Origin: a virus
DNA length: 64,000 bases
Virus record (IMG/VR): IMGVR_UViG_3300021959_000022
Location: 1 to 64,000 of that record
Reading direction: 5' to 3' (one strand)
A program made the translations under genes and the position numbers. Positions 1 through 64,000 of the stretch are shown in pieces (position 1 is the stretch's first letter; each line of letters begins with the position of its first letter). The notes under the pieces were generated by a model. That model searched no databases, was not told the origin of the DNA, and saw only the letters and a program-made list of their open reading frames with translations.

Positions 1-510
1 GAATACGATCCGGAAGTGGGTCGAGCCATAGGACAGGCCGCCTACAACATCAAAAACAGGGCCGCCCGACGACTGCAACAACCCTTGAAATTATCACAGA
101 TGCAGGACAAGGTAGCCAGAGCCGTGGACAGTTTGAACAAGTTCAAGGACGAGGCAGGCAATCAAAACAAAGACTTCAAATTGGTTTTCCAGGATTTCCT
201 CAACCAGGAAAAGAAAAAAGCCGGCGTCGACGGCAGGATGGGGTTCCGATACGACACCAAGAAATTGCAGAATCCGGACGGATCATACAACGCGGGCCAC
301 ATCAGGAAAGTGCTGACAGACTTCTACGGACAGTTCAGGGCATCCGCGGGTATCGGCCGGAAAGTGGCGGGGATCAACATAGACTCCAAGGACAAGTTCA
401 TGCCCATCGGCACCATCAAAAAAGGATCCGACGGTGAAGACTATGAGTGGCAGGGTGGGCAATGGTCGAGTGTAAAAACCGGCAAGATGGCCGGCGCCAA
501 ATTACCGTAG
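1..510 (+). CDS. hypothetical phage protein, probably 5'-truncated by the window edge
   Basis: Frame is open from base 1 (EYDPEVGRAIG...) to TAG at 508-510; no recognisable motif. Confidence 0.6.
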   Translation, partial: EYDPEVGRAIGQAAYNIKNRAARRLQQPLKLSQMQDKVARAVDSLNKFKDEAGNQNKDFKLVFQDFLNQEKKKAGVDGRMGFRYDTKKLQNPDGSYNAGHIRKVLTDFYGQFRASAGIGRKVAGINIDSKDKFMPIGTIKKGSDGEDYEWQGGQWSSVKTGKMAGAKLP

Positions 511-561
511 ATTATCATACAATTTAAATCATATCGATGTTAACATTAACTAATAATACGA

Positions 562-771
562 ATGGCAATAATTAAGTCAAAACATGCTGTCATAACCAAA
601 CAGGATCTTCACTCACAGTGTGTGATGGTGATCAAACGCATGTTGTTGGATCATTCTCCCAAAGAAGTTGCCGAAATGATGAGTGAATTTTTAGAATCAC
701 ACTGTTCGGATTCACGTCCTGATGTTGAACTGCAAGAGTTTATTACCAAGTTCCACAAGCAACATCGTTAA
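562..771 (+). CDS. small hypothetical protein
   Basis: 69-aa ORF with ATG start after an AT-rich tract. Confidence 0.55.
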   Translation: MAIIKSKHAVITKQDLHSQCVMVIKRMLLDHSPKEVAEMMSEFLESHCSDSRPDVELQEFITKFHKQHR

Positions 772-1175
772 CTGATTGACTTCGTCAATCGCTTGTCGCT
801 TACGCTCAAGCATTTTCTTTTACGAAGTAAAGTCGTCGTCATCACGTTGATGAGCAGTCATAATTCTGCTTCACAGCAGAACTATGTTTCCTTGATACAT
901 CACGTTTGTATCGCAGTCATCCAATCTCGCTACCGTAGTCGGGCGGTTGTGCTGTACCCGTTAGCTCATTCTATACAACGCGATCAGTCCACACCTTGAT
1001 TGAATAATTTATGGACTGACTGTGGGTGCTTCTGTTTCATTGCAGAGCCACATCTTTTTTGCCTTGTGCATCAAGGGATTCGCCGCCATTCTTCATGGAG
1101 TAGTTCCCTGTTACCAGCGATGCTATGTAGCCTTAAGTTGTGTTTGAAGTTTTTGCCTTGATTGCCTAGCACTCA
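772..1175 (-). ncRNA. candidate structured non-coding RNA (family not recognised)
   Basis: At least 8 stem-loops in ~400 nt. The 12-bp stem at 859-886 reads CAUAGUUCUGCU-GUGA-AGCAGAAUUAUG on the minus strand (GNRA loop, G-U wobble; an A-C mismatch on plus). Duplicated motif at 840-861 and 898-920. Confidence 0.55.
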
Positions 1176-1196
1176 TATATACACTTGTATTTCGAG

Positions 1197-2270
1197 ATGG
1201 ACCTTCAAAGTGAATTTAATGTTTGGTGCAAGTGGGATCCACTGCAATCTGTCATGGTTGGCAACTGTGTTAACCAGAATTTTTTCGAGCAGGTTGCCAA
1301 CAGTGAGATCAAGGATAAACTCACAACCATGTTGGTAGAGACGCAGGAAGACTTGGATAACTTGGCGGATGTTTTCAGACAGCACGGAGTCAGAGTGTAC
1401 AGACAGAACATAGACCATGATCTAAGGCTGGATCCAGACAAGCCGGCCACCAGACACCAAAACATTCAAATGCAACCCAGAGACGAATGGATGGTACTGG
1501 GCAGGCATTTTCTCGGAACCAACGATGGCATGGATGATGGCGACACATCTATTTTTTCCACCGTGCGACGACAAGAATACACCGCTTGGAAAGAGCTGTG
1601 CAGGATTCCGGAATTTTTGATAATACCATGTAGTTGGACCATGGTGGGGCGTGACCTGTTCATCGACCTGTGGGACGTGAGAAATGCCATATCGCACAAC
1701 TCTGGCACAACCTCGTTGCAATCGGTACAACGGCATGTGGATCAATGGGCGAGAAAATGGTTGCCGGAGGTCAAGGTGCATTGGATAGAAGTAGGCGGTC
1801 ACAATGATGCCTGTTTCCATACCTGTAAACCAGGAGTCATATTGTCCATCGTTGACGTGATTGACTATAACCAATCTTTTCCTGGTTGGAACGTCTTGGT
1901 AATACCTCCCGAGGAGAGTGCGGACAACATAGAAAAATTTTCCATGATAAAACACAAAACATCTGGCAAGTTCTGGATGCCCGGCGAGGAGGACAACACA
2001 GAACTCTTGGAATACATCAACACCTGGCTGGATGACTGGGTGGGATATGTGGCGGAAACTGTGTTTGATGTGAATGTGATGATGATAGACGAAAAAACTT
2101 GTGTGGTAAGCAATCACAACAAAATGGTGTTTGACTATTTCAAAAAACACAACATAGAACCCATAATTGCCCCTTTGCGGCACAGATATTTTTGGGATGG
2201 CGGCATACACTGTTGCACTCTCGATCTTTACAGACAGGGCGAATGCCAACAGTACATTAATTGGTCGTAA
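1197..2270 (+). CDS. amidinotransferase family protein (glycine/inosamine-phosphate amidinotransferase-like)
   Basis: N-terminal WDPLQSVMVG, PRD, GGHND (His) and C-terminal FWDGGIHCCTLDL (catalytic Cys). ATG 1197 preferred over TTG 1185. Confidence 0.85.
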   Translation: MDLQSEFNVWCKWDPLQSVMVGNCVNQNFFEQVANSEIKDKLTTMLVETQEDLDNLADVFRQHGVRVYRQNIDHDLRLDPDKPATRHQNIQMQPRDEWMVLGRHFLGTNDGMDDGDTSIFSTVRRQEYTAWKELCRIPEFLIIPCSWTMVGRDLFIDLWDVRNAISHNSGTTSLQSVQRHVDQWARKWLPEVKVHWIEVGGHNDACFHTCKPGVILSIVDVIDYNQSFPGWNVLVIPPEESADNIEKFSMIKHKTSGKFWMPGEEDNTELLEYINTWLDDWVGYVAETVFDVNVMMIDEKTCVVSNHNKMVFDYFKKHNIEPIIAPLRHRYFWDGGIHCCTLDLYRQGECQQYINWS

Positions 2271-2301
2271 TTTTTAACAAAATCTCGTATAATAAATTTA
2301 A

Positions 2302-3051
2302 ATGAAGATATGGTACGAACATCCGTTTGGTGTAGTAAGCACAGCAGACATGCAGATAGTCAAAGTGCTGGCAGAAGTCAAACCTGAAGAACAAGAACAA
2401 GCACTCACACAAGGATTTATAGAAAAACCTTATGGTGTGTGGCAACAAGTACGGTCCACAAGGATCGACATCAAAAAATACATCGAGTCCGCCAAGCGTT
2501 TTTCTCAACGCAAAGATGTCACGGTGTCGAAGTGGGACGGTGTGTTTGCACAAACCAATCGTAATTTATTAATTCACATCTACGATGAATACATCAACAA
2601 AAAAGGATACCAAGACCATTTTATATTCAATGACTATGAATTCACCAACAAAGATGTGTTCTACATCTATTCACACGATGACAATGTGCATGCTTGGTCC
2701 GTGTGGACCAAGTACGGCCAATCTGTAGAAAATTGGCAATTTGCATGGGACTATGTCAGACCTGAATTACAACTTGGTTCGTTTTCGATCGATCATGAAA
2801 TACGTCAAGCACACGAAAAAAACTACAACTACTTTTATCTATCTGAAGGCTATGACAACTCGTCTGCCTGGAAAGCAGACATGCCTGGATTCGAATGGTG
2901 GAATGGTTCTGAATGGAGTCAGGAAGCAGATCGTTTTGCTTTCTTGTGTGATGCCGAAGATGGCGCCACAGATCTAAAAGACATCCTTGATGTTTACGAA
3001 AATCCCTGCACCAGAGAAAAGTTTTGGAGCAAGAAAAACATCAGTCGTTAA
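2302..3051 (+). CDS. arginyl-tRNA-protein transferase (ATE/Bpt)-like GNAT protein
   Basis: WQQVRSTRID and C-terminal LGSFSIDHEIRQAHEKNYNYFYLSEGY..SSAWK resemble the ATE C-terminal signature (SLG.YS.L.EI..A......YYLG.....YK). Confidence 0.6.
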   Translation: MKIWYEHPFGVVSTADMQIVKVLAEVKPEEQEQALTQGFIEKPYGVWQQVRSTRIDIKKYIESAKRFSQRKDVTVSKWDGVFAQTNRNLLIHIYDEYINKKGYQDHFIFNDYEFTNKDVFYIYSHDDNVHAWSVWTKYGQSVENWQFAWDYVRPELQLGSFSIDHEIRQAHEKNYNYFYLSEGYDNSSAWKADMPGFEWWNGSEWSQEADRFAFLCDAEDGATDLKDILDVYENPCTREKFWSKKNISR

Positions 3052-3544
3052 AACGCCACCGCACTACATCGTCGAGATTTTCTTCACTCCATTGGTCATA
3101 GTATTTTGTTGCTCGTAGATTTTTGCTGAATTGATTTAATCTTTTGAGTCTTTGGATAATCACCAACACAAGTTCGCCATGATTCATTTTCACACCATTG
3201 ATCAATTCTTCGTCATCGGGGTGATCTTCCATAGCCACAACATCGTGTGATTTGAAATGTTTGTTTAATTTGCGGATCTGTTCTGATAATAAACCTGGTG
3301 AAATTTCCCTGCGTGTGGATGCAAGAATAATGGCTTCCCATTCATCCGTCCAGTCTCGCATTTGTGCTTTGCATTCATCCCAGATTGCAGAATTGCACTC
3401 AACGATTTTGACTTTGTTTTGCAGTCTGAATTGACGAGCATATGGACAAGGAGGCATGTTGCCGAACGATGGATGCGGCACTTCCACAAATGTTTCCATC
3501 CATTTGTTTATCGATTCAACAATGTGGTCAGAGGCCTGGTGCAT
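3041..3544 (-). CDS. DUF1415-like hypothetical protein
   Basis: W..FVE....PPCPYAR and DHPD motifs resemble DUF1415 (CPFA, HPD); paralogous to 61408-61881. Confidence 0.55.
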   Translation of the reverse strand: MHQASDHIVESINKWMETFVEVPHPSFGNMPPCPYARQFRLQNKVKIVECNSAIWDECKAQMRDWTDEWEAIILASTRREISPGLLSEQIRKLNKHFKSHDVVAMEDHPDDEELINGVKMNHGELVLVIIQRLKRLNQFSKNLRATKYYDQWSEENLDDVVRWRFND

Positions 3545-3560
3545 GTATTATATACTTAAT

Positions 3561-3965
3561 ATGACTTGGATGTATCAAGGAAAACCTGTTGAACAAATAC
3601 CCGAAGGGTACGTGGGGTTCGTGTATGAAATCACCAACACACAGTCGGGCAGGAAATACATCGGCAAAAAACTTGTGGAATTCAAAAAGTCCCGTCCACC
3701 GCTCAAAGGCAGGAAAAACAGACGCAGATACAAAGTTGAGTCGGATTGGCGAGAATACTATGGTTCATCTGATGCACTCACTGAGGATGTTGAACAGTTG
3801 GGTCGTGACAATTTCACCCGTGAGATATTATTTTACTGTAAAAATAAAGCAGAACTATCTTACATAGAAGCCAGAGAACAGTTCGCTCGAAAAGTGCTGG
3901 AATCAGATGCCTACTACAATGGACACATCCGTGTCAGAGTGCATGGCAACATGTTCAAAAAATAG
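3561..3965 (+). CDS. GIY-YIG nuclease-domain protein
   Basis: GFVYEITN..SGRKYIGKK, YYGSS, F.REIL, E..EQ and YYN motifs. ATG 3561 preferred because the upstream extension overlaps the divergent gene. Confidence 0.8.
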   Translation: MTWMYQGKPVEQIPEGYVGFVYEITNTQSGRKYIGKKLVEFKKSRPPLKGRKNRRRYKVESDWREYYGSSDALTEDVEQLGRDNFTREILFYCKNKAELSYIEAREQFARKVLESDAYYNGHIRVRVHGNMFKK

Positions 3966-3991
3966 TATATAAACACTATAAGGACATCATC

Positions 3992-5428
3992 ATGATAGAG
4001 ACACTATTTCCATTATTTGCTCCCTCCACCGGCATCGGCATTCTGGCTGTGTATGGTGCATTTGCCCTATCAATGACCTATTGGTACTCGAGGGGTTACA
4101 ACGATTCAAAAACCAGTTTCCTTGTTGCGAGACGAGAACTGGGCACATTCCAAGGTTCACTCAGTGTGGCAGCCGCTTGGCTGTGGGCACCTGGACTTTT
4201 TATTAGCACACAACAGGCCTACGTGAATGGCTTGGTGGGACTGTTTTGGTTCTGCCTGGGCAACTTCCTCACCCTGGGAGCATTTGCCTATTTTGCAAAA
4301 AAGATAAGATCAAATGAACCAGAAGGATTCACATTTTCTGGATATCTGCGTAAGAGATTTTCCGGCCGTGTGCAGTCACTATTTGTGGCAGAAATGATGC
4401 TACTGGCCACCTGTGCTTTTGCCATCAATCTGTTGGCAGGTTCGAAAACTGTGGAAGTTTTGACAGGCATCGATTACACACTGGCCACTTTCCTAATGGC
4501 AGGTGTGGCCATCCTTTATTCATTCAGAACAGGCCTCAAAGCCACAGTGATCACAGAAGTCATCAAAATTGTTGTGGTATGGACCGGTGTCATCATATTG
4601 GTGCCGTGGGTGATATCATCAGCAGGCGGTTGGGACACAGTCATCGCAGGCTTGGGAGGCAAGTCCGGTCAAGGTGCTCAAATATTTGGCACACCATTTG
4701 CTTGGGGAGTGTTCACAGGATTTGGTGCGGCAGCTTTCTTGGGTCATATGGGAGGACCATGGGGAGACAATTCGTTCTATCAGCGAGCATTTGCCATCAA
4801 GAAAGATTCTATCATTCCTTCTTATGTGTTGGCATCGTTTGTGTTCATTGTGGTGCCCATCATGATGGGACTGCTCGGATTTGTGGCCGCGGGTGCTGGA
4901 TTAGAAATTCCGGGTGCGATGGTTGGCACAACCAATGCCATCACAATTGCCACATTCCTGCCACCCGCAGCTGCCATTGTATTTGTGTTCATGGTGTTTG
5001 CTGGATTGGTGGCAATCCTTGATTCACAGTTTGCTTCTGTGGCCAACATGACTGGTCATGACATATTCAATCAATTCAAGGGCGGTTCAGAAATTGCATG
5101 GGCTCGTTGGGGTATGATCGCATTGGCAATAGCAGGATTGATTGTTGCAAATATTCCAGGCATGCAGTTGGTATATCTGTTCCTTTTCTTTGCTGTGTTG
5201 AGAGCGGCTGTTTGGTTGCCATCGATGATAGCACTGTTAAAACCAACATGGATCACAGAACAGGGCATGTTCTGGGGAATTGCCATCTGTGCCACAGTTG
5301 GAGAAATCATGTTTGTAATGGGTAAATTAGGATACTCAGACACAGCATTCCAAGGAACTCTGGTTGCAATATTCGGTTCACCTGTGTTAACATTGTTGAT
5401 AAGCAATGTCGGAAAACAAAAAACCTAA
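3992..5428 (+). CDS. sodium:solute symporter (SSS) family transporter
   Basis: 478 aa with about 13 hydrophobic segments; FLVARRELG, S.AAAW.WA, YLRKRFS, YS..GLKA.VIT, YQRAFA and AILDS motifs typical of SSS/DUR3-like transporters. Confidence 0.85.
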   Translation: MIETLFPLFAPSTGIGILAVYGAFALSMTYWYSRGYNDSKTSFLVARRELGTFQGSLSVAAAWLWAPGLFISTQQAYVNGLVGLFWFCLGNFLTLGAFAYFAKKIRSNEPEGFTFSGYLRKRFSGRVQSLFVAEMMLLATCAFAINLLAGSKTVEVLTGIDYTLATFLMAGVAILYSFRTGLKATVITEVIKIVVVWTGVIILVPWVISSAGGWDTVIAGLGGKSGQGAQIFGTPFAWGVFTGFGAAAFLGHMGGPWGDNSFYQRAFAIKKDSIIPSYVLASFVFIVVPIMMGLLGFVAAGAGLEIPGAMVGTTNAITIATFLPPAAAIVFVFMVFAGLVAILDSQFASVANMTGHDIFNQFKGGSEIAWARWGMIALAIAGLIVANIPGMQLVYLFLFFAVLRAAVWLPSMIALLKPTWITEQGMFWGIAICATVGEIMFVMGKLGYSDTAFQGTLVAIFGSPVLTLLISNVGKQKT

Positions 5429-6038
5429 ATTATTAATTGTTACAGGTCCCCAAGGATCTGGAAATCATCTATTTGCCAAAATCTTTAACATGCATCCAAG
5501 TGTTAAAGGTTGGCAGATGGAGTGGAAGGAATGGCAAGGACATCATCAAGAACCCTTCCAGGAATATTGGCAGGATCCGTCAAAACTAAAAGACTTTGTG
5601 GTAGCCCCGTTCGAAAACTTCGTGACCTCCATATCATGTCCTTACTACAAAGATAAAAAACCTCAAACTCCCAAGTACGGTGAATTTATCAGTGAAGCAA
5701 AAAAGTATTTTGAAGTCAAAGTTTTAATAATCGCTAGAGACAGGAACATCTTGAAGTTGCAACAACAACGATTAAGGGGAGAACACACCACTCCCAAGTT
5801 TATGGATCAGATGGAAAACTTTGATGATGTACATTTTGTTTCACACGAAGCATTGTACTTGTATCAAGGAAAATACTTAGAAAGTCTTGCAAAACAATTA
5901 GATTTTCCTATTGCACACAATCACACCACACTGTTGGATGACTTTTTGAAAAAAGATGCTAACATAAAGTATGTCAAACCAATCGAAAAGGGAGATTTCG
6001 ACGACCAAGCAACACAGTCATCGTTGATAGATTCATGA
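5406..6038 (+). CDS. P-loop / sulfotransferase-like protein
   Basis: LLIVTGPQGSGNHLFAKIFNMHP resembles the sulfotransferase 5'-PSB loop; VLIIARD resembles the 3'-PB motif. Confidence 0.5.
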   Translation: MSENKKPKLLIVTGPQGSGNHLFAKIFNMHPSVKGWQMEWKEWQGHHQEPFQEYWQDPSKLKDFVVAPFENFVTSISCPYYKDKKPQTPKYGEFISEAKKYFEVKVLIIARDRNILKLQQQRLRGEHTTPKFMDQMENFDDVHFVSHEALYLYQGKYLESLAKQLDFPIAHNHTTLLDDFLKKDANIKYVKPIEKGDFDDQATQSSLIDS

Positions 6039-6547
6039 AGAAATTTGAAAAGGTTTGGACAGATGGTTGGTATCCAGATTACACCAAATTCTTATATTCT
6101 GGATGGGCAATTCTTGACAAAATTCAACCCCATGATAGAATATTAGATATTGGGTGTGGATATAATCTTTTTAAAAAACATTTTGGTGATAGGTTGTATG
6201 GCATAGATCCTTATAATCCCGCGGCAGACGAGTTAGTTAGTTGGGAAGATTATCAACCTACACAAAAATTTAATGTGTATTTTGCACTCGGAAGTCTGCA
6301 CTTTGGTGACGATGAATTGGTAGAATCCCAAATTAAAAAGTTATCCCATTTGACCAATCCGGGAGATGTTATTTTTTGGAGGCAAAACCCTGGCACACAG
6401 CCTTGCTTTGTACACGAAACCGAAATGGGATTCAACGGCTGGACTTTTGAAAAAAATTATTTGTGGTCCGAAAAGTATGATTTTACAATCAGAGAATTAC
6501 AACAAGACACCGGCGATAGAATTTACGCTGAGTGGGTAAAAAATTAA
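6035..6547 (+). CDS. class I SAM-dependent methyltransferase
   Basis: ILDIGCG motif I followed by YGIDP; ATGA overlap with the upstream gene. Confidence 0.75.
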   Translation: MKKFEKVWTDGWYPDYTKFLYSGWAILDKIQPHDRILDIGCGYNLFKKHFGDRLYGIDPYNPAADELVSWEDYQPTQKFNVYFALGSLHFGDDELVESQIKKLSHLTNPGDVIFWRQNPGTQPCFVHETEMGFNGWTFEKNYLWSEKYDFTIRELQQDTGDRIYAEWVKN

Positions 6548-8311
6548 TCACTCTACAACATCTGTGAACGCATAAGAAGTAAACCCATTTTCCTTGGTCA
6601 CTTTCAACACATTATTCACACGACCTTGCAGTTCGTCTCTGTGTGATATTAGGTAGATGTTCTTGTGGCGCTCACGGGCAATCTGTTTTAGAATACCAAT
6701 GGCATTTTCCACACCTGCTGTGTCCATGCCCGAATCAACCAATTCATCGATGAACATGGTGTTGATGTTGTGATACAGCATTTCCCACACATCTCTGAAT
6801 GCCCAACATAAGCTTAAAATTAATCGGTTTCTTTCACCTCTGCTCAAATTATCAAAGTCGAGATCTCTGCCCAACTCTGTAATTTCCACAGTGAGATCAG
6901 ACAAGAATTTTACTTCATGCGGCAGTCCGGTTTTGTCCAAATAGTAGGCCAATCTCATATTCAAATAAGTCAAGTTTTGGTCGATCACTCTCTTTCGCAC
7001 AAACGAGTCTTTAGAAGTCAACAGTTTGTATAAAAACTCTTGATGATCCTGCAGTTTGCGTAGGTTGTTCATTTTGACATATGACAGTTCCTGCACAGCA
7101 GAAGTTTTCAGTTCGTCAATTTGTTCTTGGTATGGGTCAGTTTCTACTGTCTTTTTTTCCAACTGTTCGCCCAAGTATTCTACCGTGTTTTCATGCTTGT
7201 AAGCCTGCTGTGCGGTGTCGTAATAGGTTTCCGGCTGTTCTAAGTCACCTATGGATTTTATCTTTGCTGTGAGGCTGGATTCCTGCGAAACCAAGTCTTC
7301 TATGTACTTTTCGAATTCTTGACGATCTGTCTCTAATTTGCTGACCATGGCATGATGCTTGTCATCTTCCATGGCACCGCCGCATGTGGGACAGGTTTTG
7401 TTTTGAGTTTTTTCGATTGAATCCAGTATTTCTGTTAACTGTTTGGTTGACTGTTTGACAGCAGTTTGCACGGTGGCAAGTTCACGCTCCCAAGTGCGTT
7501 TCTTTTCATAATTTTCATTGTATGCGTCTAATTTTTTATGTCGTTCGATTTCATCCTTGATGTCAACTTTCATCAGTTCTTCCAATGATAGGGTGAGTTT
7601 CTCTATGTCTTCCTTCTGCTGTGCTTTCCAGCCACGCTGACGTGTTTCCAGTGCGTCGATCGATGATTGTATTTTTTCATTGTTGCGTTGAATTTCATCC
7701 AATCTAATTTCTTCTTCTTTGATGACTTCTTTGGTTTCTTTGATTTCTTCTTTGAGCACTTCTGCTTTTTCTGACAACACAGTAATACCCAACAGCTGTT
7801 CTATGATGTCTTTTTGTTCGTTAGCCTTCAACCCAAAAAATGGCGGAGCGTATGTGTGCAGTGCCACAATGTTTTGAAACATAATATGTGACATGCCCAA
7901 TATCTTTGTGATGTCTTTTTGTGTTTCGCGAGAATCACCTTGTGCTTCGTCTGATGCTTCTTCTTCACCATCCACATAAAATTTTATGATGGCAGGTTTT
8001 CTGCCACGCTCTATCTTGTATTTTTTGCCATCTATCTCAAACTCACAGGAAACCACCATACCACGTTCATTGGTTTTGTTGACAAGATTATCTCTTTTTA
8101 TATTAGTGAGTGCATCACCGAACAGTGCGAACGACAGTGCATTTAGAATAGTAGTTTTTCCTGTGCCGTTCCTTGATCCCGCATCATCACCACCCAAGTC
8201 GATGTTTTGTCCCAACACCAGTGTCAAATCCTGTCCCTCGAAGTTGATGGCCTGTGTGACATTGCCCACCGACATAAAGTTTTTTACTGTGAGTGTTTTA
8301 AATTTGATCAT
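6548..8311 (-). CDS. gp46: recombination endonuclease ATPase subunit (T4 gp46 / SbcC / Rad50-like)
   Basis: KNFMSVGN, Walker A NGTGKTT, coiled coil with CPTCG zinc hook, LSRGE signature, MFIDE Walker B, ISH H-loop. Confidence 0.95.
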   Translation of the reverse strand: MIKFKTLTVKNFMSVGNVTQAINFEGQDLTLVLGQNIDLGGDDAGSRNGTGKTTILNALSFALFGDALTNIKRDNLVNKTNERGMVVSCEFEIDGKKYKIERGRKPAIIKFYVDGEEEASDEAQGDSRETQKDITKILGMSHIMFQNIVALHTYAPPFFGLKANEQKDIIEQLLGITVLSEKAEVLKEEIKETKEVIKEEEIRLDEIQRNNEKIQSSIDALETRQRGWKAQQKEDIEKLTLSLEELMKVDIKDEIERHKKLDAYNENYEKKRTWERELATVQTAVKQSTKQLTEILDSIEKTQNKTCPTCGGAMEDDKHHAMVSKLETDRQEFEKYIEDLVSQESSLTAKIKSIGDLEQPETYYDTAQQAYKHENTVEYLGEQLEKKTVETDPYQEQIDELKTSAVQELSYVKMNNLRKLQDHQEFLYKLLTSKDSFVRKRVIDQNLTYLNMRLAYYLDKTGLPHEVKFLSDLTVEITELGRDLDFDNLSRGERNRLILSLCWAFRDVWEMLYHNINTMFIDELVDSGMDTAGVENAIGILKQIARERHKNIYLISHRDELQGRVNNVLKVTKENGFTSYAFTDVVE

Positions 8312-9317
8312 AGATTCTTATAAATTTCCAATAACAAGTTGCGATCATAGTGTTCCGAATCCACTGCCATCAGTTGTGAATGCACGATTTCATCTATGGA
8401 TTCGAATGATTGTGTCAAATCTGTGGAGTCGTATTGTGTGATGTCTCTCTGCTGGATGAACGTCATCTCACGCAGTTTGTATTGACTGCTGAATGTGTCT
8501 TTGATGAAGTTGGATTCTTCGTAGGTTATTTCTGTGTCTATGTCCACACGCACATATGCTCGTTTTTTTAAAACAGATGCGTTGTGCAGTATTTCACTTA
8601 ATTTTAAAGTTTGGTAAACAGGCATGTCCGGCCAGTCGTGATATCGAGGATCGCCTCCATGTTCCAATTCCATGTAACCACGCCTGAAATCGTTGGCGTC
8701 TGAATAGTTGTGCGGAAAAGCATTGCCTATGTAATGGATGTTGCCCTTCATCTGTCGCTTGTGGAAGTGACCCGAGAAAACATAGCCATGATGATTCAAG
8801 TCATCTGCAGTGAGCTCGTTTGTGTCGGGCATGGAGACCATTGCGTTCATAAGGAAGTGTGGCAACTCAAAGTGTCCGAAAACGTACGGTTTGGCGGGCA
8901 TGTCCTTGAGTTGCTTCCATTCCTCTGACACCAGCCACGGGATAAACGCACAATCCTCTGTGTGGAATGGTTCCAGAATTAGTTTCAAATTTTTGATGTG
9001 TTTGGCGAATTCGATCGAATTCACTGAACGTGAATCCTTGTAGTACAAATCATGATTGCCCACAATGAAATAATTTTTTTCGAAGGAACTCGCGATCTTT
9101 TCTAAATTTTTTAATGAGTGTTGCAGTGTGGTGATGTTGATGGTCGCCCTCTGATGATGCCAGTCGCCCAAAAAGATACAGGTTTCGCAACCTTGTTGCT
9201 GTGCGTGTGGATGAACCAATCCACATATCTGTCGCAGTCTTCATTGAACTGTCTGGAGTTTCCTTTGTTGCCAAAGTGTATGTCTCCAAACACCGCCGCA
9301 CGTTTAAATGTTTGCAT
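8308..9317 (-). CDS. gp47: recombination endonuclease nuclease subunit (T4 gp47 / SbcD / Mre11-like), with a 1-nt frameshift near 9205
   Basis: Motif I GDIHFG lies in ORF 9111-9317; FLGDWHH, VGNHD, GHFE and FSGHFH lie in ORF 8308-9219. The frames join as WFIHT/AQQQGCET at ~9204-9206. Confidence 0.9.
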
Positions 9318-9325
9318 TATGAATA

Positions 9326-9354
9326 AGTTTACTACAAAAAAATTTGTTTGTCTA
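9326..9354 (-). promoter_or_regulatory. sigma70-like promoter for gp47-gp46
   Basis: Minus strand TAGACA-17 nt-TAAACT, ending 8 nt before the ATG at 9317. Confidence 0.5.
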
Positions 9355-9356
9355 TC

Positions 9357-10325
9357 TTAATTGGTGGTATTGGTTAAATGATTTCTTGCTCGGTCCAGGT
9401 AATTTCTGAAACCTTTGGATATGTATAAATTCTTTACGAAACTCTCGACCAATTCTAAGTTCTTGAGGCTGTAAGCCTTGATCACTTCGGGATCAAAATT
9501 TTTGACATGCTTGATGAAATTGTAGGGAAAATTTGCTTGGAAAAATATTTCGGAGTATGGCATCCTTACCACAGTCAAATCCAACCCATCATCGTCTATC
9601 TTTATGTTGTCGGTACTGTATGCTTGGAAATGGGGGTGGATGTTGAATTCTTCCTTTATTGTTTTGATGAAATGATCTTTGTCGGGCCTCACTACGCCTT
9701 CCCGCACACACCTCGCGACGTACAACAGATGCCCGTTGGTGACGGGATATTGGAATCCCTTGCCCCAATGATCTTCACTGCTCCAACCGGGAAAGTACTG
9801 ATTCAGGTAGTGACCCAATACCTCACGCTCCAGGTCCTCCGACTCGTCGAACAGAGATTTCCATCTTTCGTAGTTGCGTTCCATGGATGATTCGCTCCAA
9901 CTCCAATTTGTGGCAAGCGAGGCGATGGTTTCGAATGCGAAATGGCGATCCTTCAAGGCCGCATACACCCATTTTTTAGCGAAATTCAAGGCCAGGCAGA
10001 ATTCAACGTCCGATGGATTGCAGTCCACAACGAAAAAATGTTTTTTGCCGATGTACTGTGACAGCCTGTTGGAGATTATGTGGTCCAGTGGCAGGGAATG
10101 GAATCCCAAAATAGGGTAATAGGATGGATTGTTCTTTATGAAACTGTCAAGGCCCTCTACCGACAAGTCGAACCGATCAAATGATGCCCAGAAATTATGA
10201 TCTGTGTTGAACTCGTTGCTGGACTTTTGTTTGATCCTATCAGGAAACAGCAGTCCTGCTAAAAAGTTTCCGCCCGCGCCAGGTATCCAGTAAAGGCCGT
10301 AATCACACGAGAATCGAGAGGCCAT
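9357..10325 (-). CDS. hypothetical protein with an N-terminal P-loop/sulfotransferase-like motif
   Basis: 322-aa ORF; YWIPGAGGNFL glycine-rich loop; preceded by an AAGGAG Shine-Dalgarno. Confidence 0.6.
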   Translation of the reverse strand: MASRFSCDYGLYWIPGAGGNFLAGLLFPDRIKQKSSNEFNTDHNFWASFDRFDLSVEGLDSFIKNNPSYYPILGFHSLPLDHIISNRLSQYIGKKHFFVVDCNPSDVEFCLALNFAKKWVYAALKDRHFAFETIASLATNWSWSESSMERNYERWKSLFDESEDLEREVLGHYLNQYFPGWSSEDHWGKGFQYPVTNGHLLYVARCVREGVVRPDKDHFIKTIKEEFNIHPHFQAYSTDNIKIDDDGLDLTVVRMPYSEIFFQANFPYNFIKHVKNFDPEVIKAYSLKNLELVESFVKNLYISKGFRNYLDRARNHLTNTTN

Positions 10326-10334
10326 GTTGACTCC

Positions 10335-11114
10335 TTAGCTGTCTTTGTCCGATAAATCTCTTTCCGCTTTCTGTTGGATTTCCCATTCTATCTGTCTGGT
10401 ATGAGAAGGCATCATGCCATTCTCTTGCAGGATGTCGTCTCTGAGAGATTGATTTTTCTTCTCCACATTCAAGATCCTTGTGAAAGAGTTTGTTATGGCC
10501 GCTGTGTAATAAGCAAATGGATTGTCTGACTTGGATTCATCGAACTGCAATCCGATCTGGCTGAGTTGCATGAGTGCTTGGCCCTGCATCTCGTCATTGT
10601 ATGTGTAACCACGCCAGTTGCCTCTGGTTCCGTACCTCTGTGTCAACAGTATGAACATCTTGGCCAGAGTGTTGGTCATCTTGCCATGATCAGGAGAGAA
10701 GTGTCCATTGGACAGTCCGCCCTTCCAGTGCGATTTGCCCACGCAGACCAATTTTTCCTTGTCGTCGTATTTCCAGTGCTGATAGGGTGGAAAGTTCACC
10801 TTGGCCTTGGATTCTGCTATGTTCTTGGGATTCACCTTGCGTTTGGAGTTGGGCACATGGTCGAATGTCATCACTCGGAACACGATATCTGACTTTTCTA
10901 TCTTCTTTGGATCATGTTTCTCACCGGTCTCACGTTCTAATCTTTTAGCCCGTTCTCTCTTGCCCTGTGCAACCGATCGTATGTTGATCTTGTCTATGGA
11001 TGGCACGATGATGTCATAGTTCCTGTACTCTTCGGACAGATATTCGCTGTAAGTGGCCTTGCTCAGGTGTATTTGCTTGAGCATGTCTCTGTTGTTTAGA
11101 TATTTTGTGGCCAT
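10335..11114 (-). CDS. gp55: late-transcription sigma factor (T4 gp55-like)
   Basis: YLNNRDML and NWRGYTYNDEM...FDESKSDNPFAYYT..I.NSF.R.LNVEKK match the gp55 pattern; gene order gp55-(x)-gp47-gp46 as in T4-like phages. Confidence 0.85.
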   Translation of the reverse strand: MATKYLNNRDMLKQIHLSKATYSEYLSEEYRNYDIIVPSIDKINIRSVAQGKRERAKRLERETGEKHDPKKIEKSDIVFRVMTFDHVPNSKRKVNPKNIAESKAKVNFPPYQHWKYDDKEKLVCVGKSHWKGGLSNGHFSPDHGKMTNTLAKMFILLTQRYGTRGNWRGYTYNDEMQGQALMQLSQIGLQFDESKSDNPFAYYTAAITNSFTRILNVEKKNQSLRDDILQENGMMPSHTRQIEWEIQQKAERDLSDKDS

Positions 11115-11146
11115 AAATTGCAGTATTTGTTTGTTAGCATGTACAA

Positions 11147-11175
11147 ATTATAATATATGTAGTTAATGATTGCAA
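11147..11175 (-). promoter_or_regulatory. sigma70-like promoter for the gp55-like gene
   Basis: Minus strand TTGCAA (11175-11170)-17 nt-TATAAT (11152-11147). Confidence 0.6.
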
Positions 11176-11189
11176 AAAATATCTGCAAT

Positions 11190-12110
11190 ATGATAACAAA
11201 TTTTTTCAACAAGGGTTCGGAGTATTTAAAAAAGGGCGTTGGCAAGATAGGTTCCGTCACGGGCATAGGCCAAACCATAGGCAGCAGATTGGCAGCGGCC
11301 GGCCTTCCTTTGGGAGGCATATTTGGCAGGCAAGAGTCTGCACTGCCACAGCAGGCATCTATATCATCCGGCACAACTGATTGGGCAGTTACCATAGGTT
11401 GTCCACAGTTCGACACACTGATGGCCGATTCCAAGATACTAAAAGTCATGGCGGACAAACCCTACAAGGGTGTGAGATTCCCCACAACTCCTGCCGTGTT
11501 CATGTCTCATTCTGCGTCATATGATTCTCGTGCTGTGTTGCACAACAACTATCCTTACTATTCATACCAAAATTCGCAGGTGGATTCCATGACCATCAAT
11601 GGTAATTTCCCCGTTATGAACAAGACCGATGGACAAAATTGGTTGGCAGCCATACACTTCCTACGAACAGTAACCAAGATGTACTACGGAAGAGGAGATA
11701 ATCAAGGCAATCCTCCTCCGGTGTGTAAATTGAACGGTTATGGCGAACATGTCTTTCAAAATGTGCCTGTCATCATCACGAACTTCACTGTGGATCTCAG
11801 AGCAGACGTAGACTACATTCCTGTAAGCCTAACTTCCACAAAAACAGAAACTTTGGTGCAGGGTGGAGAAATAACAATTGAGCAAATGGCTCCCATTGCG
11901 TCGACTCCTATTGGTGGTTTCGATTATAGGCCGAGTAAAAAATACGGCCCGATCGCAGGACAAGTGGAAGTGGACGGCATCACTTATGTGCCGACCGATT
12001 CTATGATAACTGTTCAGTGTGTACCTGTGTACTCACGCAACAAGATTTCCAAATTCTTTAACCTAAAAGATTTTGCAGCCGGTAGCTTGGCCAAAGATGG
12101 ATTCATTTAA
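11190..12110 (+). CDS. baseplate / tail-tube-initiator-like protein
   Basis: FPTTP..., HFLRTVTKM.YG and GNPPPVCKLNGYG..F.NVPV.I..F motifs; first gene of the baseplate run. Start 11190 or 11166. Confidence 0.6.
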   Translation: MITNFFNKGSEYLKKGVGKIGSVTGIGQTIGSRLAAAGLPLGGIFGRQESALPQQASISSGTTDWAVTIGCPQFDTLMADSKILKVMADKPYKGVRFPTTPAVFMSHSASYDSRAVLHNNYPYYSYQNSQVDSMTINGNFPVMNKTDGQNWLAAIHFLRTVTKMYYGRGDNQGNPPPVCKLNGYGEHVFQNVPVIITNFTVDLRADVDYIPVSLTSTKTETLVQGGEITIEQMAPIASTPIGGFDYRPSKKYGPIAGQVEVDGITYVPTDSMITVQCVPVYSRNKISKFFNLKDFAAGSLAKDGFI

Positions 12111-12409
12111 TGGCAACATACAAAAACACATCACCTTATGCTAAGACAGGACAGGGAGTAGAGTCTCTCGCTGTGTTGAACAAAAGAATGTTTGCTTTCG
12201 AGCCGGACGACATCGAGTATGAAATCGACTCTTGGTATCAGAACCGTCCTGATCTATTAGCACATGATCTTTACGGTGATGCTAAACTGTGGTGGGTGTT
12301 CATGCACAGAAACATGGACGTGATAACAGATCCGATTTGGTCGTTCTCGGCGGGTGCTGTGATCAGGATACCTAAGAAGCCAACATTAGAAAAGTATTTG
12401 GGAATATAA
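12110..12409 (+). CDS. gp53: baseplate wedge LysM-like protein (gp53-like)
   Basis: RPDLLAHDLYGDAKLWWVF..RN...G..IRIP motif. Confidence 0.75.
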   Translation: MATYKNTSPYAKTGQGVESLAVLNKRMFAFEPDDIEYEIDSWYQNRPDLLAHDLYGDAKLWWVFMHRNMDVITDPIWSFSAGAVIRIPKKPTLEKYLGI

Positions 12410-12410
12410 T

Positions 12411-15020
12411 ATGTCAACGCGATCAAACTTGACCAATGTAAGCGATGTGGTCAACAACAAGAGATTAGAAAACAGCTACAAGTTGCCATATGACCTTAGT
12501 GGCTTTGGATATGCCAAAGCATTCAAATCCAAGACAAAATCTCCTGGTGTTCATCCCAACATCAGCAAGGGAAACATCACAATAAACGAAGACGGAAGCA
12601 GGAATGGCACAGTCACCAATTCGTTGATGGGGTCGGCCGAACAGGAACAGATACAGTTCTACAAAAAAGATTTAGGTGACACATCTCATCCCTTCTCGCT
12701 CAATCGTGAACCTGAGCAAGACACACTGATAGGTGCCAACAATGAAGTGACAGACAAATTGGGCAATGGTTACACACACCCATTCAGCCAAAACACAGAA
12801 GTGGGCGGGTTCGGAGGAAACTCCACTGGCAACACTTCTACATCATCCAACACACAATTGCCAAATGGCAATGTTTTGCTTGATTATGAACCAATGAATT
12901 ACATCATCACCTTGTCGTGTTTGAGCAAGCAAGCATTCAACACAGGAGTGAACGGAACCGAAACGGTCATTCTGCAAAGCGGAGGTAAAGGAAAACAAGG
13001 CGACGGACCTTTGGGCGTTGATTATTACATAGACAACTTGGTTATTAGGAACAGCGTTGCCCCCAACGAAGTTACCGCGTCAGGCAGTATGTATCAAATT
13101 TTGTTTGATGTGACAGAGCCCTACGGCACTTCCTTCATAGATGCCTTGATACAAGCGGCCAAGATACAAGGATACAAAGATCATACCACCGCCGTGTACA
13201 ATCTAAGGATAGAATTCAAAGGTTATGATGAAAATCAACAACCAAAGTCCAACATACCGTTTTCTACCAGAGATGTTCCCATGAACATCTATGATGTCAA
13301 GATGAACATCGATGCAGGAGTTACAACTTATCAGTGTCAGTGCAGACCAGGCACTGCTCTTCCATTGACGGATTTGTATCAAACACTACAAGCCAGTGTG
13401 ACATGCTCGGGCGACACGGTGGGAGACCTGATAGAAGATTTCTTGAACAAATACTCACAAGAATTATCCAGCTTGCAGACCAACAGCAATCTAAAATTCA
13501 AGCCAGGCAAAACTGATCAGTACGTTTTGGACAGATCCGGTAGCATGAAAGACATATTGTCATCACCGATCAACTATTCTGAGTCATCGTCACTGATCAA
13601 GATGTTCGCTGTTTCCAACTTGGGAGTGAATCAAGCACCTCCCGGTTACGCGAGGATAGTTACCGTTAACAAAGGCACCAAGATCCAGACATTCATTGAA
13701 GCAGTGGTCAAGGAGAGTAGATTTTATAGGGATCAGTTCGTTGGCAACCGACCCAAGACTCTTGAGTTGACAACACTGAGGCTTGAGACACAGTTGGAAA
13801 TTGGTGAAGACAACGGCAACGGAAGGGACCAGTACACATTTGTTTATGTGTTGAGATCGCAAGTGTACACTTCGGATTTGATGGACGGAACCATTGACAT
13901 CACCAACTATTTGACCCCTTCAAGGACTTATAATTACAGTTTCACGGGTGCCAACAGGGATGTGTTGAATTTCAACCTGAATTATCAATTTTCTTACTAC
14001 CAGGTTATTCCTTATCTTGTAGATGATGGATCCGCAGGAGATCTCACAGGATCCGCCGGCGGCGAAGTTGGACAAGATATAAATCTTGGTGACCAAACCA
14101 AAAAGTCAACAGTGGGAGATGTTAAGAACGAAGTTCAGAACATTGGACAGCAGGACTTGATAGACGGACTCAATGATTCCAACGGACAGATAGTACAGTC
14201 CTTCCAGGATCTAATACAGAATCCACGTGCTGACTTGGTTGTCACCAACATTGAAATTTTAGGTGATCCTTACTGGATACCACAAAAAAACGTCAGCAAT
14301 AGGTCATTCCAAAACACATTCACTGGCACCACAAACACAGATGCAAGTGGAGCCGTGGCCACCGACGAAGGTCAATTGGTCATCAAGATAAACGTGAAGC
14401 AACCCGTGGATCTCGATGACGAATCCGGACTGTTTAAGAATTTACAAGACATACAAGGATTCCAAGGATTCTACAGAGTTTATCTGTGTGAACACAGATT
14501 TGAAAACGGCATTTACACAACTGTGCTGTCGTGCTACAGAGTAAAAAATCAAAGCTCTGAAACCAAAAAGGAAGTGTCAAAATCGTCACTCACAAATGAT
14601 TCCATCATTAAGGTCTATGATCTACCAACTTTGGCAGATGTGGGTGCATCAGGAGAAGGCGAAGGTTTTTCTCCTCAGGTTGAAATAATAAGCATGGCGG
14701 GAGATGCCTTTGGTGGTGGCACAAAATGGTGGGAGTCGGGTAATGTGGTCAAGATGCCAATCAACGAGGCGGTGTCAAATGGCGGAACCGGCGGTGCAGT
14801 TGGCATCGTTAAAAAATCAACTGTGGGGCAAAGTTTGAACTCGATGGGTCCTGATGTGATAACCCCAAAAATCGATGTGGAATTTGTTGCTAACAAGTCT
14901 GCGAATTTGGACAAATATTTGGGAGAAGGGCAAAGGAATAGGTTACAAGAAAATTTAGGCACCTCGCCACAAGCTACTCAACTTGCGGGTGAGAGAGGCT
15001 ACATAATAGGTGGATTATAA
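12411..15020 (+). CDS. baseplate hub protein (gp27/GpD-like)
   Basis: Lies between gp53-like and gp5-like genes; EILGDPYW and GFYRV..CEHRFENG.YTT.L motifs. Confidence 0.55.
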   Translation: MSTRSNLTNVSDVVNNKRLENSYKLPYDLSGFGYAKAFKSKTKSPGVHPNISKGNITINEDGSRNGTVTNSLMGSAEQEQIQFYKKDLGDTSHPFSLNREPEQDTLIGANNEVTDKLGNGYTHPFSQNTEVGGFGGNSTGNTSTSSNTQLPNGNVLLDYEPMNYIITLSCLSKQAFNTGVNGTETVILQSGGKGKQGDGPLGVDYYIDNLVIRNSVAPNEVTASGSMYQILFDVTEPYGTSFIDALIQAAKIQGYKDHTTAVYNLRIEFKGYDENQQPKSNIPFSTRDVPMNIYDVKMNIDAGVTTYQCQCRPGTALPLTDLYQTLQASVTCSGDTVGDLIEDFLNKYSQELSSLQTNSNLKFKPGKTDQYVLDRSGSMKDILSSPINYSESSSLIKMFAVSNLGVNQAPPGYARIVTVNKGTKIQTFIEAVVKESRFYRDQFVGNRPKTLELTTLRLETQLEIGEDNGNGRDQYTFVYVLRSQVYTSDLMDGTIDITNYLTPSRTYNYSFTGANRDVLNFNLNYQFSYYQVIPYLVDDGSAGDLTGSAGGEVGQDINLGDQTKKSTVGDVKNEVQNIGQQDLIDGLNDSNGQIVQSFQDLIQNPRADLVVTNIEILGDPYWIPQKNVSNRSFQNTFTGTTNTDASGAVATDEGQLVIKINVKQPVDLDDESGLFKNLQDIQGFQGFYRVYLCEHRFENGIYTTVLSCYRVKNQSSETKKEVSKSSLTNDSIIKVYDLPTLADVGASGEGEGFSPQVEIISMAGDAFGGGTKWWESGNVVKMPINEAVSNGGTGGAVGIVKKSTVGQSLNSMGPDVITPKIDVEFVANKSANLDKYLGEGQRNRLQENLGTSPQATQLAGERGYIIGGL

Positions 15021-16609
15021 TGCCAGTCAATAAAAGATCAGCGACAGACATCAGCAACAGAATAAAAACTTTTCCCGGACCGTATGTGGCATATGTCAAA
15101 AGCGCCACAGATGTCAACAGGATGGGGAGACTGGCAGTGCATATTCCGGAACTGCATGGAACATACGATGAAGTTTCCAAGACCCTGGGAGCCGCGACCA
15201 TTATGGTCTCATACTGCTCGCCCTTCGCGGGCACAACTCCGCTGAGCGAAACCACCGACGGAAATCGAGAGTATGGCAACACCCAGAAGTCGTATGGATT
15301 CTGGATGGTACCACCAGACATAGACACCAAAGTTTTGGTCATGTTCGCCAACGGTGACATAAACCGTGGATATTGGATGGGATGTGTGTTCGAGGAATAC
15401 ATGAATCACATGACTCCGGGCAACGCAAACAGTCAACCCAACAAGTATGTTGGCACCTCTTTTGAAAACGACAGATATTACAGTGAATTTGGCATGGAGT
15501 CGGCGCCTGTGGCCGAAGCACAAAGGAAAGCCGAAACGAATTTGGTGAGCAGGGGAAACCTTGACCCGGACAAAGACTCCGTGTACACAGTCCGCCCGGT
15601 CAACCCCTACATGGCGGATGCACTGATCGGCCAAGGCCTGCACAATGACAATGTGCGTGGAGGCACATCATCTTCTGCACGACGCGAAACACCATCTCAG
15701 GTGTTCGGCATATCCACACCAGGACCCATAGACTTTGAAGGCCAACAGACTCCACCTCGCGAATCCATCAACAGGCACGGCAAAATTTTCAGTGGCGGCG
15801 GACCAAACCCCGGCAACACCATAGGCAAGGTGGCACACTCTCGCCTTGGAGGACATCAGTTCGTCATGGATGACGGTACTCCAGCGAAGAAAGTCAACAG
15901 ATCCATCACCCAACCCATAACAAATGAACTGATAAGATTGAGAACCAGAAGCGGCGCCCAACTCTTACTGCACAACACCGAAGGGTTGGTGTACATCACA
16001 AACAATGATGGCACAGCTTGGATAGAATTCACTCAGGACGGCAAGATAGATATCTGGTCACAGGACAGCATCAGCGTACATACCAGAATGGATTACAACA
16101 TGAAGGCGGACAGGGACATAAACTTGGAAGCCGGAAGGAACATCAACATAAAAGCCATCGGCACATCACCATTCTCTGATGACACAGCCACCAAGGGCAG
16201 GATCCACATCGATGCGGGTTCCAACATAGAAATGAAGGCGGCGGCGGACATCAAACAAAAAGCCGCTGTTGATTTCAAACTGTATGCTGGAGTGAATGGC
16301 AAGATAGAAGTTGGCACCAACATAAATTTCTATGCCGGCGTAGACTTCCTTGCCAATACAGGAAATGAAATACACATGAACACAGCCGGCAAGGTTTCGG
16401 CGGGACACGTGGGAAGCACCAATGTTGAAAGCCTAACAACTTACACCAACCAGGGAATATATTTCAATGACACACTTGCTCAGGCACAGTCGATATTGAA
16501 AAGGGTGCCGACCAAAGAGCCTTACGCTGAACATGAAAACAAAAGACCAGACAAGACCACTTGGCATGAAACTGACAGAGAATTGCCAGATGAAAGAGAG
16601 ATAACATAA
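15020..16609 (+). CDS. gp5: baseplate central spike (gp5/VgrG-like), no lysozyme domain evident
   Basis: N-terminal OB-fold D..RMGRL.V.IP...YGFWMVPPD....VLV.F.NGD...YW.G; GHQFVMDD, IRLRTRSG and a C-terminal beta-helix repeat; followed by PAAR. Confidence 0.8.
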   Translation: MPVNKRSATDISNRIKTFPGPYVAYVKSATDVNRMGRLAVHIPELHGTYDEVSKTLGAATIMVSYCSPFAGTTPLSETTDGNREYGNTQKSYGFWMVPPDIDTKVLVMFANGDINRGYWMGCVFEEYMNHMTPGNANSQPNKYVGTSFENDRYYSEFGMESAPVAEAQRKAETNLVSRGNLDPDKDSVYTVRPVNPYMADALIGQGLHNDNVRGGTSSSARRETPSQVFGISTPGPIDFEGQQTPPRESINRHGKIFSGGGPNPGNTIGKVAHSRLGGHQFVMDDGTPAKKVNRSITQPITNELIRLRTRSGAQLLLHNTEGLVYITNNDGTAWIEFTQDGKIDIWSQDSISVHTRMDYNMKADRDINLEAGRNINIKAIGTSPFSDDTATKGRIHIDAGSNIEMKAAADIKQKAAVDFKLYAGVNGKIEVGTNINFYAGVDFLANTGNEIHMNTAGKVSAGHVGSTNVESLTTYTNQGIYFNDTLAQAQSILKRVPTKEPYAEHENKRPDKTTWHETDRELPDEREIT

Positions 16610-16908
16610 TGCCTTTGGCAGCTAGACAAACAGATGCTGTGGCAACGGGCCACGGTTGTGATGGCACAACTACATTGGCAGCCCCTGGACAAAGCACTGT
16701 GTACGCAGAAGGTTTGTTGTGGTGTAGGTTAGGAGATGTGACTGTCAGCCATTTGGTACCATCAGGTGAAGACTGCGTGGCTCACGTCGCTTCCATTTCA
16801 GGATCCAGCAGTTCTGTTTATGTGGAGGGAGTTTTATGTGCAAGGAAAGGCGATGGTTGTGATGCTGGTTCTATTACAGGCAGTGCGGCCACAGTTTATG
16901 CAGGTTAA
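16609..16908 (+). CDS. PAAR-domain spike tip protein (gp5.4-like)
   Basis: PLAAR..D...GH, RLGD...H and ARKGD..C/GS.TV repeats in 99 aa. Confidence 0.85.
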   Translation: MPLAARQTDAVATGHGCDGTTTLAAPGQSTVYAEGLLWCRLGDVTVSHLVPSGEDCVAHVASISGSSSSVYVEGVLCARKGDGCDAGSITGSAATVYAG

Positions 16909-16911
16909 ATA
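16906..16911 (+). promoter_or_regulatory. late-promoter-like TAAATA
   Basis: TAAATA 6 nt before ATG 16918; the same spacing recurs at four other genes. Confidence 0.55.
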
Positions 16912-16917
16912 TAAAAT

Positions 16918-17370
16918 ATGTCCACAGTAACTTACAAATCAAAATCAACAGTGCAGAAGAACACTTCCGCAAGGACACAACTGTTCAAGGGGTTTTCCAC
17001 ACAGGGCAACAACTTCAAGGACACTAAACTGTATGATTTCGAGTTGGTTAAACAGGATCTGTTCAATCATTTCAACATAAGGAAGGGAGAGAAGTTGGAA
17101 AATCCGGAGTTCGGAACCAACATCTGGCAGTACATATTCGACCCGTTGGACGATCAAACCCGAGAAGCCATCACACAGGATGTGCAAAACGTCATAAACT
17201 ATGATCCCAGAGTCGTTTTAGACAGTTTACAGCTGGATGAATACGAGCACGGAATTCAGATCACCATCGGAGTGGTGTATGTGGCCTATGGAGTCGCAGA
17301 GCGAATGAACCTTTTGTTCGATCAAAACCAAGGTTTGATGACACAATCTTCTCAATTGTATCCAGTCTAA
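16918..17370 (+). CDS. gp25: baseplate wedge subunit (gp25-like)
   Basis: LVKQDL.NHF..RKGEK..NPEFG..IW..IFDP...YDPRV motif. Confidence 0.9.
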   Translation: MSTVTYKSKSTVQKNTSARTQLFKGFSTQGNNFKDTKLYDFELVKQDLFNHFNIRKGEKLENPEFGTNIWQYIFDPLDDQTREAITQDVQNVINYDPRVVLDSLQLDEYEHGIQITIGVVYVAYGVAERMNLLFDQNQGLMTQSSQLYPV

Positions 17371-17403
17371 AAGGTAGAATAAAGTGCTTACATTATTTCT
17401 ACA

Positions 17404-17410
17404 ATAAATA
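17404..17410 (+). promoter_or_regulatory. late-promoter-like ATAAATA
   Basis: Matches the T4 late consensus TATAAATA core; 6 nt before ATG 17417. Confidence 0.6.
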
Positions 17411-17416
17411 TTAACA

Positions 17417-20400
17417 ATGGCTGTAGACACAAGACAAAACACTTTATTATCATCATCTGCCTGGCAGAAGATTTATAGAACATTCAGTGAAACTGATTTC
17501 AAATCATATGATTTTGACACCATCAGACGCACCCTAATAGACTATCTACAAATAAACTATCCTGAATCATTTAATGACTATATAGATTCTTCGGAGTTTG
17601 TTGCACTGATCGACTTGATAGCATACGTTGGTCAGTCTATTTCTTACAGGGTCGACTTAAACGCCAGAGAAAATTTCATCGATCTTGCTGAGCGTAAAGA
17701 GTCAGTGCTGAGATTGGCCAGATTGATTTCCTACCAACCAAAAAGGAACGTGGCGGCATCTGGTTTTTTAAAAATTGATTCGGTCATCACCACAGAATCT
17801 GTGTTTGATGCCAACGGACAAAATCTTGCCAGCACTCCGGTGTTGTGGAACGACATCACCAATGCCAATTGGCAGGAACAATTTAATTCGATATTGAATG
17901 CGGCTCTTAGCAGGGAGCAGTTCATAGGCAAACCACAGGCCGGTGAAACAATCTTCGGCATACCCACAGAAATGTACAGATTAAATTCCGCCAACATCTC
18001 AGAACCATTGTATGGTTTTAACAGAAACATCGGTGGAGTCAACATGCCGTTCGAAGTGGTGCCTTGTAGTTTCTTAAATGAGAAATACATCTATGAAGAA
18101 TCACCTATTCCAGGCAACGGTCTATCATTCATATACAAGAATGATTCTCAGGGTTATGGTTCGGCCAACACCGGTTACTTTTTACATTTCAAGCAAGGGT
18201 CTGTGGGATTCCAAGATTTCACAGTTACTAATGCATCGCCGAACACAGTGGTTGCTATCGATCAAACCAACATCAACAATTCAGACGTATGGTTGTTTGG
18301 CCTTGACGAAAACGGCATAATTGAAAACAGATGGACCAAGGTGCCTGCGATCACAGGCAACAATGTCATCTATAATTCATTGTCACAAAACATCAACAAC
18401 CAATACGCAGTGATCACCAGACCAAACGATCAGGTCAGTCTTGTGTTTTCAGATGGTGTGTACGGCACACTGCCAAAAGGCAATTTCAGATGTGTGTTTA
18501 GAGCCAGCAACAATTTGACATACTCTATACAAAAATCTTCAATGTCGAACATCAGCATCTCTGTGGACTACATATCCAGATCTGGCCAGACCAACACACT
18601 GACCATCAACGCTTCATTGCAAGGCACAGTAACTAATGCATCTCGTTCACAGTCCATACAGGAGATCAAGACTCTGGCACCGCAGTCATACTACACAAAC
18701 AATAGGATGATAACTCCTGAAGATTATCAGATAGTCCCGTTGACAGAGAATCCATCCATTGCGAAAGCAAAGTCGCAGGTTAGAACAAGTTCTGGCATAT
18801 CGAGATTTTTAGATGTTGTAGATCCGACCGGAGTCTATTCACAGACAGATATTTTTGCTGACGACGGAATCCTTTACAGAGATGAAAAAGATCAAACTTT
18901 TGATTTCCAATTCAGCAACAACAATGACATACAACAGATGATCAACACCACACTTACAGATGTGATGAAGTCTGCAACATTTAGACACTTTTACTACAAG
19001 AATTATCCGTCTTTGACATCACCAAACAAGACTTGGAACAGATCAACCATATCCACAAATTCATGTACAGGATACTTCCTTGAAGGATCCACTCCTGTAT
19101 CGGTTGGAGCACAATCAAGTTCCAACTTGAAATATGTCACAGCAGACTCTCTGATCAAATTTACAGCACCTTCCGGTTATCATTTCATGAACAATGGTAC
19201 TTTGATGTTGGGTTCAGCCAATCATCCAAATTCCAGAGATAGTTGGTGGAGCAAGATTGTTTCTGTCGAGGGAGATGGCTCCAACGTGGGGCAAGGCAAT
19301 CTCGGTGACGGCACTGGTCCTATTCAACTTAATGATAATTTGCCAACCACAAGTGTGTTGTCGGAGATTATACCAAAATTTATTACATCTGTCAGCACCA
19401 CACTGTCAGCGTCCATCATCGACAATGTCAAGAATTACAGGAATTTTGGATTATCATACAATTATCTCACATCTACATGGTCTGTGATCAACGAGGACAA
19501 TCTAAACACGGGCACTTTCAGTCTTGCTAATCAGGGATCAACAGCAAACACACAATTGGATTCATCATGGATGATAAGATTTACTACAAATGGCGTTTCT
19601 TACACTGTGTATTACCGTTCCACAGATTATGTTTTCCAATCCAAATCCAGAAATAAGTTTTACTTCGACGAATCAGTCAAGATATATGATCCTACCACAG
19701 GTAAAACCATTAAGGATAAGATACAGATACTTTCCACCAACCTCGGACCAGATCTAACTTCTTCCTTGCAGAGAAACTACGATTGGCAGATAGTTAAAAA
19801 CTTTCAGGGTGTAGATGGTTACTACGATACAAGAAAGATGAAAATTGGATTTTTCGATTCAGATGATGACGGAGTAGTGGATGATCCTGATCTTTTCGAC
19901 ACAGTTGTAGGAGAACTGACATCACCCACATCCAAGTATGTGTTCTTCCAGACAGTGACCAGAAATGGTTTCGAAGAGCAAGATCCTGTGCTGAACAGTG
20001 ATTTTGTTGTGACATCCATAGAAGGTGACATCACTGATCTTAAAGTGTACGCAAATGGTCAAAAATTTTATTTTTCCTCGACTAAAACATTCAAACAGTA
20101 CAACAGCACCACTGGCACACTGACAACCCTGTCTGGATACAGTGCGTACATAGGTAGAGATTCACTATACTACAGATACAACCATGGGGCTCCAAGATCT
20201 CGAAGAATTGATCCTGCTGTGTCAAACATGATAGATGTGTATGTGATGACAAAAACTTATGATCAGGAATTTAGAACCTGGCTTAAAAAGAATCAATCAA
20301 CTACAAAGCCTGTGCCTCCGACCATCGCTACCCTAAACGAAACATATACAGCAAGCTTGAATCAGTTAAAAAGCGTTTCGGATGAAATAATCTTTAATCC

Positions 20401-20884
20401 AGGAAAATACAAATTAGTGTTCGGTCCTGGCGCCGAGTCTGAACTGCAAGCAACATTCAAGATTGTTAAAAATCCTGCCACCAACGTCAGCGACAATCAA
20501 TTGAAATCATCTGTGGTGGAATCGATTAACACTTATTTTAGTTTGGGGCTCTGGGATTTTGGAGACACTTTTTATTTTTCAGAATTAGCCGCATTCTTGC
20601 ATAATTCATTGACACCTGATGTGTTGAGCGTGGTCATAGTACCTGCTCAGGCATCGAGTGGATTTGGTTCATTGTTTCAGATCAACTCTTCGGAGAATGA
20701 AATTTTGATATCATCAGCCACTGTGGATAATGTTGAGATGATCACATCGATAACTGCTGAAAAAATCAAAGCCACAGGCAATGTTGTAGTATCGACTGGT
20801 ACATCATCATCGACTACTGGCACAGCAACAGTAACATCCACAGCAACTTCTAGCAGTTCTAGCAGTTCTGGGGGTTACTACTAA
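17417..20884 (+). CDS. gp6: baseplate wedge subunit (gp6-like, extended)
   Basis: DFDTIR..L..YL....FNDY..S....LID.IAY...ARENF...[12 protein letters not shown]; FSDG.YG..P; NRMITPEDY. Confidence 0.85.
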
Positions 20885-23800
20885 TGGCAAAATCAACTCG
20901 CCCTTCACATAAACTATTACCACAAACTTTTCAAACCGAAAAGAATAAAAAATTCCTATCCTCCACTCTGGATCAATACATAGAACCATCCACATTGGAT
21001 AAGGTTAATGCTTATGTAGGACAAAAGTATCACAGCAGTTTTAGGAAGGATGACACATATCTTCAAGAACAGAGCAAAGAGAGACAAAATTATCAACTGG
21101 AAACAGCTACAACTTATAAATCTAATGGTTCCGAAATTGATTTCATTGCACCATACATAGATGTGGTCAATGAAATAGGTGCACGCGGTGGTGACAAGTA
21201 CAGACACGACAAACTATGGCAAAGTGATTTTTACTCATATGCTCCGCCGGTAGACGCAGACAAACTCATCAACTTCAGAGAGTATTACTGGATCCCTAAT
21301 GGTCCTATCTCGGTGCAGTCTAACATAGACAACCCCGGAAGTGTGATCACTATTAATGTAACAAATGAAGGTTTAACGGGATGGAAGTTCAACAACAAGG
21401 CCAATGTAAATCCTGACATCACTGTGTACAGAGGCAACACTTACAAGTTTGTAATCAACGCTCCGGGCATGAATTTTTGGATCAAGACAGATTATGGCAC
21501 AGGACGTGACAGCACAGCTAACACAGATTACGTGAACAACAACGGAGCCTCGTCGGGCGAGGTAACTTTGTACATTCCGACGTCGGATTCGTCTACTATA
21601 CCGGAAACTGTTTTATATTACCAATGCGAAGATCATCAACCTATGCAGGGTCGATTAATAATCAAAGACCTTGCCAATGAAAATTTCGACATCCAGGAAA
21701 ACCTTATAGGAGTAAATGGATTCACAGACAGTCTTGGCCTTGTTTATTCATCAGGGCAGAAGATAACATTCCAGGGTGATCCAGTGTCCGACAGACCACA
21801 GACGTTCTACGTTGAAAATGTTGGCAGAAGTATCATGTTGGTAGAGCAGAAAGATCAATTGGTTTATGAGCTTTATGGAATCAGCGAGATTGAACCATGG
21901 GACTACAACGGAGTGACTGGTTGGGATTCCAAGGGTTGGGGCGAAACCATAGGTATAATTGAGTTTCCTGATTACTGGACCATAAACAGAGCATCACAGG
22001 ATTTGAACGCATGGTCCAGAGGCAACAGATGGTTCCACAGATCGGTCATAGAGACAGCCAATCTTAAAAACAATCTTCAAACAACTCTGAATGAAAACCA
22101 GAGAGCCAAAAGACCTATAGTAGAATTCATACCAGGATTGCAACTGTTCAATCACGGTAGCAGAGGCAAGGGAGTTGATTTTGTCGATACCAAGACCACT
22201 GATGCATTCAGCAATCTGCAGGGTGCGTTAGGATTGAGCATTGATCAGACCACAGTGACCGAAGGCTCCACTATCGTGTTTCCTAATGATCCTGAGCAAA
22301 AGAATAAAATTTTTACCGTCAAGTTTGTAGTTCTGGGAGACAGCAGTCTAAGGATCACGTTCGATGATGATTCCACCACTGTGCAAGAGGGACAGAGCAT
22401 ATTCGTCAAAAAAGGTAAAACGCAAAAAGGCAAGACATACCATTACAAAAACGGTGCATGGGTGTCGAGCCAGGCAAAGACAAAGTTGCAACAGAAGCCT
22501 TTGTTTGATGTTTTCGATGATGCCGGAATAAGTTTATCAAAAAATGACACCTATCTGTCGACTACATTTGCTGGTTCCACACTGTTCGAAGTTGCCACTG
22601 ATTCGACTCAAGGAACTCCTGACACTGTGTACAACACAAATGTGATTTACCAAAGATATGGATTGTTGTCGGACATTCAGCTGAATGATTCTTTCAACAA
22701 GGACACATTCCAGCACATAACAGACCAAGGCCTTGAAACATTCAACCTCAGACAGTATTTTTTGAAAGTGAATTCGGGTAGTTCGTACACACTTTCCAAC
22801 AACTGGAAGAAAAATGTAATCGAACATCCTCAACAACGCATAGAAGAATACACAGCCAACAAGGATCAAACAGACTTTGAAGTCAAGGCGTGGAGAAATT
22901 CTGCACAATTGACCGACATCACACTACAAGTTTTCATAGACGGTGAGTTGACCAAAGATTATGTGAGGAAGAACACCAACAAGAACTTGATAGTCCGGTT
23001 GAACAAAAAACAACCACAAGGAACTCAGATAACCATCAAGTCTTACTCTGAGAGAGATTTTCCTACCACAAATGGTTTTTGGGAAGTTCCTGTGACAGTG
23101 GTCGGAAACCCATTGAACAAGAATCTTTTATCTTTCACACACGGTGACATATCTTCACACTATAAGACCGGTGTGCAAAACCACCCCTCATTCACTGGAT
23201 TGGTATCGGGGGCCAACAACAGCAGAGATCTTGACAATGTTTTTGCTTATTCTACTAAATTTTTGCAACATTCCAGCAGTGCACCATTGGCGTCTGTGTT
23301 GACCAGAGATCCTGTTTTGGACATTGTGTCTGCGTTCAGATCTTCGTCCAATGACTATGAAAAAATCAAGAAATCTTTAATTTCAGCTTGCGACACTGTG
23401 ACACTCAACGGCACAGTGGCCGAACAGTTGGACCTACTTTTGTCATACATCAATTCTAACAAAAACAGTTCTATGCCATACTTTTCATCTGACATGTTGG
23501 CATATGGCACCAATAAGAACACACTGTCCTACACAGTAACTGACGCAAACATCACTTCGTATCCTATCACAAGTGCTTTCGATCTGGAAAAATTATCGGA
23601 GAAAAGTGTGTACGTTTACATCAACAATGTGCAGATACTAAACGGAACAGATTATGTGTTTACTGATCTACAAGATTCGACAGCGATCATCGGTGTGGAC
23701 ATAAAAAAAAGTTTGAATGTGGGAGATGTCATCATCATAGACGAATATGTTTCTACACAAGGATCGTACATCCCGGCAACACCCGCCAATCTGGGTTTGG

Positions 23801-26800
23801 CTCCTAAATACACCCCGAGAAAGTTTTTGGATGACACTTATCAATCAGAGGATTCTACAACACAAGGCATCAATGTGATAGAAGGACATGATGGTTCCAT
23901 CACAGTGGCATATGATGATTTCCGTGATGACATATTATTAGAGTTTGAAAAGAGAATATACAACAATATCAAAACTATCTACAAGGATGACATCATCAAC
24001 TTAGAACCAGGCTTCTATAGATTGAATGATTACAGCACTGACCAGTATGACACTTTGATAGCCAGAGAATTTTACACATGGTCGGGCGTGAATGCTATCG
24101 ATTACTCCACTAATTCTACATATGATTCTGGAAACCCATGGACGTACAAATGGACAGGCTATCAAGCCAAGTTCGATGATTCGCAACTCAAGGGTTTTTG
24201 GAGAAGGATATACCACCTATGGTTTGACACAGACAGACCACACACCGCTCCTTGGGAGATGTTTGAATTTTCAGAAAAACCAGAATGGTGGGATTCAGTG
24301 TATGGACCAGCTCCTTACACAGGAGGCAACCTACTGCTTTGGAAACACGTTGAACAAGGGTTCATACCGCAAGGATCGAGAAAAGGATACTACAGGAGGT
24401 ATGCCAGAAACGGAGTCCTTTCCAACATACCAGTAGACGATGCTGGAAGATTGTTGGATCCTGCCAATGCAGGAATCATCAAAGGCGGCACATCATCTGA
24501 ACAACTGCAATCATCTTCTTGGGTTTTTGGAGATTGGGGCCCACCAGAGACTGCATGGAGGAAATCGTCATCATTCAGATTCGCACTACAGATAGCAAAA
24601 TTTTTGGCCAGACCCGGGCAGTATTCAGGATTGTATTTCGACACGTCCAGAATTAAAAAGAACACAATAGATCAATATGTTTACGACGGCAAATATCGAG
24701 ACACCATCACAAACTATGCCCTTCCTTCGGGGACAACTTTAACCGCAGGTTATGTCAATGTGTTGTATGATTATGTCAAAGGTTTGGGTTTCGGCATCGA
24801 TTACATAGCCAATAGGTTATCCAATCTTGATGTGCAGTTGGCCTACAAACTGGGTGGATTCAGCAACAAGGAAAATATGAATGTTGTGGTAGGCAGCTAC
24901 AGTCCTTCTTCGACTAACAAGAGTGTATACATTCCTAAAGAAAATTTCAATTTATACTTGTTTAAAAGTGCACCTATCGACAATGTCAATTACTCGGGTG
25001 TGATAGTTGAAAAATCCGCCGGTGGATACAAACTGAGTGGATACAACAACTTTGATAGATCATTTTCATATTACCCACCTCGGATCAACAACAACAATAG
25101 TGTTGTGGTGGTGGGTGCAACAACAGAATCGTACGTGGATTGGCGAGCGAATGGATTCTATGCTTCCGGATCGGTTGTCAAGAACGGCGGATTCTTCTAC
25201 AGAGCCAACAACAATATTTCCAGCGGACAAACCTTCGAAGAGGACAATTGGAGCAAGATAGGCGCAAGCCTTCCTCTCAAGGGTGGAGTAAGGGTCAACA
25301 AATACAAGGATTACCTGCAGAATGTCGCAACCATAACATACGGCACTGAAGTAAGTTCCACACAGGAAGTGGCCAACTTCTTGTACGGTTATGATCAATA
25401 TCTTAAAACCAAAGGGTTCGTGTTTGACGAGTTTTCAACAGAACTCAACACTCCCATTGACTGGGATCTTTCAGTCAAGGAGTTTTTGTTTTGGAGCACC
25501 CAGGAATGGGAAAATTCAGCAGTCATAACACTTTCGCCGGCATCGGCCAAATTAAAATTCCAGAAGGAAAACACAATTGGTGATGATCTCATAGGCGGTG
25601 ATAATTTTTATACAGTATTACAACAGGATGGATTCCCCATCCAGCCCACAAACTTGTCCACCAACAGAACTAATGGACAATTTGTGATAGAAACCAATCC
25701 AGATGAGGATGGAATCTATAACGCAGACATCAGGGCCATACAGAAAGAACATGTGCTGATACTGGACAACAAGACTTCATTCAAAGATGTGATATATGAT
25801 GACTTGATGGGAGTCAGACAGGACCGTGTAAAATTGGTGGGGTGGAAAACATCCAACTGGAACGGAGATATTTACGCTCCCGGTTACATCGTGGACACTG
25901 CAAAAGTTTATTCCTGGACAACATTTACAGATTACAAGAAAGGCGATGTAATCAGCCATCAAAGCAACACATACGTTGTGTTGAGTAATCATAATTCCGG
26001 AGAAAACTTCAACAATTCTTACTACAGGTTGAAAACAAGTGAGCCGCAAAAAGACCTACTACCGAACTGGGACGCCAAGGCCGAATCGTTTAGAGATTTT
26101 TACTCCTTAGATACAGAAAACTTTGATGCAGAACAACAAAAGTATGCACAGCACTTGATAGGTTTCCAGACCAGAACGTATTGGGAGAACTTGGGATTGG
26201 ATGATTTGACCCAATACAAATTCTACCAAGGAATGATCAAGGACAAAGGCACAATCAAACCCATACAGCGATTCAAGTCTCCGACCACTGTGCAAGATGC
26301 AGTTGAGTACAATGTGTACGAAGAAAATGCTTTCAGAGTGGGAGAGTTTGGGTCATACAGGACAGATCAAAATTATCTCTTTGCTTTGGATGACAAAACA
26401 CACAGACAGCAACAGCAAGTATACAACATCACGCAAAGTGTTGTCGATGACACACAAAATATCATAAATGTTTCAGCATCTGAGATGCAGGACAGACCCT
26501 ACGAATTACAGTTTCCTACTTTTGCAAAATATTCATATGACACACTTAACACCCCGGATCATATTTTCCAGTATCCGATGGCTGGTTATGTACAACCACA
26601 TCAAGCAAAATTTAACGCCTATGACGAATCACAGTTGCTTAATCTTTCAGTCGCAAATATGTTCGAAGGAGATAGGATCTGGTTGGCCAACACTGCCAAC
26701 AAGGACTGGGAGATTTATAGAGCTACGACCATAGACAATTATATAGAATTTTATGAAGCCAGAGATGGAATACTTCAGTTCACCACATATAACCCACACG

Positions 26801-29800
26801 GACTTAATCCCGGAGATTACATTGTGGTCAAGAATTTTGACAATGCCATCGATGGCATCCACAAGGTAACTGAATCACCGGACAGCACAGATGGATTGTA
26901 CAAGTTCAGTGTTCCATTCGTTGAAACATTCGACAGCACAAAGCAAAACGGCACCATCATGAAATTGACTTCTGTGAGACTTTCGAGTGTGGATGACATT
27001 GTAAACATCACTCCCATCAATGGATTTTCAACAGGCGACACCGTGTTTGTTGATAATGGATACAAGACTAACACAGGCTTATGGAAGATATATCAACTCA
27101 ACAACAACTCTGTGTTCGAGAAAAAACAAAAATTTAAGAGTTTAATATCTACAGCGGCAGACACTAATTTTGGTTCTGCAGTGGGAATCAATTCAAACAA
27201 CGGTACAGTATTAGTGATAGGATCACCCAACGAAAATGCCGCGGTGATTTACACAAGGAACTCTGATGCAGACAATTTCAAGCTCAAAAACGAAGTGGTG
27301 TACACATATTTGAATTCAGATTCTTCAGACAAAAATGGCACCAGTGTTGCAGTGTCAGGCGACGGAAACACAGTATACTCTGGTTCACCTTATTCCAAGT
27401 CCATTATGAGATTGAATCTTGCTTCCGCTTACACATCTTTTGTACCCGGACAACTCATATACGGCACAGACAGTGAAGCCACAGGAAGGATCTTGATAAA
27501 CGACACAACAAATAATGTGTTGTATGTCAAGGTAATAAGTGGAGTTTTCACCACAGAAAATTTATGGTTAGAAGATTCGTCCAGTTTGGTATCCATATCG
27601 TCAGTGGTAGGTACCACAACAGAAACTAATCAAGGTTTGGTGCACATTATGACCAAAGATCAGTATGGCAGTTGGGGTATCACCCAATCTGTGGCATCCC
27701 CGACATTAGGCAGCGACGAGTACTTTGGATGGTCTGTGGCTTCTTCGTCTGATGGCACATATCTGTTTGTTGGAGCGCCGTCCAGCACCACACTTGCCAG
27801 TGATTCCGGATTGCATTCAGGCAAAGTTTACGTTTACAAGAAGACAAGCGGCAAGTACATATACAATCAAACACTCACACCAGGCAGTTCATCCCAATCG
27901 ATAGATAAGTTTGGATTCTCCATAGCAGTCAGCGATGATGCTAAGGTGCTCACAATCAGTTCGCCATATTATGATCTCGACTCATCGTCATTCGGCGACA
28001 GCGCCACAGACTCTGGTTCTGTCTATGTTTATAGATTAAACGATGACACTTACTACTATCAAACACAAGAAATAACCAGTCCTAATAATCAAGGCGCCAA
28101 CTTCGGGTATTCAGTGGGCATCAGCGCCACAGACAAGGACTTGTTGATCGGGTCACCACAAACCATAGTAAATGAAAATCCACAAGGCGCTGTGTATTAT
28201 TACAAATTAAATTCATCCTCGCACATCGGGGACGGATCCACAAACGCATTCACTCCAAACTTCACTGTGTCATCTGATACAGTTTCGGTTTCTGTGAACG
28301 GCAACACAGTATATGATTATACCACGTCGGGCAATGTTGTGACATTCGGAACAACTCCTTCGATAGGTGATGCCATAGTGATTTCGCAGTACAAGTTGTA
28401 TCAGACAATCAATCAACCCGTGTACAAAGCCAACAGCAAGTTTGGTCAGCGTGTTGCTGTTGATGGCAAAAGATTAATTGTGCATTCTTTAAATTTCGGA
28501 CCCAAGCAAAAAACAACTTTTGACAAATTTTTGACGGATGGGTCTACTGTGACTGCGGAAACAACATTCGACGGCAAAGCAACTTCATTTGTAAGCACTG
28601 TTTCTAACACCGGCGCCGCATTTGTGTTTTCTAAATTAGATACTAAATTTGTTTACGAATCTGAATTACAACCCAAGGATCTTTCATCCAATGACAAGTT
28701 TGGTTCGGCGCTGGCATCATACAACAGATCGATATTTGTTGGTGCACCCGGCCAGAGCGTGATTGGATCCGGAGACTCCACTTATTCGGGAGCGGGTCAA
28801 GTATATTGGTTTAAAAAACAATCAACAGATGCGAGTGGATGGGAATTGATACAAACTCAACCAACTTTGGTGGATCATAATAAAACTAAAACAGTGCAGG
28901 TTGTGAACAAACAGCGTCCATCATTGATATCAAGATTAGAACACATAGACCCAGCCAAAGGCAAATTATTCGGTAGAGTCGAGCAAAACATATCTTACAA
29001 AACTCCTTACGATCCTGCAGATTACGATTCATGGACACAAACTAACACCGGGCAGGTCTGGTTGGACACTTCCAAGTTTAAGTTTGCTTGGTACGAACAG
29101 GGTGATTTGAATTTTAGATTGTTGAATTGGGGCAAACTTCATCCGAGTTCCACAGTGCAGGCAAATGAATGGACAGAAAGCGAGTACACTCCGGAACAGT
29201 ACAACAACCTTGCAGGAACGCAAGAAGGAGAAAGTTTAGGAATCACAGGAACTGCACAATCAAACTACGTGGCCAAATCAGTTTACGATCCCAATGTGCA
29301 ACAGTTCAAGAACAAATATTTCTTCTGGGTTTCTAACCCAACTGTGTTACCGCAAGTGTTGTTTAGAACAGTCACAGCCAATCAGATTGCACAGTCCATA
29401 ATTGATCCGAAATCATACAGCCAAGAATACAGTGCTGTGGTTAGAGATGATGCACTCTTAGTTTCATACAATCCTAACAGGATAACCAATGAATTGAGTC
29501 TGCGTTTTGAAAACCAAAGCGAGTCTGAGATACAACCACACAAAGAGTATGTTTTAATTTCTGAAAATGACACCACCACAAACATTCCGACACAGCTGAT
29601 TGAAAAAATGAAGGACTCATTGGAGGGCAACGACATAAATGGTAGAACAGTGCCAGACGTCAGTTTCCCATCCACCATGTGGTATGGTATATTGAACAGA
29701 CCGAGACAGTCTATGTTCAAAGACAGATTCGCGGCGTTGCAAAATATGATCGAGTTCGCCAACAAAGCATTGGCAAAAAAACAATACGCTGGCAACAAGA

Positions 29801-32800
29801 CACTGACAAATTGGCTCAAGCAGGAACCATTGCCGAGCAAGATCGTGGAAGGTTACAAAATCAAAGTTGATACTGACACCGATCTCACATATCTAAACAC
29901 AGAAACCTACAACACCAATGACAAAGTCTTGGTTGAATTCGACTCACGTGCCGGCAATCGATGGACCATAAACACTTTCGATGAGAACAGGAAGTTCAGA
30001 ACCACCAAAGTTCAATCATATGACACCAAAAGGTATTGGGAATACACTGATTGGTACGCAAGCGGATACGATTCTACCCTGACTCCTGATTACACGGTGG
30101 CAAATGAGCGTGCAATGAGAACCACCGAATATGCGATAGGCACAATCATAAAGGTCAAATCCAGTTATGATGGAAAATTTAGATTTTACAAGAAGACATA
30201 CAACAGTTTCGACACAATAGCATCCGAGGATGGCACTTTAAAAATCAAAACTAATCTGTATGACACCAGCGGATCTAATCTTGGATACGATGGTGACACA
30301 TATTCTAATAATGTGTTCGATGAAAGAGCAACCACTGAAATAAGATTCTTGTTTGATGGACTGCAGAAGGACATATTCATCGACGCAGACTTGTTAGAAT
30401 TCAACAAGATGTTCTTCACACTCGTAAGATATGCTGAACAAGAACAGAAAAACCTTGATTGGTTGTTCAAGTCATCTTTCGTCAAACTGATCAGCACATA
30501 CAACAAGTTAGAGCAACCACCGGAATTTAGGCTGAACACAACATCGGCTGTCACAGAATTCATCCAAGAAGTGTTGCCATTTAAAACCAAGATAAGGGAA
30601 ACATTAGAACAGCACAAAAATTTAGAAACTCTCGAAGGCGATGTGACAGACTTCGATAACAAATCTTACTATGACAGTCAAAACAAAACTTATGTAGCAC
30701 CAAGAGTATTTGAAGACGACAGCACTTATTTTGATGTGTACAATTACAATCCATGGAAGTTCTATTCAGACAATTACAAGTTTAAAGTAGGATCCATAGA
30801 TGTAGGAACCAAAGGTTCTGGTTACACTTCTACTCCTACTGTCACTATCACAGGCGGAGGCGGTTCCGGAGCTGTCGCAACTGCTGTTGTGAGTGGTGGT
30901 GAAATAACATCGATCAAAGTCACAGCATCTGGCAGCGGTTATACCACAACACCAACAGTCACCCTAACTGGTGGCGATCCAACAACACCTGCTGTTGTGG
31001 CGGCAAGATTGGTCAACAACAAGGTAAGAAGTTTCGACAGCATCATCAAGTTTGATAGATTGAACAGCAACAAAGAAATATCGAATTCTGTGATCAAGGA
31101 ATGGGCTCAGTTCACACCATATGCTGTAAACGACAACATACGAGTTGGTAAAAAAATATACAGGGTACACACAGCATTCACCAGTGACTTGACATATGAC
31201 AAGGACGTGTTGTTGTCTGATTCATCCACGGCTGGATATCTTACTGTGCTCACTGAATGGTCGGCAACAGACAGAATCAATTCATACTATTCGCCTACAG
31301 CGGGAATGGCAGGACTCATCGGTGATGGTTCAACAAACATAGATGCGTATGCACAATTGATGACGGGTTTAGAATATCCTGGCACTAGATTAGTAGGATT
31401 GAAGTTCGAAGAAGGCGAAGGATACGATGTTGAGCCATACGATATTGCAAGATATGACGCAACTGAGCAGGATGTGATTGATCCTACTGAACTAAGAAAT
31501 GTTGACCAAGTGGTTGATTCCAAATCTTTCACCACAACATTGGGCACCAAAGCGGAAGACATTGAAGTAGTAGGCGATGCATTCATTTCAGAATATTCTG
31601 CACATGCACCTGAGGAAGTGTTGCCGGGCGGAGTGTATGACACGCTGGACATGAAAATTTACACAGCACCATCCACGGGCAGTGGAATGATGGCCAGAGC
31701 AACTTACTATGGAGATGGTTCGACCAAGTCGTTCAATGTGCCAGGAAAGATCAGCACCCTGGACAGTGTGAGAGTGTATGTTGACAATCAGTTCAACCAG
31801 GCAGATTCCACAGACTACGAACTCGATGTTGTGGCAAAGACAGTGACATTCAACACTGCTCCTGCTAACATGGCAGTGGTGACTGTACACACGGTGGACG
31901 CATCTGTGGACACGCTGGTAGCAGAATTTGAGTTAGATGGCGATGGCAGTACCACGCAGTTTAATCTTAATGTGTCCAGAGATTCCATCCAACAGACTTA
32001 TGTCACAGTCAACGGAATTAAGACATCGGTCACACTCAACCAACTCACACCCACTTGTGATGACACCACATTTACTGCTGACAACACAAACATCACCGCA
32101 GACGAAACAGGCGACAGCGGCATAACCAAAATTACTTTCTCTTCCGCTCCTGCAGAAGGATCCAAGATATTCGTGCATTTCTTCAATGTTTCCGGAAGCA
32201 TAGCATACAGCGAGATGGTCACCACTGAGTACACAGTGCCGACCACAGGAGCTAACAAAAATAAAGTTTCGCTCAATCCAAGACCTGGATTGATCGGACC
32301 ATACGAACACAAAATCATCGTTGAAGGAGTGTCCGGCACATCATCGACCAACAGATACAGATTGAGTCCACCGGTGGTTAGATATTTCAGCGGAGATGGA
32401 TCCACAAGGACTTTCTTCGTGCCCAACAACAATTTCAAAAAGATTGAGGCAACTGACAGCACGGTCGAAGTTTGGGTGAATGGAATTTACCAAGGAGATG
32501 ACTCTTCAGTCAATTCTGACTACACATTGAACAATGACTCGTCCGATGTTGTAACAGTGACCCTAAACACAGCTCCGGCGGTTGGAGAGACTGTGGCAGT
32601 CATGCTCAAGATAGGACACGATTATGAATTAGACACCAACGCATCAGTTATGACTCTACGTGATGGTTGGTCTTCGATAACTGGCAATGATTCATCGAGC
32701 ATCAACAATGAAAAAATATATGTGACAACTTTTAGAAACCACAACCAGATGAACATGAGAACAGAGCGTTGGGAAGATTACGCATATGATCAAGGTCAGG

Positions 32801-33669
32801 GAGACGTCCATTTTACTTTGGCCAATGCTCCTGTCAGTGCAGATTACACATTCGTGCATCTCGACAAACAGCACCTAACTGCCAACCATGATTATAGGGT
32901 TGAAGGAAACGAGATAATCATTCCTGAATCGGTCATAGGGGACGGCACAGTCAAGGATGTAGTGATTTCGTATGTGACCGGCACAGTTTCACAACCAGCC
33001 ATGGGTTATAGAATTTTCAAAGATATTCTCAACAGATATCATTATAGAAGATTAAGCAAGACACACACCACCACGCTGGCTCAAGCTCTCACACAAACAG
33101 ACACCAGCATAATCGTTGCAGATGCTTCGGTGCTGGCTAATCCAAATCCTTCCGCGAACATACCCGGTGTTGTCTGGATAGGCAAAGAAAGGATCACATA
33201 TTTTACCAAAGATGGGAACACTTTGGGACAGATCATGCGTGGAACTTTGGGCACAGCCATTTCAAACACTTTGGTGAGTGGAACCAAGGTGGTAGATGCT
33301 TCATTGGTGCAAAATATTCCTTACACAGATACTGTAAAAGTTTCTACATTTAAGGGTGATGGAAGCACCACAGCCTTCACAATGGTCAATGATGCTGACA
33401 GTGTGTCATTCACTGCATCAGCAACAAATCAGTTGGTGGTACAATTGGGAGGAACCAAGATCACCGACTACACAGTGGATGGATCAAGCACTATTACATT
33501 GGGAACTGCTCCTGCTACTGGTGTGATGGTAAGAGTAACCAAGAAAACAGGCACAACATGGTACAATGCAGGATCCGGCACAGCCGCTGATGGGTTAGGA
33601 CTGCAAGCATCTACAGGAGAAGAGGTATCATTCTTACAACAACATCCCGCAGAACTGCCCGAAAATTAA
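20884..33669 (+). CDS. giant multidomain virion/baseplate protein (4261 aa)
   Basis: Uninterrupted ORF directly after gp6. Contains a cupredoxin-like YYQC..H..M.G motif, CBM5/12-like motifs, 7 FG-GAP-like repeats, GSGY repeats and GDGST-initiated beta-sandwich repeats. Confidence 0.8.
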
Positions 33670-33691
33670 AACACATGAGAAAAGGACTCGC

Positions 33692-33697
33692 TAAATA
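33692..33697 (+). promoter_or_regulatory. late-promoter-like TAAATA
   Basis: 5 nt before ATG 33703. Confidence 0.55.
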
Positions 33698-33702
33698 ACA
33701 AG

Positions 33703-34350
33703 ATGTCACAGCAAGAACAAACACCACAACCGGAATCTAAGAAGCCAGACGAACAGCAAGGCATAGATATTCAAGGTTACATCAAAATTCATGACCCTGA
33801 AACAGGTCAAGTGTATGTGGACAAGAAGAATGCCATCCACTATGAAAATTTTTCCGTGGCATTGGCACAATCCTTGGCCAACAGGACCACTGGCTTCATG
33901 GAAGAAATGCATTTTGGAAATGGTGGAACCACAGTAGACGCTTCAGGTAATATCACATATTTGACACCCAACGCCACTGGTTCCAATGCTAATCTTTACA
34001 ATCGAACTTATTACAAGACTATAAACGACACATCATCATCCAATACTGACACAGCAAGAAACAAGTTAACAATTTCACACACTACAGGAAACACCTACAC
34101 AGATTTGATAGCAACATGTTTATTAGATTTCGGTGAGCCTGCAGGCCAACAAGCTTTTGATAATACAACCACGTTGAATGACACATATGTGTTTGATGAA
34201 TTGGGACTATTCACAAATGAAGGCACAGCGGGGGCTGGCAAACTCTTGACACACGTCATATTCCATCCCGTCCAAAAGTCGTTGAACAGGTTGATACAGA
34301 TCGATTACACTATCAGAATCCAATCATTAACAAATTTTGTGGACGTATAG
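33703..34350 (+). CDS. putative virion structural protein (baseplate/fibre attachment)
   Basis: Sits between the giant protein and the fibres; FDELGL and LLTHVIFHPVQKSLNR.I.IDYT motifs. Confidence 0.6.
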   Translation: MSQQEQTPQPESKKPDEQQGIDIQGYIKIHDPETGQVYVDKKNAIHYENFSVALAQSLANRTTGFMEEMHFGNGGTTVDASGNITYLTPNATGSNANLYNRTYYKTINDTSSSNTDTARNKLTISHTTGNTYTDLIATCLLDFGEPAGQQAFDNTTTLNDTYVFDELGLFTNEGTAGAGKLLTHVIFHPVQKSLNRLIQIDYTIRIQSLTNFVDV

Positions 34351-34353
34351 TAA

Positions 34354-36345
34354 ATGGCATACACTATTAACAAAACAGATGGAACAGTAGTAGCAACAGT
34401 CGAAGACGGCACACTCAATACTTCCACCTCGATCAGTTTGGTTGGACAGAATTATCAAGGCTATGGCGAAGCAATTGGCGAAAATTTTATTACTCTATTA
34501 GAAAATTCTGCGAATACATCAGCACCTACTAATCCTATCACTGGTGAACTTTGGTATGATAAAACTAATAATTCACTCAAAGTGTATGATGGTGTTTATT
34601 TCGAATACATCAATACAGTAAGACCATCTTCCAGCCAACCCACACAAAGTTTAAGAACAGGTGTATTGTGGTATGACACATCCAATTCATTATTAAAATT
34701 ATACAACGGTACATCTTTCGTAACAGTTGGTCCTGTGACAGTTTTGGACGAAGACAACATGGCTTCGAATTCTGCAACTGCTGTCGCATCACAGCAATCA
34801 GTCAAAAAATATGTGGATGATCAAATTGTAGCAAGTAACACTTTGCCGGTGGTTGGTGATGATTCCACCACAATAGAAGTACCTTTTACAACAGGTTTAA
34901 CTGTGAGAGGTGGAACAAATATTTCAACCACCACAGACATAGACAGTTCAGCAGAATTGATCACGGCATACAGATTGACAGTCAATTTAGATTCGAACAT
35001 CACAGTCAATCAAATTGGAGCTGCAGATTCGTCATCAGTTTCGATAACATCTCCATTGCAGGTTACCGGATCTCTGCAAACCACAGGAGCTTTTAAAACA
35101 GGCACATCCTTGCAGATAGCAGGCACCACTGCGGTGACATCGATATTAGACGAAGATGCCATGGGATCTAACTCAGCAACCGCACTGGCCACTCAACAAT
35201 CAATCAAAGCATATGTTGATTCAGCAGTGTCTGGATTGACAACCACATTTAGTTTTTCAGATTCCGCTTCCAACACAGGTTCCATCACACTTGGTACCAC
35301 AGACATGGAATTCAGATCGGGAGATTCGATCACGACCACGGTGGCGGGGACGGGCGTAACATTCGATCTCAACGAAACCATTTCTGTTGACCAAATCAAT
35401 GCCGGCGACTCATCAGTCATCACAATGGGTGCGCCTATCAGAGTATTATCAGATTCAGGCATCACGCTTGGTGCCGACGATGACGTCAGTTTGACTCAGA
35501 GTGGTGCTAACTTCACCCTAAAAAATAAAACAGAGGACGGAAACATTTTAATCAACGTGAATGATGGTGGAGTTGATTCCACAGCAGTCACAGTCAACGG
35601 ATCCACCAAAGCAGTTACATTTGCAGGCAATTGTACAGTGCAAGGAGACTTAAACGTCACAGGAACAACATTCACAAACAACTCGGAAACTTTAACAATC
35701 ACAGATCCTTTGATCGTTCTCAATCAAGGAGCATCCATCATCCAAGGTTATGATGCTGGAATAATCGTGGACAGAGGTGTTGGAGATTCAGCCAATCAGC
35801 AGAATGCGGCCCTACTATGGGACGAGTCTGCCAACACATTTGCTTTTGTGTTCACTCCTGAAGATGGAACCACAGCAGGCAACGTGGCAATTTCACAGTA
35901 TGCAGAATTGAGAGTGAGCGAACTCACTGGTAAGGCATCATCGGCCACTTACGCTGACTTGGCGGAAAGATATGAAGCAGATGTGCCCATGGACATAGGA
36001 GATTGTGTAAAGATAGGTGGTTCGAAAGAAATCACAAAAACAGATAAGGAATACGACACAGATGTGTTTGGAGTTATCGCAGAAAACCCAGCATTCAAGA
36101 TGAATGCAGATGCGGGCACTGACGACTCACATCCGTATGTAACACTGACAGGCAGAACTGTGTGCAAGGTGCAAGGACCCATCGCTAAAGGCGATCGCAT
36201 TGTCACCAGCGATGTGCCGGGAGTTGCAAAAAAGTGCGACTTAAATGACCCTAAATTCCACACTTTGACTATTATTGGCAGGAGTTTGGGCAGTCATGCC
36301 ACCACAGCTGTGGCCATGATAGAAGTGGTTTTAGGAAGGAACTAA
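34354..36345 (+). CDS. tail fibre protein with putative C-terminal autoproteolytic chaperone domain
   Basis: MAYTINKTDG N-terminus, G.LWYD motifs, two SATA..QQS.K.YVD repeats, C-terminal YADLAERY...GD.V...G.V.CKV.G.I.KGD (peptidase G2/S74-like). Confidence 0.75.
   Translation: MAYTINKTDGTVVATVEDGTLNTSTSISLVGQNYQGYGEAIGENFITLLENSANTSAPTNPITGELWYDKTNNSLKVYDGVYFEYINTVRPSSSQPTQSLRTGVLWYDTSNSLLKLYNGTSFVTVGPVTVLDEDNMASNSATAVASQQSVKKYVDDQIVASNTLPVVGDDSTTIEVPFTTGLTVRGGTNISTTTDIDSSAELITAYRLTVNLDSNITVNQIGAADSSSVSITSPLQVTGSLQTTGAFKTGTSLQIAGTTAVTSILDEDAMGSNSATALATQQSIKAYVDSAVSGLTTTFSFSDSASNTGSITLGTTDMEFRSGDSITTTVAGTGVTFDLNETISVDQINAGDSSVITMGAPIRVLSDSGITLGADDDVSLTQSGANFTLKNKTEDGNILINVNDGGVDSTAVTVNGSTKAVTFAGNCTVQGDLNVTGTTFTNNSETLTITDPLIVLNQGASIIQGYDAGIIVDRGVGDSANQQNAALLWDESANTFAFVFTPEDGTTAGNVAISQYAELRVSELTGKASSATYADLAERYEADVPMDIGDCVKIGGSKEITKTDKEYDTDVFGVIAENPAFKMNADAGTDDSHPYVTLTGRTVCKVQGPIAKGDRIVTSDVPGVAKKCDLNDPKFHTLTIIGRSLGSHATTAVAMIEVVLGRN
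35935..35975 (+). repeat. 41-nt exact direct repeat, copy 1
   Basis: GCATCATCGGCCACTTACGCTGACTTGGCGGAAAGATATGA, identical to 37571-37611. Confidence 0.9.
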
Positions 36346-36372
36346 CTTTTTTTATACTAATATAAACTAAGG

Positions 36373-36379
36373 ATAAATA
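36373..36379 (+). promoter_or_regulatory. late-promoter-like ATAAATA
   Basis: 6 nt before ATG 36386. Confidence 0.6.
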
Positions 36380-36385
36380 TTTTAA

Positions 36386-37981
36386 ATGGCTTATACAATT
36401 AACAAGACCGACGGATCGATCTTAACTACCATCGCTGACGGTACAATCGATACCACCACTAATCTTTCATTATTTGGTAAGAATTATGCCGGCTACGGTG
36501 AGCCATTGAACGAAAACTTGGTGGCACTATTAGAAAATTTTGCGAACTCCACAGCAAACGCTCCTACCAAAGCAATCAAGGGACAATTATTTTATGACAC
36601 CACACTGAATCAGATGCAGGTGTACAACGGTTCTGCCTTCAAGGCAGTGAGTGGCTCGATTGTGAGCACTTCGGAACCTTCCACAGGATCGCAGGGTGAC
36701 TTATGGTATGATTCCACTAATGAACAAATTTATGTGTACACAGGATCGACTTGGGTGTTGGTTGGACCAGCTGCCACAGCAGGTGCAGGTGTTTCAGGTT
36801 CCATCGTCAGAGTAATCACAGACAACACAGGCACAGACAGAGTTGTTCTGGAATTGACCACTTCGGACACGATAGTTGGAATGGTTTCATCTGTGGAATT
36901 TACTCCACAATCTGCTATATCAGGATATTCTGTGATCAAGAAAGGTATCACACTTGGCACCAATGTGACATCGAACAAATTCCAAGGCACAGCAACAGAT
37001 TCGGATGCATTGGGAGGAATATCAGCGGCAAGTTTTTTAAGATCAGATGCTTCGGACACCACATCAGGTACACTGACAATCCAAGCAGACTCTTCATTGA
37101 TTTTAGGACAAGACGGCGACGTGTCCATGACACAGAGCGGTGCTAATTTTACATTAAGAAATTCAACAGAAGATGGCAACATAATTTTCTCAGTCAATGA
37201 CGGAGGTGTAACATCTACCGTGATGACAATGACAGGTGCAGATGCATCGGTGACTGTTGCAAACAACCTCACTGTGACAGGCAACTTAACAGTCAATGGA
37301 ACAACAACTTCTGTAAATGCAACCAACACAACAATTTCGGATCCGCTTATTGTTTTAAATCAGGGAGCATCGATCATATCTGGTTACGACTCCGGACTTA
37401 TTATAGACAGGGGATTAGGAGATTCTGCCGCACAAAGAAATGCGGCCATGTTATGGGATGAATCTGCCAACGAATTCGCTTTTGTGTTCACGACTGAAAC
37501 AGGAAGCACAGCAGGCAACGTGGCAATATCTCAATATGCCAACCTGCAGGTAAGCGAACTCACTGGTCAAGCATCATCGGCCACTTACGCTGACTTGGCG
37601 GAAAGATATGAGTCAGACAGCCAATTGGAACCAGGTGATGTTGTTAAATTGGGAGGTGAAAAAGAAATTACCAAAACTACTGCTCCATATGACAAAGACG
37701 TGTTTGGAGTAGTGTCAACAGATCCAGCATTCAAGATGAATTCCAGTGCTGGAGACGACAGCACACATCCTTATGTGGCACTGTCAGGAAGAGTTTACTG
37801 CAAGGTAAAAGGACCTATCAACAAAGGTGACAGGTTAACCACTTCAGATGAACCTGGAGTAGCACAAAAAGCCGATATTGACAGTGAATTACATTCAGTG
37901 TATGCTGTAATAGGTAGATCATTAGAATCGAGTCAAGAGCATGGAATCAGAAAACTCGAAATAGTGGTTGGAAAGTTATAA
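36386..37981 (+). CDS. tail fibre protein, paralog of 34354-36345
   Basis: Same N-terminus, shared DPLIVLNQGASII.GYD block and YADLAERY C-terminal domain. Confidence 0.75.
   Translation: MAYTINKTDGSILTTIADGTIDTTTNLSLFGKNYAGYGEPLNENLVALLENFANSTANAPTKAIKGQLFYDTTLNQMQVYNGSAFKAVSGSIVSTSEPSTGSQGDLWYDSTNEQIYVYTGSTWVLVGPAATAGAGVSGSIVRVITDNTGTDRVVLELTTSDTIVGMVSSVEFTPQSAISGYSVIKKGITLGTNVTSNKFQGTATDSDALGGISAASFLRSDASDTTSGTLTIQADSSLILGQDGDVSMTQSGANFTLRNSTEDGNIIFSVNDGGVTSTVMTMTGADASVTVANNLTVTGNLTVNGTTTSVNATNTTISDPLIVLNQGASIISGYDSGLIIDRGLGDSAAQRNAAMLWDESANEFAFVFTTETGSTAGNVAISQYANLQVSELTGQASSATYADLAERYESDSQLEPGDVVKLGGEKEITKTTAPYDKDVFGVVSTDPAFKMNSSAGDDSTHPYVALSGRVYCKVKGPINKGDRLTTSDEPGVAQKADIDSELHSVYAVIGRSLESSQEHGIRKLEIVVGKL
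37571..37611 (+). repeat. 41-nt exact direct repeat, copy 2
   Basis: Identical to 35935-35975. Confidence 0.9.
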
Positions 37982-38028
37982 AAAAGAATATATAAAAAAG
38001 TAAAAAAGGGCAAAGGTAGAAAAAGAAA

Positions 38029-38934
38029 ATGACAATAGCATCAGGAAGTTTAGTATTAGCAACAGACTACAACGCAATACGAACCACTGTAGATAATGTC
38101 CTGGGCACTGGCTCGGGAGACAGCGGATACGGGCAATCATTAACATCATCAGCAAAGACAACATCGGATATTATCTTAGATGATGACATCAATCAATTAT
38201 ACGCTGACATACAAGTTGCTCACACCCATCAACAAGGATCTGCCACTTCACTTATTGCCCAAGTGACAACTGCTGACCTTATTGAAGCCAACAACGGAGT
38301 TTCGTTCAAGGGTTGGACACAATATCAAACAGCGGCCAACCTCATCCAAACAAACAGATTGACTGCCAATGCGGCATCCATGACTGCCACAGCGGCCAAG
38401 ACCACAGAAACCAAAGCGGCAGGCTGGAACGGTTCCAACAACCAGATTGTCACAGTGACATTTTCATCTGCGGAAGCGAGAAGATTTTTCTTCAACTCGG
38501 GTGGTGAAATAAGAATTTCTGCATCAGTGGCTTCGGGTGGTAACACCAAATCCGTAGACTGGGCGACCATGTGTTCATCAGTGGGCACTTTAAAAATTTC
38601 AAAATCATCCATCACCAAAACAGGTGCTTCAGGCACAATTTATGGTTCATACAACGAATCCACAATACCAGGATCTACCACAAAGATCATGGACAGATAC
38701 GGTTCAGGCAACTACGCAGAAAACTACTGGCAAGTAGATGCCGCAAACACATCTGCCACAGTCATCACAATCACTCAAACATTCAACGATGCTGACACAG
38801 GTGACCAAACTGGTACAGGACCAGCGGTGGACGAGAACGTGGACAGAGCACTCACAGTGAATGTGGGCGAGTTGAGAGCAACAACATCACTGACCATTGC
38901 TTCACCAACTTTCGCAGTAACCAACTCAATCTAA
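38029..38934 (+). CDS. putative virion structural protein
   Basis: S/T/G/A-rich 301-aa ORF closing the structural module; I.A.DYN.IR..V..VLG.G...GYGQ and RFFFNSGGEIR motifs. Confidence 0.6.
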   Translation: MTIASGSLVLATDYNAIRTTVDNVLGTGSGDSGYGQSLTSSAKTTSDIILDDDINQLYADIQVAHTHQQGSATSLIAQVTTADLIEANNGVSFKGWTQYQTAANLIQTNRLTANAASMTATAAKTTETKAAGWNGSNNQIVTVTFSSAEARRFFFNSGGEIRISASVASGGNTKSVDWATMCSSVGTLKISKSSITKTGASGTIYGSYNESTIPGSTTKIMDRYGSGNYAENYWQVDAANTSATVITITQTFNDADTGDQTGTGPAVDENVDRALTVNVGELRATTSLTIASPTFAVTNSI

Positions 38935-38936
38935 TA

Positions 38937-38965
38937 TTGACAGATTTTAACTTTTAAGTTACAAT
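38937..38965 (+). promoter_or_regulatory. near-consensus sigma70 promoter heading the modification cluster
   Basis: TTGACA (38937-38942)-17 nt-TACAAT (38960-38965); ATG at 38972 sits at the expected +1. Confidence 0.75.
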
Positions 38966-38971
38966 ATTCGT

Positions 38972-39325
38972 ATGGATAATAGACTTAGCAAGGCCTTGGA
39001 GTTTGGCAACTACATGGTCACACTCAACAACCAAAAAAGATTGCTCAAGGAAAAATTTTTGGATCAATCTGTCCATTATGTGGATGGCCACAAGTTTGAG
39101 ATTACCAAAGCACTGATCACATACTGCAAGACACTGATCGATCTTGGACACACCACCGACGTGGTTGTGGTGGATTCTTTGGATGCACCCTATCGTGTGC
39201 CAGATCTCAACCAGTTCCTTGAACAAATACTCGACGTGTACATGGGCAATCTAAATGCATACCACACTGAATACAACAAAATCAAAAACAAACGATCCAT
39301 ACAAGAAATTGTAGACAATGAATAA
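38972..39325 (+). CDS. hypothetical protein
   Basis: 117-aa ORF, first gene of the coupled cluster. Confidence 0.65.
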   Translation: MDNRLSKALEFGNYMVTLNNQKRLLKEKFLDQSVHYVDGHKFEITKALITYCKTLIDLGHTTDVVVVDSLDAPYRVPDLNQFLEQILDVYMGNLNAYHTEYNKIKNKRSIQEIVDNE

Positions 39326-40178
39326 TGGTGTCCTACTATTTGCCAACAACAATGATCAAATTGACTATGTCAAACAGGCGGTATTCTTAGCCACACAGAT
39401 CAAACGCCACATGAATTGTGGTGTGGCCATAGCAACAGATTCACCGGATTACCTCAAAGACGGGTTCACAAAACACAATTCTGCAGTGGATCACATCATC
39501 CCCATTGACTGGCACGTGACCCAAACCACACAATACAAGAGATTCAGAGATGGAACCAAAGCAGAAAAGAGCCTTATGTGGAAAAACACCAATAGGTCAT
39601 CGGCATATGAACTGACCCCATTCGATCAAACCATAGTTTTGGACACTGATGTCATGATCAACAATTCGAAACTGCAGGACTGTTTCCAACAACCGCACGA
39701 TTTCCTGATAGACAGGCATCCTGTGGACATACATCCGACCAGACACGATCCTACTTTCGAAAGGATTTCGGACAAGTCCGTGCAATTCTTCTGGGCCACC
39801 GCTTTCTTTTTTAAGAAAACACATCTCACACACATGCTGTTCGAAATCATAGCACACGTCAAGGAAAATTATAATTTTTATAGGATGATGTATCAAATCC
39901 AACCCACTAAATTGAGGAATGATTTTGTGTTTTCTATAGCAATTCACATTCTAAATGGCTTCCAGACCAATCCTGATTGGCCGTACTCCATGCCGGCTCG
40001 GATGTTTATGACCACTGACAAGGACATCCTGCACAAGATCAAGGACAACAAGATGACATTTTTGTTGGACAAGGAAACCCATCCTGGGCAGTACACAGTC
40101 AATTCTGTTCAAGGAGTCAATGTGCATTGTATGAACAAGTTTTCTTTGGGCAGATGCATCGATGAGGTATGGTCTTGA
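39318..40178 (+). CDS. GT-A fold glycosyltransferase-like protein
   Basis: GVLLFA..., AYELTPFDQTIVLDTD (DxD), RNDF.FSIA and H.MNK motifs. Confidence 0.65.
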   Translation: MNNGVLLFANNNDQIDYVKQAVFLATQIKRHMNCGVAIATDSPDYLKDGFTKHNSAVDHIIPIDWHVTQTTQYKRFRDGTKAEKSLMWKNTNRSSAYELTPFDQTIVLDTDVMINNSKLQDCFQQPHDFLIDRHPVDIHPTRHDPTFERISDKSVQFFWATAFFFKKTHLTHMLFEIIAHVKENYNFYRMMYQIQPTKLRNDFVFSIAIHILNGFQTNPDWPYSMPARMFMTTDKDILHKIKDNKMTFLLDKETHPGQYTVNSVQGVNVHCMNKFSLGRCIDEVWS

Positions 40179-41020
40179 GCAAAGGTTTTGGAATTTTCGC
40201 ACAGAATGTCTACAATGAAGGTCATGAGTGTGACTATCTGACCCAGGCTTATGCCCTTGCACTCAGCATCAAGATCAATTGCGGCAAGCAATGGCCGGTG
40301 TTTGTGATGACCAATGACCAAGTACCTGAACAATACAAGGAAGTGTTTGACGAGATAGTACCGATACCTTGGGGAGACATGGCGGAAAATTCACTGTGGA
40401 AGATTGAAAACCGATGGAAGATGTATCACAAGACACCCTATCGAGAAACCATCGTGCTGGATTCGGATTGTTTGGTCATGCGTGACATTTCACATTGGTG
40501 GGATCTGTTGGAGGGAAGGACTGTGAGTTATGGAAACAACCCCATCACATACACAGGCCAACCCATACAAGACACATACAGGAAAACTTTCATAGCAAAT
40601 GATCTTCCTGATGTGTACAACACCATATTTTACTTTAAAAAATCTCCGGAAGCCAAAGCATTTTTCACAATGGTGGAAATAATTGTAAACAATTGGAAGG
40701 AATTCTATCTGAGATATGCTCCAAAAGAATTCCAGAAATTCCCTTCCATGGATTTGACCTGTGCCATAGCGGCCAAACTCACAGGCATGCAGGATGAATT
40801 CACAGACAGAAATTTTATCCCCTTCATCCACATGAAACCCAAATGCCAAGGATGGTCCAACGCACCTTTGAATTGGACCAACGTGATCGGATCTTACATC
40901 AACAATCAGGGAGAACTAAAATTGGGCAATCACAGAATCACTGATGTTTTACACTATGTTGAATCCGAATTCTTGACTCCGAAAATCATCAACACATTGG
41001 AGAACTTGTACCATGTCTAA
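40169..41020 (+). CDS. GT-A fold glycosyltransferase-like protein, paralog of the upstream gene
   Basis: AYALALSIK, TPYRETIVLDSD (DxD), FIHMKP and LHY motifs. Confidence 0.65.
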   Translation: MVLSKGFGIFAQNVYNEGHECDYLTQAYALALSIKINCGKQWPVFVMTNDQVPEQYKEVFDEIVPIPWGDMAENSLWKIENRWKMYHKTPYRETIVLDSDCLVMRDISHWWDLLEGRTVSYGNNPITYTGQPIQDTYRKTFIANDLPDVYNTIFYFKKSPEAKAFFTMVEIIVNNWKEFYLRYAPKEFQKFPSMDLTCAIAAKLTGMQDEFTDRNFIPFIHMKPKCQGWSNAPLNWTNVIGSYINNQGELKLGNHRITDVLHYVESEFLTPKIINTLENLYHV

Positions 41021-41579
41021 CATGTGGATCAGATATGATGCCGAATCTGGCACCATCCATTCCATAGGTGGTGGCCGAGACGACACGTTGGAAGGATCCT
41101 GGGCAACCATAGATCTTTTCACAGCCACAGAATTCATCGATGGAGTCAAACAGATCATGGATTACATCGCGGTGCCAGTGCCCGGTGACGAAGGCACAGT
41201 GAAAATTGTAAACACCAAAGAAGAACAGATTGATTACGACATCGCCAAATCCATTTACCAGATTGAAAAGGGGTATTATCCAGAAGGTGAAAGTTGTATA
41301 GTCACGCAAGAACCGGACAAGTGGACTGTGAGCCTATCGGAAAAACTAAGATCCATGTTGAAAAACAATGACTACTATGAGAAAAAAGTGTATAATTTTT
41401 ACATCACTGAAGAGAATGATCCTAATGTGTTGTTGGACAAGTTCCAGATTACCATTGGTGATCTAATCCAAGGGGACTGTGTGATCAAAGACATAGATAC
41501 TAATGTATGCCAGAGGCAAGATGTGAGTGTGTTCGCATTCAGACTCTTTGACACCTACAAACATGTGGTAAAAATATGA
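41013..41579 (+). CDS. hypothetical protein
   Basis: 188-aa acidic ORF overlapping both neighbours. Confidence 0.6.
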   Translation: MSNMWIRYDAESGTIHSIGGGRDDTLEGSWATIDLFTATEFIDGVKQIMDYIAVPVPGDEGTVKIVNTKEEQIDYDIAKSIYQIEKGYYPEGESCIVTQEPDKWTVSLSEKLRSMLKNNDYYEKKVYNFYITEENDPNVLLDKFQITIGDLIQGDCVIKDIDTNVCQRQDVSVFAFRLFDTYKHVVKI

Positions 41580-42499
41580 AACAAGTAAAAATTGCAGACT
41601 GCGACATAGTTTTCCTGTCATACGATGAACCAAACTGCGAACAGAATTGGGCAGACTTGGCGGCCAAAGTGCCATGGGCCAAACGAGTGCATGGCGTCAA
41701 AGGACCTGACAGAGCACACAAAGAATGTGCCATGATCGCAGAAACGGACAGATTCGTCACAGTGGATGGAGATTCCATCATTGATCCGAGATTCATTGAA
41801 CAGATCATCACTGTGGAAGATGACGTGGACGTCGAAAATTCCGTGCTGTCATGGTGTGGACAAAATTCCGTGAATGGCCTGCTGTATGGCAACGGTGGCC
41901 TCAAGGGTTGGCCCAAACATTATGTGTTGACCATGAAGAGCCATGAAGCCGCTGACACAGATCGTGCTCGAGTTGATTTTTGTTGGGAAGGAAACTACAT
42001 TCATTTGAACAAGTGTTTCTGTAAGACAGTGATCAATTCAACTCCCGAACAGGCATGGCGGGCAGGATTCAGGGAAGGCGTCAAGATGACGCTGGATCGT
42101 GGGTTAAAAGTTGATCCGCATGCCATCAATCAAAATCATTGGAAGAACATGGACAGATTGTACATATGGCAGATGGTGGGCGCTGATGTTGACAACGGAT
42201 TGTGGGCCATCCTTGGAGCAAGGCAGGGATCATATCTGACCAATCTCACAGACTTTGATTGGGTACAGATCAGGGATTCGGACTACCTAAGCACATACTT
42301 CAAGAGCGAAGTTTCCACCACCATAAATGACGCTAATATCATGGAAAAAATACATGAGTATGGTCGATCTTTGGTGGAACAACTACACTTCCCCATCGCT
42401 GTGGAACCGCTGAGTCCACAGCAGAGCATATTCCACAAGTCGGTGTACAGGAATCCGGAAAGGACCATCAAGGGATTTATGGACTACACAAATGGATGA
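41576..42499 (+). CDS. glycosyltransferase family 2-like protein
   Basis: DIVFLSYDEP, RVHGVKG...AH, FVTVDGD (DxD), N.VNGL.YG.GGLK and AWRAGFREG motifs. Confidence 0.6.
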   Translation: MKQVKIADCDIVFLSYDEPNCEQNWADLAAKVPWAKRVHGVKGPDRAHKECAMIAETDRFVTVDGDSIIDPRFIEQIITVEDDVDVENSVLSWCGQNSVNGLLYGNGGLKGWPKHYVLTMKSHEAADTDRARVDFCWEGNYIHLNKCFCKTVINSTPEQAWRAGFREGVKMTLDRGLKVDPHAINQNHWKNMDRLYIWQMVGADVDNGLWAILGARQGSYLTNLTDFDWVQIRDSDYLSTYFKSEVSTTINDANIMEKIHEYGRSLVEQLHFPIAVEPLSPQQSIFHKSVYRNPERTIKGFMDYTNG

Positions 42500-43892
42500 G
42501 TTTCAGGACGTTAAAAAATTTTCCAATGAGTTGGATGCTATCAGTCCCAGCATGTGTTTCGCCAAATGGAAGCAGGTCACACTACATCTGCAAACAGGAC
42601 ACAATCATTCATGCCATCACCCCAAGACACACAAGACACCCATCGAAGAATTAAAGCAGGATCCTTCTGCCCTACACAACACAGAGTTCAAAAAATCACA
42701 GCGAGCACTCATGCTCAAAGGACAGAGACCCGCAGAGTGTGACTACTGCTGGCGAGTGGAAGATTCGTCACCCAACAAACAGGTTTTGTCTGACAGATAC
42801 ACCAAGAGTTATGAACCATGGGCACAGGATTATCGTGATGAGATCGTAAAGACTGGCACGGGCAACATCAATCCTTCGTATCTTGAAGTTTCGTTTTCCA
42901 ATGTGTGTAATTTCAAATGTTCCTACTGTGCGCCTGAGATATCCTCAAAGTGGATGGAAGAAATCAAACAGCATGGAGCGTACCCCACTTCCACGAGATT
43001 CAATAATTTGGAAAACGTGGAAAAACAAAACAAGATGCCCATACCACACAAAGACCCAAATCCATATGTGGACGCTTTTTGGGAATGGTGGCCCGAGCTG
43101 TACAAGGATCTGAGGGTGTTTAGGATCACGGGCGGAGAGCCGTTGATGACCAAGAACACGTTCAAGGTGCTGGACTATGTGATAGAAAATCCAAATCCCA
43201 AGATATCGATCAACATCAACTCCAATCTGTGTGTGCCCAAAGACATATTAGACAAATTCATAGAAAAAGTCAAAAGGATACAAGGCGAAAACATGATCGC
43301 ACAGTTCCAATTGTACACATCTAATGAAGCCAAAGGATCGAGGGCAGAATATATAAGACACGGGTTAGATTACAACCAATGGTTGGATAATTGTAGACGT
43401 ATTTTATCTGAAATCCCCAAATCCAAACTCACAAACATGGCCACATACAATGCTCTCAGTGTGACATCATTCCAAGAATTCATGCAGGATTGGTTACAGT
43501 TGAGAAAAGAATTCATGTCTGGTCCTGAAAGACGCAATCCTGTCAGCCTTGATGTGGCATATCTGAGATGGCCATGGCATCAAAACATACACATCCTGCC
43601 CAAATCCTACAGACAAATGATTGAATCACAGGTGACTTGGATGTACCAAAACAAGGAAGTTGGCGATTGGCCTCCACTGTGTGGCAATGGTTGGTATGAT
43701 CATGAAATCAATAGAATGAAACGCATATATTTTGTGGCCAAGCAAGGTCCGGATCAATCATTTGATGTTGAACAGGCCAAGAAAGATTTTGTTAAGTTTG
43801 TGGATGAACATGATCGCAGACGTGGCACGAACTTTTTAAAAACATTTCCTGAAATGACTGCTTTCTATCATGAGGTGAAAGATGCAATTTGA
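42492..43892 (+). CDS. radical SAM enzyme with N-terminal SPASM/twitch-like domain (#1)
   Basis: CNFKCSYC, ITGGEP; N-terminal C.AKW...SCHH...ECDYCW. Confidence 0.9.
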   Translation: MDEFQDVKKFSNELDAISPSMCFAKWKQVTLHLQTGHNHSCHHPKTHKTPIEELKQDPSALHNTEFKKSQRALMLKGQRPAECDYCWRVEDSSPNKQVLSDRYTKSYEPWAQDYRDEIVKTGTGNINPSYLEVSFSNVCNFKCSYCAPEISSKWMEEIKQHGAYPTSTRFNNLENVEKQNKMPIPHKDPNPYVDAFWEWWPELYKDLRVFRITGGEPLMTKNTFKVLDYVIENPNPKISININSNLCVPKDILDKFIEKVKRIQGENMIAQFQLYTSNEAKGSRAEYIRHGLDYNQWLDNCRRILSEIPKSKLTNMATYNALSVTSFQEFMQDWLQLRKEFMSGPERRNPVSLDVAYLRWPWHQNIHILPKSYRQMIESQVTWMYQNKEVGDWPPLCGNGWYDHEINRMKRIYFVAKQGPDQSFDVEQAKKDFVKFVDEHDRRRGTNFLKTFPEMTAFYHEVKDAI

Positions 43893-44514
43893 TTATATAT
43901 TAGATAATATAGCCAAAGCAGAACTCAAACTCAAACCATGGCCATACATCTCAGTACAAAATTTCCTCAAGGAAGAACATTTGCAACTTTTTATCGATGA
44001 TTGGCACAGCATTGATTGGTTAGAGCATGAAGATAAAAAGGAAGAGTACAAGAGAAATTGGGAAGAACCAAACTGGGTGCGTGATTATTATTCTGAAGAG
44101 CACAGCAAAGAATTAAAAAACTTTTTATCAAGTTTTGAAGTGTTTGACATCATGCAACAGAAATTTGATAGATGGTTTGATTGGAAAAACATATGGGTAA
44201 AACGCATGTTCAAACGTGATGATCCTGGATGCGGCGATTACAGTCACACAGATGTTTGGATTCATTCGTACATGGTGTTACAAATCTTTTTTCCTGATCA
44301 ATCATATGATAAATTTGGCACAGTGTTGCAGGAATATGAGCATCAGCCACATGATGAAGCAGTTGAACTTCCTCTAAGGAGGAACCAAATGTCGGGTTTT
44401 GCAAACACACCAACTACTTGGCATGCGGTCAGACCGGGCAACAGGCTAAGGAAAAGTTACATCCAAAGATTTTTATACAAGGACGGACACAACCCATATT
44501 ACAATGAGCAGTGA
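43882..44514 (+). CDS. 2OG-Fe(II) oxygenase-like protein
   Basis: PWPYI...NFL, HTD (HxD), TWHAV and R.S motifs. Confidence 0.7.
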   Translation: MQFDYILDNIAKAELKLKPWPYISVQNFLKEEHLQLFIDDWHSIDWLEHEDKKEEYKRNWEEPNWVRDYYSEEHSKELKNFLSSFEVFDIMQQKFDRWFDWKNIWVKRMFKRDDPGCGDYSHTDVWIHSYMVLQIFFPDQSYDKFGTVLQEYEHQPHDEAVELPLRRNQMSGFANTPTTWHAVRPGNRLRKSYIQRFLYKDGHNPYYNEQ

Positions 44515-45913
44515 TTTATACAATTGGCGTAAAAAAACATTAGACTCTGTGAGTCCTTCTTTCTGTGCGGCCAAATGGTTGAATGCTTCCATACATTTGG
44601 GCCATGGCTACACACATTCCTGTCATTTGCCCATACCACATCCCATAGATCGTGAAGCCATCAAAACAGATCCTTCTGCCATCCACAACACAGAACACAA
44701 GAAGAAACAGCGAGCCAAGATGCTGTCAGGCATCAGACCCGCTGAGTGTGAATACTGCTGGAAGATTGAAGACATCGGTAGAGAAAACATTTCAGACAGG
44801 GTGTACAAATCCAAGATATACAATCAAGAAGACATTGATGCCATAGCCAAACTGCCACCACAACAGAATGTGATGCCAAGGACACTGGAGATATCATTCG
44901 ATCGTGTGTGCAACTTTGCTTGTTCATACTGCAACGCCGGCTATTCCACCACCTGGGGCAAGGACATCAAGACAAATGGAGCCTATCAAAATTTGGTCAC
45001 AGATGGTGCGGGTGCTTATCACAACACGGGTGAATGGGCAGAACCATACGGACCATTAAATGAAGGCAATCCCTATGTGGAAGCATTCTTCCGTTGGTGG
45101 CCAGAACTTTCTAAACACCTACAAGAGTTACGAATAACTGGTGGCGAGCCCATGATGGGCAACGGATTATGGCGACTACTCCAATCCATGTCCAAACAAT
45201 CATTGCCATCGATGAGATTCGCGGTGAACAGCAATTTGGGTATCAAGAAAGAACTTTTGAACAAATTGATTGGATACACACATCAATTGGACGTCAAGTC
45301 TTTCGATTTGTACACTTCTTGTGAAGCATACGGCACACAGGCGGAATACATCCGCGATGGATTGAATTACAACGAATGGAGATCGAATCTTGTGGCTTTC
45401 ATGGACAATGCAAATTTTAGATCAGTGACTATGATGATGACGATAACTTCTTTGAGTCTATTTTCTATTGTTGATTTTATGGATGATATGATCGAGTTGA
45501 AAGAAAAATACGGTCACAATCGACCTTTGCTTGATCTAAACATATTAAGGTGGCCGTCATTTATGAGTCCTCTGGCATTACCTGATGACATCAAAGATTA
45601 TTGCAGAACAAAATTAAAATATTGGTATGCCACCCATAAGCATCATGAATTACTGGGTGAAGGTGAGTTGGCACAGATACAAAGATTGATTGACTACATA
45701 GAAACAGTGGATAAACCACATCGCAGAACCACAGAAGACAAGGCCAAACTACAGGCAGATTTTAAAAGTTTTTATCAACAATATGATCAGAGACGTGGCA
45801 AAGACATCAACAAGGCCTTTCCACCTGTACTAACTGACTGGCTGAACACTGTTGAAATACAGCATAAAGAATCCAAAACCATATCACAGGGTATTTCTAA
45901 CTATGAAGATTAA
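44504..45913 (+). CDS. radical SAM enzyme with N-terminal SPASM/twitch-like domain (#2)
   Basis: CNFACSYC, ITGGEP; N-terminal C.AKW...SCH...ECEYCW; close paralog of #1. Confidence 0.9.
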   Translation: MSSDLYNWRKKTLDSVSPSFCAAKWLNASIHLGHGYTHSCHLPIPHPIDREAIKTDPSAIHNTEHKKKQRAKMLSGIRPAECEYCWKIEDIGRENISDRVYKSKIYNQEDIDAIAKLPPQQNVMPRTLEISFDRVCNFACSYCNAGYSTTWGKDIKTNGAYQNLVTDGAGAYHNTGEWAEPYGPLNEGNPYVEAFFRWWPELSKHLQELRITGGEPMMGNGLWRLLQSMSKQSLPSMRFAVNSNLGIKKELLNKLIGYTHQLDVKSFDLYTSCEAYGTQAEYIRDGLNYNEWRSNLVAFMDNANFRSVTMMMTITSLSLFSIVDFMDDMIELKEKYGHNRPLLDLNILRWPSFMSPLALPDDIKDYCRTKLKYWYATHKHHELLGEGELAQIQRLIDYIETVDKPHRRTTEDKAKLQADFKSFYQQYDQRRGKDINKAFPPVLTDWLNTVEIQHKESKTISQGISNYED

Positions 45914-47177
45914 TGTTGCATATGATAGGTTGGGTGAGTATAATCTATCTCACACGGAACTCCATGATCGTTTCAAGAATGCACCAAAATGGATAGAGTT
46001 TGACTTTGATCAAGTCGAGGAAAACACAATACAATATTTTTGCTCCAAGAATGAAAAATTTGTGTACAATCTCGGCACCATCGGTGGACCAAAATGGTGG
46101 TTGTGTGGCGGCAAAGGCAAATTGTTTGACTACTTTTCTACCGAATTGATTGCACAAGCACAACAAGGCAATGCTTGGATACACATTGATCAATCCATGG
46201 AGGGATTTCCCCTTTTAGAAATTCAAACACCATACAACAAAACAAGGATAGTTGATGCATTTAAAATGTTGCATGATAATCTTGAAACCTATAATATCAA
46301 TCCGAGTCAATTGATCTACAGCACATCCAATTTGATAGAAAGATACAATTATCATTCTTGGTGCAGGGAACACAATGTGAGTAAAAAATTCCATATGGTC
46401 ATTATACCGTTTTTTGCCTGTGCGACTCAGCAGAGTGGATTCTTTGATTGGGTGGATAGACCAGACTACAGAGATGATCCGCACAATGTTCTGCTCCAAG
46501 ATCAGATCAACTATAAGGCCACACACGAAATTTCACTGCTGAACTGTTTGAATCGTGTGCAAAGGACACACAGAGCACCGTTCGTGGCCATGCTAAATTA
46601 CTATAATTTGATCGAAGGAAATATAGTGAGCCATGACAATCTTGAAACTCATTTGAAAAACACAATTAAAATTTACAATTGGTCGGATCATCCTTCTTTC
46701 AATGACCCTAATTTTTCCGATTTGAAATCTAAACTTCCTTTGACGTATGACATGAAAGATTTTTCTGTAAATCATGCACAAAATTTGAACAAGGAAATAT
46801 ATCTTAAAACATATGTGAGTGTGATTACTGAAACTCTTTATGAAGATTGGAAACCAACAGTGTTCTTTTCTGAAAAGATATTCAAACCCATGAGAGCACA
46901 TCACCCATTTATATTAGTGTGCCATCAACACGGCCTGCATTGGCTTAAAAGATTAGGGTTTAAAACTTTTAACCAATGGTGGGATGAATCCTACGATGAT
47001 GAATCCGATCCAGTAAAAAGAATGGAAAAAGTTTGCATGGTTTTGAAAGATCTCAAAAAGTTATCTGTGCATGAATGGGTATGGTTGTATGAACAAATGA
47101 GCGAAACACTGACACACAATTACAACCATTTATTGAATACTAAGTGGTTCCAAGGAAAATATCATGACATCTTTTAA
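45903..47177 (+). CDS. hypothetical protein, possibly glycosyltransferase-like (GT10-like C-terminal motif)
   Basis: CLNRV.R.HR and VITET...FFSEKIFKP....PFI...LKRLGFKTF..WWDESYD; the [ST]EK motif loosely resembles fucosyltransferases. ATG 45903 preferred. Confidence 0.5.
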   Translation: MKINVAYDRLGEYNLSHTELHDRFKNAPKWIEFDFDQVEENTIQYFCSKNEKFVYNLGTIGGPKWWLCGGKGKLFDYFSTELIAQAQQGNAWIHIDQSMEGFPLLEIQTPYNKTRIVDAFKMLHDNLETYNINPSQLIYSTSNLIERYNYHSWCREHNVSKKFHMVIIPFFACATQQSGFFDWVDRPDYRDDPHNVLLQDQINYKATHEISLLNCLNRVQRTHRAPFVAMLNYYNLIEGNIVSHDNLETHLKNTIKIYNWSDHPSFNDPNFSDLKSKLPLTYDMKDFSVNHAQNLNKEIYLKTYVSVITETLYEDWKPTVFFSEKIFKPMRAHHPFILVCHQHGLHWLKRLGFKTFNQWWDESYDDESDPVKRMEKVCMVLKDLKKLSVHEWVWLYEQMSETLTHNYNHLLNTKWFQGKYHDIF

Positions 47178-47976
47178 AAGAGTGTTTTGTTTTGGTTGTT
47201 CGTTCACAGAGTATCAATGGCCCACGTGGGCGACCATTCTGCAAAAAGATCTCGATGTACCTGTGTACAATTGGGGGCTGTGTGGCATAGGCAACAGGGG
47301 AATACTTTCCAAAATGGTGCAGGCAGATGTCAAGCATGGTTTCAACCAAGATGATCTAATCATGGTGGTTTGGACTTCATGGACCAGAGAGGACAGATAC
47401 ATCCAGGGGCATTGGCGTAATCATGGTAATTTGCTCAACCAGGATTTCTATGACAGGAACTTCATCAGCAGATATTGGGATTGGGAAAACGATATAATCA
47501 ACAACTCAACCTGCATAATCTCTGCCAATCTTGCTTACAAACCATGGTTAAATGGATCGATTGTAAAAACTGATAAACCACAAGATCTTTACATACCAAA
47601 TCAAACAGACAAGGACAAGATAGAACTGCAAAACCAGAGGAACATGATAGATTTTTATGTGTCAAAATTACCAAAGATGCAATACTTTGACATGAACGAG
47701 AATTCGTATTATAATAACACAACAACAGATGGTCATCCGGATATTATGTTGCACAAAAAATTTGTTTTAGAAAAAATTTATCAACCATTGGGTATAGAAA
47801 TGAAGAATACCACCCATCAAGACATACAAACATTCTATGATCATGCTGTTGAAAAGTTTTCTTCCTTCAAAGATCAAAAGTATGCTTGGGAAAAAATGGT
47901 AGATGCCTGCAAGGATCTTTGGCACCACGGAGATTGGCAGAGATCGAGGATAGACGATTGGAACACAAATGTATGA
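47164..47976 (+). CDS. SGNH/GDSL hydrolase-like protein
   Basis: FGCSFT (block I), N.G..G.GN (block II) and DGHP (block V). Confidence 0.6.
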   Translation: MTSFKRVFCFGCSFTEYQWPTWATILQKDLDVPVYNWGLCGIGNRGILSKMVQADVKHGFNQDDLIMVVWTSWTREDRYIQGHWRNHGNLLNQDFYDRNFISRYWDWENDIINNSTCIISANLAYKPWLNGSIVKTDKPQDLYIPNQTDKDKIELQNQRNMIDFYVSKLPKMQYFDMNENSYYNNTTTDGHPDIMLHKKFVLEKIYQPLGIEMKNTTHQDIQTFYDHAVEKFSSFKDQKYAWEKMVDACKDLWHHGDWQRSRIDDWNTNV

Positions 47977-48649
47977 TGTAATCTTTATAAGTTACAATGA
48001 ACCGGCCGCTGATCAGGCCTGGAAAAAATTATTAGCAAGATGTCCGATGGCCAAAAGGGTGCATGGAATCAAAGGCATACACAACGCTCACGTGGCGGGC
48101 GCCAAATTGGCATTCACAAAAATGGTATGGTTTGTTGATGCTGATGCTGACGTGATGGATGATTTCGACTTTGGATACACAGTCAGCCAATGGGATTTAG
48201 AAACAGTGCATGTGTGGAGATCACAAAATCCTGTGAACGGATTGATATATGGCTATGGAGGACTCAAACTGTTTCCAAGGCACTTGACAATCAATCAAGA
48301 CACTTCGAGACCCGACATGACAACATCGCTGTCAAAAAGTTTTAAAGCAATGAAAACAATTTCATGTACTACAGCGTTTAATGTTGATCCTTTCAATACA
48401 TTTAAATCTGCTTTCAGAGAATGCTGTAAGTTATCGTCAAAGGTAATTGACAGACAAAAGGACACAGAAACAGAACACAGATTGGATGTATGGTGTACTG
48501 TAGGCGAAGACAAGCCATTCGGCAAGTATGCTCTGCAAGGAGCCCAACTCGGTCGTCAGTATGGGTACGACAACAAAAATGATGTTCAGGCATTATACAA
48601 AATTAATGATTATGAATGGTTAAAGGAGCAGTTTGATGGATCCTGTTGA
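47969..48649 (+). CDS. glycosyltransferase family 2-like protein, paralog of 41576-42499
   Basis: DVIFISYNEP, RVHGIKGIHNAH, WFVDAD (DxD), NPVNGLIYGYGGLK and SAFRE motifs. Confidence 0.6.
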   Translation: MYDVIFISYNEPAADQAWKKLLARCPMAKRVHGIKGIHNAHVAGAKLAFTKMVWFVDADADVMDDFDFGYTVSQWDLETVHVWRSQNPVNGLIYGYGGLKLFPRHLTINQDTSRPDMTTSLSKSFKAMKTISCTTAFNVDPFNTFKSAFRECCKLSSKVIDRQKDTETEHRLDVWCTVGEDKPFGKYALQGAQLGRQYGYDNKNDVQALYKINDYEWLKEQFDGSC

Positions 48650-49538
48650 AATACTGTCGAGGTGTAAACTACTTTTCGAGGAAAACCAACAGTTCGATGA
48701 CCTAAGGAAATCTGTCGTAAATCAAGATCTCAACAGCATCTTTAGACACATTGGTGATGACAAGTTTGAAGATCTTAGGAAAGCAGTTGTAGAAAATAAT
48801 TTACACAGTCTTTTTAGACTGCTGGGTGACGAACATGAAGATTTGAGGAAAATGGTGATAGAAAAAAATCATTTTTCATTGATTAGATCATTGCAGAATT
48901 TATCCGATTCGAGGATGATAGATGTGTTCGACATGATAACCAAGGATGAAACCATTGATCCGGACTGCGTGAGCAGGAGTCAGATACGATGCAAAAAATG
49001 GTTGGTTGAAGAATTGGAAAAACACAACTTGGACTTGGGCACTGTGTTCTTGTGTGCGGGTTGGTATGGTTTGTTGGCTGTGATGATGTTCGAATCTAAA
49101 CTCAAATTCACTAAGATAAGAAACTTCGATGTGGATGACAAGTGTAGGTTGATCGCTGAAAAGTTTAACAATCCGTGGGTGGTAGATGATTGGAAGTACA
49201 AACACTGCACCCAAGACATCCATGAAATAAATTATGACACACATGTCTACAATGTGTTGCGTGGAAATGGCACTCCTTGTGAATTGACCGACTCACCAGA
49301 TACCATCATCAACACCAGTTGTGAACACATAGAAAATTTTGATGCATGGTACAGCAAAATCCCCGCTGGCAAGTTGGTGATACTGCAAACAAACAATTAC
49401 AAAGACATCCAAGAACACATCAACTGCGTCAAGGATGTAGACGAGTTCGTTGGGCAAACACCCATGAACCAAAGACTGTTCCACGGAGAACTCGAAACCC
49501 CTAATTACAAAAGGTTTATGACATTTGGATACAAGTAA
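48636..49538 (+). CDS. SAM-dependent methyltransferase-like protein with N-terminal tandem repeats
   Basis: VFLCAGWYG, NFDVD and DTIINTSCEH motifs; three DLRK.V....S.[FI]R repeats. Confidence 0.55.
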   Translation: MDPVEILSRCKLLFEENQQFDDLRKSVVNQDLNSIFRHIGDDKFEDLRKAVVENNLHSLFRLLGDEHEDLRKMVIEKNHFSLIRSLQNLSDSRMIDVFDMITKDETIDPDCVSRSQIRCKKWLVEELEKHNLDLGTVFLCAGWYGLLAVMMFESKLKFTKIRNFDVDDKCRLIAEKFNNPWVVDDWKYKHCTQDIHEINYDTHVYNVLRGNGTPCELTDSPDTIINTSCEHIENFDAWYSKIPAGKLVILQTNNYKDIQEHINCVKDVDEFVGQTPMNQRLFHGELETPNYKRFMTFGYK

Positions 49539-49746
49539 TCTCACTCTCAGACAAATGCAAATGGAGTCTGCCCGGGCGTTAGTGGTCATGGAAGCAACCA
49601 ATAACAATCTTTCCAAGTTCAACCACACAGCCAGCCACGACAGCCAAAATTGGTACAGAGCCGTGATAGAATGGTATGTTGATCAATACGGAGATCTGCC
49701 CAGCAAGACAGGTCCGGCCAAAGATGTCAAATTATTGGCCGAATAA
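49525..49746 (+). CDS. small hypothetical protein
   Basis: 73-aa ORF filling the gap between coupled genes. Confidence 0.55.
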   Translation: MDTSNLTLRQMQMESARALVVMEATNNNLSKFNHTASHDSQNWYRAVIEWYVDQYGDLPSKTGPAKDVKLLAE

Positions 49747-49749
49747 ATA
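49743..49749 (+). promoter_or_regulatory. late-promoter-like ATAAATA
   Basis: 5 nt before ATG 49755. Confidence 0.5.
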
Positions 49750-49754
49750 TCCAT

Positions 49755-50378
49755 ATGCAATGGGAAGATATTCTAAAATCCAAACATCAAACATTTACTT
49801 TTACTGATCGAGTTCCTGACAAATCATTAATAGACAAGATAGTCCAGGAAATCCATGCCAAGTGCCCGTCAAAACAGAACAGAGTGCTGTATGATCTTAA
49901 AATATTAGATTGGTCCGACGAAGAACTTCGTTTGGATTTGTACAAGAGCACAGAACGAGACCCTAATGGAAGGAGGGCCGGCGAGTACAATCCTCAGACG
50001 TTAGCCCCATATCTGTTCGTTTGGTCTGCACGTGAAATAAAACCAATGACAAATTCATACGGTGAAGACTCGAACCCTGAATACAAAGATCCACAATGGC
50101 AGTTTAGTGTTACCAACATGGAGATAGGAATTTGTAGCATGTTCACAGTTTTGTCCGCACAGGCCAAAGGTTTGTCGTCAGGATTCTGCAAGTGCATCCA
50201 AACACCATCCATAGAAGAAAAATATGGTTTTACACCATTGCTGTTTTTAGGAATTGGTTACAGTTATGATCTACCAAAGAAAATGTTCTATTGTCCTGTG
50301 AACAAAAAAAATATGGAAGTGCCCTATGGCAGTGAGGTAAAGCCAGAGGTTGATTCTTACATATCTTATAGTGTATAA
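49755..50378 (+). CDS. nitroreductase-family flavoprotein
   Basis: F.DR.P....I..I......PSKQN, AP.L.V, EIG......L.AQ.KGL.SGFC and LGIGY motifs. Confidence 0.7.
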   Translation: MQWEDILKSKHQTFTFTDRVPDKSLIDKIVQEIHAKCPSKQNRVLYDLKILDWSDEELRLDLYKSTERDPNGRRAGEYNPQTLAPYLFVWSAREIKPMTNSYGEDSNPEYKDPQWQFSVTNMEIGICSMFTVLSAQAKGLSSGFCKCIQTPSIEEKYGFTPLLFLGIGYSYDLPKKMFYCPVNKKNMEVPYGSEVKPEVDSYISYSV

Positions 50379-50379
50379 T
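50350..50379 (+). promoter_or_regulatory. possible sigma70-like promoter
   Basis: TTGATT-18 nt-TATAAT, 7 nt before ATG 50387. Confidence 0.4.
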
Positions 50380-50386
50380 AGTTTTA

Positions 50387-51463
50387 ATGTATAGATTGCA
50401 AGACATCAGACAGGTACATCTTGAGATCACACAAAAATGCCAAGCGGCTTGCCCGATGTGTGACAGGAACCAGAATGGGGGTGCTCTCAATCCACACATC
50501 AATCTTGATGAATTAAGTCTAAAGGATTGCATGGATATCTTTCCATTTTCTTTTGTTCAACAACTGGATTCAATGTACATGTGTGGCAATTTGGGAGATG
50601 CCATCGTGGCAAAGGATACGCTTGAAGTGTTCGAGTACTTTAGGAACTGCAATCCAAACATGCATTTGAGTTTGAACACAAACGCCGGTGCCAGAGAGCC
50701 GGAATGGTGGGATAATTTAGCAAAGGTTCTTGGTAAGAATGGACACGTCATCTTCTCAGTGGATGGTTTGCAAGACACCAATCACATCTATAGGCAACAT
50801 GTGCAATGGTCAAAAGTGGAGCAATCCATGGATGCATTCATCGGAGCAGGTGGAAGGGCACGATGGGATTTCCTCATATTTGAGCACAATCAACATCAAG
50901 TCGAGGAGGCTGAAAAAATTGCCAAGCAAAAAGGGTTCGAGAAGTTTGTGGCCAAGAAGACAGGTAGATTCGTGACCACCCAGAGCGATGCCAAACAATC
51001 GCATCAAGCAAAAAACAGGAAAGGCGATGACACTGCTGAATTAAAGAAACCCGATGAAAAGTATCAAAACGAAGCACTCAAAAAACAACAGTCCATAATC
51101 GACAAGTATGGTTCGATGGATGCTTACTATGACGCTGTGCCGATATCATGCAAGGTGGCCAAATCTAAGTCAATATATGTTTCGGCGGAAGGCTTGGTGC
51201 TTCCCTGTTGCTGGACCGCAGGCAGGATGTACAAATGGTGGCACAAAGATCCCAAGGTGGAACCAATATGGTCATTGATCGACGGATTGGGAGGCAAGCA
51301 GGTTCTCGATGCAAAGAATGGTATATCTAAAGTTTTTGACAGTGGCATATTCGATCAAATACAAGACAGTTGGAATCAATCTTCTTGTTCACAAGGCAAA
51401 CTCAAAGTCTGTGCGATGAAGTGCGGAGTAGAATGGGATCCTTACACAGAGCAATTTAGGTAG
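50387..51463 (+). CDS. radical SAM enzyme with C-terminal SPASM/twitch domain (#3)
   Basis: CQAACPMC, CGNLGD, FSVDG; C-terminal C....IYVSAEG.VLPCC...C..KC. Confidence 0.9.
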   Translation: MYRLQDIRQVHLEITQKCQAACPMCDRNQNGGALNPHINLDELSLKDCMDIFPFSFVQQLDSMYMCGNLGDAIVAKDTLEVFEYFRNCNPNMHLSLNTNAGAREPEWWDNLAKVLGKNGHVIFSVDGLQDTNHIYRQHVQWSKVEQSMDAFIGAGGRARWDFLIFEHNQHQVEEAEKIAKQKGFEKFVAKKTGRFVTTQSDAKQSHQAKNRKGDDTAELKKPDEKYQNEALKKQQSIIDKYGSMDAYYDAVPISCKVAKSKSIYVSAEGLVLPCCWTAGRMYKWWHKDPKVEPIWSLIDGLGGKQVLDAKNGISKVFDSGIFDQIQDSWNQSSCSQGKLKVCAMKCGVEWDPYTEQFR

Positions 51464-51467
51464 TAAC

Positions 51468-52469
51468 ATGGAAGTACACAAAAAACCTTACGCACATTTG
51501 ATTATCAAGAATCACATGCCAGATGTAGATTTTCAACGCTGTAAAGACAGCATCGTGTTTGATGAGATAAAGGCATACTGCGATGATCCCCAAGTGCATG
51601 AACACGACAACGCACTGCACGGAAACTATTCTATGCCAACCGATTTGACCAAAGACGCACAATGGCTGTTCGATTATTTTGCAAACCAGGAAATGTATGA
51701 TATGGTCACACAGGCACTGTATGGACAAAGATTACAGCCGGATCATTCCTACATCAATCTGCATTGGGACAATGCAGACACCAGACTCGGAATCCACAAC
51801 GATCAAAAAAAATATAGATGGTTGGTCACTGGCCAGTTGTACATCAGTGGATACGAAAAGGACGGAGTGATTTTGCAGGATGACAATCTCAACGAAATAA
51901 CACAAGTCCCGTTGGAACCAAATCTTTTCTACGCCATGGCGACATCCATGTATTCATGGCATCACGTTAAGCACCTCAAAGAAGACAAGGTCAGCATACT
52001 GGTGAGGTTTGGCAAGAAACAAATCAACACCATTACGAATTATGATGAAGGTACGGATTACGGTATAATCATACACAATGACAATCACTTCGATGGACAT
52101 TATAGCAAGATTGGGATGAGAATGGCCAACATCACTGAAGCATGGTTGTATAATCAAGGATACAAGAACATACACATGAGTGAATGGCGCAATCCTGCAA
52201 GTTTAGAAAAATTGAAATCGTACTGCGACAAGTATTACAAAAGAACTATAATTGTCCCCAGTGGTTATCTATCCAACAAAAACATTTTGACAGACAGCAT
52301 AAACGAAAATGATGTTGAAAGAATAACAGAAGACAACATAAAGAAACACGCCGAGTTGATATTTTCGCGAGACAAGTACGTGAATTCGAGATTCAGAGCG
52401 GGAGAGATCATAATGAAAAGTTTCAATCCACTCGCCCACTTTACAAACACAAAGGAAAAGATACTGTAA
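51468..52469 (+). CDS. 2OG-Fe(II) oxygenase-like protein with C-terminal extension
   Basis: PYAHLII.N, LGIHND (HxD) and SWHHV motifs. Confidence 0.65.
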   Translation: MEVHKKPYAHLIIKNHMPDVDFQRCKDSIVFDEIKAYCDDPQVHEHDNALHGNYSMPTDLTKDAQWLFDYFANQEMYDMVTQALYGQRLQPDHSYINLHWDNADTRLGIHNDQKKYRWLVTGQLYISGYEKDGVILQDDNLNEITQVPLEPNLFYAMATSMYSWHHVKHLKEDKVSILVRFGKKQINTITNYDEGTDYGIIIHNDNHFDGHYSKIGMRMANITEAWLYNQGYKNIHMSEWRNPASLEKLKSYCDKYYKRTIIVPSGYLSNKNILTDSINENDVERITEDNIKKHAELIFSRDKYVNSRFRAGEIIMKSFNPLAHFTNTKEKIL

Positions 52470-53149
52470 TGAACTGGAAGGGTTTGAAAATATTAGAAGT
52501 TTCCTTCACCACTTATTGCAATGCGAATTGTCCATTGTGCATGAGGACAGATAAAAAAACCGGCAAGAAAAAAGAAAGTTTGCCACTGTGGCACTATGAT
52601 ATAGACAAGTTCAAGACACTGTGCGATCAATTGGACAAAACTGAAATAAGGAGCATACACTTCTGTGGCGATTATGGCGATCCCATGATGCACCCACACA
52701 TAGAAGAAGCCATAGACTACGCCATCCTGCAGAAGGGCATGTTGGTGCAAGTTGACACCAACGGAGGTGTGCGTGACAAGGATTGGTACAAGAAAATGGC
52801 GGAAAAATACGAAGGCAATCTCTACATAAATTTCTCTATCGACGGTTTTGATCAATCGACCAACTCCATCTACAGGATTGATGTTGATTTTGAAAAGGCC
52901 AAAGAAAATTGCACAACATTCGCCAAATACAATCTGTGGCCGGGTAACTGCAATTGGCAGATGTTGATATTCAATCACAACTACCACCAGATCGATGAAG
53001 TTGCCAACTACTGCAAGGCAAACGGCATAAGATTTGACTTCAAATTGAACAAAAGACACTGGCACAGGTACACAGTCAAGAACCCCGACATCATAGAGTT
53101 TGTAAAAGCTAAACAAAAAGAGTACAGTTATTTGACAGATGAATATTAA
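52469..53149 (+). CDS. radical SAM core (#4), SPASM domain encoded separately
   Basis: CNANCPLC, CGDYGDP, TNGG, FSIDG; similar to the core of #3. Confidence 0.85.
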   Translation: MNWKGLKILEVSFTTYCNANCPLCMRTDKKTGKKKESLPLWHYDIDKFKTLCDQLDKTEIRSIHFCGDYGDPMMHPHIEEAIDYAILQKGMLVQVDTNGGVRDKDWYKKMAEKYEGNLYINFSIDGFDQSTNSIYRIDVDFEKAKENCTTFAKYNLWPGNCNWQMLIFNHNYHQIDEVANYCKANGIRFDFKLNKRHWHRYTVKNPDIIEFVKAKQKEYSYLTDEY

Positions 53150-53390
53150 ATGTAAATCAAAAAAATTAATGATCAACTATGACAACACGGTGTGGCCTTG
53201 TTGTTGGGTGTGTACCAACCGTAGAGGTGATTATCTACAGTCATTACCAAAAGATTGGAACAGTCTGGATCATCACACCTTGGAAGAAATTTTAAATCAT
53301 GAAGCATTCACAAAGCACTACAACACAGAACATTGGAACGATGAGACCAAAGTAGACATAGAATGTAAGAGGGAGTGTGACCATGACTGA
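53139..53390 (+). CDS. stand-alone SPASM/twitch Fe-S domain protein
   Basis: C....LMINYDNTVWPCC...SL...LEEIL....C...C. Confidence 0.7.
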   Translation: MNIKCKSKKLMINYDNTVWPCCWVCTNRRGDYLQSLPKDWNSLDHHTLEEILNHEAFTKHYNTEHWNDETKVDIECKRECDHD

Positions 53391-54732
53391 GACAAAAAAA
53401 TTGAGCGAAGATCTTAAGGTCGGAATAATCAAGGAAATTCTGGAGAGATACAATTTATCACCCCAAACATTTTGCTTGGCTCCTTACATGCACTTGGATT
53501 ATGATCAGTCCGGGGAGATGCATTCCTGTTTCGAAGGCAAGTCTAAAATGGGAAATTGGAGGACTAATTCTGTGTTCGAGCAATTCAATAATGAAGAATA
53601 TCAGAAATTGAGGAAATCACACAGGATTGGAGACATAGTAAGCACACAGAAAAATTGTGAAACTTGTTACACGCACGAAGATCACAATGTGTATTCACAT
53701 AGATTGAGAAACTTGGTGGACAAGTACAACATTATGGGGCACGCAAGGTTCGAAAGCTTGATTGAAACACTGTCAAAGGCAGACATCTCTTCGATTGAAC
53801 CCAACAATCTTGACCATGTAGAAATGAGATTGTCTAATTTCTGTAATCTGAGATGTATGCATTGCGATCATAGATCTTCCACTCAGTGGCTAAATTTCTA
53901 CACCAATCAAGAAAATATTGATAAAGCCAGAGAAGTTGGCATTGCGATTCATCCCGATGCGAACGCTGAAAATATCATGCAGTTCTTCAATGATCATCAA
54001 CACAGCACTGCCAAACATTTCGACGAGATAGTCAAGACGCTACAGAATTCAAAACTCATTACTTTTTCGGGCGGTGAGCCGTTGCTGGATCCATACTACA
54101 AGCCATTAATGGACGAAATAGTAAAAAGTAAAAATTGTTCTACAAAGTCCTTGGATATCCATTCGAATTTGAACATAAAAGACATCACTGCATATTTTGA
54201 TCACTGGAAGAAATTCAAAAAGGTATCCATTTATGTAAGCATAGACTGTCCTCCATCCACATACAAATATTTCAGGAGAAATGGAGACTGGAATTTGGTC
54301 GCCAGCAACATTAAGAAAATTAAGAATGAATGTTCGCAAGTCAGCGTGATAGGACATCTTACGTTCAGCCTTTTCGGTGCACTGCGGTACAAAGAAATTG
54401 CAGACACATGGGAGGACATGGCCCTCGAACCAAACTCGAGCATTGTAATCTTAGGACCAACCAGTTCGAGGTATCTATCAGATCCTCTCAAACAATCAGC
54501 ATTGTCGCAGATGAATGAAGTGTTGCAGAACAAAGATGGAAAATATTCCAATGGTTTGGTTAGAATGACTGATAAATGCAAGACATACCTGCTGAACACA
54601 GAAAGTTATGGAGAAAATATACATCATGAAGTCATCGGTTGGTGCAAATTGCACGATAAAAAAACAAACTTGCAAACTTTAGACTTTTATCCTGAGCTCA
54701 AAATGTACTATAATAATAACAATGTCAAATAA
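53377..54732 (+). CDS. radical SAM enzyme with N-terminal SPASM/twitch-like domain (#5)
   Basis: FCLAPY...SC...NCETC followed by CNLRCMHC and FSGGEP. Confidence 0.9.
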   Translation: MTMTETKKLSEDLKVGIIKEILERYNLSPQTFCLAPYMHLDYDQSGEMHSCFEGKSKMGNWRTNSVFEQFNNEEYQKLRKSHRIGDIVSTQKNCETCYTHEDHNVYSHRLRNLVDKYNIMGHARFESLIETLSKADISSIEPNNLDHVEMRLSNFCNLRCMHCDHRSSTQWLNFYTNQENIDKAREVGIAIHPDANAENIMQFFNDHQHSTAKHFDEIVKTLQNSKLITFSGGEPLLDPYYKPLMDEIVKSKNCSTKSLDIHSNLNIKDITAYFDHWKKFKKVSIYVSIDCPPSTYKYFRRNGDWNLVASNIKKIKNECSQVSVIGHLTFSLFGALRYKEIADTWEDMALEPNSSIVILGPTSSRYLSDPLKQSALSQMNEVLQNKDGKYSNGLVRMTDKCKTYLLNTESYGENIHHEVIGWCKLHDKKTNLQTLDFYPELKMYYNNNNVK

Positions 54733-56131
54733 ACTTCCTTCTAACACTTTCTGCATACTGCCATGGATGCATCTATCCACGAGACCGGATGGGTCAATGC
54801 GTGTGTGTTGCACAGCCAATGCATCTTCCGTGGGGGCCACAAATGACAAAAAGCATGGAGGACAGGTAGGCATCCTCAAAGACGAAGAGGGTAGACCAAA
54901 CAATTTGAATGTGAGTGATTTCCTTTCTTCTTGGAATTCTACATACATGAAGAATGTTCGCAAACAGATGTTGGCAGGCGAACAACCGCCATCATGTTTG
55001 AAATGTTATAAGGAAGAGGCCGCAGGACACAGAAGCAAAAGGCAATGGGAAACAGAGTATTGGCTGAACAACGGTGCCGATCTCGAGACTCTGATAAAAG
55101 ACACAACTCCCGAAGGAGAAGTACCGCCGCGTTTGGAATACATTGATTTGAGATTCGGCACCAAATGCCAGTTGGCCTGCATCATGTGTTCACCACATGA
55201 TTCTTCGGGTTGGATCAAGGACTGGAAGGCAGTGTTCCCCAAGGTGCAGAATCCCGAACTTAAAGAAATCATGCAGTGGGAGAACAAAGGATCCACCAAC
55301 AATTCATCCTACAATTGGCACAAGAACAATCCTACATTCTGGAAGCAGTTCTATGATCAAATTCCACACATGAAACAGGTTTACTTCGCTGGCGGAGAAA
55401 GTTTGATCATTGAGGAACATTATGAGATATTAGAAGAGATCATCAGGCAAGGTCACAATGACAGGATCGAATTGCGATACAACTCCAATGGTGTTGAATG
55501 GCGTGATGACTTGTTCGAACTATGGAGCAAGTTTAGGAAAGTTCGATTCCACTACTCGGTTGATTCGATAGGTGCAATGAATGAATACATAAGGTATCCT
55601 TCCAAGTGGAAACGCACAGAAGAAGTGTTCCACATACTGGACAAACAAACCACAAACAACGTAGAAGTCACAGTGGCGTGTGCAGTCCAACTGCTGAACA
55701 TCTATTACATTCCAGACTTTATCCAATGGAAACTTGAACAGGGATTTAATAAAATTAACATGTGGCCGTTTGGTGCAGGTGGTATCAACTATCATTTTGT
55801 GTATTGGCCGGGACATCTCAATGTCAAAGTATTGCCCGAGTGGTTCAAGAAGAAATGCAGAGACAAGTATGAAGCATGGTATCCATGGTGGGAAAAGAAT
55901 TGGGAAAAGGGAATTCCAACATGGCACGAAGGCAAAGTCGAACACAGCGAATGGCGTGATGCAAACTATGGCATCAAAAGATTAGAAGGAATGCTATCTT
56001 TCATGGAATCGGAAGACTGGAGCCAAAGGCTGCCACAGACAAGAGAGTTCTTGCAATTGAACGATGCTCACAGATCAAACTCTTTTGCAGACACCTTTCC
56101 GGAAATGAAGGACATATTCCGTGACATCTAA
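54722..56131 (+). CDS. radical SAM enzyme with N-terminal SPASM/twitch-like domain (#6)
   Basis: FCILPW...RVCC...SCLKC followed by CQLACIMC and FAGGES. Confidence 0.9.
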   Translation: MSNKLPSNTFCILPWMHLSTRPDGSMRVCCTANASSVGATNDKKHGGQVGILKDEEGRPNNLNVSDFLSSWNSTYMKNVRKQMLAGEQPPSCLKCYKEEAAGHRSKRQWETEYWLNNGADLETLIKDTTPEGEVPPRLEYIDLRFGTKCQLACIMCSPHDSSGWIKDWKAVFPKVQNPELKEIMQWENKGSTNNSSYNWHKNNPTFWKQFYDQIPHMKQVYFAGGESLIIEEHYEILEEIIRQGHNDRIELRYNSNGVEWRDDLFELWSKFRKVRFHYSVDSIGAMNEYIRYPSKWKRTEEVFHILDKQTTNNVEVTVACAVQLLNIYYIPDFIQWKLEQGFNKINMWPFGAGGINYHFVYWPGHLNVKVLPEWFKKKCRDKYEAWYPWWEKNWEKGIPTWHEGKVEHSEWRDANYGIKRLEGMLSFMESEDWSQRLPQTREFLQLNDAHRSNSFADTFPEMKDIFRDI

Positions 56132-57329
56132 AGTACCATCAACAGTTTGTGCGGCACCTTGGATGCACTTCGCAGTCAGTACTCATCCTGACGGATTTAT
56201 CACAATGCCTTGTTGTAGATTTAGACTGGGCAGTGATTCGGAATATCGCAAACACAAGTTCCAACAGCCAGAACTCGCTGTAAGCCAGAGAGGTTACTTC
56301 GAAGACATAAGGCAGAGAATGTTGGCCGGGGAAAAATTAACCGGTTGCAACAAGTGTTGGCGTGAAGAAGAGCACAAAGGGTACAGTTATAGGACGCTCA
56401 TGTTCGACCGACTGGGCATAGATGAGATCGATCACCAAGCAGGATTCAATCTCAAGTATTTGGAGATTTTCTTTTCAAATTTATGCAACCTATCATGCAG
56501 GATGTGTGATATAATGCAGTCCAGCCAATGGGCAAATCTATACAATAATGCATTTATACCCGCTGGTATCACAGACAATCAAGTTGTGCCCGAAGAATAT
56601 TTGGACGAAACCGGGCGTGCCAAGACCAGTCCTGTGAGCTTTGATTTATCACTCTTAGACAAACTGGATCTCAGTGACCTCATCGAAGTCAAGATACTTG
56701 GCGGAGAACCAATGATCACTCCGGATCACTTGGTGTTCTTGGAAAGATTGATGAAGGACAGCAAACAACCCAACAAGATAAAATTGGTGTATCACACCAA
56801 TGCCACCAAACGACCACCCAAGCAAGTGGTAGATTATTGGAAACAAATGGAAAAGATAGAAATCGTTTGTAGCATCGATGGTTACGGAGAGGTCAACGAA
56901 TACCAACGGATAGGTAGCAACTTCGATACGATCCAAGACACGATCGATTGGTACAAATCACTGGACGCAAACATTGAACTGAGAATACATTCTACCATTA
57001 GCCTTTTGAACGTGTGGAAGATCGATGAATTGGTAAAATGGAGCAAGACAATCACAACTGAGAACATATCCTTCGACTTCGTACAACGACCGTCCTATTT
57101 GGATGCAACCATAATGCCTGATGAAGCCAAAGTTAAGTGTAATGAAGTGATCCAAAATTCAACCGATCTTTCACAATCACAAAAGCAGTTTATTCTTGCA
57201 TATTTGAATTCTAAAAGTTATAATATACCGTACTGGAAGGAGTTTTGGAACAGGATGACAGCGATTGACAAATACACCAAACAGTCATTGAAAAACATAG
57301 CACCACAATTAGAGGAATACAGAATATGA
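56121..57329 (+). CDS. radical SAM enzyme with N-terminal SPASM/twitch-like domain (#7)
   Basis: VCAAPW...PCC...GCNKC followed by CNLSCRMC and LGGEP. Confidence 0.9.
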   Translation: MTSKVPSTVCAAPWMHFAVSTHPDGFITMPCCRFRLGSDSEYRKHKFQQPELAVSQRGYFEDIRQRMLAGEKLTGCNKCWREEEHKGYSYRTLMFDRLGIDEIDHQAGFNLKYLEIFFSNLCNLSCRMCDIMQSSQWANLYNNAFIPAGITDNQVVPEEYLDETGRAKTSPVSFDLSLLDKLDLSDLIEVKILGGEPMITPDHLVFLERLMKDSKQPNKIKLVYHTNATKRPPKQVVDYWKQMEKIEIVCSIDGYGEVNEYQRIGSNFDTIQDTIDWYKSLDANIELRIHSTISLLNVWKIDELVKWSKTITTENISFDFVQRPSYLDATIMPDEAKVKCNEVIQNSTDLSQSQKQFILAYLNSKSYNIPYWKEFWNRMTAIDKYTKQSLKNIAPQLEEYRI

Positions 57330-58381
57330 CCATAGCGACCTACACAGAATTCCAACCGTTAAAAGAAGTATTGGTTGGATCAGCATTTGAAACATCTAAT
57401 TTTGATCATGTTGAAGATCTTGAAGCAAGAGATCTGTTCAAACGAGTCTTTGAGGAAACCAACGAAGATTTGGAAACGCTGTGTGGTATTTTAAAACAAG
57501 CAGGTGTGACTGTACACAGACCCAAACAAATATTCAATTTCAGTGAAGAACAAACAGTGATCACACCATGGATGAAATCTTGGTTTCCAAATCACCCATT
57601 GATGCCAAGGGACATAATGGGAGTGTATGGTTCCAATGTGGTTGAACACTTCACCGGTGATGCTGGAAGATTCTTTGAGAACCTGGCATATCAACCCATC
57701 AGCAGATCGTTGTATGACAGGGGTATGAGATGGCTGAGCATGCCGATGCCGTATGTGACCACAGACAAGATCCCATACAAAGACATGAACAACAGCCAAA
57801 TCTTTTATCATGCCGCAAATGTCATCAAATGTGGCAAGGATCTATTTTACAGCCTTCCCGGCGATGTTGATTTCGTTAAAGGCAAAGGCACTTCAGCAGG
57901 CATAGAATGGCTACAACGTGAGTTGGGCGATCAATTCAGATGGACAAAGATTCCAACTGGCGGCCACGCGGACGGCAAAATTGCACTGTTAAAACCCGGT
58001 GTGTTGATGACCTGGAACAGGAATTGGGTTCCAGAGAAGTTGCAGGATTGGGACATCATCGAAGTCAGATCCGAAACCGAACTGCCAAATGAAATACAGT
58101 ACATGAAAAAACAGAGATACTACAAAAACTTCATCCAAGAATGGTTCTCGCATTGGATAGGTTGTGTGGAAGAAACTGTGTTCGATGTCAATGTGTTTTC
58201 CATAGACGAATCCACAGTAATCTGCACAGGCAAGAATCAGTACGCATTCCGTAGGATGGAGAAGCATGGCATCACCCCTATATATTGGAAGTTCAGACAT
58301 CAATATTTTTGGGATGGCGGCATACACTGTGTCACACAGGATCTTGTGAGAGAAGGCAATCAAGAGGATTATTTTGCTTAA
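57326..58381 (+). CDS. amidinotransferase family protein, paralog of 1197-2270
   Basis: EFQPLKEVLVG, MPRD, GGHAD and FWDGGIHCVTQDL motifs. Confidence 0.85.
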   Translation: MTIATYTEFQPLKEVLVGSAFETSNFDHVEDLEARDLFKRVFEETNEDLETLCGILKQAGVTVHRPKQIFNFSEEQTVITPWMKSWFPNHPLMPRDIMGVYGSNVVEHFTGDAGRFFENLAYQPISRSLYDRGMRWLSMPMPYVTTDKIPYKDMNNSQIFYHAANVIKCGKDLFYSLPGDVDFVKGKGTSAGIEWLQRELGDQFRWTKIPTGGHADGKIALLKPGVLMTWNRNWVPEKLQDWDIIEVRSETELPNEIQYMKKQRYYKNFIQEWFSHWIGCVEETVFDVNVFSIDESTVICTGKNQYAFRRMEKHGITPIYWKFRHQYFWDGGIHCVTQDLVREGNQEDYFA

Positions 58382-59702
58382 GAGCCAATTAAAATATGAC
58401 ATACTTTTAGACTCGTTGGGTCATACCGACGGCACTCTACTGCAACCATCACCTCGATGCATCGCTCCATTCTTGTGCCTCACAATAGATCCCAATGGAG
58501 ATGTTTTCACGGACTCTGTGTACAGATTGGCATTAGGCAATCTGCATGAACAGTCTCTCAAGGAAATCTGGGAAGGCGACACTTGGAAACAACTGAGGCA
58601 GGATCAGATAGACAGGAAGATAAATCCTGGGTGTGTTGATTGTGCAAACAAAGACAAGATGATAGGCCACAGTCGTAGAAGATTCTATGACACTTTTTTT
58701 ATGTACAGGATGCCACGGAATCAAATGGAACCGATCACAGACGACCAAGGCTGGAATCTCACCCTAAGACCCAAAGTGACAGATTACAATAATCCCAATT
58801 TCCTTTATCTCGATATCAGCACATCAAACAAGTGTAATTTAAAATGTGTACATTGCAGAGGAGCCGTCAGCACAGGATGGATACCCGACGAAAAGAAACT
58901 TCAAAAGTCTGACATCAAGGATTTGAGGATGAACAGGTTTGGTGTGTACAGCATGGAAACTGATGTGATTGATAAGATATTCCAATTTCCAGAGTACTTT
59001 AAGAATCTAAGATATGTTGCACTGCGTGGCGGTGAACCCACATACGAAGCCAAGAACAAGATCATCCTCAAAAAATTGATCGATCTTGGTTGGAACAGCC
59101 AGATCACCATAGACATTTCGACCAACGCCACAGTGAACGACGAGGAATTCATGGACCTGTTAGGACAGTTTGAAAGTGTGATGCTCTACATCAGCATCGA
59201 GGGAGTCGGTGAAATGTATGAGTATTGTAGAGGTGGCAAGCAGTACAAGATAGACGATCTCGAGAAGATGATATTCAAATACGCAAACTTGCGAAACAAC
59301 GAAATTTGTGTTACATTTACAAGCATGGCCACAAACATATTCAACATCAGGGCAACTTGGGATTGGCTACAGAAGTACAGGGATTATTGCACCTTCTCAT
59401 TCTCCAACACAGTGAGCCAGCCGGAATATCTCAGCCTTGGAGCATTGAACAATGAAATGAGGAAAGAAGCATACGACATGATACAGGACATACACGAAGA
59501 CATGCCATGGCCGGGCGAGTTCAACAGAAGTTATCAAGCGGGGATAGACAAGTTGAAGGTCAATCTCAACAAGCCTGAGCTACCGAACTGGCAAACATAT
59601 TTTAACAATTTCAAAAGGTACATCACTGCCATAGACAAAGTGAGAAACACAGACTTTTTAGAAATAGAACCAACATACAGGAAATTTTGGGAGATAAAAT
59701 GA
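58374..59702 (+). CDS. radical SAM enzyme with N-terminal SPASM/twitch-like domain (#8)
   Basis: CIAPF...IDPNGDV...LGNL...L.EIW...GCVDC followed by CNLKCVHC and RGGEP. Confidence 0.9.
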   Translation: MLKSQLKYDILLDSLGHTDGTLLQPSPRCIAPFLCLTIDPNGDVFTDSVYRLALGNLHEQSLKEIWEGDTWKQLRQDQIDRKINPGCVDCANKDKMIGHSRRRFYDTFFMYRMPRNQMEPITDDQGWNLTLRPKVTDYNNPNFLYLDISTSNKCNLKCVHCRGAVSTGWIPDEKKLQKSDIKDLRMNRFGVYSMETDVIDKIFQFPEYFKNLRYVALRGGEPTYEAKNKIILKKLIDLGWNSQITIDISTNATVNDEEFMDLLGQFESVMLYISIEGVGEMYEYCRGGKQYKIDDLEKMIFKYANLRNNEICVTFTSMATNIFNIRATWDWLQKYRDYCTFSFSNTVSQPEYLSLGALNNEMRKEAYDMIQDIHEDMPWPGEFNRSYQAGIDKLKVNLNKPELPNWQTYFNNFKRYITAIDKVRNTDFLEIEPTYRKFWEIK

Positions 59703-60640
59703 GCAACAAATTCTCGGGACTTTTTAAAGACTACTTGGGCACTACTGGCAACAGCACTACCATAGAACCACCCTTTAAATTCTTACAGGATCATGTCAAG
59801 GAACATGGATGGTTCAATATCGATTACGATGTACAAGACGAGTATCTGGACACTTTCACACAATGGATCAAGTCTTCCAAGTTGAACAAGGTGGAAGGCC
59901 TCGACACTTTTCCATTCAAGTATGTGAGCCTTGGTGCCACACAAACACTGGATTGGTTCCATTATGAATGTGCAAGGAACAAATGGCGACTCAGAATGCT
60001 CAGAGGCGAGTACCCGTACAACAGAGATGTACATGAATTCTATTGGGAATGGTTCATAGACGATGAAAACGAACCACTACAAAAAAATGATGCGGTGGTG
60101 ATGAGTGTGCCTTTTTCTGGTGCAGGTCACATCCATCCGAGGTATTATGAAATATTAGAAAAGTGTGATCAACTCAATATTCCTGTTATGATTGATTGTG
60201 CATGGTTTGGTACTTGTTATGGTCTTGAGTGGACTTTGGATTTCAACTGCATCAAAGTGGTTGCTTTCTCCACAACCAAGGGTTTGGGCACAGGACAATT
60301 CAGATCTGGCATCTGCTACACCAAATGGAAATACGGCCCGATGGCTGTGCAAACAGAATGGCATCATGGCATCCATTTGAACACATATGTTGGTAACATG
60401 CTGATGAAAGAATTCAGTCCTGACACTGTGCCAAACTTGTACAGAGAATCTCAGCACGAGGTGTGCAAATACTTTGGTTTAGTACCATCGCCCACAATCC
60501 ATATAGCATCTGGCAGAAAACCAGATTGGGATTTTTTCCATAGAGATAGTTCATACAACAGAATCAACATAAGGAAGCCTGTGTTTGACTATTATAAAAA
60601 TAAGTTTTATAATGTAGTTGAGGAAAGATTGAATGGCTAA
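59699..60640 (+). CDS. PLP-dependent (aminotransferase fold type I-like) enzyme
   Basis: GATQ, VMIDCAW (Asp contacting PLP) and FSTTKGLG...RSG (Schiff-base Lys); ATGA overlap gives start 59699. Confidence 0.7.
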   Translation: MSNKFSGLFKDYLGTTGNSTTIEPPFKFLQDHVKEHGWFNIDYDVQDEYLDTFTQWIKSSKLNKVEGLDTFPFKYVSLGATQTLDWFHYECARNKWRLRMLRGEYPYNRDVHEFYWEWFIDDENEPLQKNDAVVMSVPFSGAGHIHPRYYEILEKCDQLNIPVMIDCAWFGTCYGLEWTLDFNCIKVVAFSTTKGLGTGQFRSGICYTKWKYGPMAVQTEWHHGIHLNTYVGNMLMKEFSPDTVPNLYRESQHEVCKYFGLVPSPTIHIASGRKPDWDFFHRDSSYNRINIRKPVFDYYKNKFYNVVEERLNG

Positions 60641-61430
60641 CTTAAGATACATCACCTGTTGCAAGAATTACAGACAGCAAATTATCGAACGATTCAGACC
60701 TGCACAAAAGATACCAAAGTTCTTCAGCAAGAGCGAAATAGAAAAGATAAGGCTGTATCAATTTCAAAATGCACACAGAGCCAAGTTTCAAGAAACAGCA
60801 TCCAACATACAGTCTGTAGTTGATATGACAGACATGTTTAAAAAGATGCCATGGTTGCAGTATAGATTCGAAGAATTATTCGGCAGGGGAGAATTTTCTA
60901 CTGAACACAGCGGTAACTTTTACATCACCACACAGCCACACGATTGCCACGTTGATTTGCCCACTGAGGATGAACACACATATAGATGGTATGACAACAT
61001 GATTCCGTGGAAGAGTGTGATTATTCCTCTGTTCTTAAGACATGGAACTAAAGCTTGGACAGCATTTTACAAACAAAGACGCATTGGCTATTCAGTGACG
61101 TTTGACAGAGATTTTTCCAGCAGTCAAGATAATTCTGCATACAGGATAGCAAGAGTGTATGATGGACTTATTGATCAGTTCGGCAATCCCACAGATCCTG
61201 AAAAAGATTATGGACAGTGGAGCGAACAAAGATATCCACATGTGTCACAAAATAATTTGAGAGGTTTCGAAGAGGAAACAATATTAGAACACGAAACAGG
61301 AAGTTTATTTGTGTTTGATGCTTGTCAGATACATGCCAGTGTGCTTCACGATGGTAAACCTGCCGACTGGATGAAGAACGGAATCAACATACAATTTTAC
61401 AAATATCATGACAGTTCAAAAGAGTTTTGA
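60633..61430 (+). CDS. 2OG-Fe(II) oxygenase-like protein
   Basis: HVD (HxD), SVIIPL and GSLFVFD..QIHAS motifs. Confidence 0.5.
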   Translation: MANLRYITCCKNYRQQIIERFRPAQKIPKFFSKSEIEKIRLYQFQNAHRAKFQETASNIQSVVDMTDMFKKMPWLQYRFEELFGRGEFSTEHSGNFYITTQPHDCHVDLPTEDEHTYRWYDNMIPWKSVIIPLFLRHGTKAWTAFYKQRRIGYSVTFDRDFSSSQDNSAYRIARVYDGLIDQFGNPTDPEKDYGQWSEQRYPHVSQNNLRGFEEETILEHETGSLFVFDACQIHASVLHDGKPADWMKNGINIQFYKYHDSSKEF

Positions 61431-61881
61431 TGAGTTCAGAGATAAGTTTCTTGCATGGAGCGAATCTCACATAGAAAAGGTGAAACCCAACGGGTTTCCT
61501 GTTTGTCCATACGCAAGAAAAGCCAGACTGGGCAATGAGATACAGTTCATTGATGCACGGGAAAATATAAACTCTTGTGTGGACGAATTAGATCTCAAGA
61601 AATACATGATAGCCATATGCTGGTTGGGAGACGAGATGGCATACACCCAAAAATACATCGACAAGAAGATCAAAGAGTTTTCAGAAGATCCCAAGCACAC
61701 CAATCTATTATTCTTTATCAGCAATAAAGAATCAGGTGCTTTTGTTAAGAACTTTACCAACTGCATATTTGTGCAGATCAAAAGCGATATCATGAGCAGG
61801 AGAGCCTATCTAAAACACACTAATTACTACGATAATTGGCCTGCGGAGTATTACAAGTACATTACAGGCGAGGACAAGTAA
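61408..61881 (+). CDS. DUF1415-like hypothetical protein, paralog of 3041-3544
   Basis: W....IE....PVCPYARKA and C-terminal L..TNYYD.W..E shared with 3041-3544. Confidence 0.55.
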   Translation: MTVQKSFDEFRDKFLAWSESHIEKVKPNGFPVCPYARKARLGNEIQFIDARENINSCVDELDLKKYMIAICWLGDEMAYTQKYIDKKIKEFSEDPKHTNLLFFISNKESGAFVKNFTNCIFVQIKSDIMSRRAYLKHTNYYDNWPAEYYKYITGEDK

Positions 61882-61892
61882 AACACCGCTGT

Positions 61893-63143
61893 ATGACGCT
61901 TAAACCACCATTAAAACAGCAGATATCCGAGGATCCTACTGCTGATATATCGCCTACTTTCTGCGTGTTACCTTTCATGCATTTGGCAACAAACGCCAGT
62001 GGCAAGTACAGAGTTTGCTGTAATTCAACACCTGGTAAAAACCATATTGTTGATGAGAACAATGAACCCATGAAATTAGATCAGCACGACATAGAAGAAG
62101 TTTGGAACCTTCCTTATTATCAAAAAATCAGACAGCAGTTTATTAATGGAGAACGTCCTGAAATTTGCCAGAGATGTTTTTCAGAAGAAGATGCGGGCGT
62201 TAAAAGTGCGAGGCAGAGTTACAACGAATCATGGTACAATGACACCATAGACATCCAAACAGAGTATGCTCATCCTGATATAAGATACATTGATCTAAGA
62301 CTGGGCAATCTGTGTAATTTAAAATGTAGGATGTGCAATCCGTATGCAAGTTCACAGTGGGTGAAAGAATGGAACGATGTCGTTAGCACAGCAGAATTGG
62401 TGCCCAATGAAAAATTACCCGAAGATGAAATCAAAAGGCTATCCAACATGGACTGGTTTGAAAACAGCAAGGTATGGGATAACATTTCTAAAATTGCTGA
62501 CTGCATAGAAGAAATATATCTGACCGGAGGAGAGCCGACACTCGCCACAAAACAATATGACCTGTTCCAATACTTGCAGGACAAGGATTTCGCCAAACAC
62601 ATACGTTTGAAATACAACACCAATCTTACAAACATTCCGGACAGGATGGTTTGGTACTGGCACTTCTTTAAAATGGTCAAGATAAATGCTTCAATAGATG
62701 CTGTTGGAGATTTGGATAGGTACGTGAGATATCCATCTTCGTGGAACAAGATTGAAGAAAACTTTAAGAAACTGAGAAGACTTAGAAACACCAGACTCCA
62801 GATTCATTCTACCGTGCAGACTTATAACATCTTAGCACTTCCTAAATTGTATGAATGGTGCGATTCCATCATGTTCGATGATGTGTACTTAAATATTTTA
62901 AATCATCCCAAGTGCTTGAACATAAAAACACTACCTTTAGAGTTGAAAAAATTAGTTGAGGAAAGACTTCAACCATACACAAACAGGCCAAAGGTCAAAC
63001 AAGTCATCCAATACATGTACTCTGAAGATTGGTACGCAACGTACTGGAAGGAGTTTGTTGATTACACAAACGCCCTTGATAAAAGCAGAGGAGAAAATAT
63101 CTTAGATTTAGTTCCTGAGTTCAAGGAGTTCTGGAATGTCTAA
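61893..63143 (+). CDS. radical SAM enzyme with N-terminal SPASM/twitch-like domain (#9)
   Basis: FCVLPF...RVCC...ICQRC followed by CNLKCRMC and LTGGEP; ATG 61893 preferred. Confidence 0.9.
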   Translation: MTLKPPLKQQISEDPTADISPTFCVLPFMHLATNASGKYRVCCNSTPGKNHIVDENNEPMKLDQHDIEEVWNLPYYQKIRQQFINGERPEICQRCFSEEDAGVKSARQSYNESWYNDTIDIQTEYAHPDIRYIDLRLGNLCNLKCRMCNPYASSQWVKEWNDVVSTAELVPNEKLPEDEIKRLSNMDWFENSKVWDNISKIADCIEEIYLTGGEPTLATKQYDLFQYLQDKDFAKHIRLKYNTNLTNIPDRMVWYWHFFKMVKINASIDAVGDLDRYVRYPSSWNKIEENFKKLRRLRNTRLQIHSTVQTYNILALPKLYEWCDSIMFDDVYLNILNHPKCLNIKTLPLELKKLVEERLQPYTNRPKVKQVIQYMYSEDWYATYWKEFVDYTNALDKSRGENILDLVPEFKEFWNV

Positions 63144-64000
63144 CTTGGCAACATCGGAATACGATTTCAGTGCGATTCCGTTTGATGATATCGTTAGTGT
63201 TGGACAAAGGACACTGCTGTACAGAGATATATTTTCTGTGAGTTGGTTGTTGGGGAGATTTTGTAATTACAGATGTTCGTACTGCTGGCCATACGCCAGA
63301 TCCAACACCAAGGACCATAGACCAACTGAGTTGTGTTTACAAACCATCGACGAAATCAAAAGACAGGCCAGGGAAAGATCATTCAATTCATTCCATTTTT
63401 CATTGAGTGGCGGCGAACCAACCTTCCATCCCGGATATCTGGACATAATGAAGCATCTTGCAGATGATGTTTCCAACACCAACTACACATCTGTACACAT
63501 GACATCCAATTGTTCAAGGCCGATGAAATGGTTCGAAACATATGTTGATCATGCGTCTAAGTTTCACAGGGCATCCATCACTGCCAGCCTACACGTGGAA
63601 CACGTCAACACTCCCGACCGCATGCAGGACTTCGCCGACAAGTTAATTTACTGTCAAGAACACGATGTGCAAGTCACTATCAATATGGTTATGGTTCCGG
63701 AATCATTTGATCGCTACTATGAAAATGCTTTGTTCTTCCACAACCAAGGCATAAATGTCACACTCAAGCCACAGTCGGACACCACCGCATCTAAGATTGT
63801 AGACGGCTACACGGATGAAATGAAGGAAAAATTATACAACGGCATGCCGCAGAGAGCATTCACTGAAGTTAAAAACAAATATGTCATGAGACCCAAACCC
63901 AAATTCCCTATAGAATCAAAAGAAAACATCACTCACAACACGGAAGTTCCGCAACACTTTCAAGTGGAGTTCCAAGATTCCAAGGGCAAGAAATGGTACA
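63136..64000 (+). CDS. radical SAM enzyme (#10), 3'-truncated by the window edge; absent from the ORF track
   Basis: Translated by hand from ATG 63136: MSNLATSEYDFSAIPF...VSWLLGRFCNYRCSYCWPYARS...FSLSGGEPTFHP...TSN; no stop seen before 64000. Confidence 0.85.
   Translation, partial: MSNLATSEYDFSAIPFDDIVSVGQRTLLYRDIFSVSWLLGRFCNYRCSYCWPYARSNTKDHRPTELCLQTIDEIKRQARERSFNSFHFSLSGGEPTFHPGYLDIMKHLADDVSNTNYTSVHMTSNCSRPMKWFETYVDHASKFHRASITASLHVEHVNTPDRMQDFADKLIYCQEHDVQVTINMVMVPESFDRYYENALFFHNQGINVTLKPQSDTTASKIVDGYTDEMKEKLYNGMPQRAFTEVKNKYVMRPKPKFPIESKENITHNTEVPQHFQVEFQDSKGKKWY

What the first reader, a model, noticed from the sequence alone, without database searches (positions are those of the whole stretch)
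772..1175. Unrecognised ~400-nt structured minus-strand RNA candidate with a duplicated sequence-plus-hairpin module
Seen: the only long intergenic region in a very gene-dense window. Stems at 774-790, 791-811, 839-853, 859-886, 894-912, 940-960, 984-1019, 1021-1052 and 1062-1076. The 859-886 stem has a GUGA tetraloop and G-U wobble only on the minus strand. A module AUGACUGC-x-AACGUGAUG occurs twice (plus 840-861 and 898-920) with different stems, on either side of the GNRA hairpin. CAAGGCAAAAA also occurs twice (plus 1056-1066 and 1150-1160). It has no tRNA, tmRNA or RNase P hallmarks I recognise. Inference: a phage ncRNA with paired protein-binding sites, possibly partnered with the nearby GIY-YIG protein (3561-3965), or a replication origin.
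Basis: partly seen in the sequence, partly recalled or inferred. Interest (0 to 1): 0.7.

Follow-up and report, generated by a model that had tools for sequence, protein, structure and literature searches.

The report
Twin-box structured RNA of giant phages
The gap holds a real gene for a roughly 400-base, knotted non-coding RNA that matches no catalogued RNA family, is common in uncultured aquatic giant phages, and writes one short variable word twice, as if it holds two copies of a still unknown partner.

Summary
Window 772-1168, minus strand, is a single-copy gene for a ~400-nt pseudoknotted RNA. Rfam, tRNA and tmRNA searches found nothing.

- **Structure:** on 28 sequences, 70 proposed pairs are 98.4% paired, against 30-38% when slid. 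Thirty pairs change on both sides, including a 7-bp pseudoknot. G-U pairs fix the strand.
- **Twin word:** In 156 of 156 unique sequences with both boxes, a 6-10-nt word follows an invariant GACU twice. The varying letters are identical in both copies in 99-100%.
- **Partner:** no complement was found inside the RNA, in flanks, or in a 196-kb record.
- **Neighbours:** the SegE-like GIY-YIG gene is a frequent but dispensable neighbour (76 of 108 loci). That fits a homing endonuclease beside a conserved gene. Replication origin and protein-coding readings fail.

Function is unknown. My best guess (about 0.4) is a stand-alone scaffold gripping two copies of one outside partner.

This scan flagged the same family on many other genomes. 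I took the name "twin-box" from those notes.

The parts
772..1168 (-). Whole RNA gene, about 397 nt, from the first invariant AGGC to just past the last hairpin.
   Evidence: This is the extent of conservation in the alignments. The 5' end is inferred from relative L029: a TTGACC-18-TATAAT promoter (11 of 12) ends 7 nt before its AGGC. The 3' end is inferred from where conservation stops. Neither end was mapped.
1174..1181 (-). Weak -10-like stretch (TATATATG) upstream of the RNA. The -35 position overlaps the start codon of the divergent gene at 1197.
   Evidence: Read. The consensus scan called no minus-strand promoter here, unlike in relative L029.
1130..1167 (-). 5' leader with two invariant AGGC motifs (1167-1164 and 1133-1130). 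It also holds one copy of the window-lineage repeat CAAGGCAAAAA (1160-1150).
   Evidence: Invariant columns; repeat D3.
1068..1123 (-). Stacked hairpin P2/P3/P4: 1123-1119 with 1072-1068, 1109-1105 with 1078-1074, and 1100-1095 with 1089-1084.
   Evidence: helices 1-3: 94-100% of cells paired; 7 of 14 pairs change on both sides. Coordinates.
1021..1052 (-). Hairpin P5/P5a: 1052-1048 with 1025-1021, and 1045-1043 with 1034-1032.
   Evidence: helices 4-5: 3 of 8 pairs change on both sides.
983..1020 (-). Long hairpin P6 (1020-1010 with 993-983). Its loop, 1004-998, is the 5' strand of pseudoknot PK1.
   Evidence: helix 6: 9 of 11 pairs change on both sides.
920..926 (-). 3' strand of pseudoknot PK1, pairing with the P6 loop at 1004-998.
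   Evidence: helix 7: 7 pairs, 100% of cells paired, 6 pairs change on both sides. The mutual-information scan pairs 1002 with 922 in all 84 sequences. An 8-bp equivalent is read in the divergent relative L276.
929..982 (-). Near-invariant core:
- P7 strand at 982-980
- pseudoknot PK2 (979-975 with 950-946)
- P8 (965-964 with 930-929)
- P9 (960-956 with 944-940)
- P10 (939-938 with 933-932)

   Evidence: P8 and P10 covary. P9 and P7 never vary. PK2 is kept by a U-A to C-G change in 2 sequences and by two compensatory changes in L276. The 20-mer at 959-940 is exact in at least 119 viral contigs.
894..918 (-). Twin box 1: invariant GACU (918-915), then hairpin 912-894 whose loop shows the word AACGUGAUG (906-898).
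   Evidence: Three stem pairs change on both sides (helix 6).
860..885 (-). Hairpin of 11 bp between the two boxes, with a GUGA (GNRA-type) loop at 874-871.
   Evidence: 98-99% of cells paired; 3-5 pairs change on both sides; G-U pairs alternate with A-U. Coordinates read.
840..859 (-). Twin box 2: invariant GACU (859-856), then the same word AACGUGAUG (848-840).
791..811 (-). Hairpin with an inner G-C, C-G stem closing a GUAA tetraloop.
   Evidence: The outer stem changes from GCUUG/CAAGC to GAAAC/GUUUC between lineages. The inner pairs never vary (helix 14).
774..790 (-). Terminal 7-bp hairpin with no U tract after it.
   Evidence: The stem sequence is replaced wholesale between lineages while staying paired. 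No terminator was called on this strand.
3561..3965 (+). SegE-like GIY-YIG nuclease gene (134 aa from the ATG at 3561), lying 2.4 kb on the RNA's 5' side.
   Evidence: Pfam PF19835, E = 1.9e-37, covering residues 3-123. A relative lies within 3.5 kb of the RNA in 103 of 125 loci.
2302..3051 (+). ATE/Bpt-like GNAT gene, the RNA's other frequent neighbour.
   Evidence: Pfam ATE_C, E = 1e-4, below the curated cut-off. Four of 30 family members match ATE_C, best E = 5.2e-8.

Best explanation
Window 772-1168 (minus strand) is a single-copy gene for a stand-alone, highly folded non-coding RNA of about 400 nt. It belongs to an uncatalogued family, called twin-box RNA here, carried by uncultured aquatic relatives of PA5oct-type jumbo phages.

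**Shown**
- The fold has about 14 helices, two pseudoknots and GNRA-type loops around a near-invariant core.
- Two boxes lie about 57 nt apart. Each has an invariant GACU followed 8-9 nt later by the same lineage-specific word. The first word sits in a hairpin loop.
- The words have no complement inside the RNA.

**Inferred**
- The RNA is made early by the host polymerase. Close relatives carry a sigma-70-type promoter; the window's own is degenerate.
- It acts in trans as a scaffold. The conserved knotted core engages something that hardly varies, such as a host machine, or is needed for the RNA's own fold.
- The two identical words each hold one copy of the same outside partner: a dimeric protein, or two molecules or sites of one nucleic acid. 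That partner differs between phage lineages or hosts, which forces both words to change together.
- The neighbouring GIY-YIG gene is best read as a homing endonuclease that settled beside this very conserved gene, not as the partner.

**My odds**
- Real structured RNA gene of this family: about 0.97.
- Stand-alone rather than a leader of a neighbouring gene: about 0.75.
- Two-copy outside partner: about 0.4.
For: **Reality and strand**
- 30 of 73 RNAalifold pairs are compensatory.
- 70 pairs are 98.4% paired, against 30.3-38.1% when slid. Thirty pairs change on both sides. No shuffle of 500 reaches the observed value on any of the five measures.
- the central domain on 47 sequences is 96.3% paired, against 20-48% when slid.
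- G-U pairs are present on the minus strand only.

**Breadth**
- Hits: 44, 49 and at least 119 viral contigs; at least 118 metagenome contigs.
- The core is letter-identical between lineages whose ATE-like proteins are only 22-29% identical to the window's.

**Twin words**
- All 156 unique sequences with both boxes share a word of 6-10 nt.
- The five varying positions are identical in both copies in 99-100%.
- At a fixed offset, 110 of 156 are identical. Shuffled partners give a mean of 50 and a maximum of 63.

**Words are unpaired within the RNA**
- No consistently placed complement was found in 21 word-type representatives.

**Stand-alone gene**
- The ATE-like gene follows on the same strand in 67 of 105 loci. 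It lies upstream and divergent in 8 more, including the window. It is absent within 3.5 kb in the rest.
- The genomic slot is always gp47, gp46, then the RNA, then baseplate hub.
- There is one copy in the 81.6-kb record.

**Promoter**
- L029 carries TTGACC-18-TATAAT, 11 of 12.

**Homing reading of the GIY-YIG gene**
- It is optional: 76 of 108 loci have it adjacent.
- Its orientation is flipped in L274-L279 and L291, at the same place between gp46 and the RNA.
Against: - No partner was found.
  - The word and its complement are not enriched in the window: 21 matches with up to 1 mismatch, against 21.1 expected.
  - In flanks of 125 loci, matches of 11 nt or more occur in 3.6% of tests, against 1.8% for shuffled words. 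That enrichment is slight, and the sequences are related.
  - In a 196,581-base record the only matches are the RNA's own boxes.
- Transcription, ends and strand of the RNA are not measured. RNA-library contigs of four studies cover relatives, but they may include DNA and carry no strand information.
- The window's own promoter is weak, and the scan did not call it. In the main lineage the scan also calls none.
- The pairings of the two GACUGC boxes with CGCG and with the 5' AGGC do not covary. Box variants go uncompensated. The local geometry of the boxes is therefore uncertain.
- A near-invariant core would fit a ribozyme as well as a binding platform.
Confidence: 0.4

Rival explanations
1. 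Ribozyme. The near-invariant knotted core is a catalytic centre. The two words are substrate-binding or processing sites, for example self-processing at both boxes or cleavage or ligation of an outside RNA.
For: - The core is extremely conserved compared with neighbouring proteins.
- Pseudoknots and GNRA loops are typical of large ribozymes.
- The words are single-stranded and lineage-specific, like guide sequences.
Against: - Nothing matches any ribozyme family of Rfam at E up to 10, in the window or in L007.
- No substrate complement was found.
- RNA-library contigs run across both boxes without a joint (tables 5 and 8).
Confidence: 0.12
2. Decoy. The words copy, in the same sense, a short sequence that a host or phage RNA-binding protein or endoribonuclease recognises. 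The RNA then soaks that factor up.
For: - The words are exposed, repeated, and share a constant ACA or UGA triplet.
- An early promoter in relatives fits host take-over.
Against: - Two sites are few for a sponge.
- The sense motif is found nowhere else in a 196-kb record.
- It is not enriched in the window.
- The elaborate conserved fold is more than a decoy needs.
Confidence: 0.12
3. Cis-acting leader. The RNA is a long 5' leader that senses something and controls read-through into the ATE-like transferase gene, in the way a T-box leader does.
For: - The ATE-like gene starts about 25-45 nt after the last hairpin on the same strand in 67 of 105 loci.
- No terminator follows the RNA.
- In L007 a terminator-like hairpin with a U run directly follows box 2.
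- The variable triplets, read as codons, are mostly NNC for Thr, Ala or Ser.
Against: - In the window and 7 other loci the gene is upstream and divergent.
- In about 30 loci there is no such gene within 3.5 kb, yet the RNA is intact.
- The terminator-like hairpin is confined to one lineage.
- No T-box family hit.
Confidence: 0.1
4. RNA subunit of the minimal GIY-YIG nuclease. The RNA tethers or guides the small nuclease, which has no room for a DNA-binding domain.
For: - The nuclease is 134 aa, and the catalytic-domain model covers residues 3-123.
- Starting from the nuclease: 20 of 29 loci with a protein at least 71% identical hold the RNA. Five of the other nine lack flank.
- All 6 loci at 65% identity, and L291 at 56%, hold a diverged RNA directly after the nuclease gene.
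- Eight tested loci at 49-54% identity hold none.
Against: - The RNA lacks an adjacent nuclease gene in 32 of 108 loci.
- L250 and L271-L273 have the nuclease with full flank and no RNA.
- Guiding does not explain why the two words must be identical.
- No target complement was found.
- Seg-type nucleases next to conserved genes are the rule in T4-like phages (recalled, not tested here).
Confidence: 0.07
5. DNA element: a replication origin, or a primer RNA of the ColE1 RNA II or T4 R-loop type.
For: - A promoter with no terminator.
- Two direct repeats.
Against: - Conservation follows RNA helices, with G-U pairs on one strand and loop-to-strand pseudoknots.
- There are only two repeats, about 57 nt apart.
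- No A+T-rich unwinding stretch stands out.
Confidence: 0.04
6. Protein-coding on the plus strand (ORF 793-999, 68 aa).
For: - The ORF is open in the window.
- The antisense strand is poor in stops across the family: the median longest open stretch is 76 aa.
Against: - Against the 9 closest relatives, 8 have indels, and all include lengths that are not multiples of three.
- The frame meets a stop before residue 48 in 8 of 9.
- No Pfam family.
- Substitutions follow base pairing.
Confidence: 0.01

Closest known systems
GOLLD (RF01998) and ROOL (RF03087): large ornate RNAs of phages and prophages
   Same: - Several hundred nucleotides, many helices, pseudoknots and GNRA loops.
- Carried by phages.
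- Own transcription unit.
- Function unknown.

The abstract of PMC12286853 (seen in the listing) says they form RNA-only homo-oligomers.
   Different: - No sequence or structure match: both are in Rfam and gave no hit, even at E up to 10.
- This RNA is smaller.
- It sits in a fixed slot between recombination and baseplate genes rather than near tRNA genes. That habit of GOLLD and ROOL is recalled, not tested.
- It has the twin identical words, which I know of in neither.
T-box leader RNAs
   Same: - A folded RNA that shows a short, lineage-specific triplet-like sequence to an outside nucleic acid.
- Here the three most variable letters are mostly NNC.
- The usual neighbour resembles an aminoacyl-tRNA-dependent transferase.
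   Different: - No Rfam T-box hit.
- The RNA is not tied to a downstream gene.
- The word is written twice and spans 6-10 nt.
- I saw no conserved UGGN-type acceptor-binding bulge.
- Complements of several words would need a pyrimidine at tRNA position 37 (my reasoning from recalled tRNA rules).
phi29 prohead RNA (pRNA)
   Same: A phage-encoded structural RNA whose short loop sequences change between related phages under a pairing rule while the fold is kept (recalled).
   Different: - pRNA loops are complementary to each other and build a ring.
- Here the two words are identical, not complementary, and have no complement in the RNA.
- No link to packaging is shown.
Stable RNAs beside segB in the phage T4 tRNA cluster
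   Same: A GIY-YIG Seg-type endonuclease gene sitting next to conserved stable-RNA genes of a T4-like phage (recalled from the T4 literature; not read here).
   Different: - The T4 RNAs are small (about 120-140 nt) and tRNA-linked.
- No homology was tested or claimed.
Candidate structured RNAs of IMG/VR (DNAVirus_X set, PMC10690425)
   Same: The same data source. The authors list 8,495 new candidates from IMG/VR intergenic regions (passages read).
   Different: - Their candidates are 29-151 nt long, so at most fragments of this roughly 400-nt RNA could be among them.
- Their lists are in supplements that I could not open.

Membership tests
Any Rfam 15 family (including tmRNA, RNase P, 6S, SRP, group I/II introns, T-box, GOLLD, ROOL, HEARO, OLE, Polynucleobacter-1) | A match to the family's covariance model at its gathering score. 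| tested here: not met
   No match in the 64-kb window. At E up to 10 there were five weak hits on 500-1400, the best with E = 1.8, all far below their cut-offs. No hit at E up to 10 on family member L007.
tRNA / tmRNA | Cloverleaf or tRNA-like domain with a tag reading frame, as detected by ARAGORN. | tested here: not met
   No gene found in the window.
Box C/D guide RNA (the weak Rfam hits sR14 and sR17) | Conserved C (RUGAUGA) and D (CUGA) boxes across the family. | tested here: not met
   A GUGAUGA-like string exists only in the window's word type. Most relatives have ACCACA-type words instead. The hits score 10-12 bits against cut-offs of 36-38.
Twin-box RNA family (unpublished; named in earlier notes of this scan) | Near-invariant core around the hairpin at minus 960-940. 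| tested here: met
   The window holds the 32-mer, 20-mer and 23-mer that are exact in 44, at least 119 and at least 118 contigs. The central-domain model scores 106.5 bits.
Twin-box RNA family (unpublished; named in earlier notes of this scan) | Two GACU boxes about 57 nt apart, each followed by the same word. | tested here: met
   Window: GACU at 918-915 and 859-856; word AACGUGAUG at 906-898 and 848-840. Family: 156 of 156 unique sequences with both boxes.
Twin-box RNA family (unpublished; named in earlier notes of this scan) | Pseudoknot between the loop of the long hairpin and the strand just before box 1. | tested here: met
   Window 1004-998 with 926-920. In the family, 7 pairs are 100% paired and 6 change on both sides.
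Twin-box RNA family (unpublished; named in earlier notes of this scan) | Genomic slot between the gp46/gp47 nuclease genes and the baseplate-hub gene. | tested here: inconclusive
   This holds in the main lineages. In the window, gp46 lies at 6548-8311, but the RNA is inverted. The side beyond 772 ends at the record's edge after two ORFs.
T-box leader | Position upstream of the regulated gene, with a terminator or sequestrator switch. | tested here: not met
   The neighbouring gene is divergent in the window and absent in about 30 loci. No terminator follows in the window.
Replication origin with iterons | Several regularly spaced direct repeats and an A+T-rich unwinding stretch, conserved as DNA. 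| tested here: not met
   There are only two repeats. Conservation follows strand-specific RNA pairing.

The most novel reading that the evidence does not exclude
The two boxes may be trans-acting, T-box-like specifiers. Each would show a codon-like triplet and hold one tRNA: ACC, GCC, AGC, AGU, ACU, or in the window's type ACG. These are mostly NNC codons for Thr, Ala or Ser. The RNA would then line up two identical (aminoacyl-)tRNAs for the ATE/Fem-like aminoacyl-transferase encoded next to it in about 70% of loci. That would be a ribosome-independent, RNA-templated use of charged tRNA by a phage.

The evidence does not exclude this, but it is thin:
- The twin constraint covers more letters than a codon.
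- Several word complements do not look like anticodon loops.
- The RNA persists without the transferase gene.
Probability: 0.05. Interest if true: 0.9.

Novelty: categorically new. Interest (0 to 1): 0.75.

Why it matters
Large, intricately folded RNAs with near-invariant cores are rare. So far they have turned out to be machines (ribosome, RNase P, introns) or unexplained curiosities (GOLLD, ROOL, OLE).

- **Scale.** This RNA is abundant in ocean, estuary and lake viromes: at least 119 viral and at least 118 metagenome contigs, both scans cut at their limits.
- **Conservation.** It is carried by giant phages with no cultured close relative. Its core is kept letter for letter between lineages whose neighbouring proteins have drifted to 22-29% identity.
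- **The twin-word rule.** Two separated words change between lineages but stay identical to each other. I know of no described RNA family with this pattern. It gives a sharp experimental handle: mutate one word, both words, or swap word types.
- **What is at stake.** Finding the partner would reveal a new way in which giant phages use RNA against, or with, their hosts.

Tried and rejected
**Known RNA classes.** Rfam at gathering score and at E up to 10, and ARAGORN, gave nothing usable. The Polynucleobacter-1 likeness named in earlier notes did not appear for the window or for L007.

**Cultured relatives.**
- blastn of the window's and of L007's RNA against 50,697 phage records found nothing.
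- The nearest cultured kin by baseplate wedge and gp46 are PA5oct, Phosso, Atu_ph07 and SCTP-2, at 33-48% identity.
- PA5oct's syntenic slot and its published ncRNA001 and ncRNA002 (passages and Table 1 of PMC7318152) gave no significant nhmmer or covariance-model hit.

**Partner searches.**
- Word or complement in the window.
- Word or complement in the flanks of 125 loci.
- Complement inside the RNA. In the window's type only, the word can pair over 8 positions, two of them G-U, with the invariant strand near 982-975. Other word types cannot, so I treat this as chance.
- A 196,581-base record holding the RNA.
- The 11-mer of the 5' region: its exact form occurs only inside the RNA. With up to 2 mismatches there were 51 matches against 36.9 expected, scattered in coding sequence.

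**tRNA anticodon pairing.** Rejected as a general rule by reasoning on the word list.

**Box pairings.** Pairing of the two GACUGC boxes with CGCG and with the 5' AGGC does not covary. Box variants go uncompensated.

**Expression.** Logan contigs of four RNA libraries cover relatives of the RNA. One 655-nt contig spans 733-1126 and ends about 30 nt further on. Contigs show neither strand, ends nor level, and may contain DNA, so I count this as no more than a hint.

**Host.** Two exact hits lie in contigs binned as MAGs of Pseudobdellovibrionaceae and Betaproteobacteria TMED41. They are short, with the RNA at a contig end. I take them for mis-binned phage DNA, not host evidence.

**ATE-like protein.** A profile search of solved structures gave only a spurious hit at E = 0.66.

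**Literature.** Three searches found no description of this RNA. The supplements of PMC10690425, which list candidate RNAs from IMG/VR, were not open to me and may hold fragments of it.
Full report
**What is there**

The window is the first 64 kb of an 81,607-base IMG/VR virus record. CheckV rates the record 23% complete, which implies a genome of roughly 350 kb.

Its genes are T4-like: baseplate wedge and hub, and the gp46 SbcC-like nuclease. The nearest cultured relatives are jumbo phages such as PA5oct, Phosso, Atu_ph07 and SCTP-2, at only 33-48% protein identity.

Between the 69-aa ORF at 562-771 and the gene starting at 1197 lies the only long stretch without a sizeable ORF. Its A/T skew matches that of minus-strand genes. 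No frame is open on the minus strand. It folds better than shuffles on the minus strand (z = -3.18) than on the plus strand (z = -1.90).

**It is a conserved RNA gene**

These counts come from exact-match scans, so the invariance of the searched letters is by construction. What they do show is breadth.

The same letters stand in lineages whose ATE-like neighbour proteins are only 22-29% identical to the window's. Around the core, about 400 nt align.

- On 28 non-identical full-length sequences, RNAalifold predicts 73 pairs, 30 of them with compensatory changes.
- A curated structure of 70 pairs in 14 helices is 98.4% paired, against 30.3-38.1% when the 3' partners are slid by 1-3 columns.
- Thirty of its pairs change on both sides, and no shuffle of 500 reaches the observed value on any of the five measures.
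- The central domain on 47 more diverse sequences gives 96.3% paired, against 20-48% when slid.
- Several pairs alternate between G-U and A-U. That is possible only if the window's minus strand is the RNA.

**Pseudoknots**

Two pseudoknots are supported.

- PK1 joins the loop of the long hairpin (1004-998) to the strand just before box 1 (926-920). It has 7 pairs, all cells paired, and 6 pairs change on both sides. A mutual-information scan over 84 sequences found it independently.
- PK2 joins 979-975 to the loop of the invariant hairpin (950-946). It is mostly invariant but is kept by a U-A to C-G change in two sequences.

A diverged branch of the family scores only 30.6 bits with my central-domain model. 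It keeps both knots with different letters:

- PK2 reads GUAGC with GCUAC instead of GUUGU with ACAAC.
- PK1 is a perfect 8-bp match at L276 5559-5566 with 5640-5647.

**Not coding, not catalogued**

ORF 793-999 is broken in relatives. Eight of the 9 closest relatives have indels, and all 8 include lengths that are not multiples of three. The frame meets a stop before residue 48 in 8 of 9.

Rfam (4,227 families) gives nothing at gathering score and only noise at E up to 10. ARAGORN finds nothing. blastn finds nothing in 50,697 phage records. Three literature searches found no description.

**The twin boxes**

- Of 245 loci held, 28 are cut short and 157 have unique box regions. Of those, 156 have two GACU motifs 45-70 nt apart.
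- All 156 share a word of 6-10 nt after the two GACUs (lengths 6:14, 7:55, 8:40, 9:35, 10:12).
- Anchored on the constant triplet, the layout is A, three pyrimidines, three variable letters, AC or UG, then A.
- The pyrimidines are CUC in copy 1 and UCU in copy 2, and they never match each other.
- The five varying positions are identical in the two copies in 99-100% of sequences. Identity decays to about 50% three letters further on.
- Word counts: ACCACA 87, GCCACA 30, AGUACA 10, ACAUGA 9, ACGUGA 9 (the window's), AGCACA 7, AGAUGA 2, ACUACA 1.
- At a rigid offset, 110 of 156 are identical. Shuffled partners give a mean of 50 and a maximum of 63.
- Copy 1 sits in the loop of a small covarying hairpin. 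Copy 2 sits in a linker.

No complement was found at a consistent place in the RNA, in the window, in the flanks of 125 loci, or in a 196,581-base record rated 55% complete that carries the RNA.

**Context**

In the main lineages the order is gp47, gp46, an optional block, the RNA, an optional block, baseplate hub, then a tape-measure-like gene.

- A SegE-like GIY-YIG gene lies directly upstream and divergent in 76 of 108 loci with enough flank.
- An ATE/Bpt-like GNAT gene follows on the same strand in 67 of 105 loci. It is upstream and divergent in 8 more, including the window, and missing in the rest.
- ATE_C is matched by 4 of 30 members of that family, best E = 5.2e-8.
- The window's lineage has the RNA inverted. 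An amidinotransferase-like gene is inserted between it and the ATE-like gene.

I also sampled starting from the nuclease rather than from the RNA.

| GIY-YIG identity to the window's | Loci | RNA found |
|---|---|---|
| at least 71% | 29 | 20 hold the RNA; 5 of the other 9 have under 300 nt of flank; 4 (L250, L271-L273) have full flank and no RNA |
| 65% | 6 | all 6 hold a diverged RNA directly after the nuclease gene, on the same strand |
| 56% (L291) | 1 tested with filters off | yes, with E = 0.006 |
| 49-54% | 8 tested with filters off | none |

The ten other loci at 56-63% identity gave no hit with default filters and were not rerun with filters off.

So one clade of minimal nucleases keeps company with this RNA, in two orientations, but neither needs the other nearby. 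That is what a homing endonuclease settled beside a very conserved gene looks like. It does not show an RNA-protein machine, and guiding would not explain why the two words must match each other.

**How it most likely works**

- Shown: the gene, its fold, its strand, the twin-word rule, its breadth, and its independence from any one neighbour.
- Inferred: early transcription. Relative L029 has an 11-of-12 sigma-70 promoter ending 7 nt before the first AGGC. The window's own -10 is weak, and the scan calls no promoter. In L007 the scan also calls none, although TTGACC and TATAAA can be read in the alignment.
- Inferred: action in trans as a scaffold. Its near-invariant knotted core engages something that hardly varies. 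Its two identical words each hold one copy of a partner that differs between lineages or hosts, which would force concerted change of both words.

I put about 0.4 on this. The rivals are a ribozyme (0.12), a same-sense decoy (0.12), a cis leader of the transferase gene (0.1), a nuclease subunit (0.07), an origin (0.04) and a protein (0.01).

**Relation to earlier notes of this scan**

Look-ups after my own alignment work show that the same family was flagged on many other genomes and called twin-box or twin-word RNA, always with function unknown.

- My tests agree on reality, the knots, the twin words and the loose tie to the nuclease.
- They do not reproduce the Polynucleobacter-1 likeness.
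- They do not reproduce, in this window, a decoy motif in front of other genes.
- New here, as far as those notes show:
  - the position-by-position extent of the twin constraint;
  - the constant CUC/UCU difference between the copies;
  - the two word classes ending in ACA or UGA;
  - the nuclease-first sampling;
  - confirmation of both knots in the diverged branch;
  - the negative result for PA5oct's slot and its published ncRNAs.

**Limits**

- Covariance models were limited to one domain.
- Expression evidence rests on contigs only.
- Hosts are unknown.

Noticed in passing
window 1197-6038: A run of unusual accessory genes lies beside the RNA:
- an amidinotransferase-like ORF at 1197-2270 (only a PHROG of unknown function matched)
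- an ATE/Bpt-like GNAT at 2302-3051
- a DUF6875-like gene at 3041-3544 on the minus strand
- a sodium:solute symporter at 3992-5428 (PF00474, E = 2e-20)
- an unassigned 210-aa ORF at 5406-6038

Seen: Followed up: partly
window 20884-33669: A single ORF of 4,261 aa follows the baseplate wedge gene. It was not analysed.
   Followed up: no
window 42492-56131: At least four paralogous ORFs of about 450-470 aa match a radical-SAM PHROG (phrog_14086). They sit in a long same-strand block of tightly packed genes.
   Followed up: no
window, upstream of many starts (e.g. 16918, 17417, 33703, 36386, 49755): Few genes have a Shine-Dalgarno sequence. Many have a TAAATA-type motif 6-10 nt before the ATG, like a T4 late promoter placed to give very short leaders.
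   Followed up: no
L128 12150-13530 (PA5oct record 75.8-77.2 kb) and L129 14152-14602 (PA5oct ncRNA002): - In PA5oct, the slot between gp46 and the baseplate hub holds about 1.3 kb with only tiny annotated ORFs.
- That stretch follows a perfect TTGACA-17-TATAAT.
- A hairpin of the form UAAACGGGAG...GUCCC occurs there and at the start of the published ncRNA002.
- It faintly recalls the twin-box core.
- nhmmer and the covariance model find no homology.
   Followed up: partly
L274-L279 (e.g. L276 5400-5810) and L291 5656-5778: A diverged branch of the RNA starts right at the stop codon of a same-strand GIY-YIG gene. It keeps both pseudoknots with other letters. Its twin word is GUAUGA, and GACU is not kept.
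   Followed up: partly
L007 7587-7602: In the commonest lineage, a terminator-like hairpin with a U run directly follows box 2, about 100 nt before the end of the conserved RNA. It is absent in the window's lineage.
   Followed up: no
L126, L127: The RNA stands at the ends of two short contigs binned into MAGs of Pseudobdellovibrionaceae and Betaproteobacteria TMED41. These are probably phage contigs binned by mistake.
   Followed up: partly
window 562-771: The 69-aa ORF convergent with the RNA has no Pfam or PHROG match. Its DNA is conserved in the window-type relatives.
   Followed up: no
many loci (e.g. L005, L006, L014, L016, L023, L038, L041): Contigs often end inside the RNA. Twenty-eight of 245 loci are cut within the box region. 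Assemblies tend to break in sequence shared by co-occurring strains, which would explain this.
   Followed up: no
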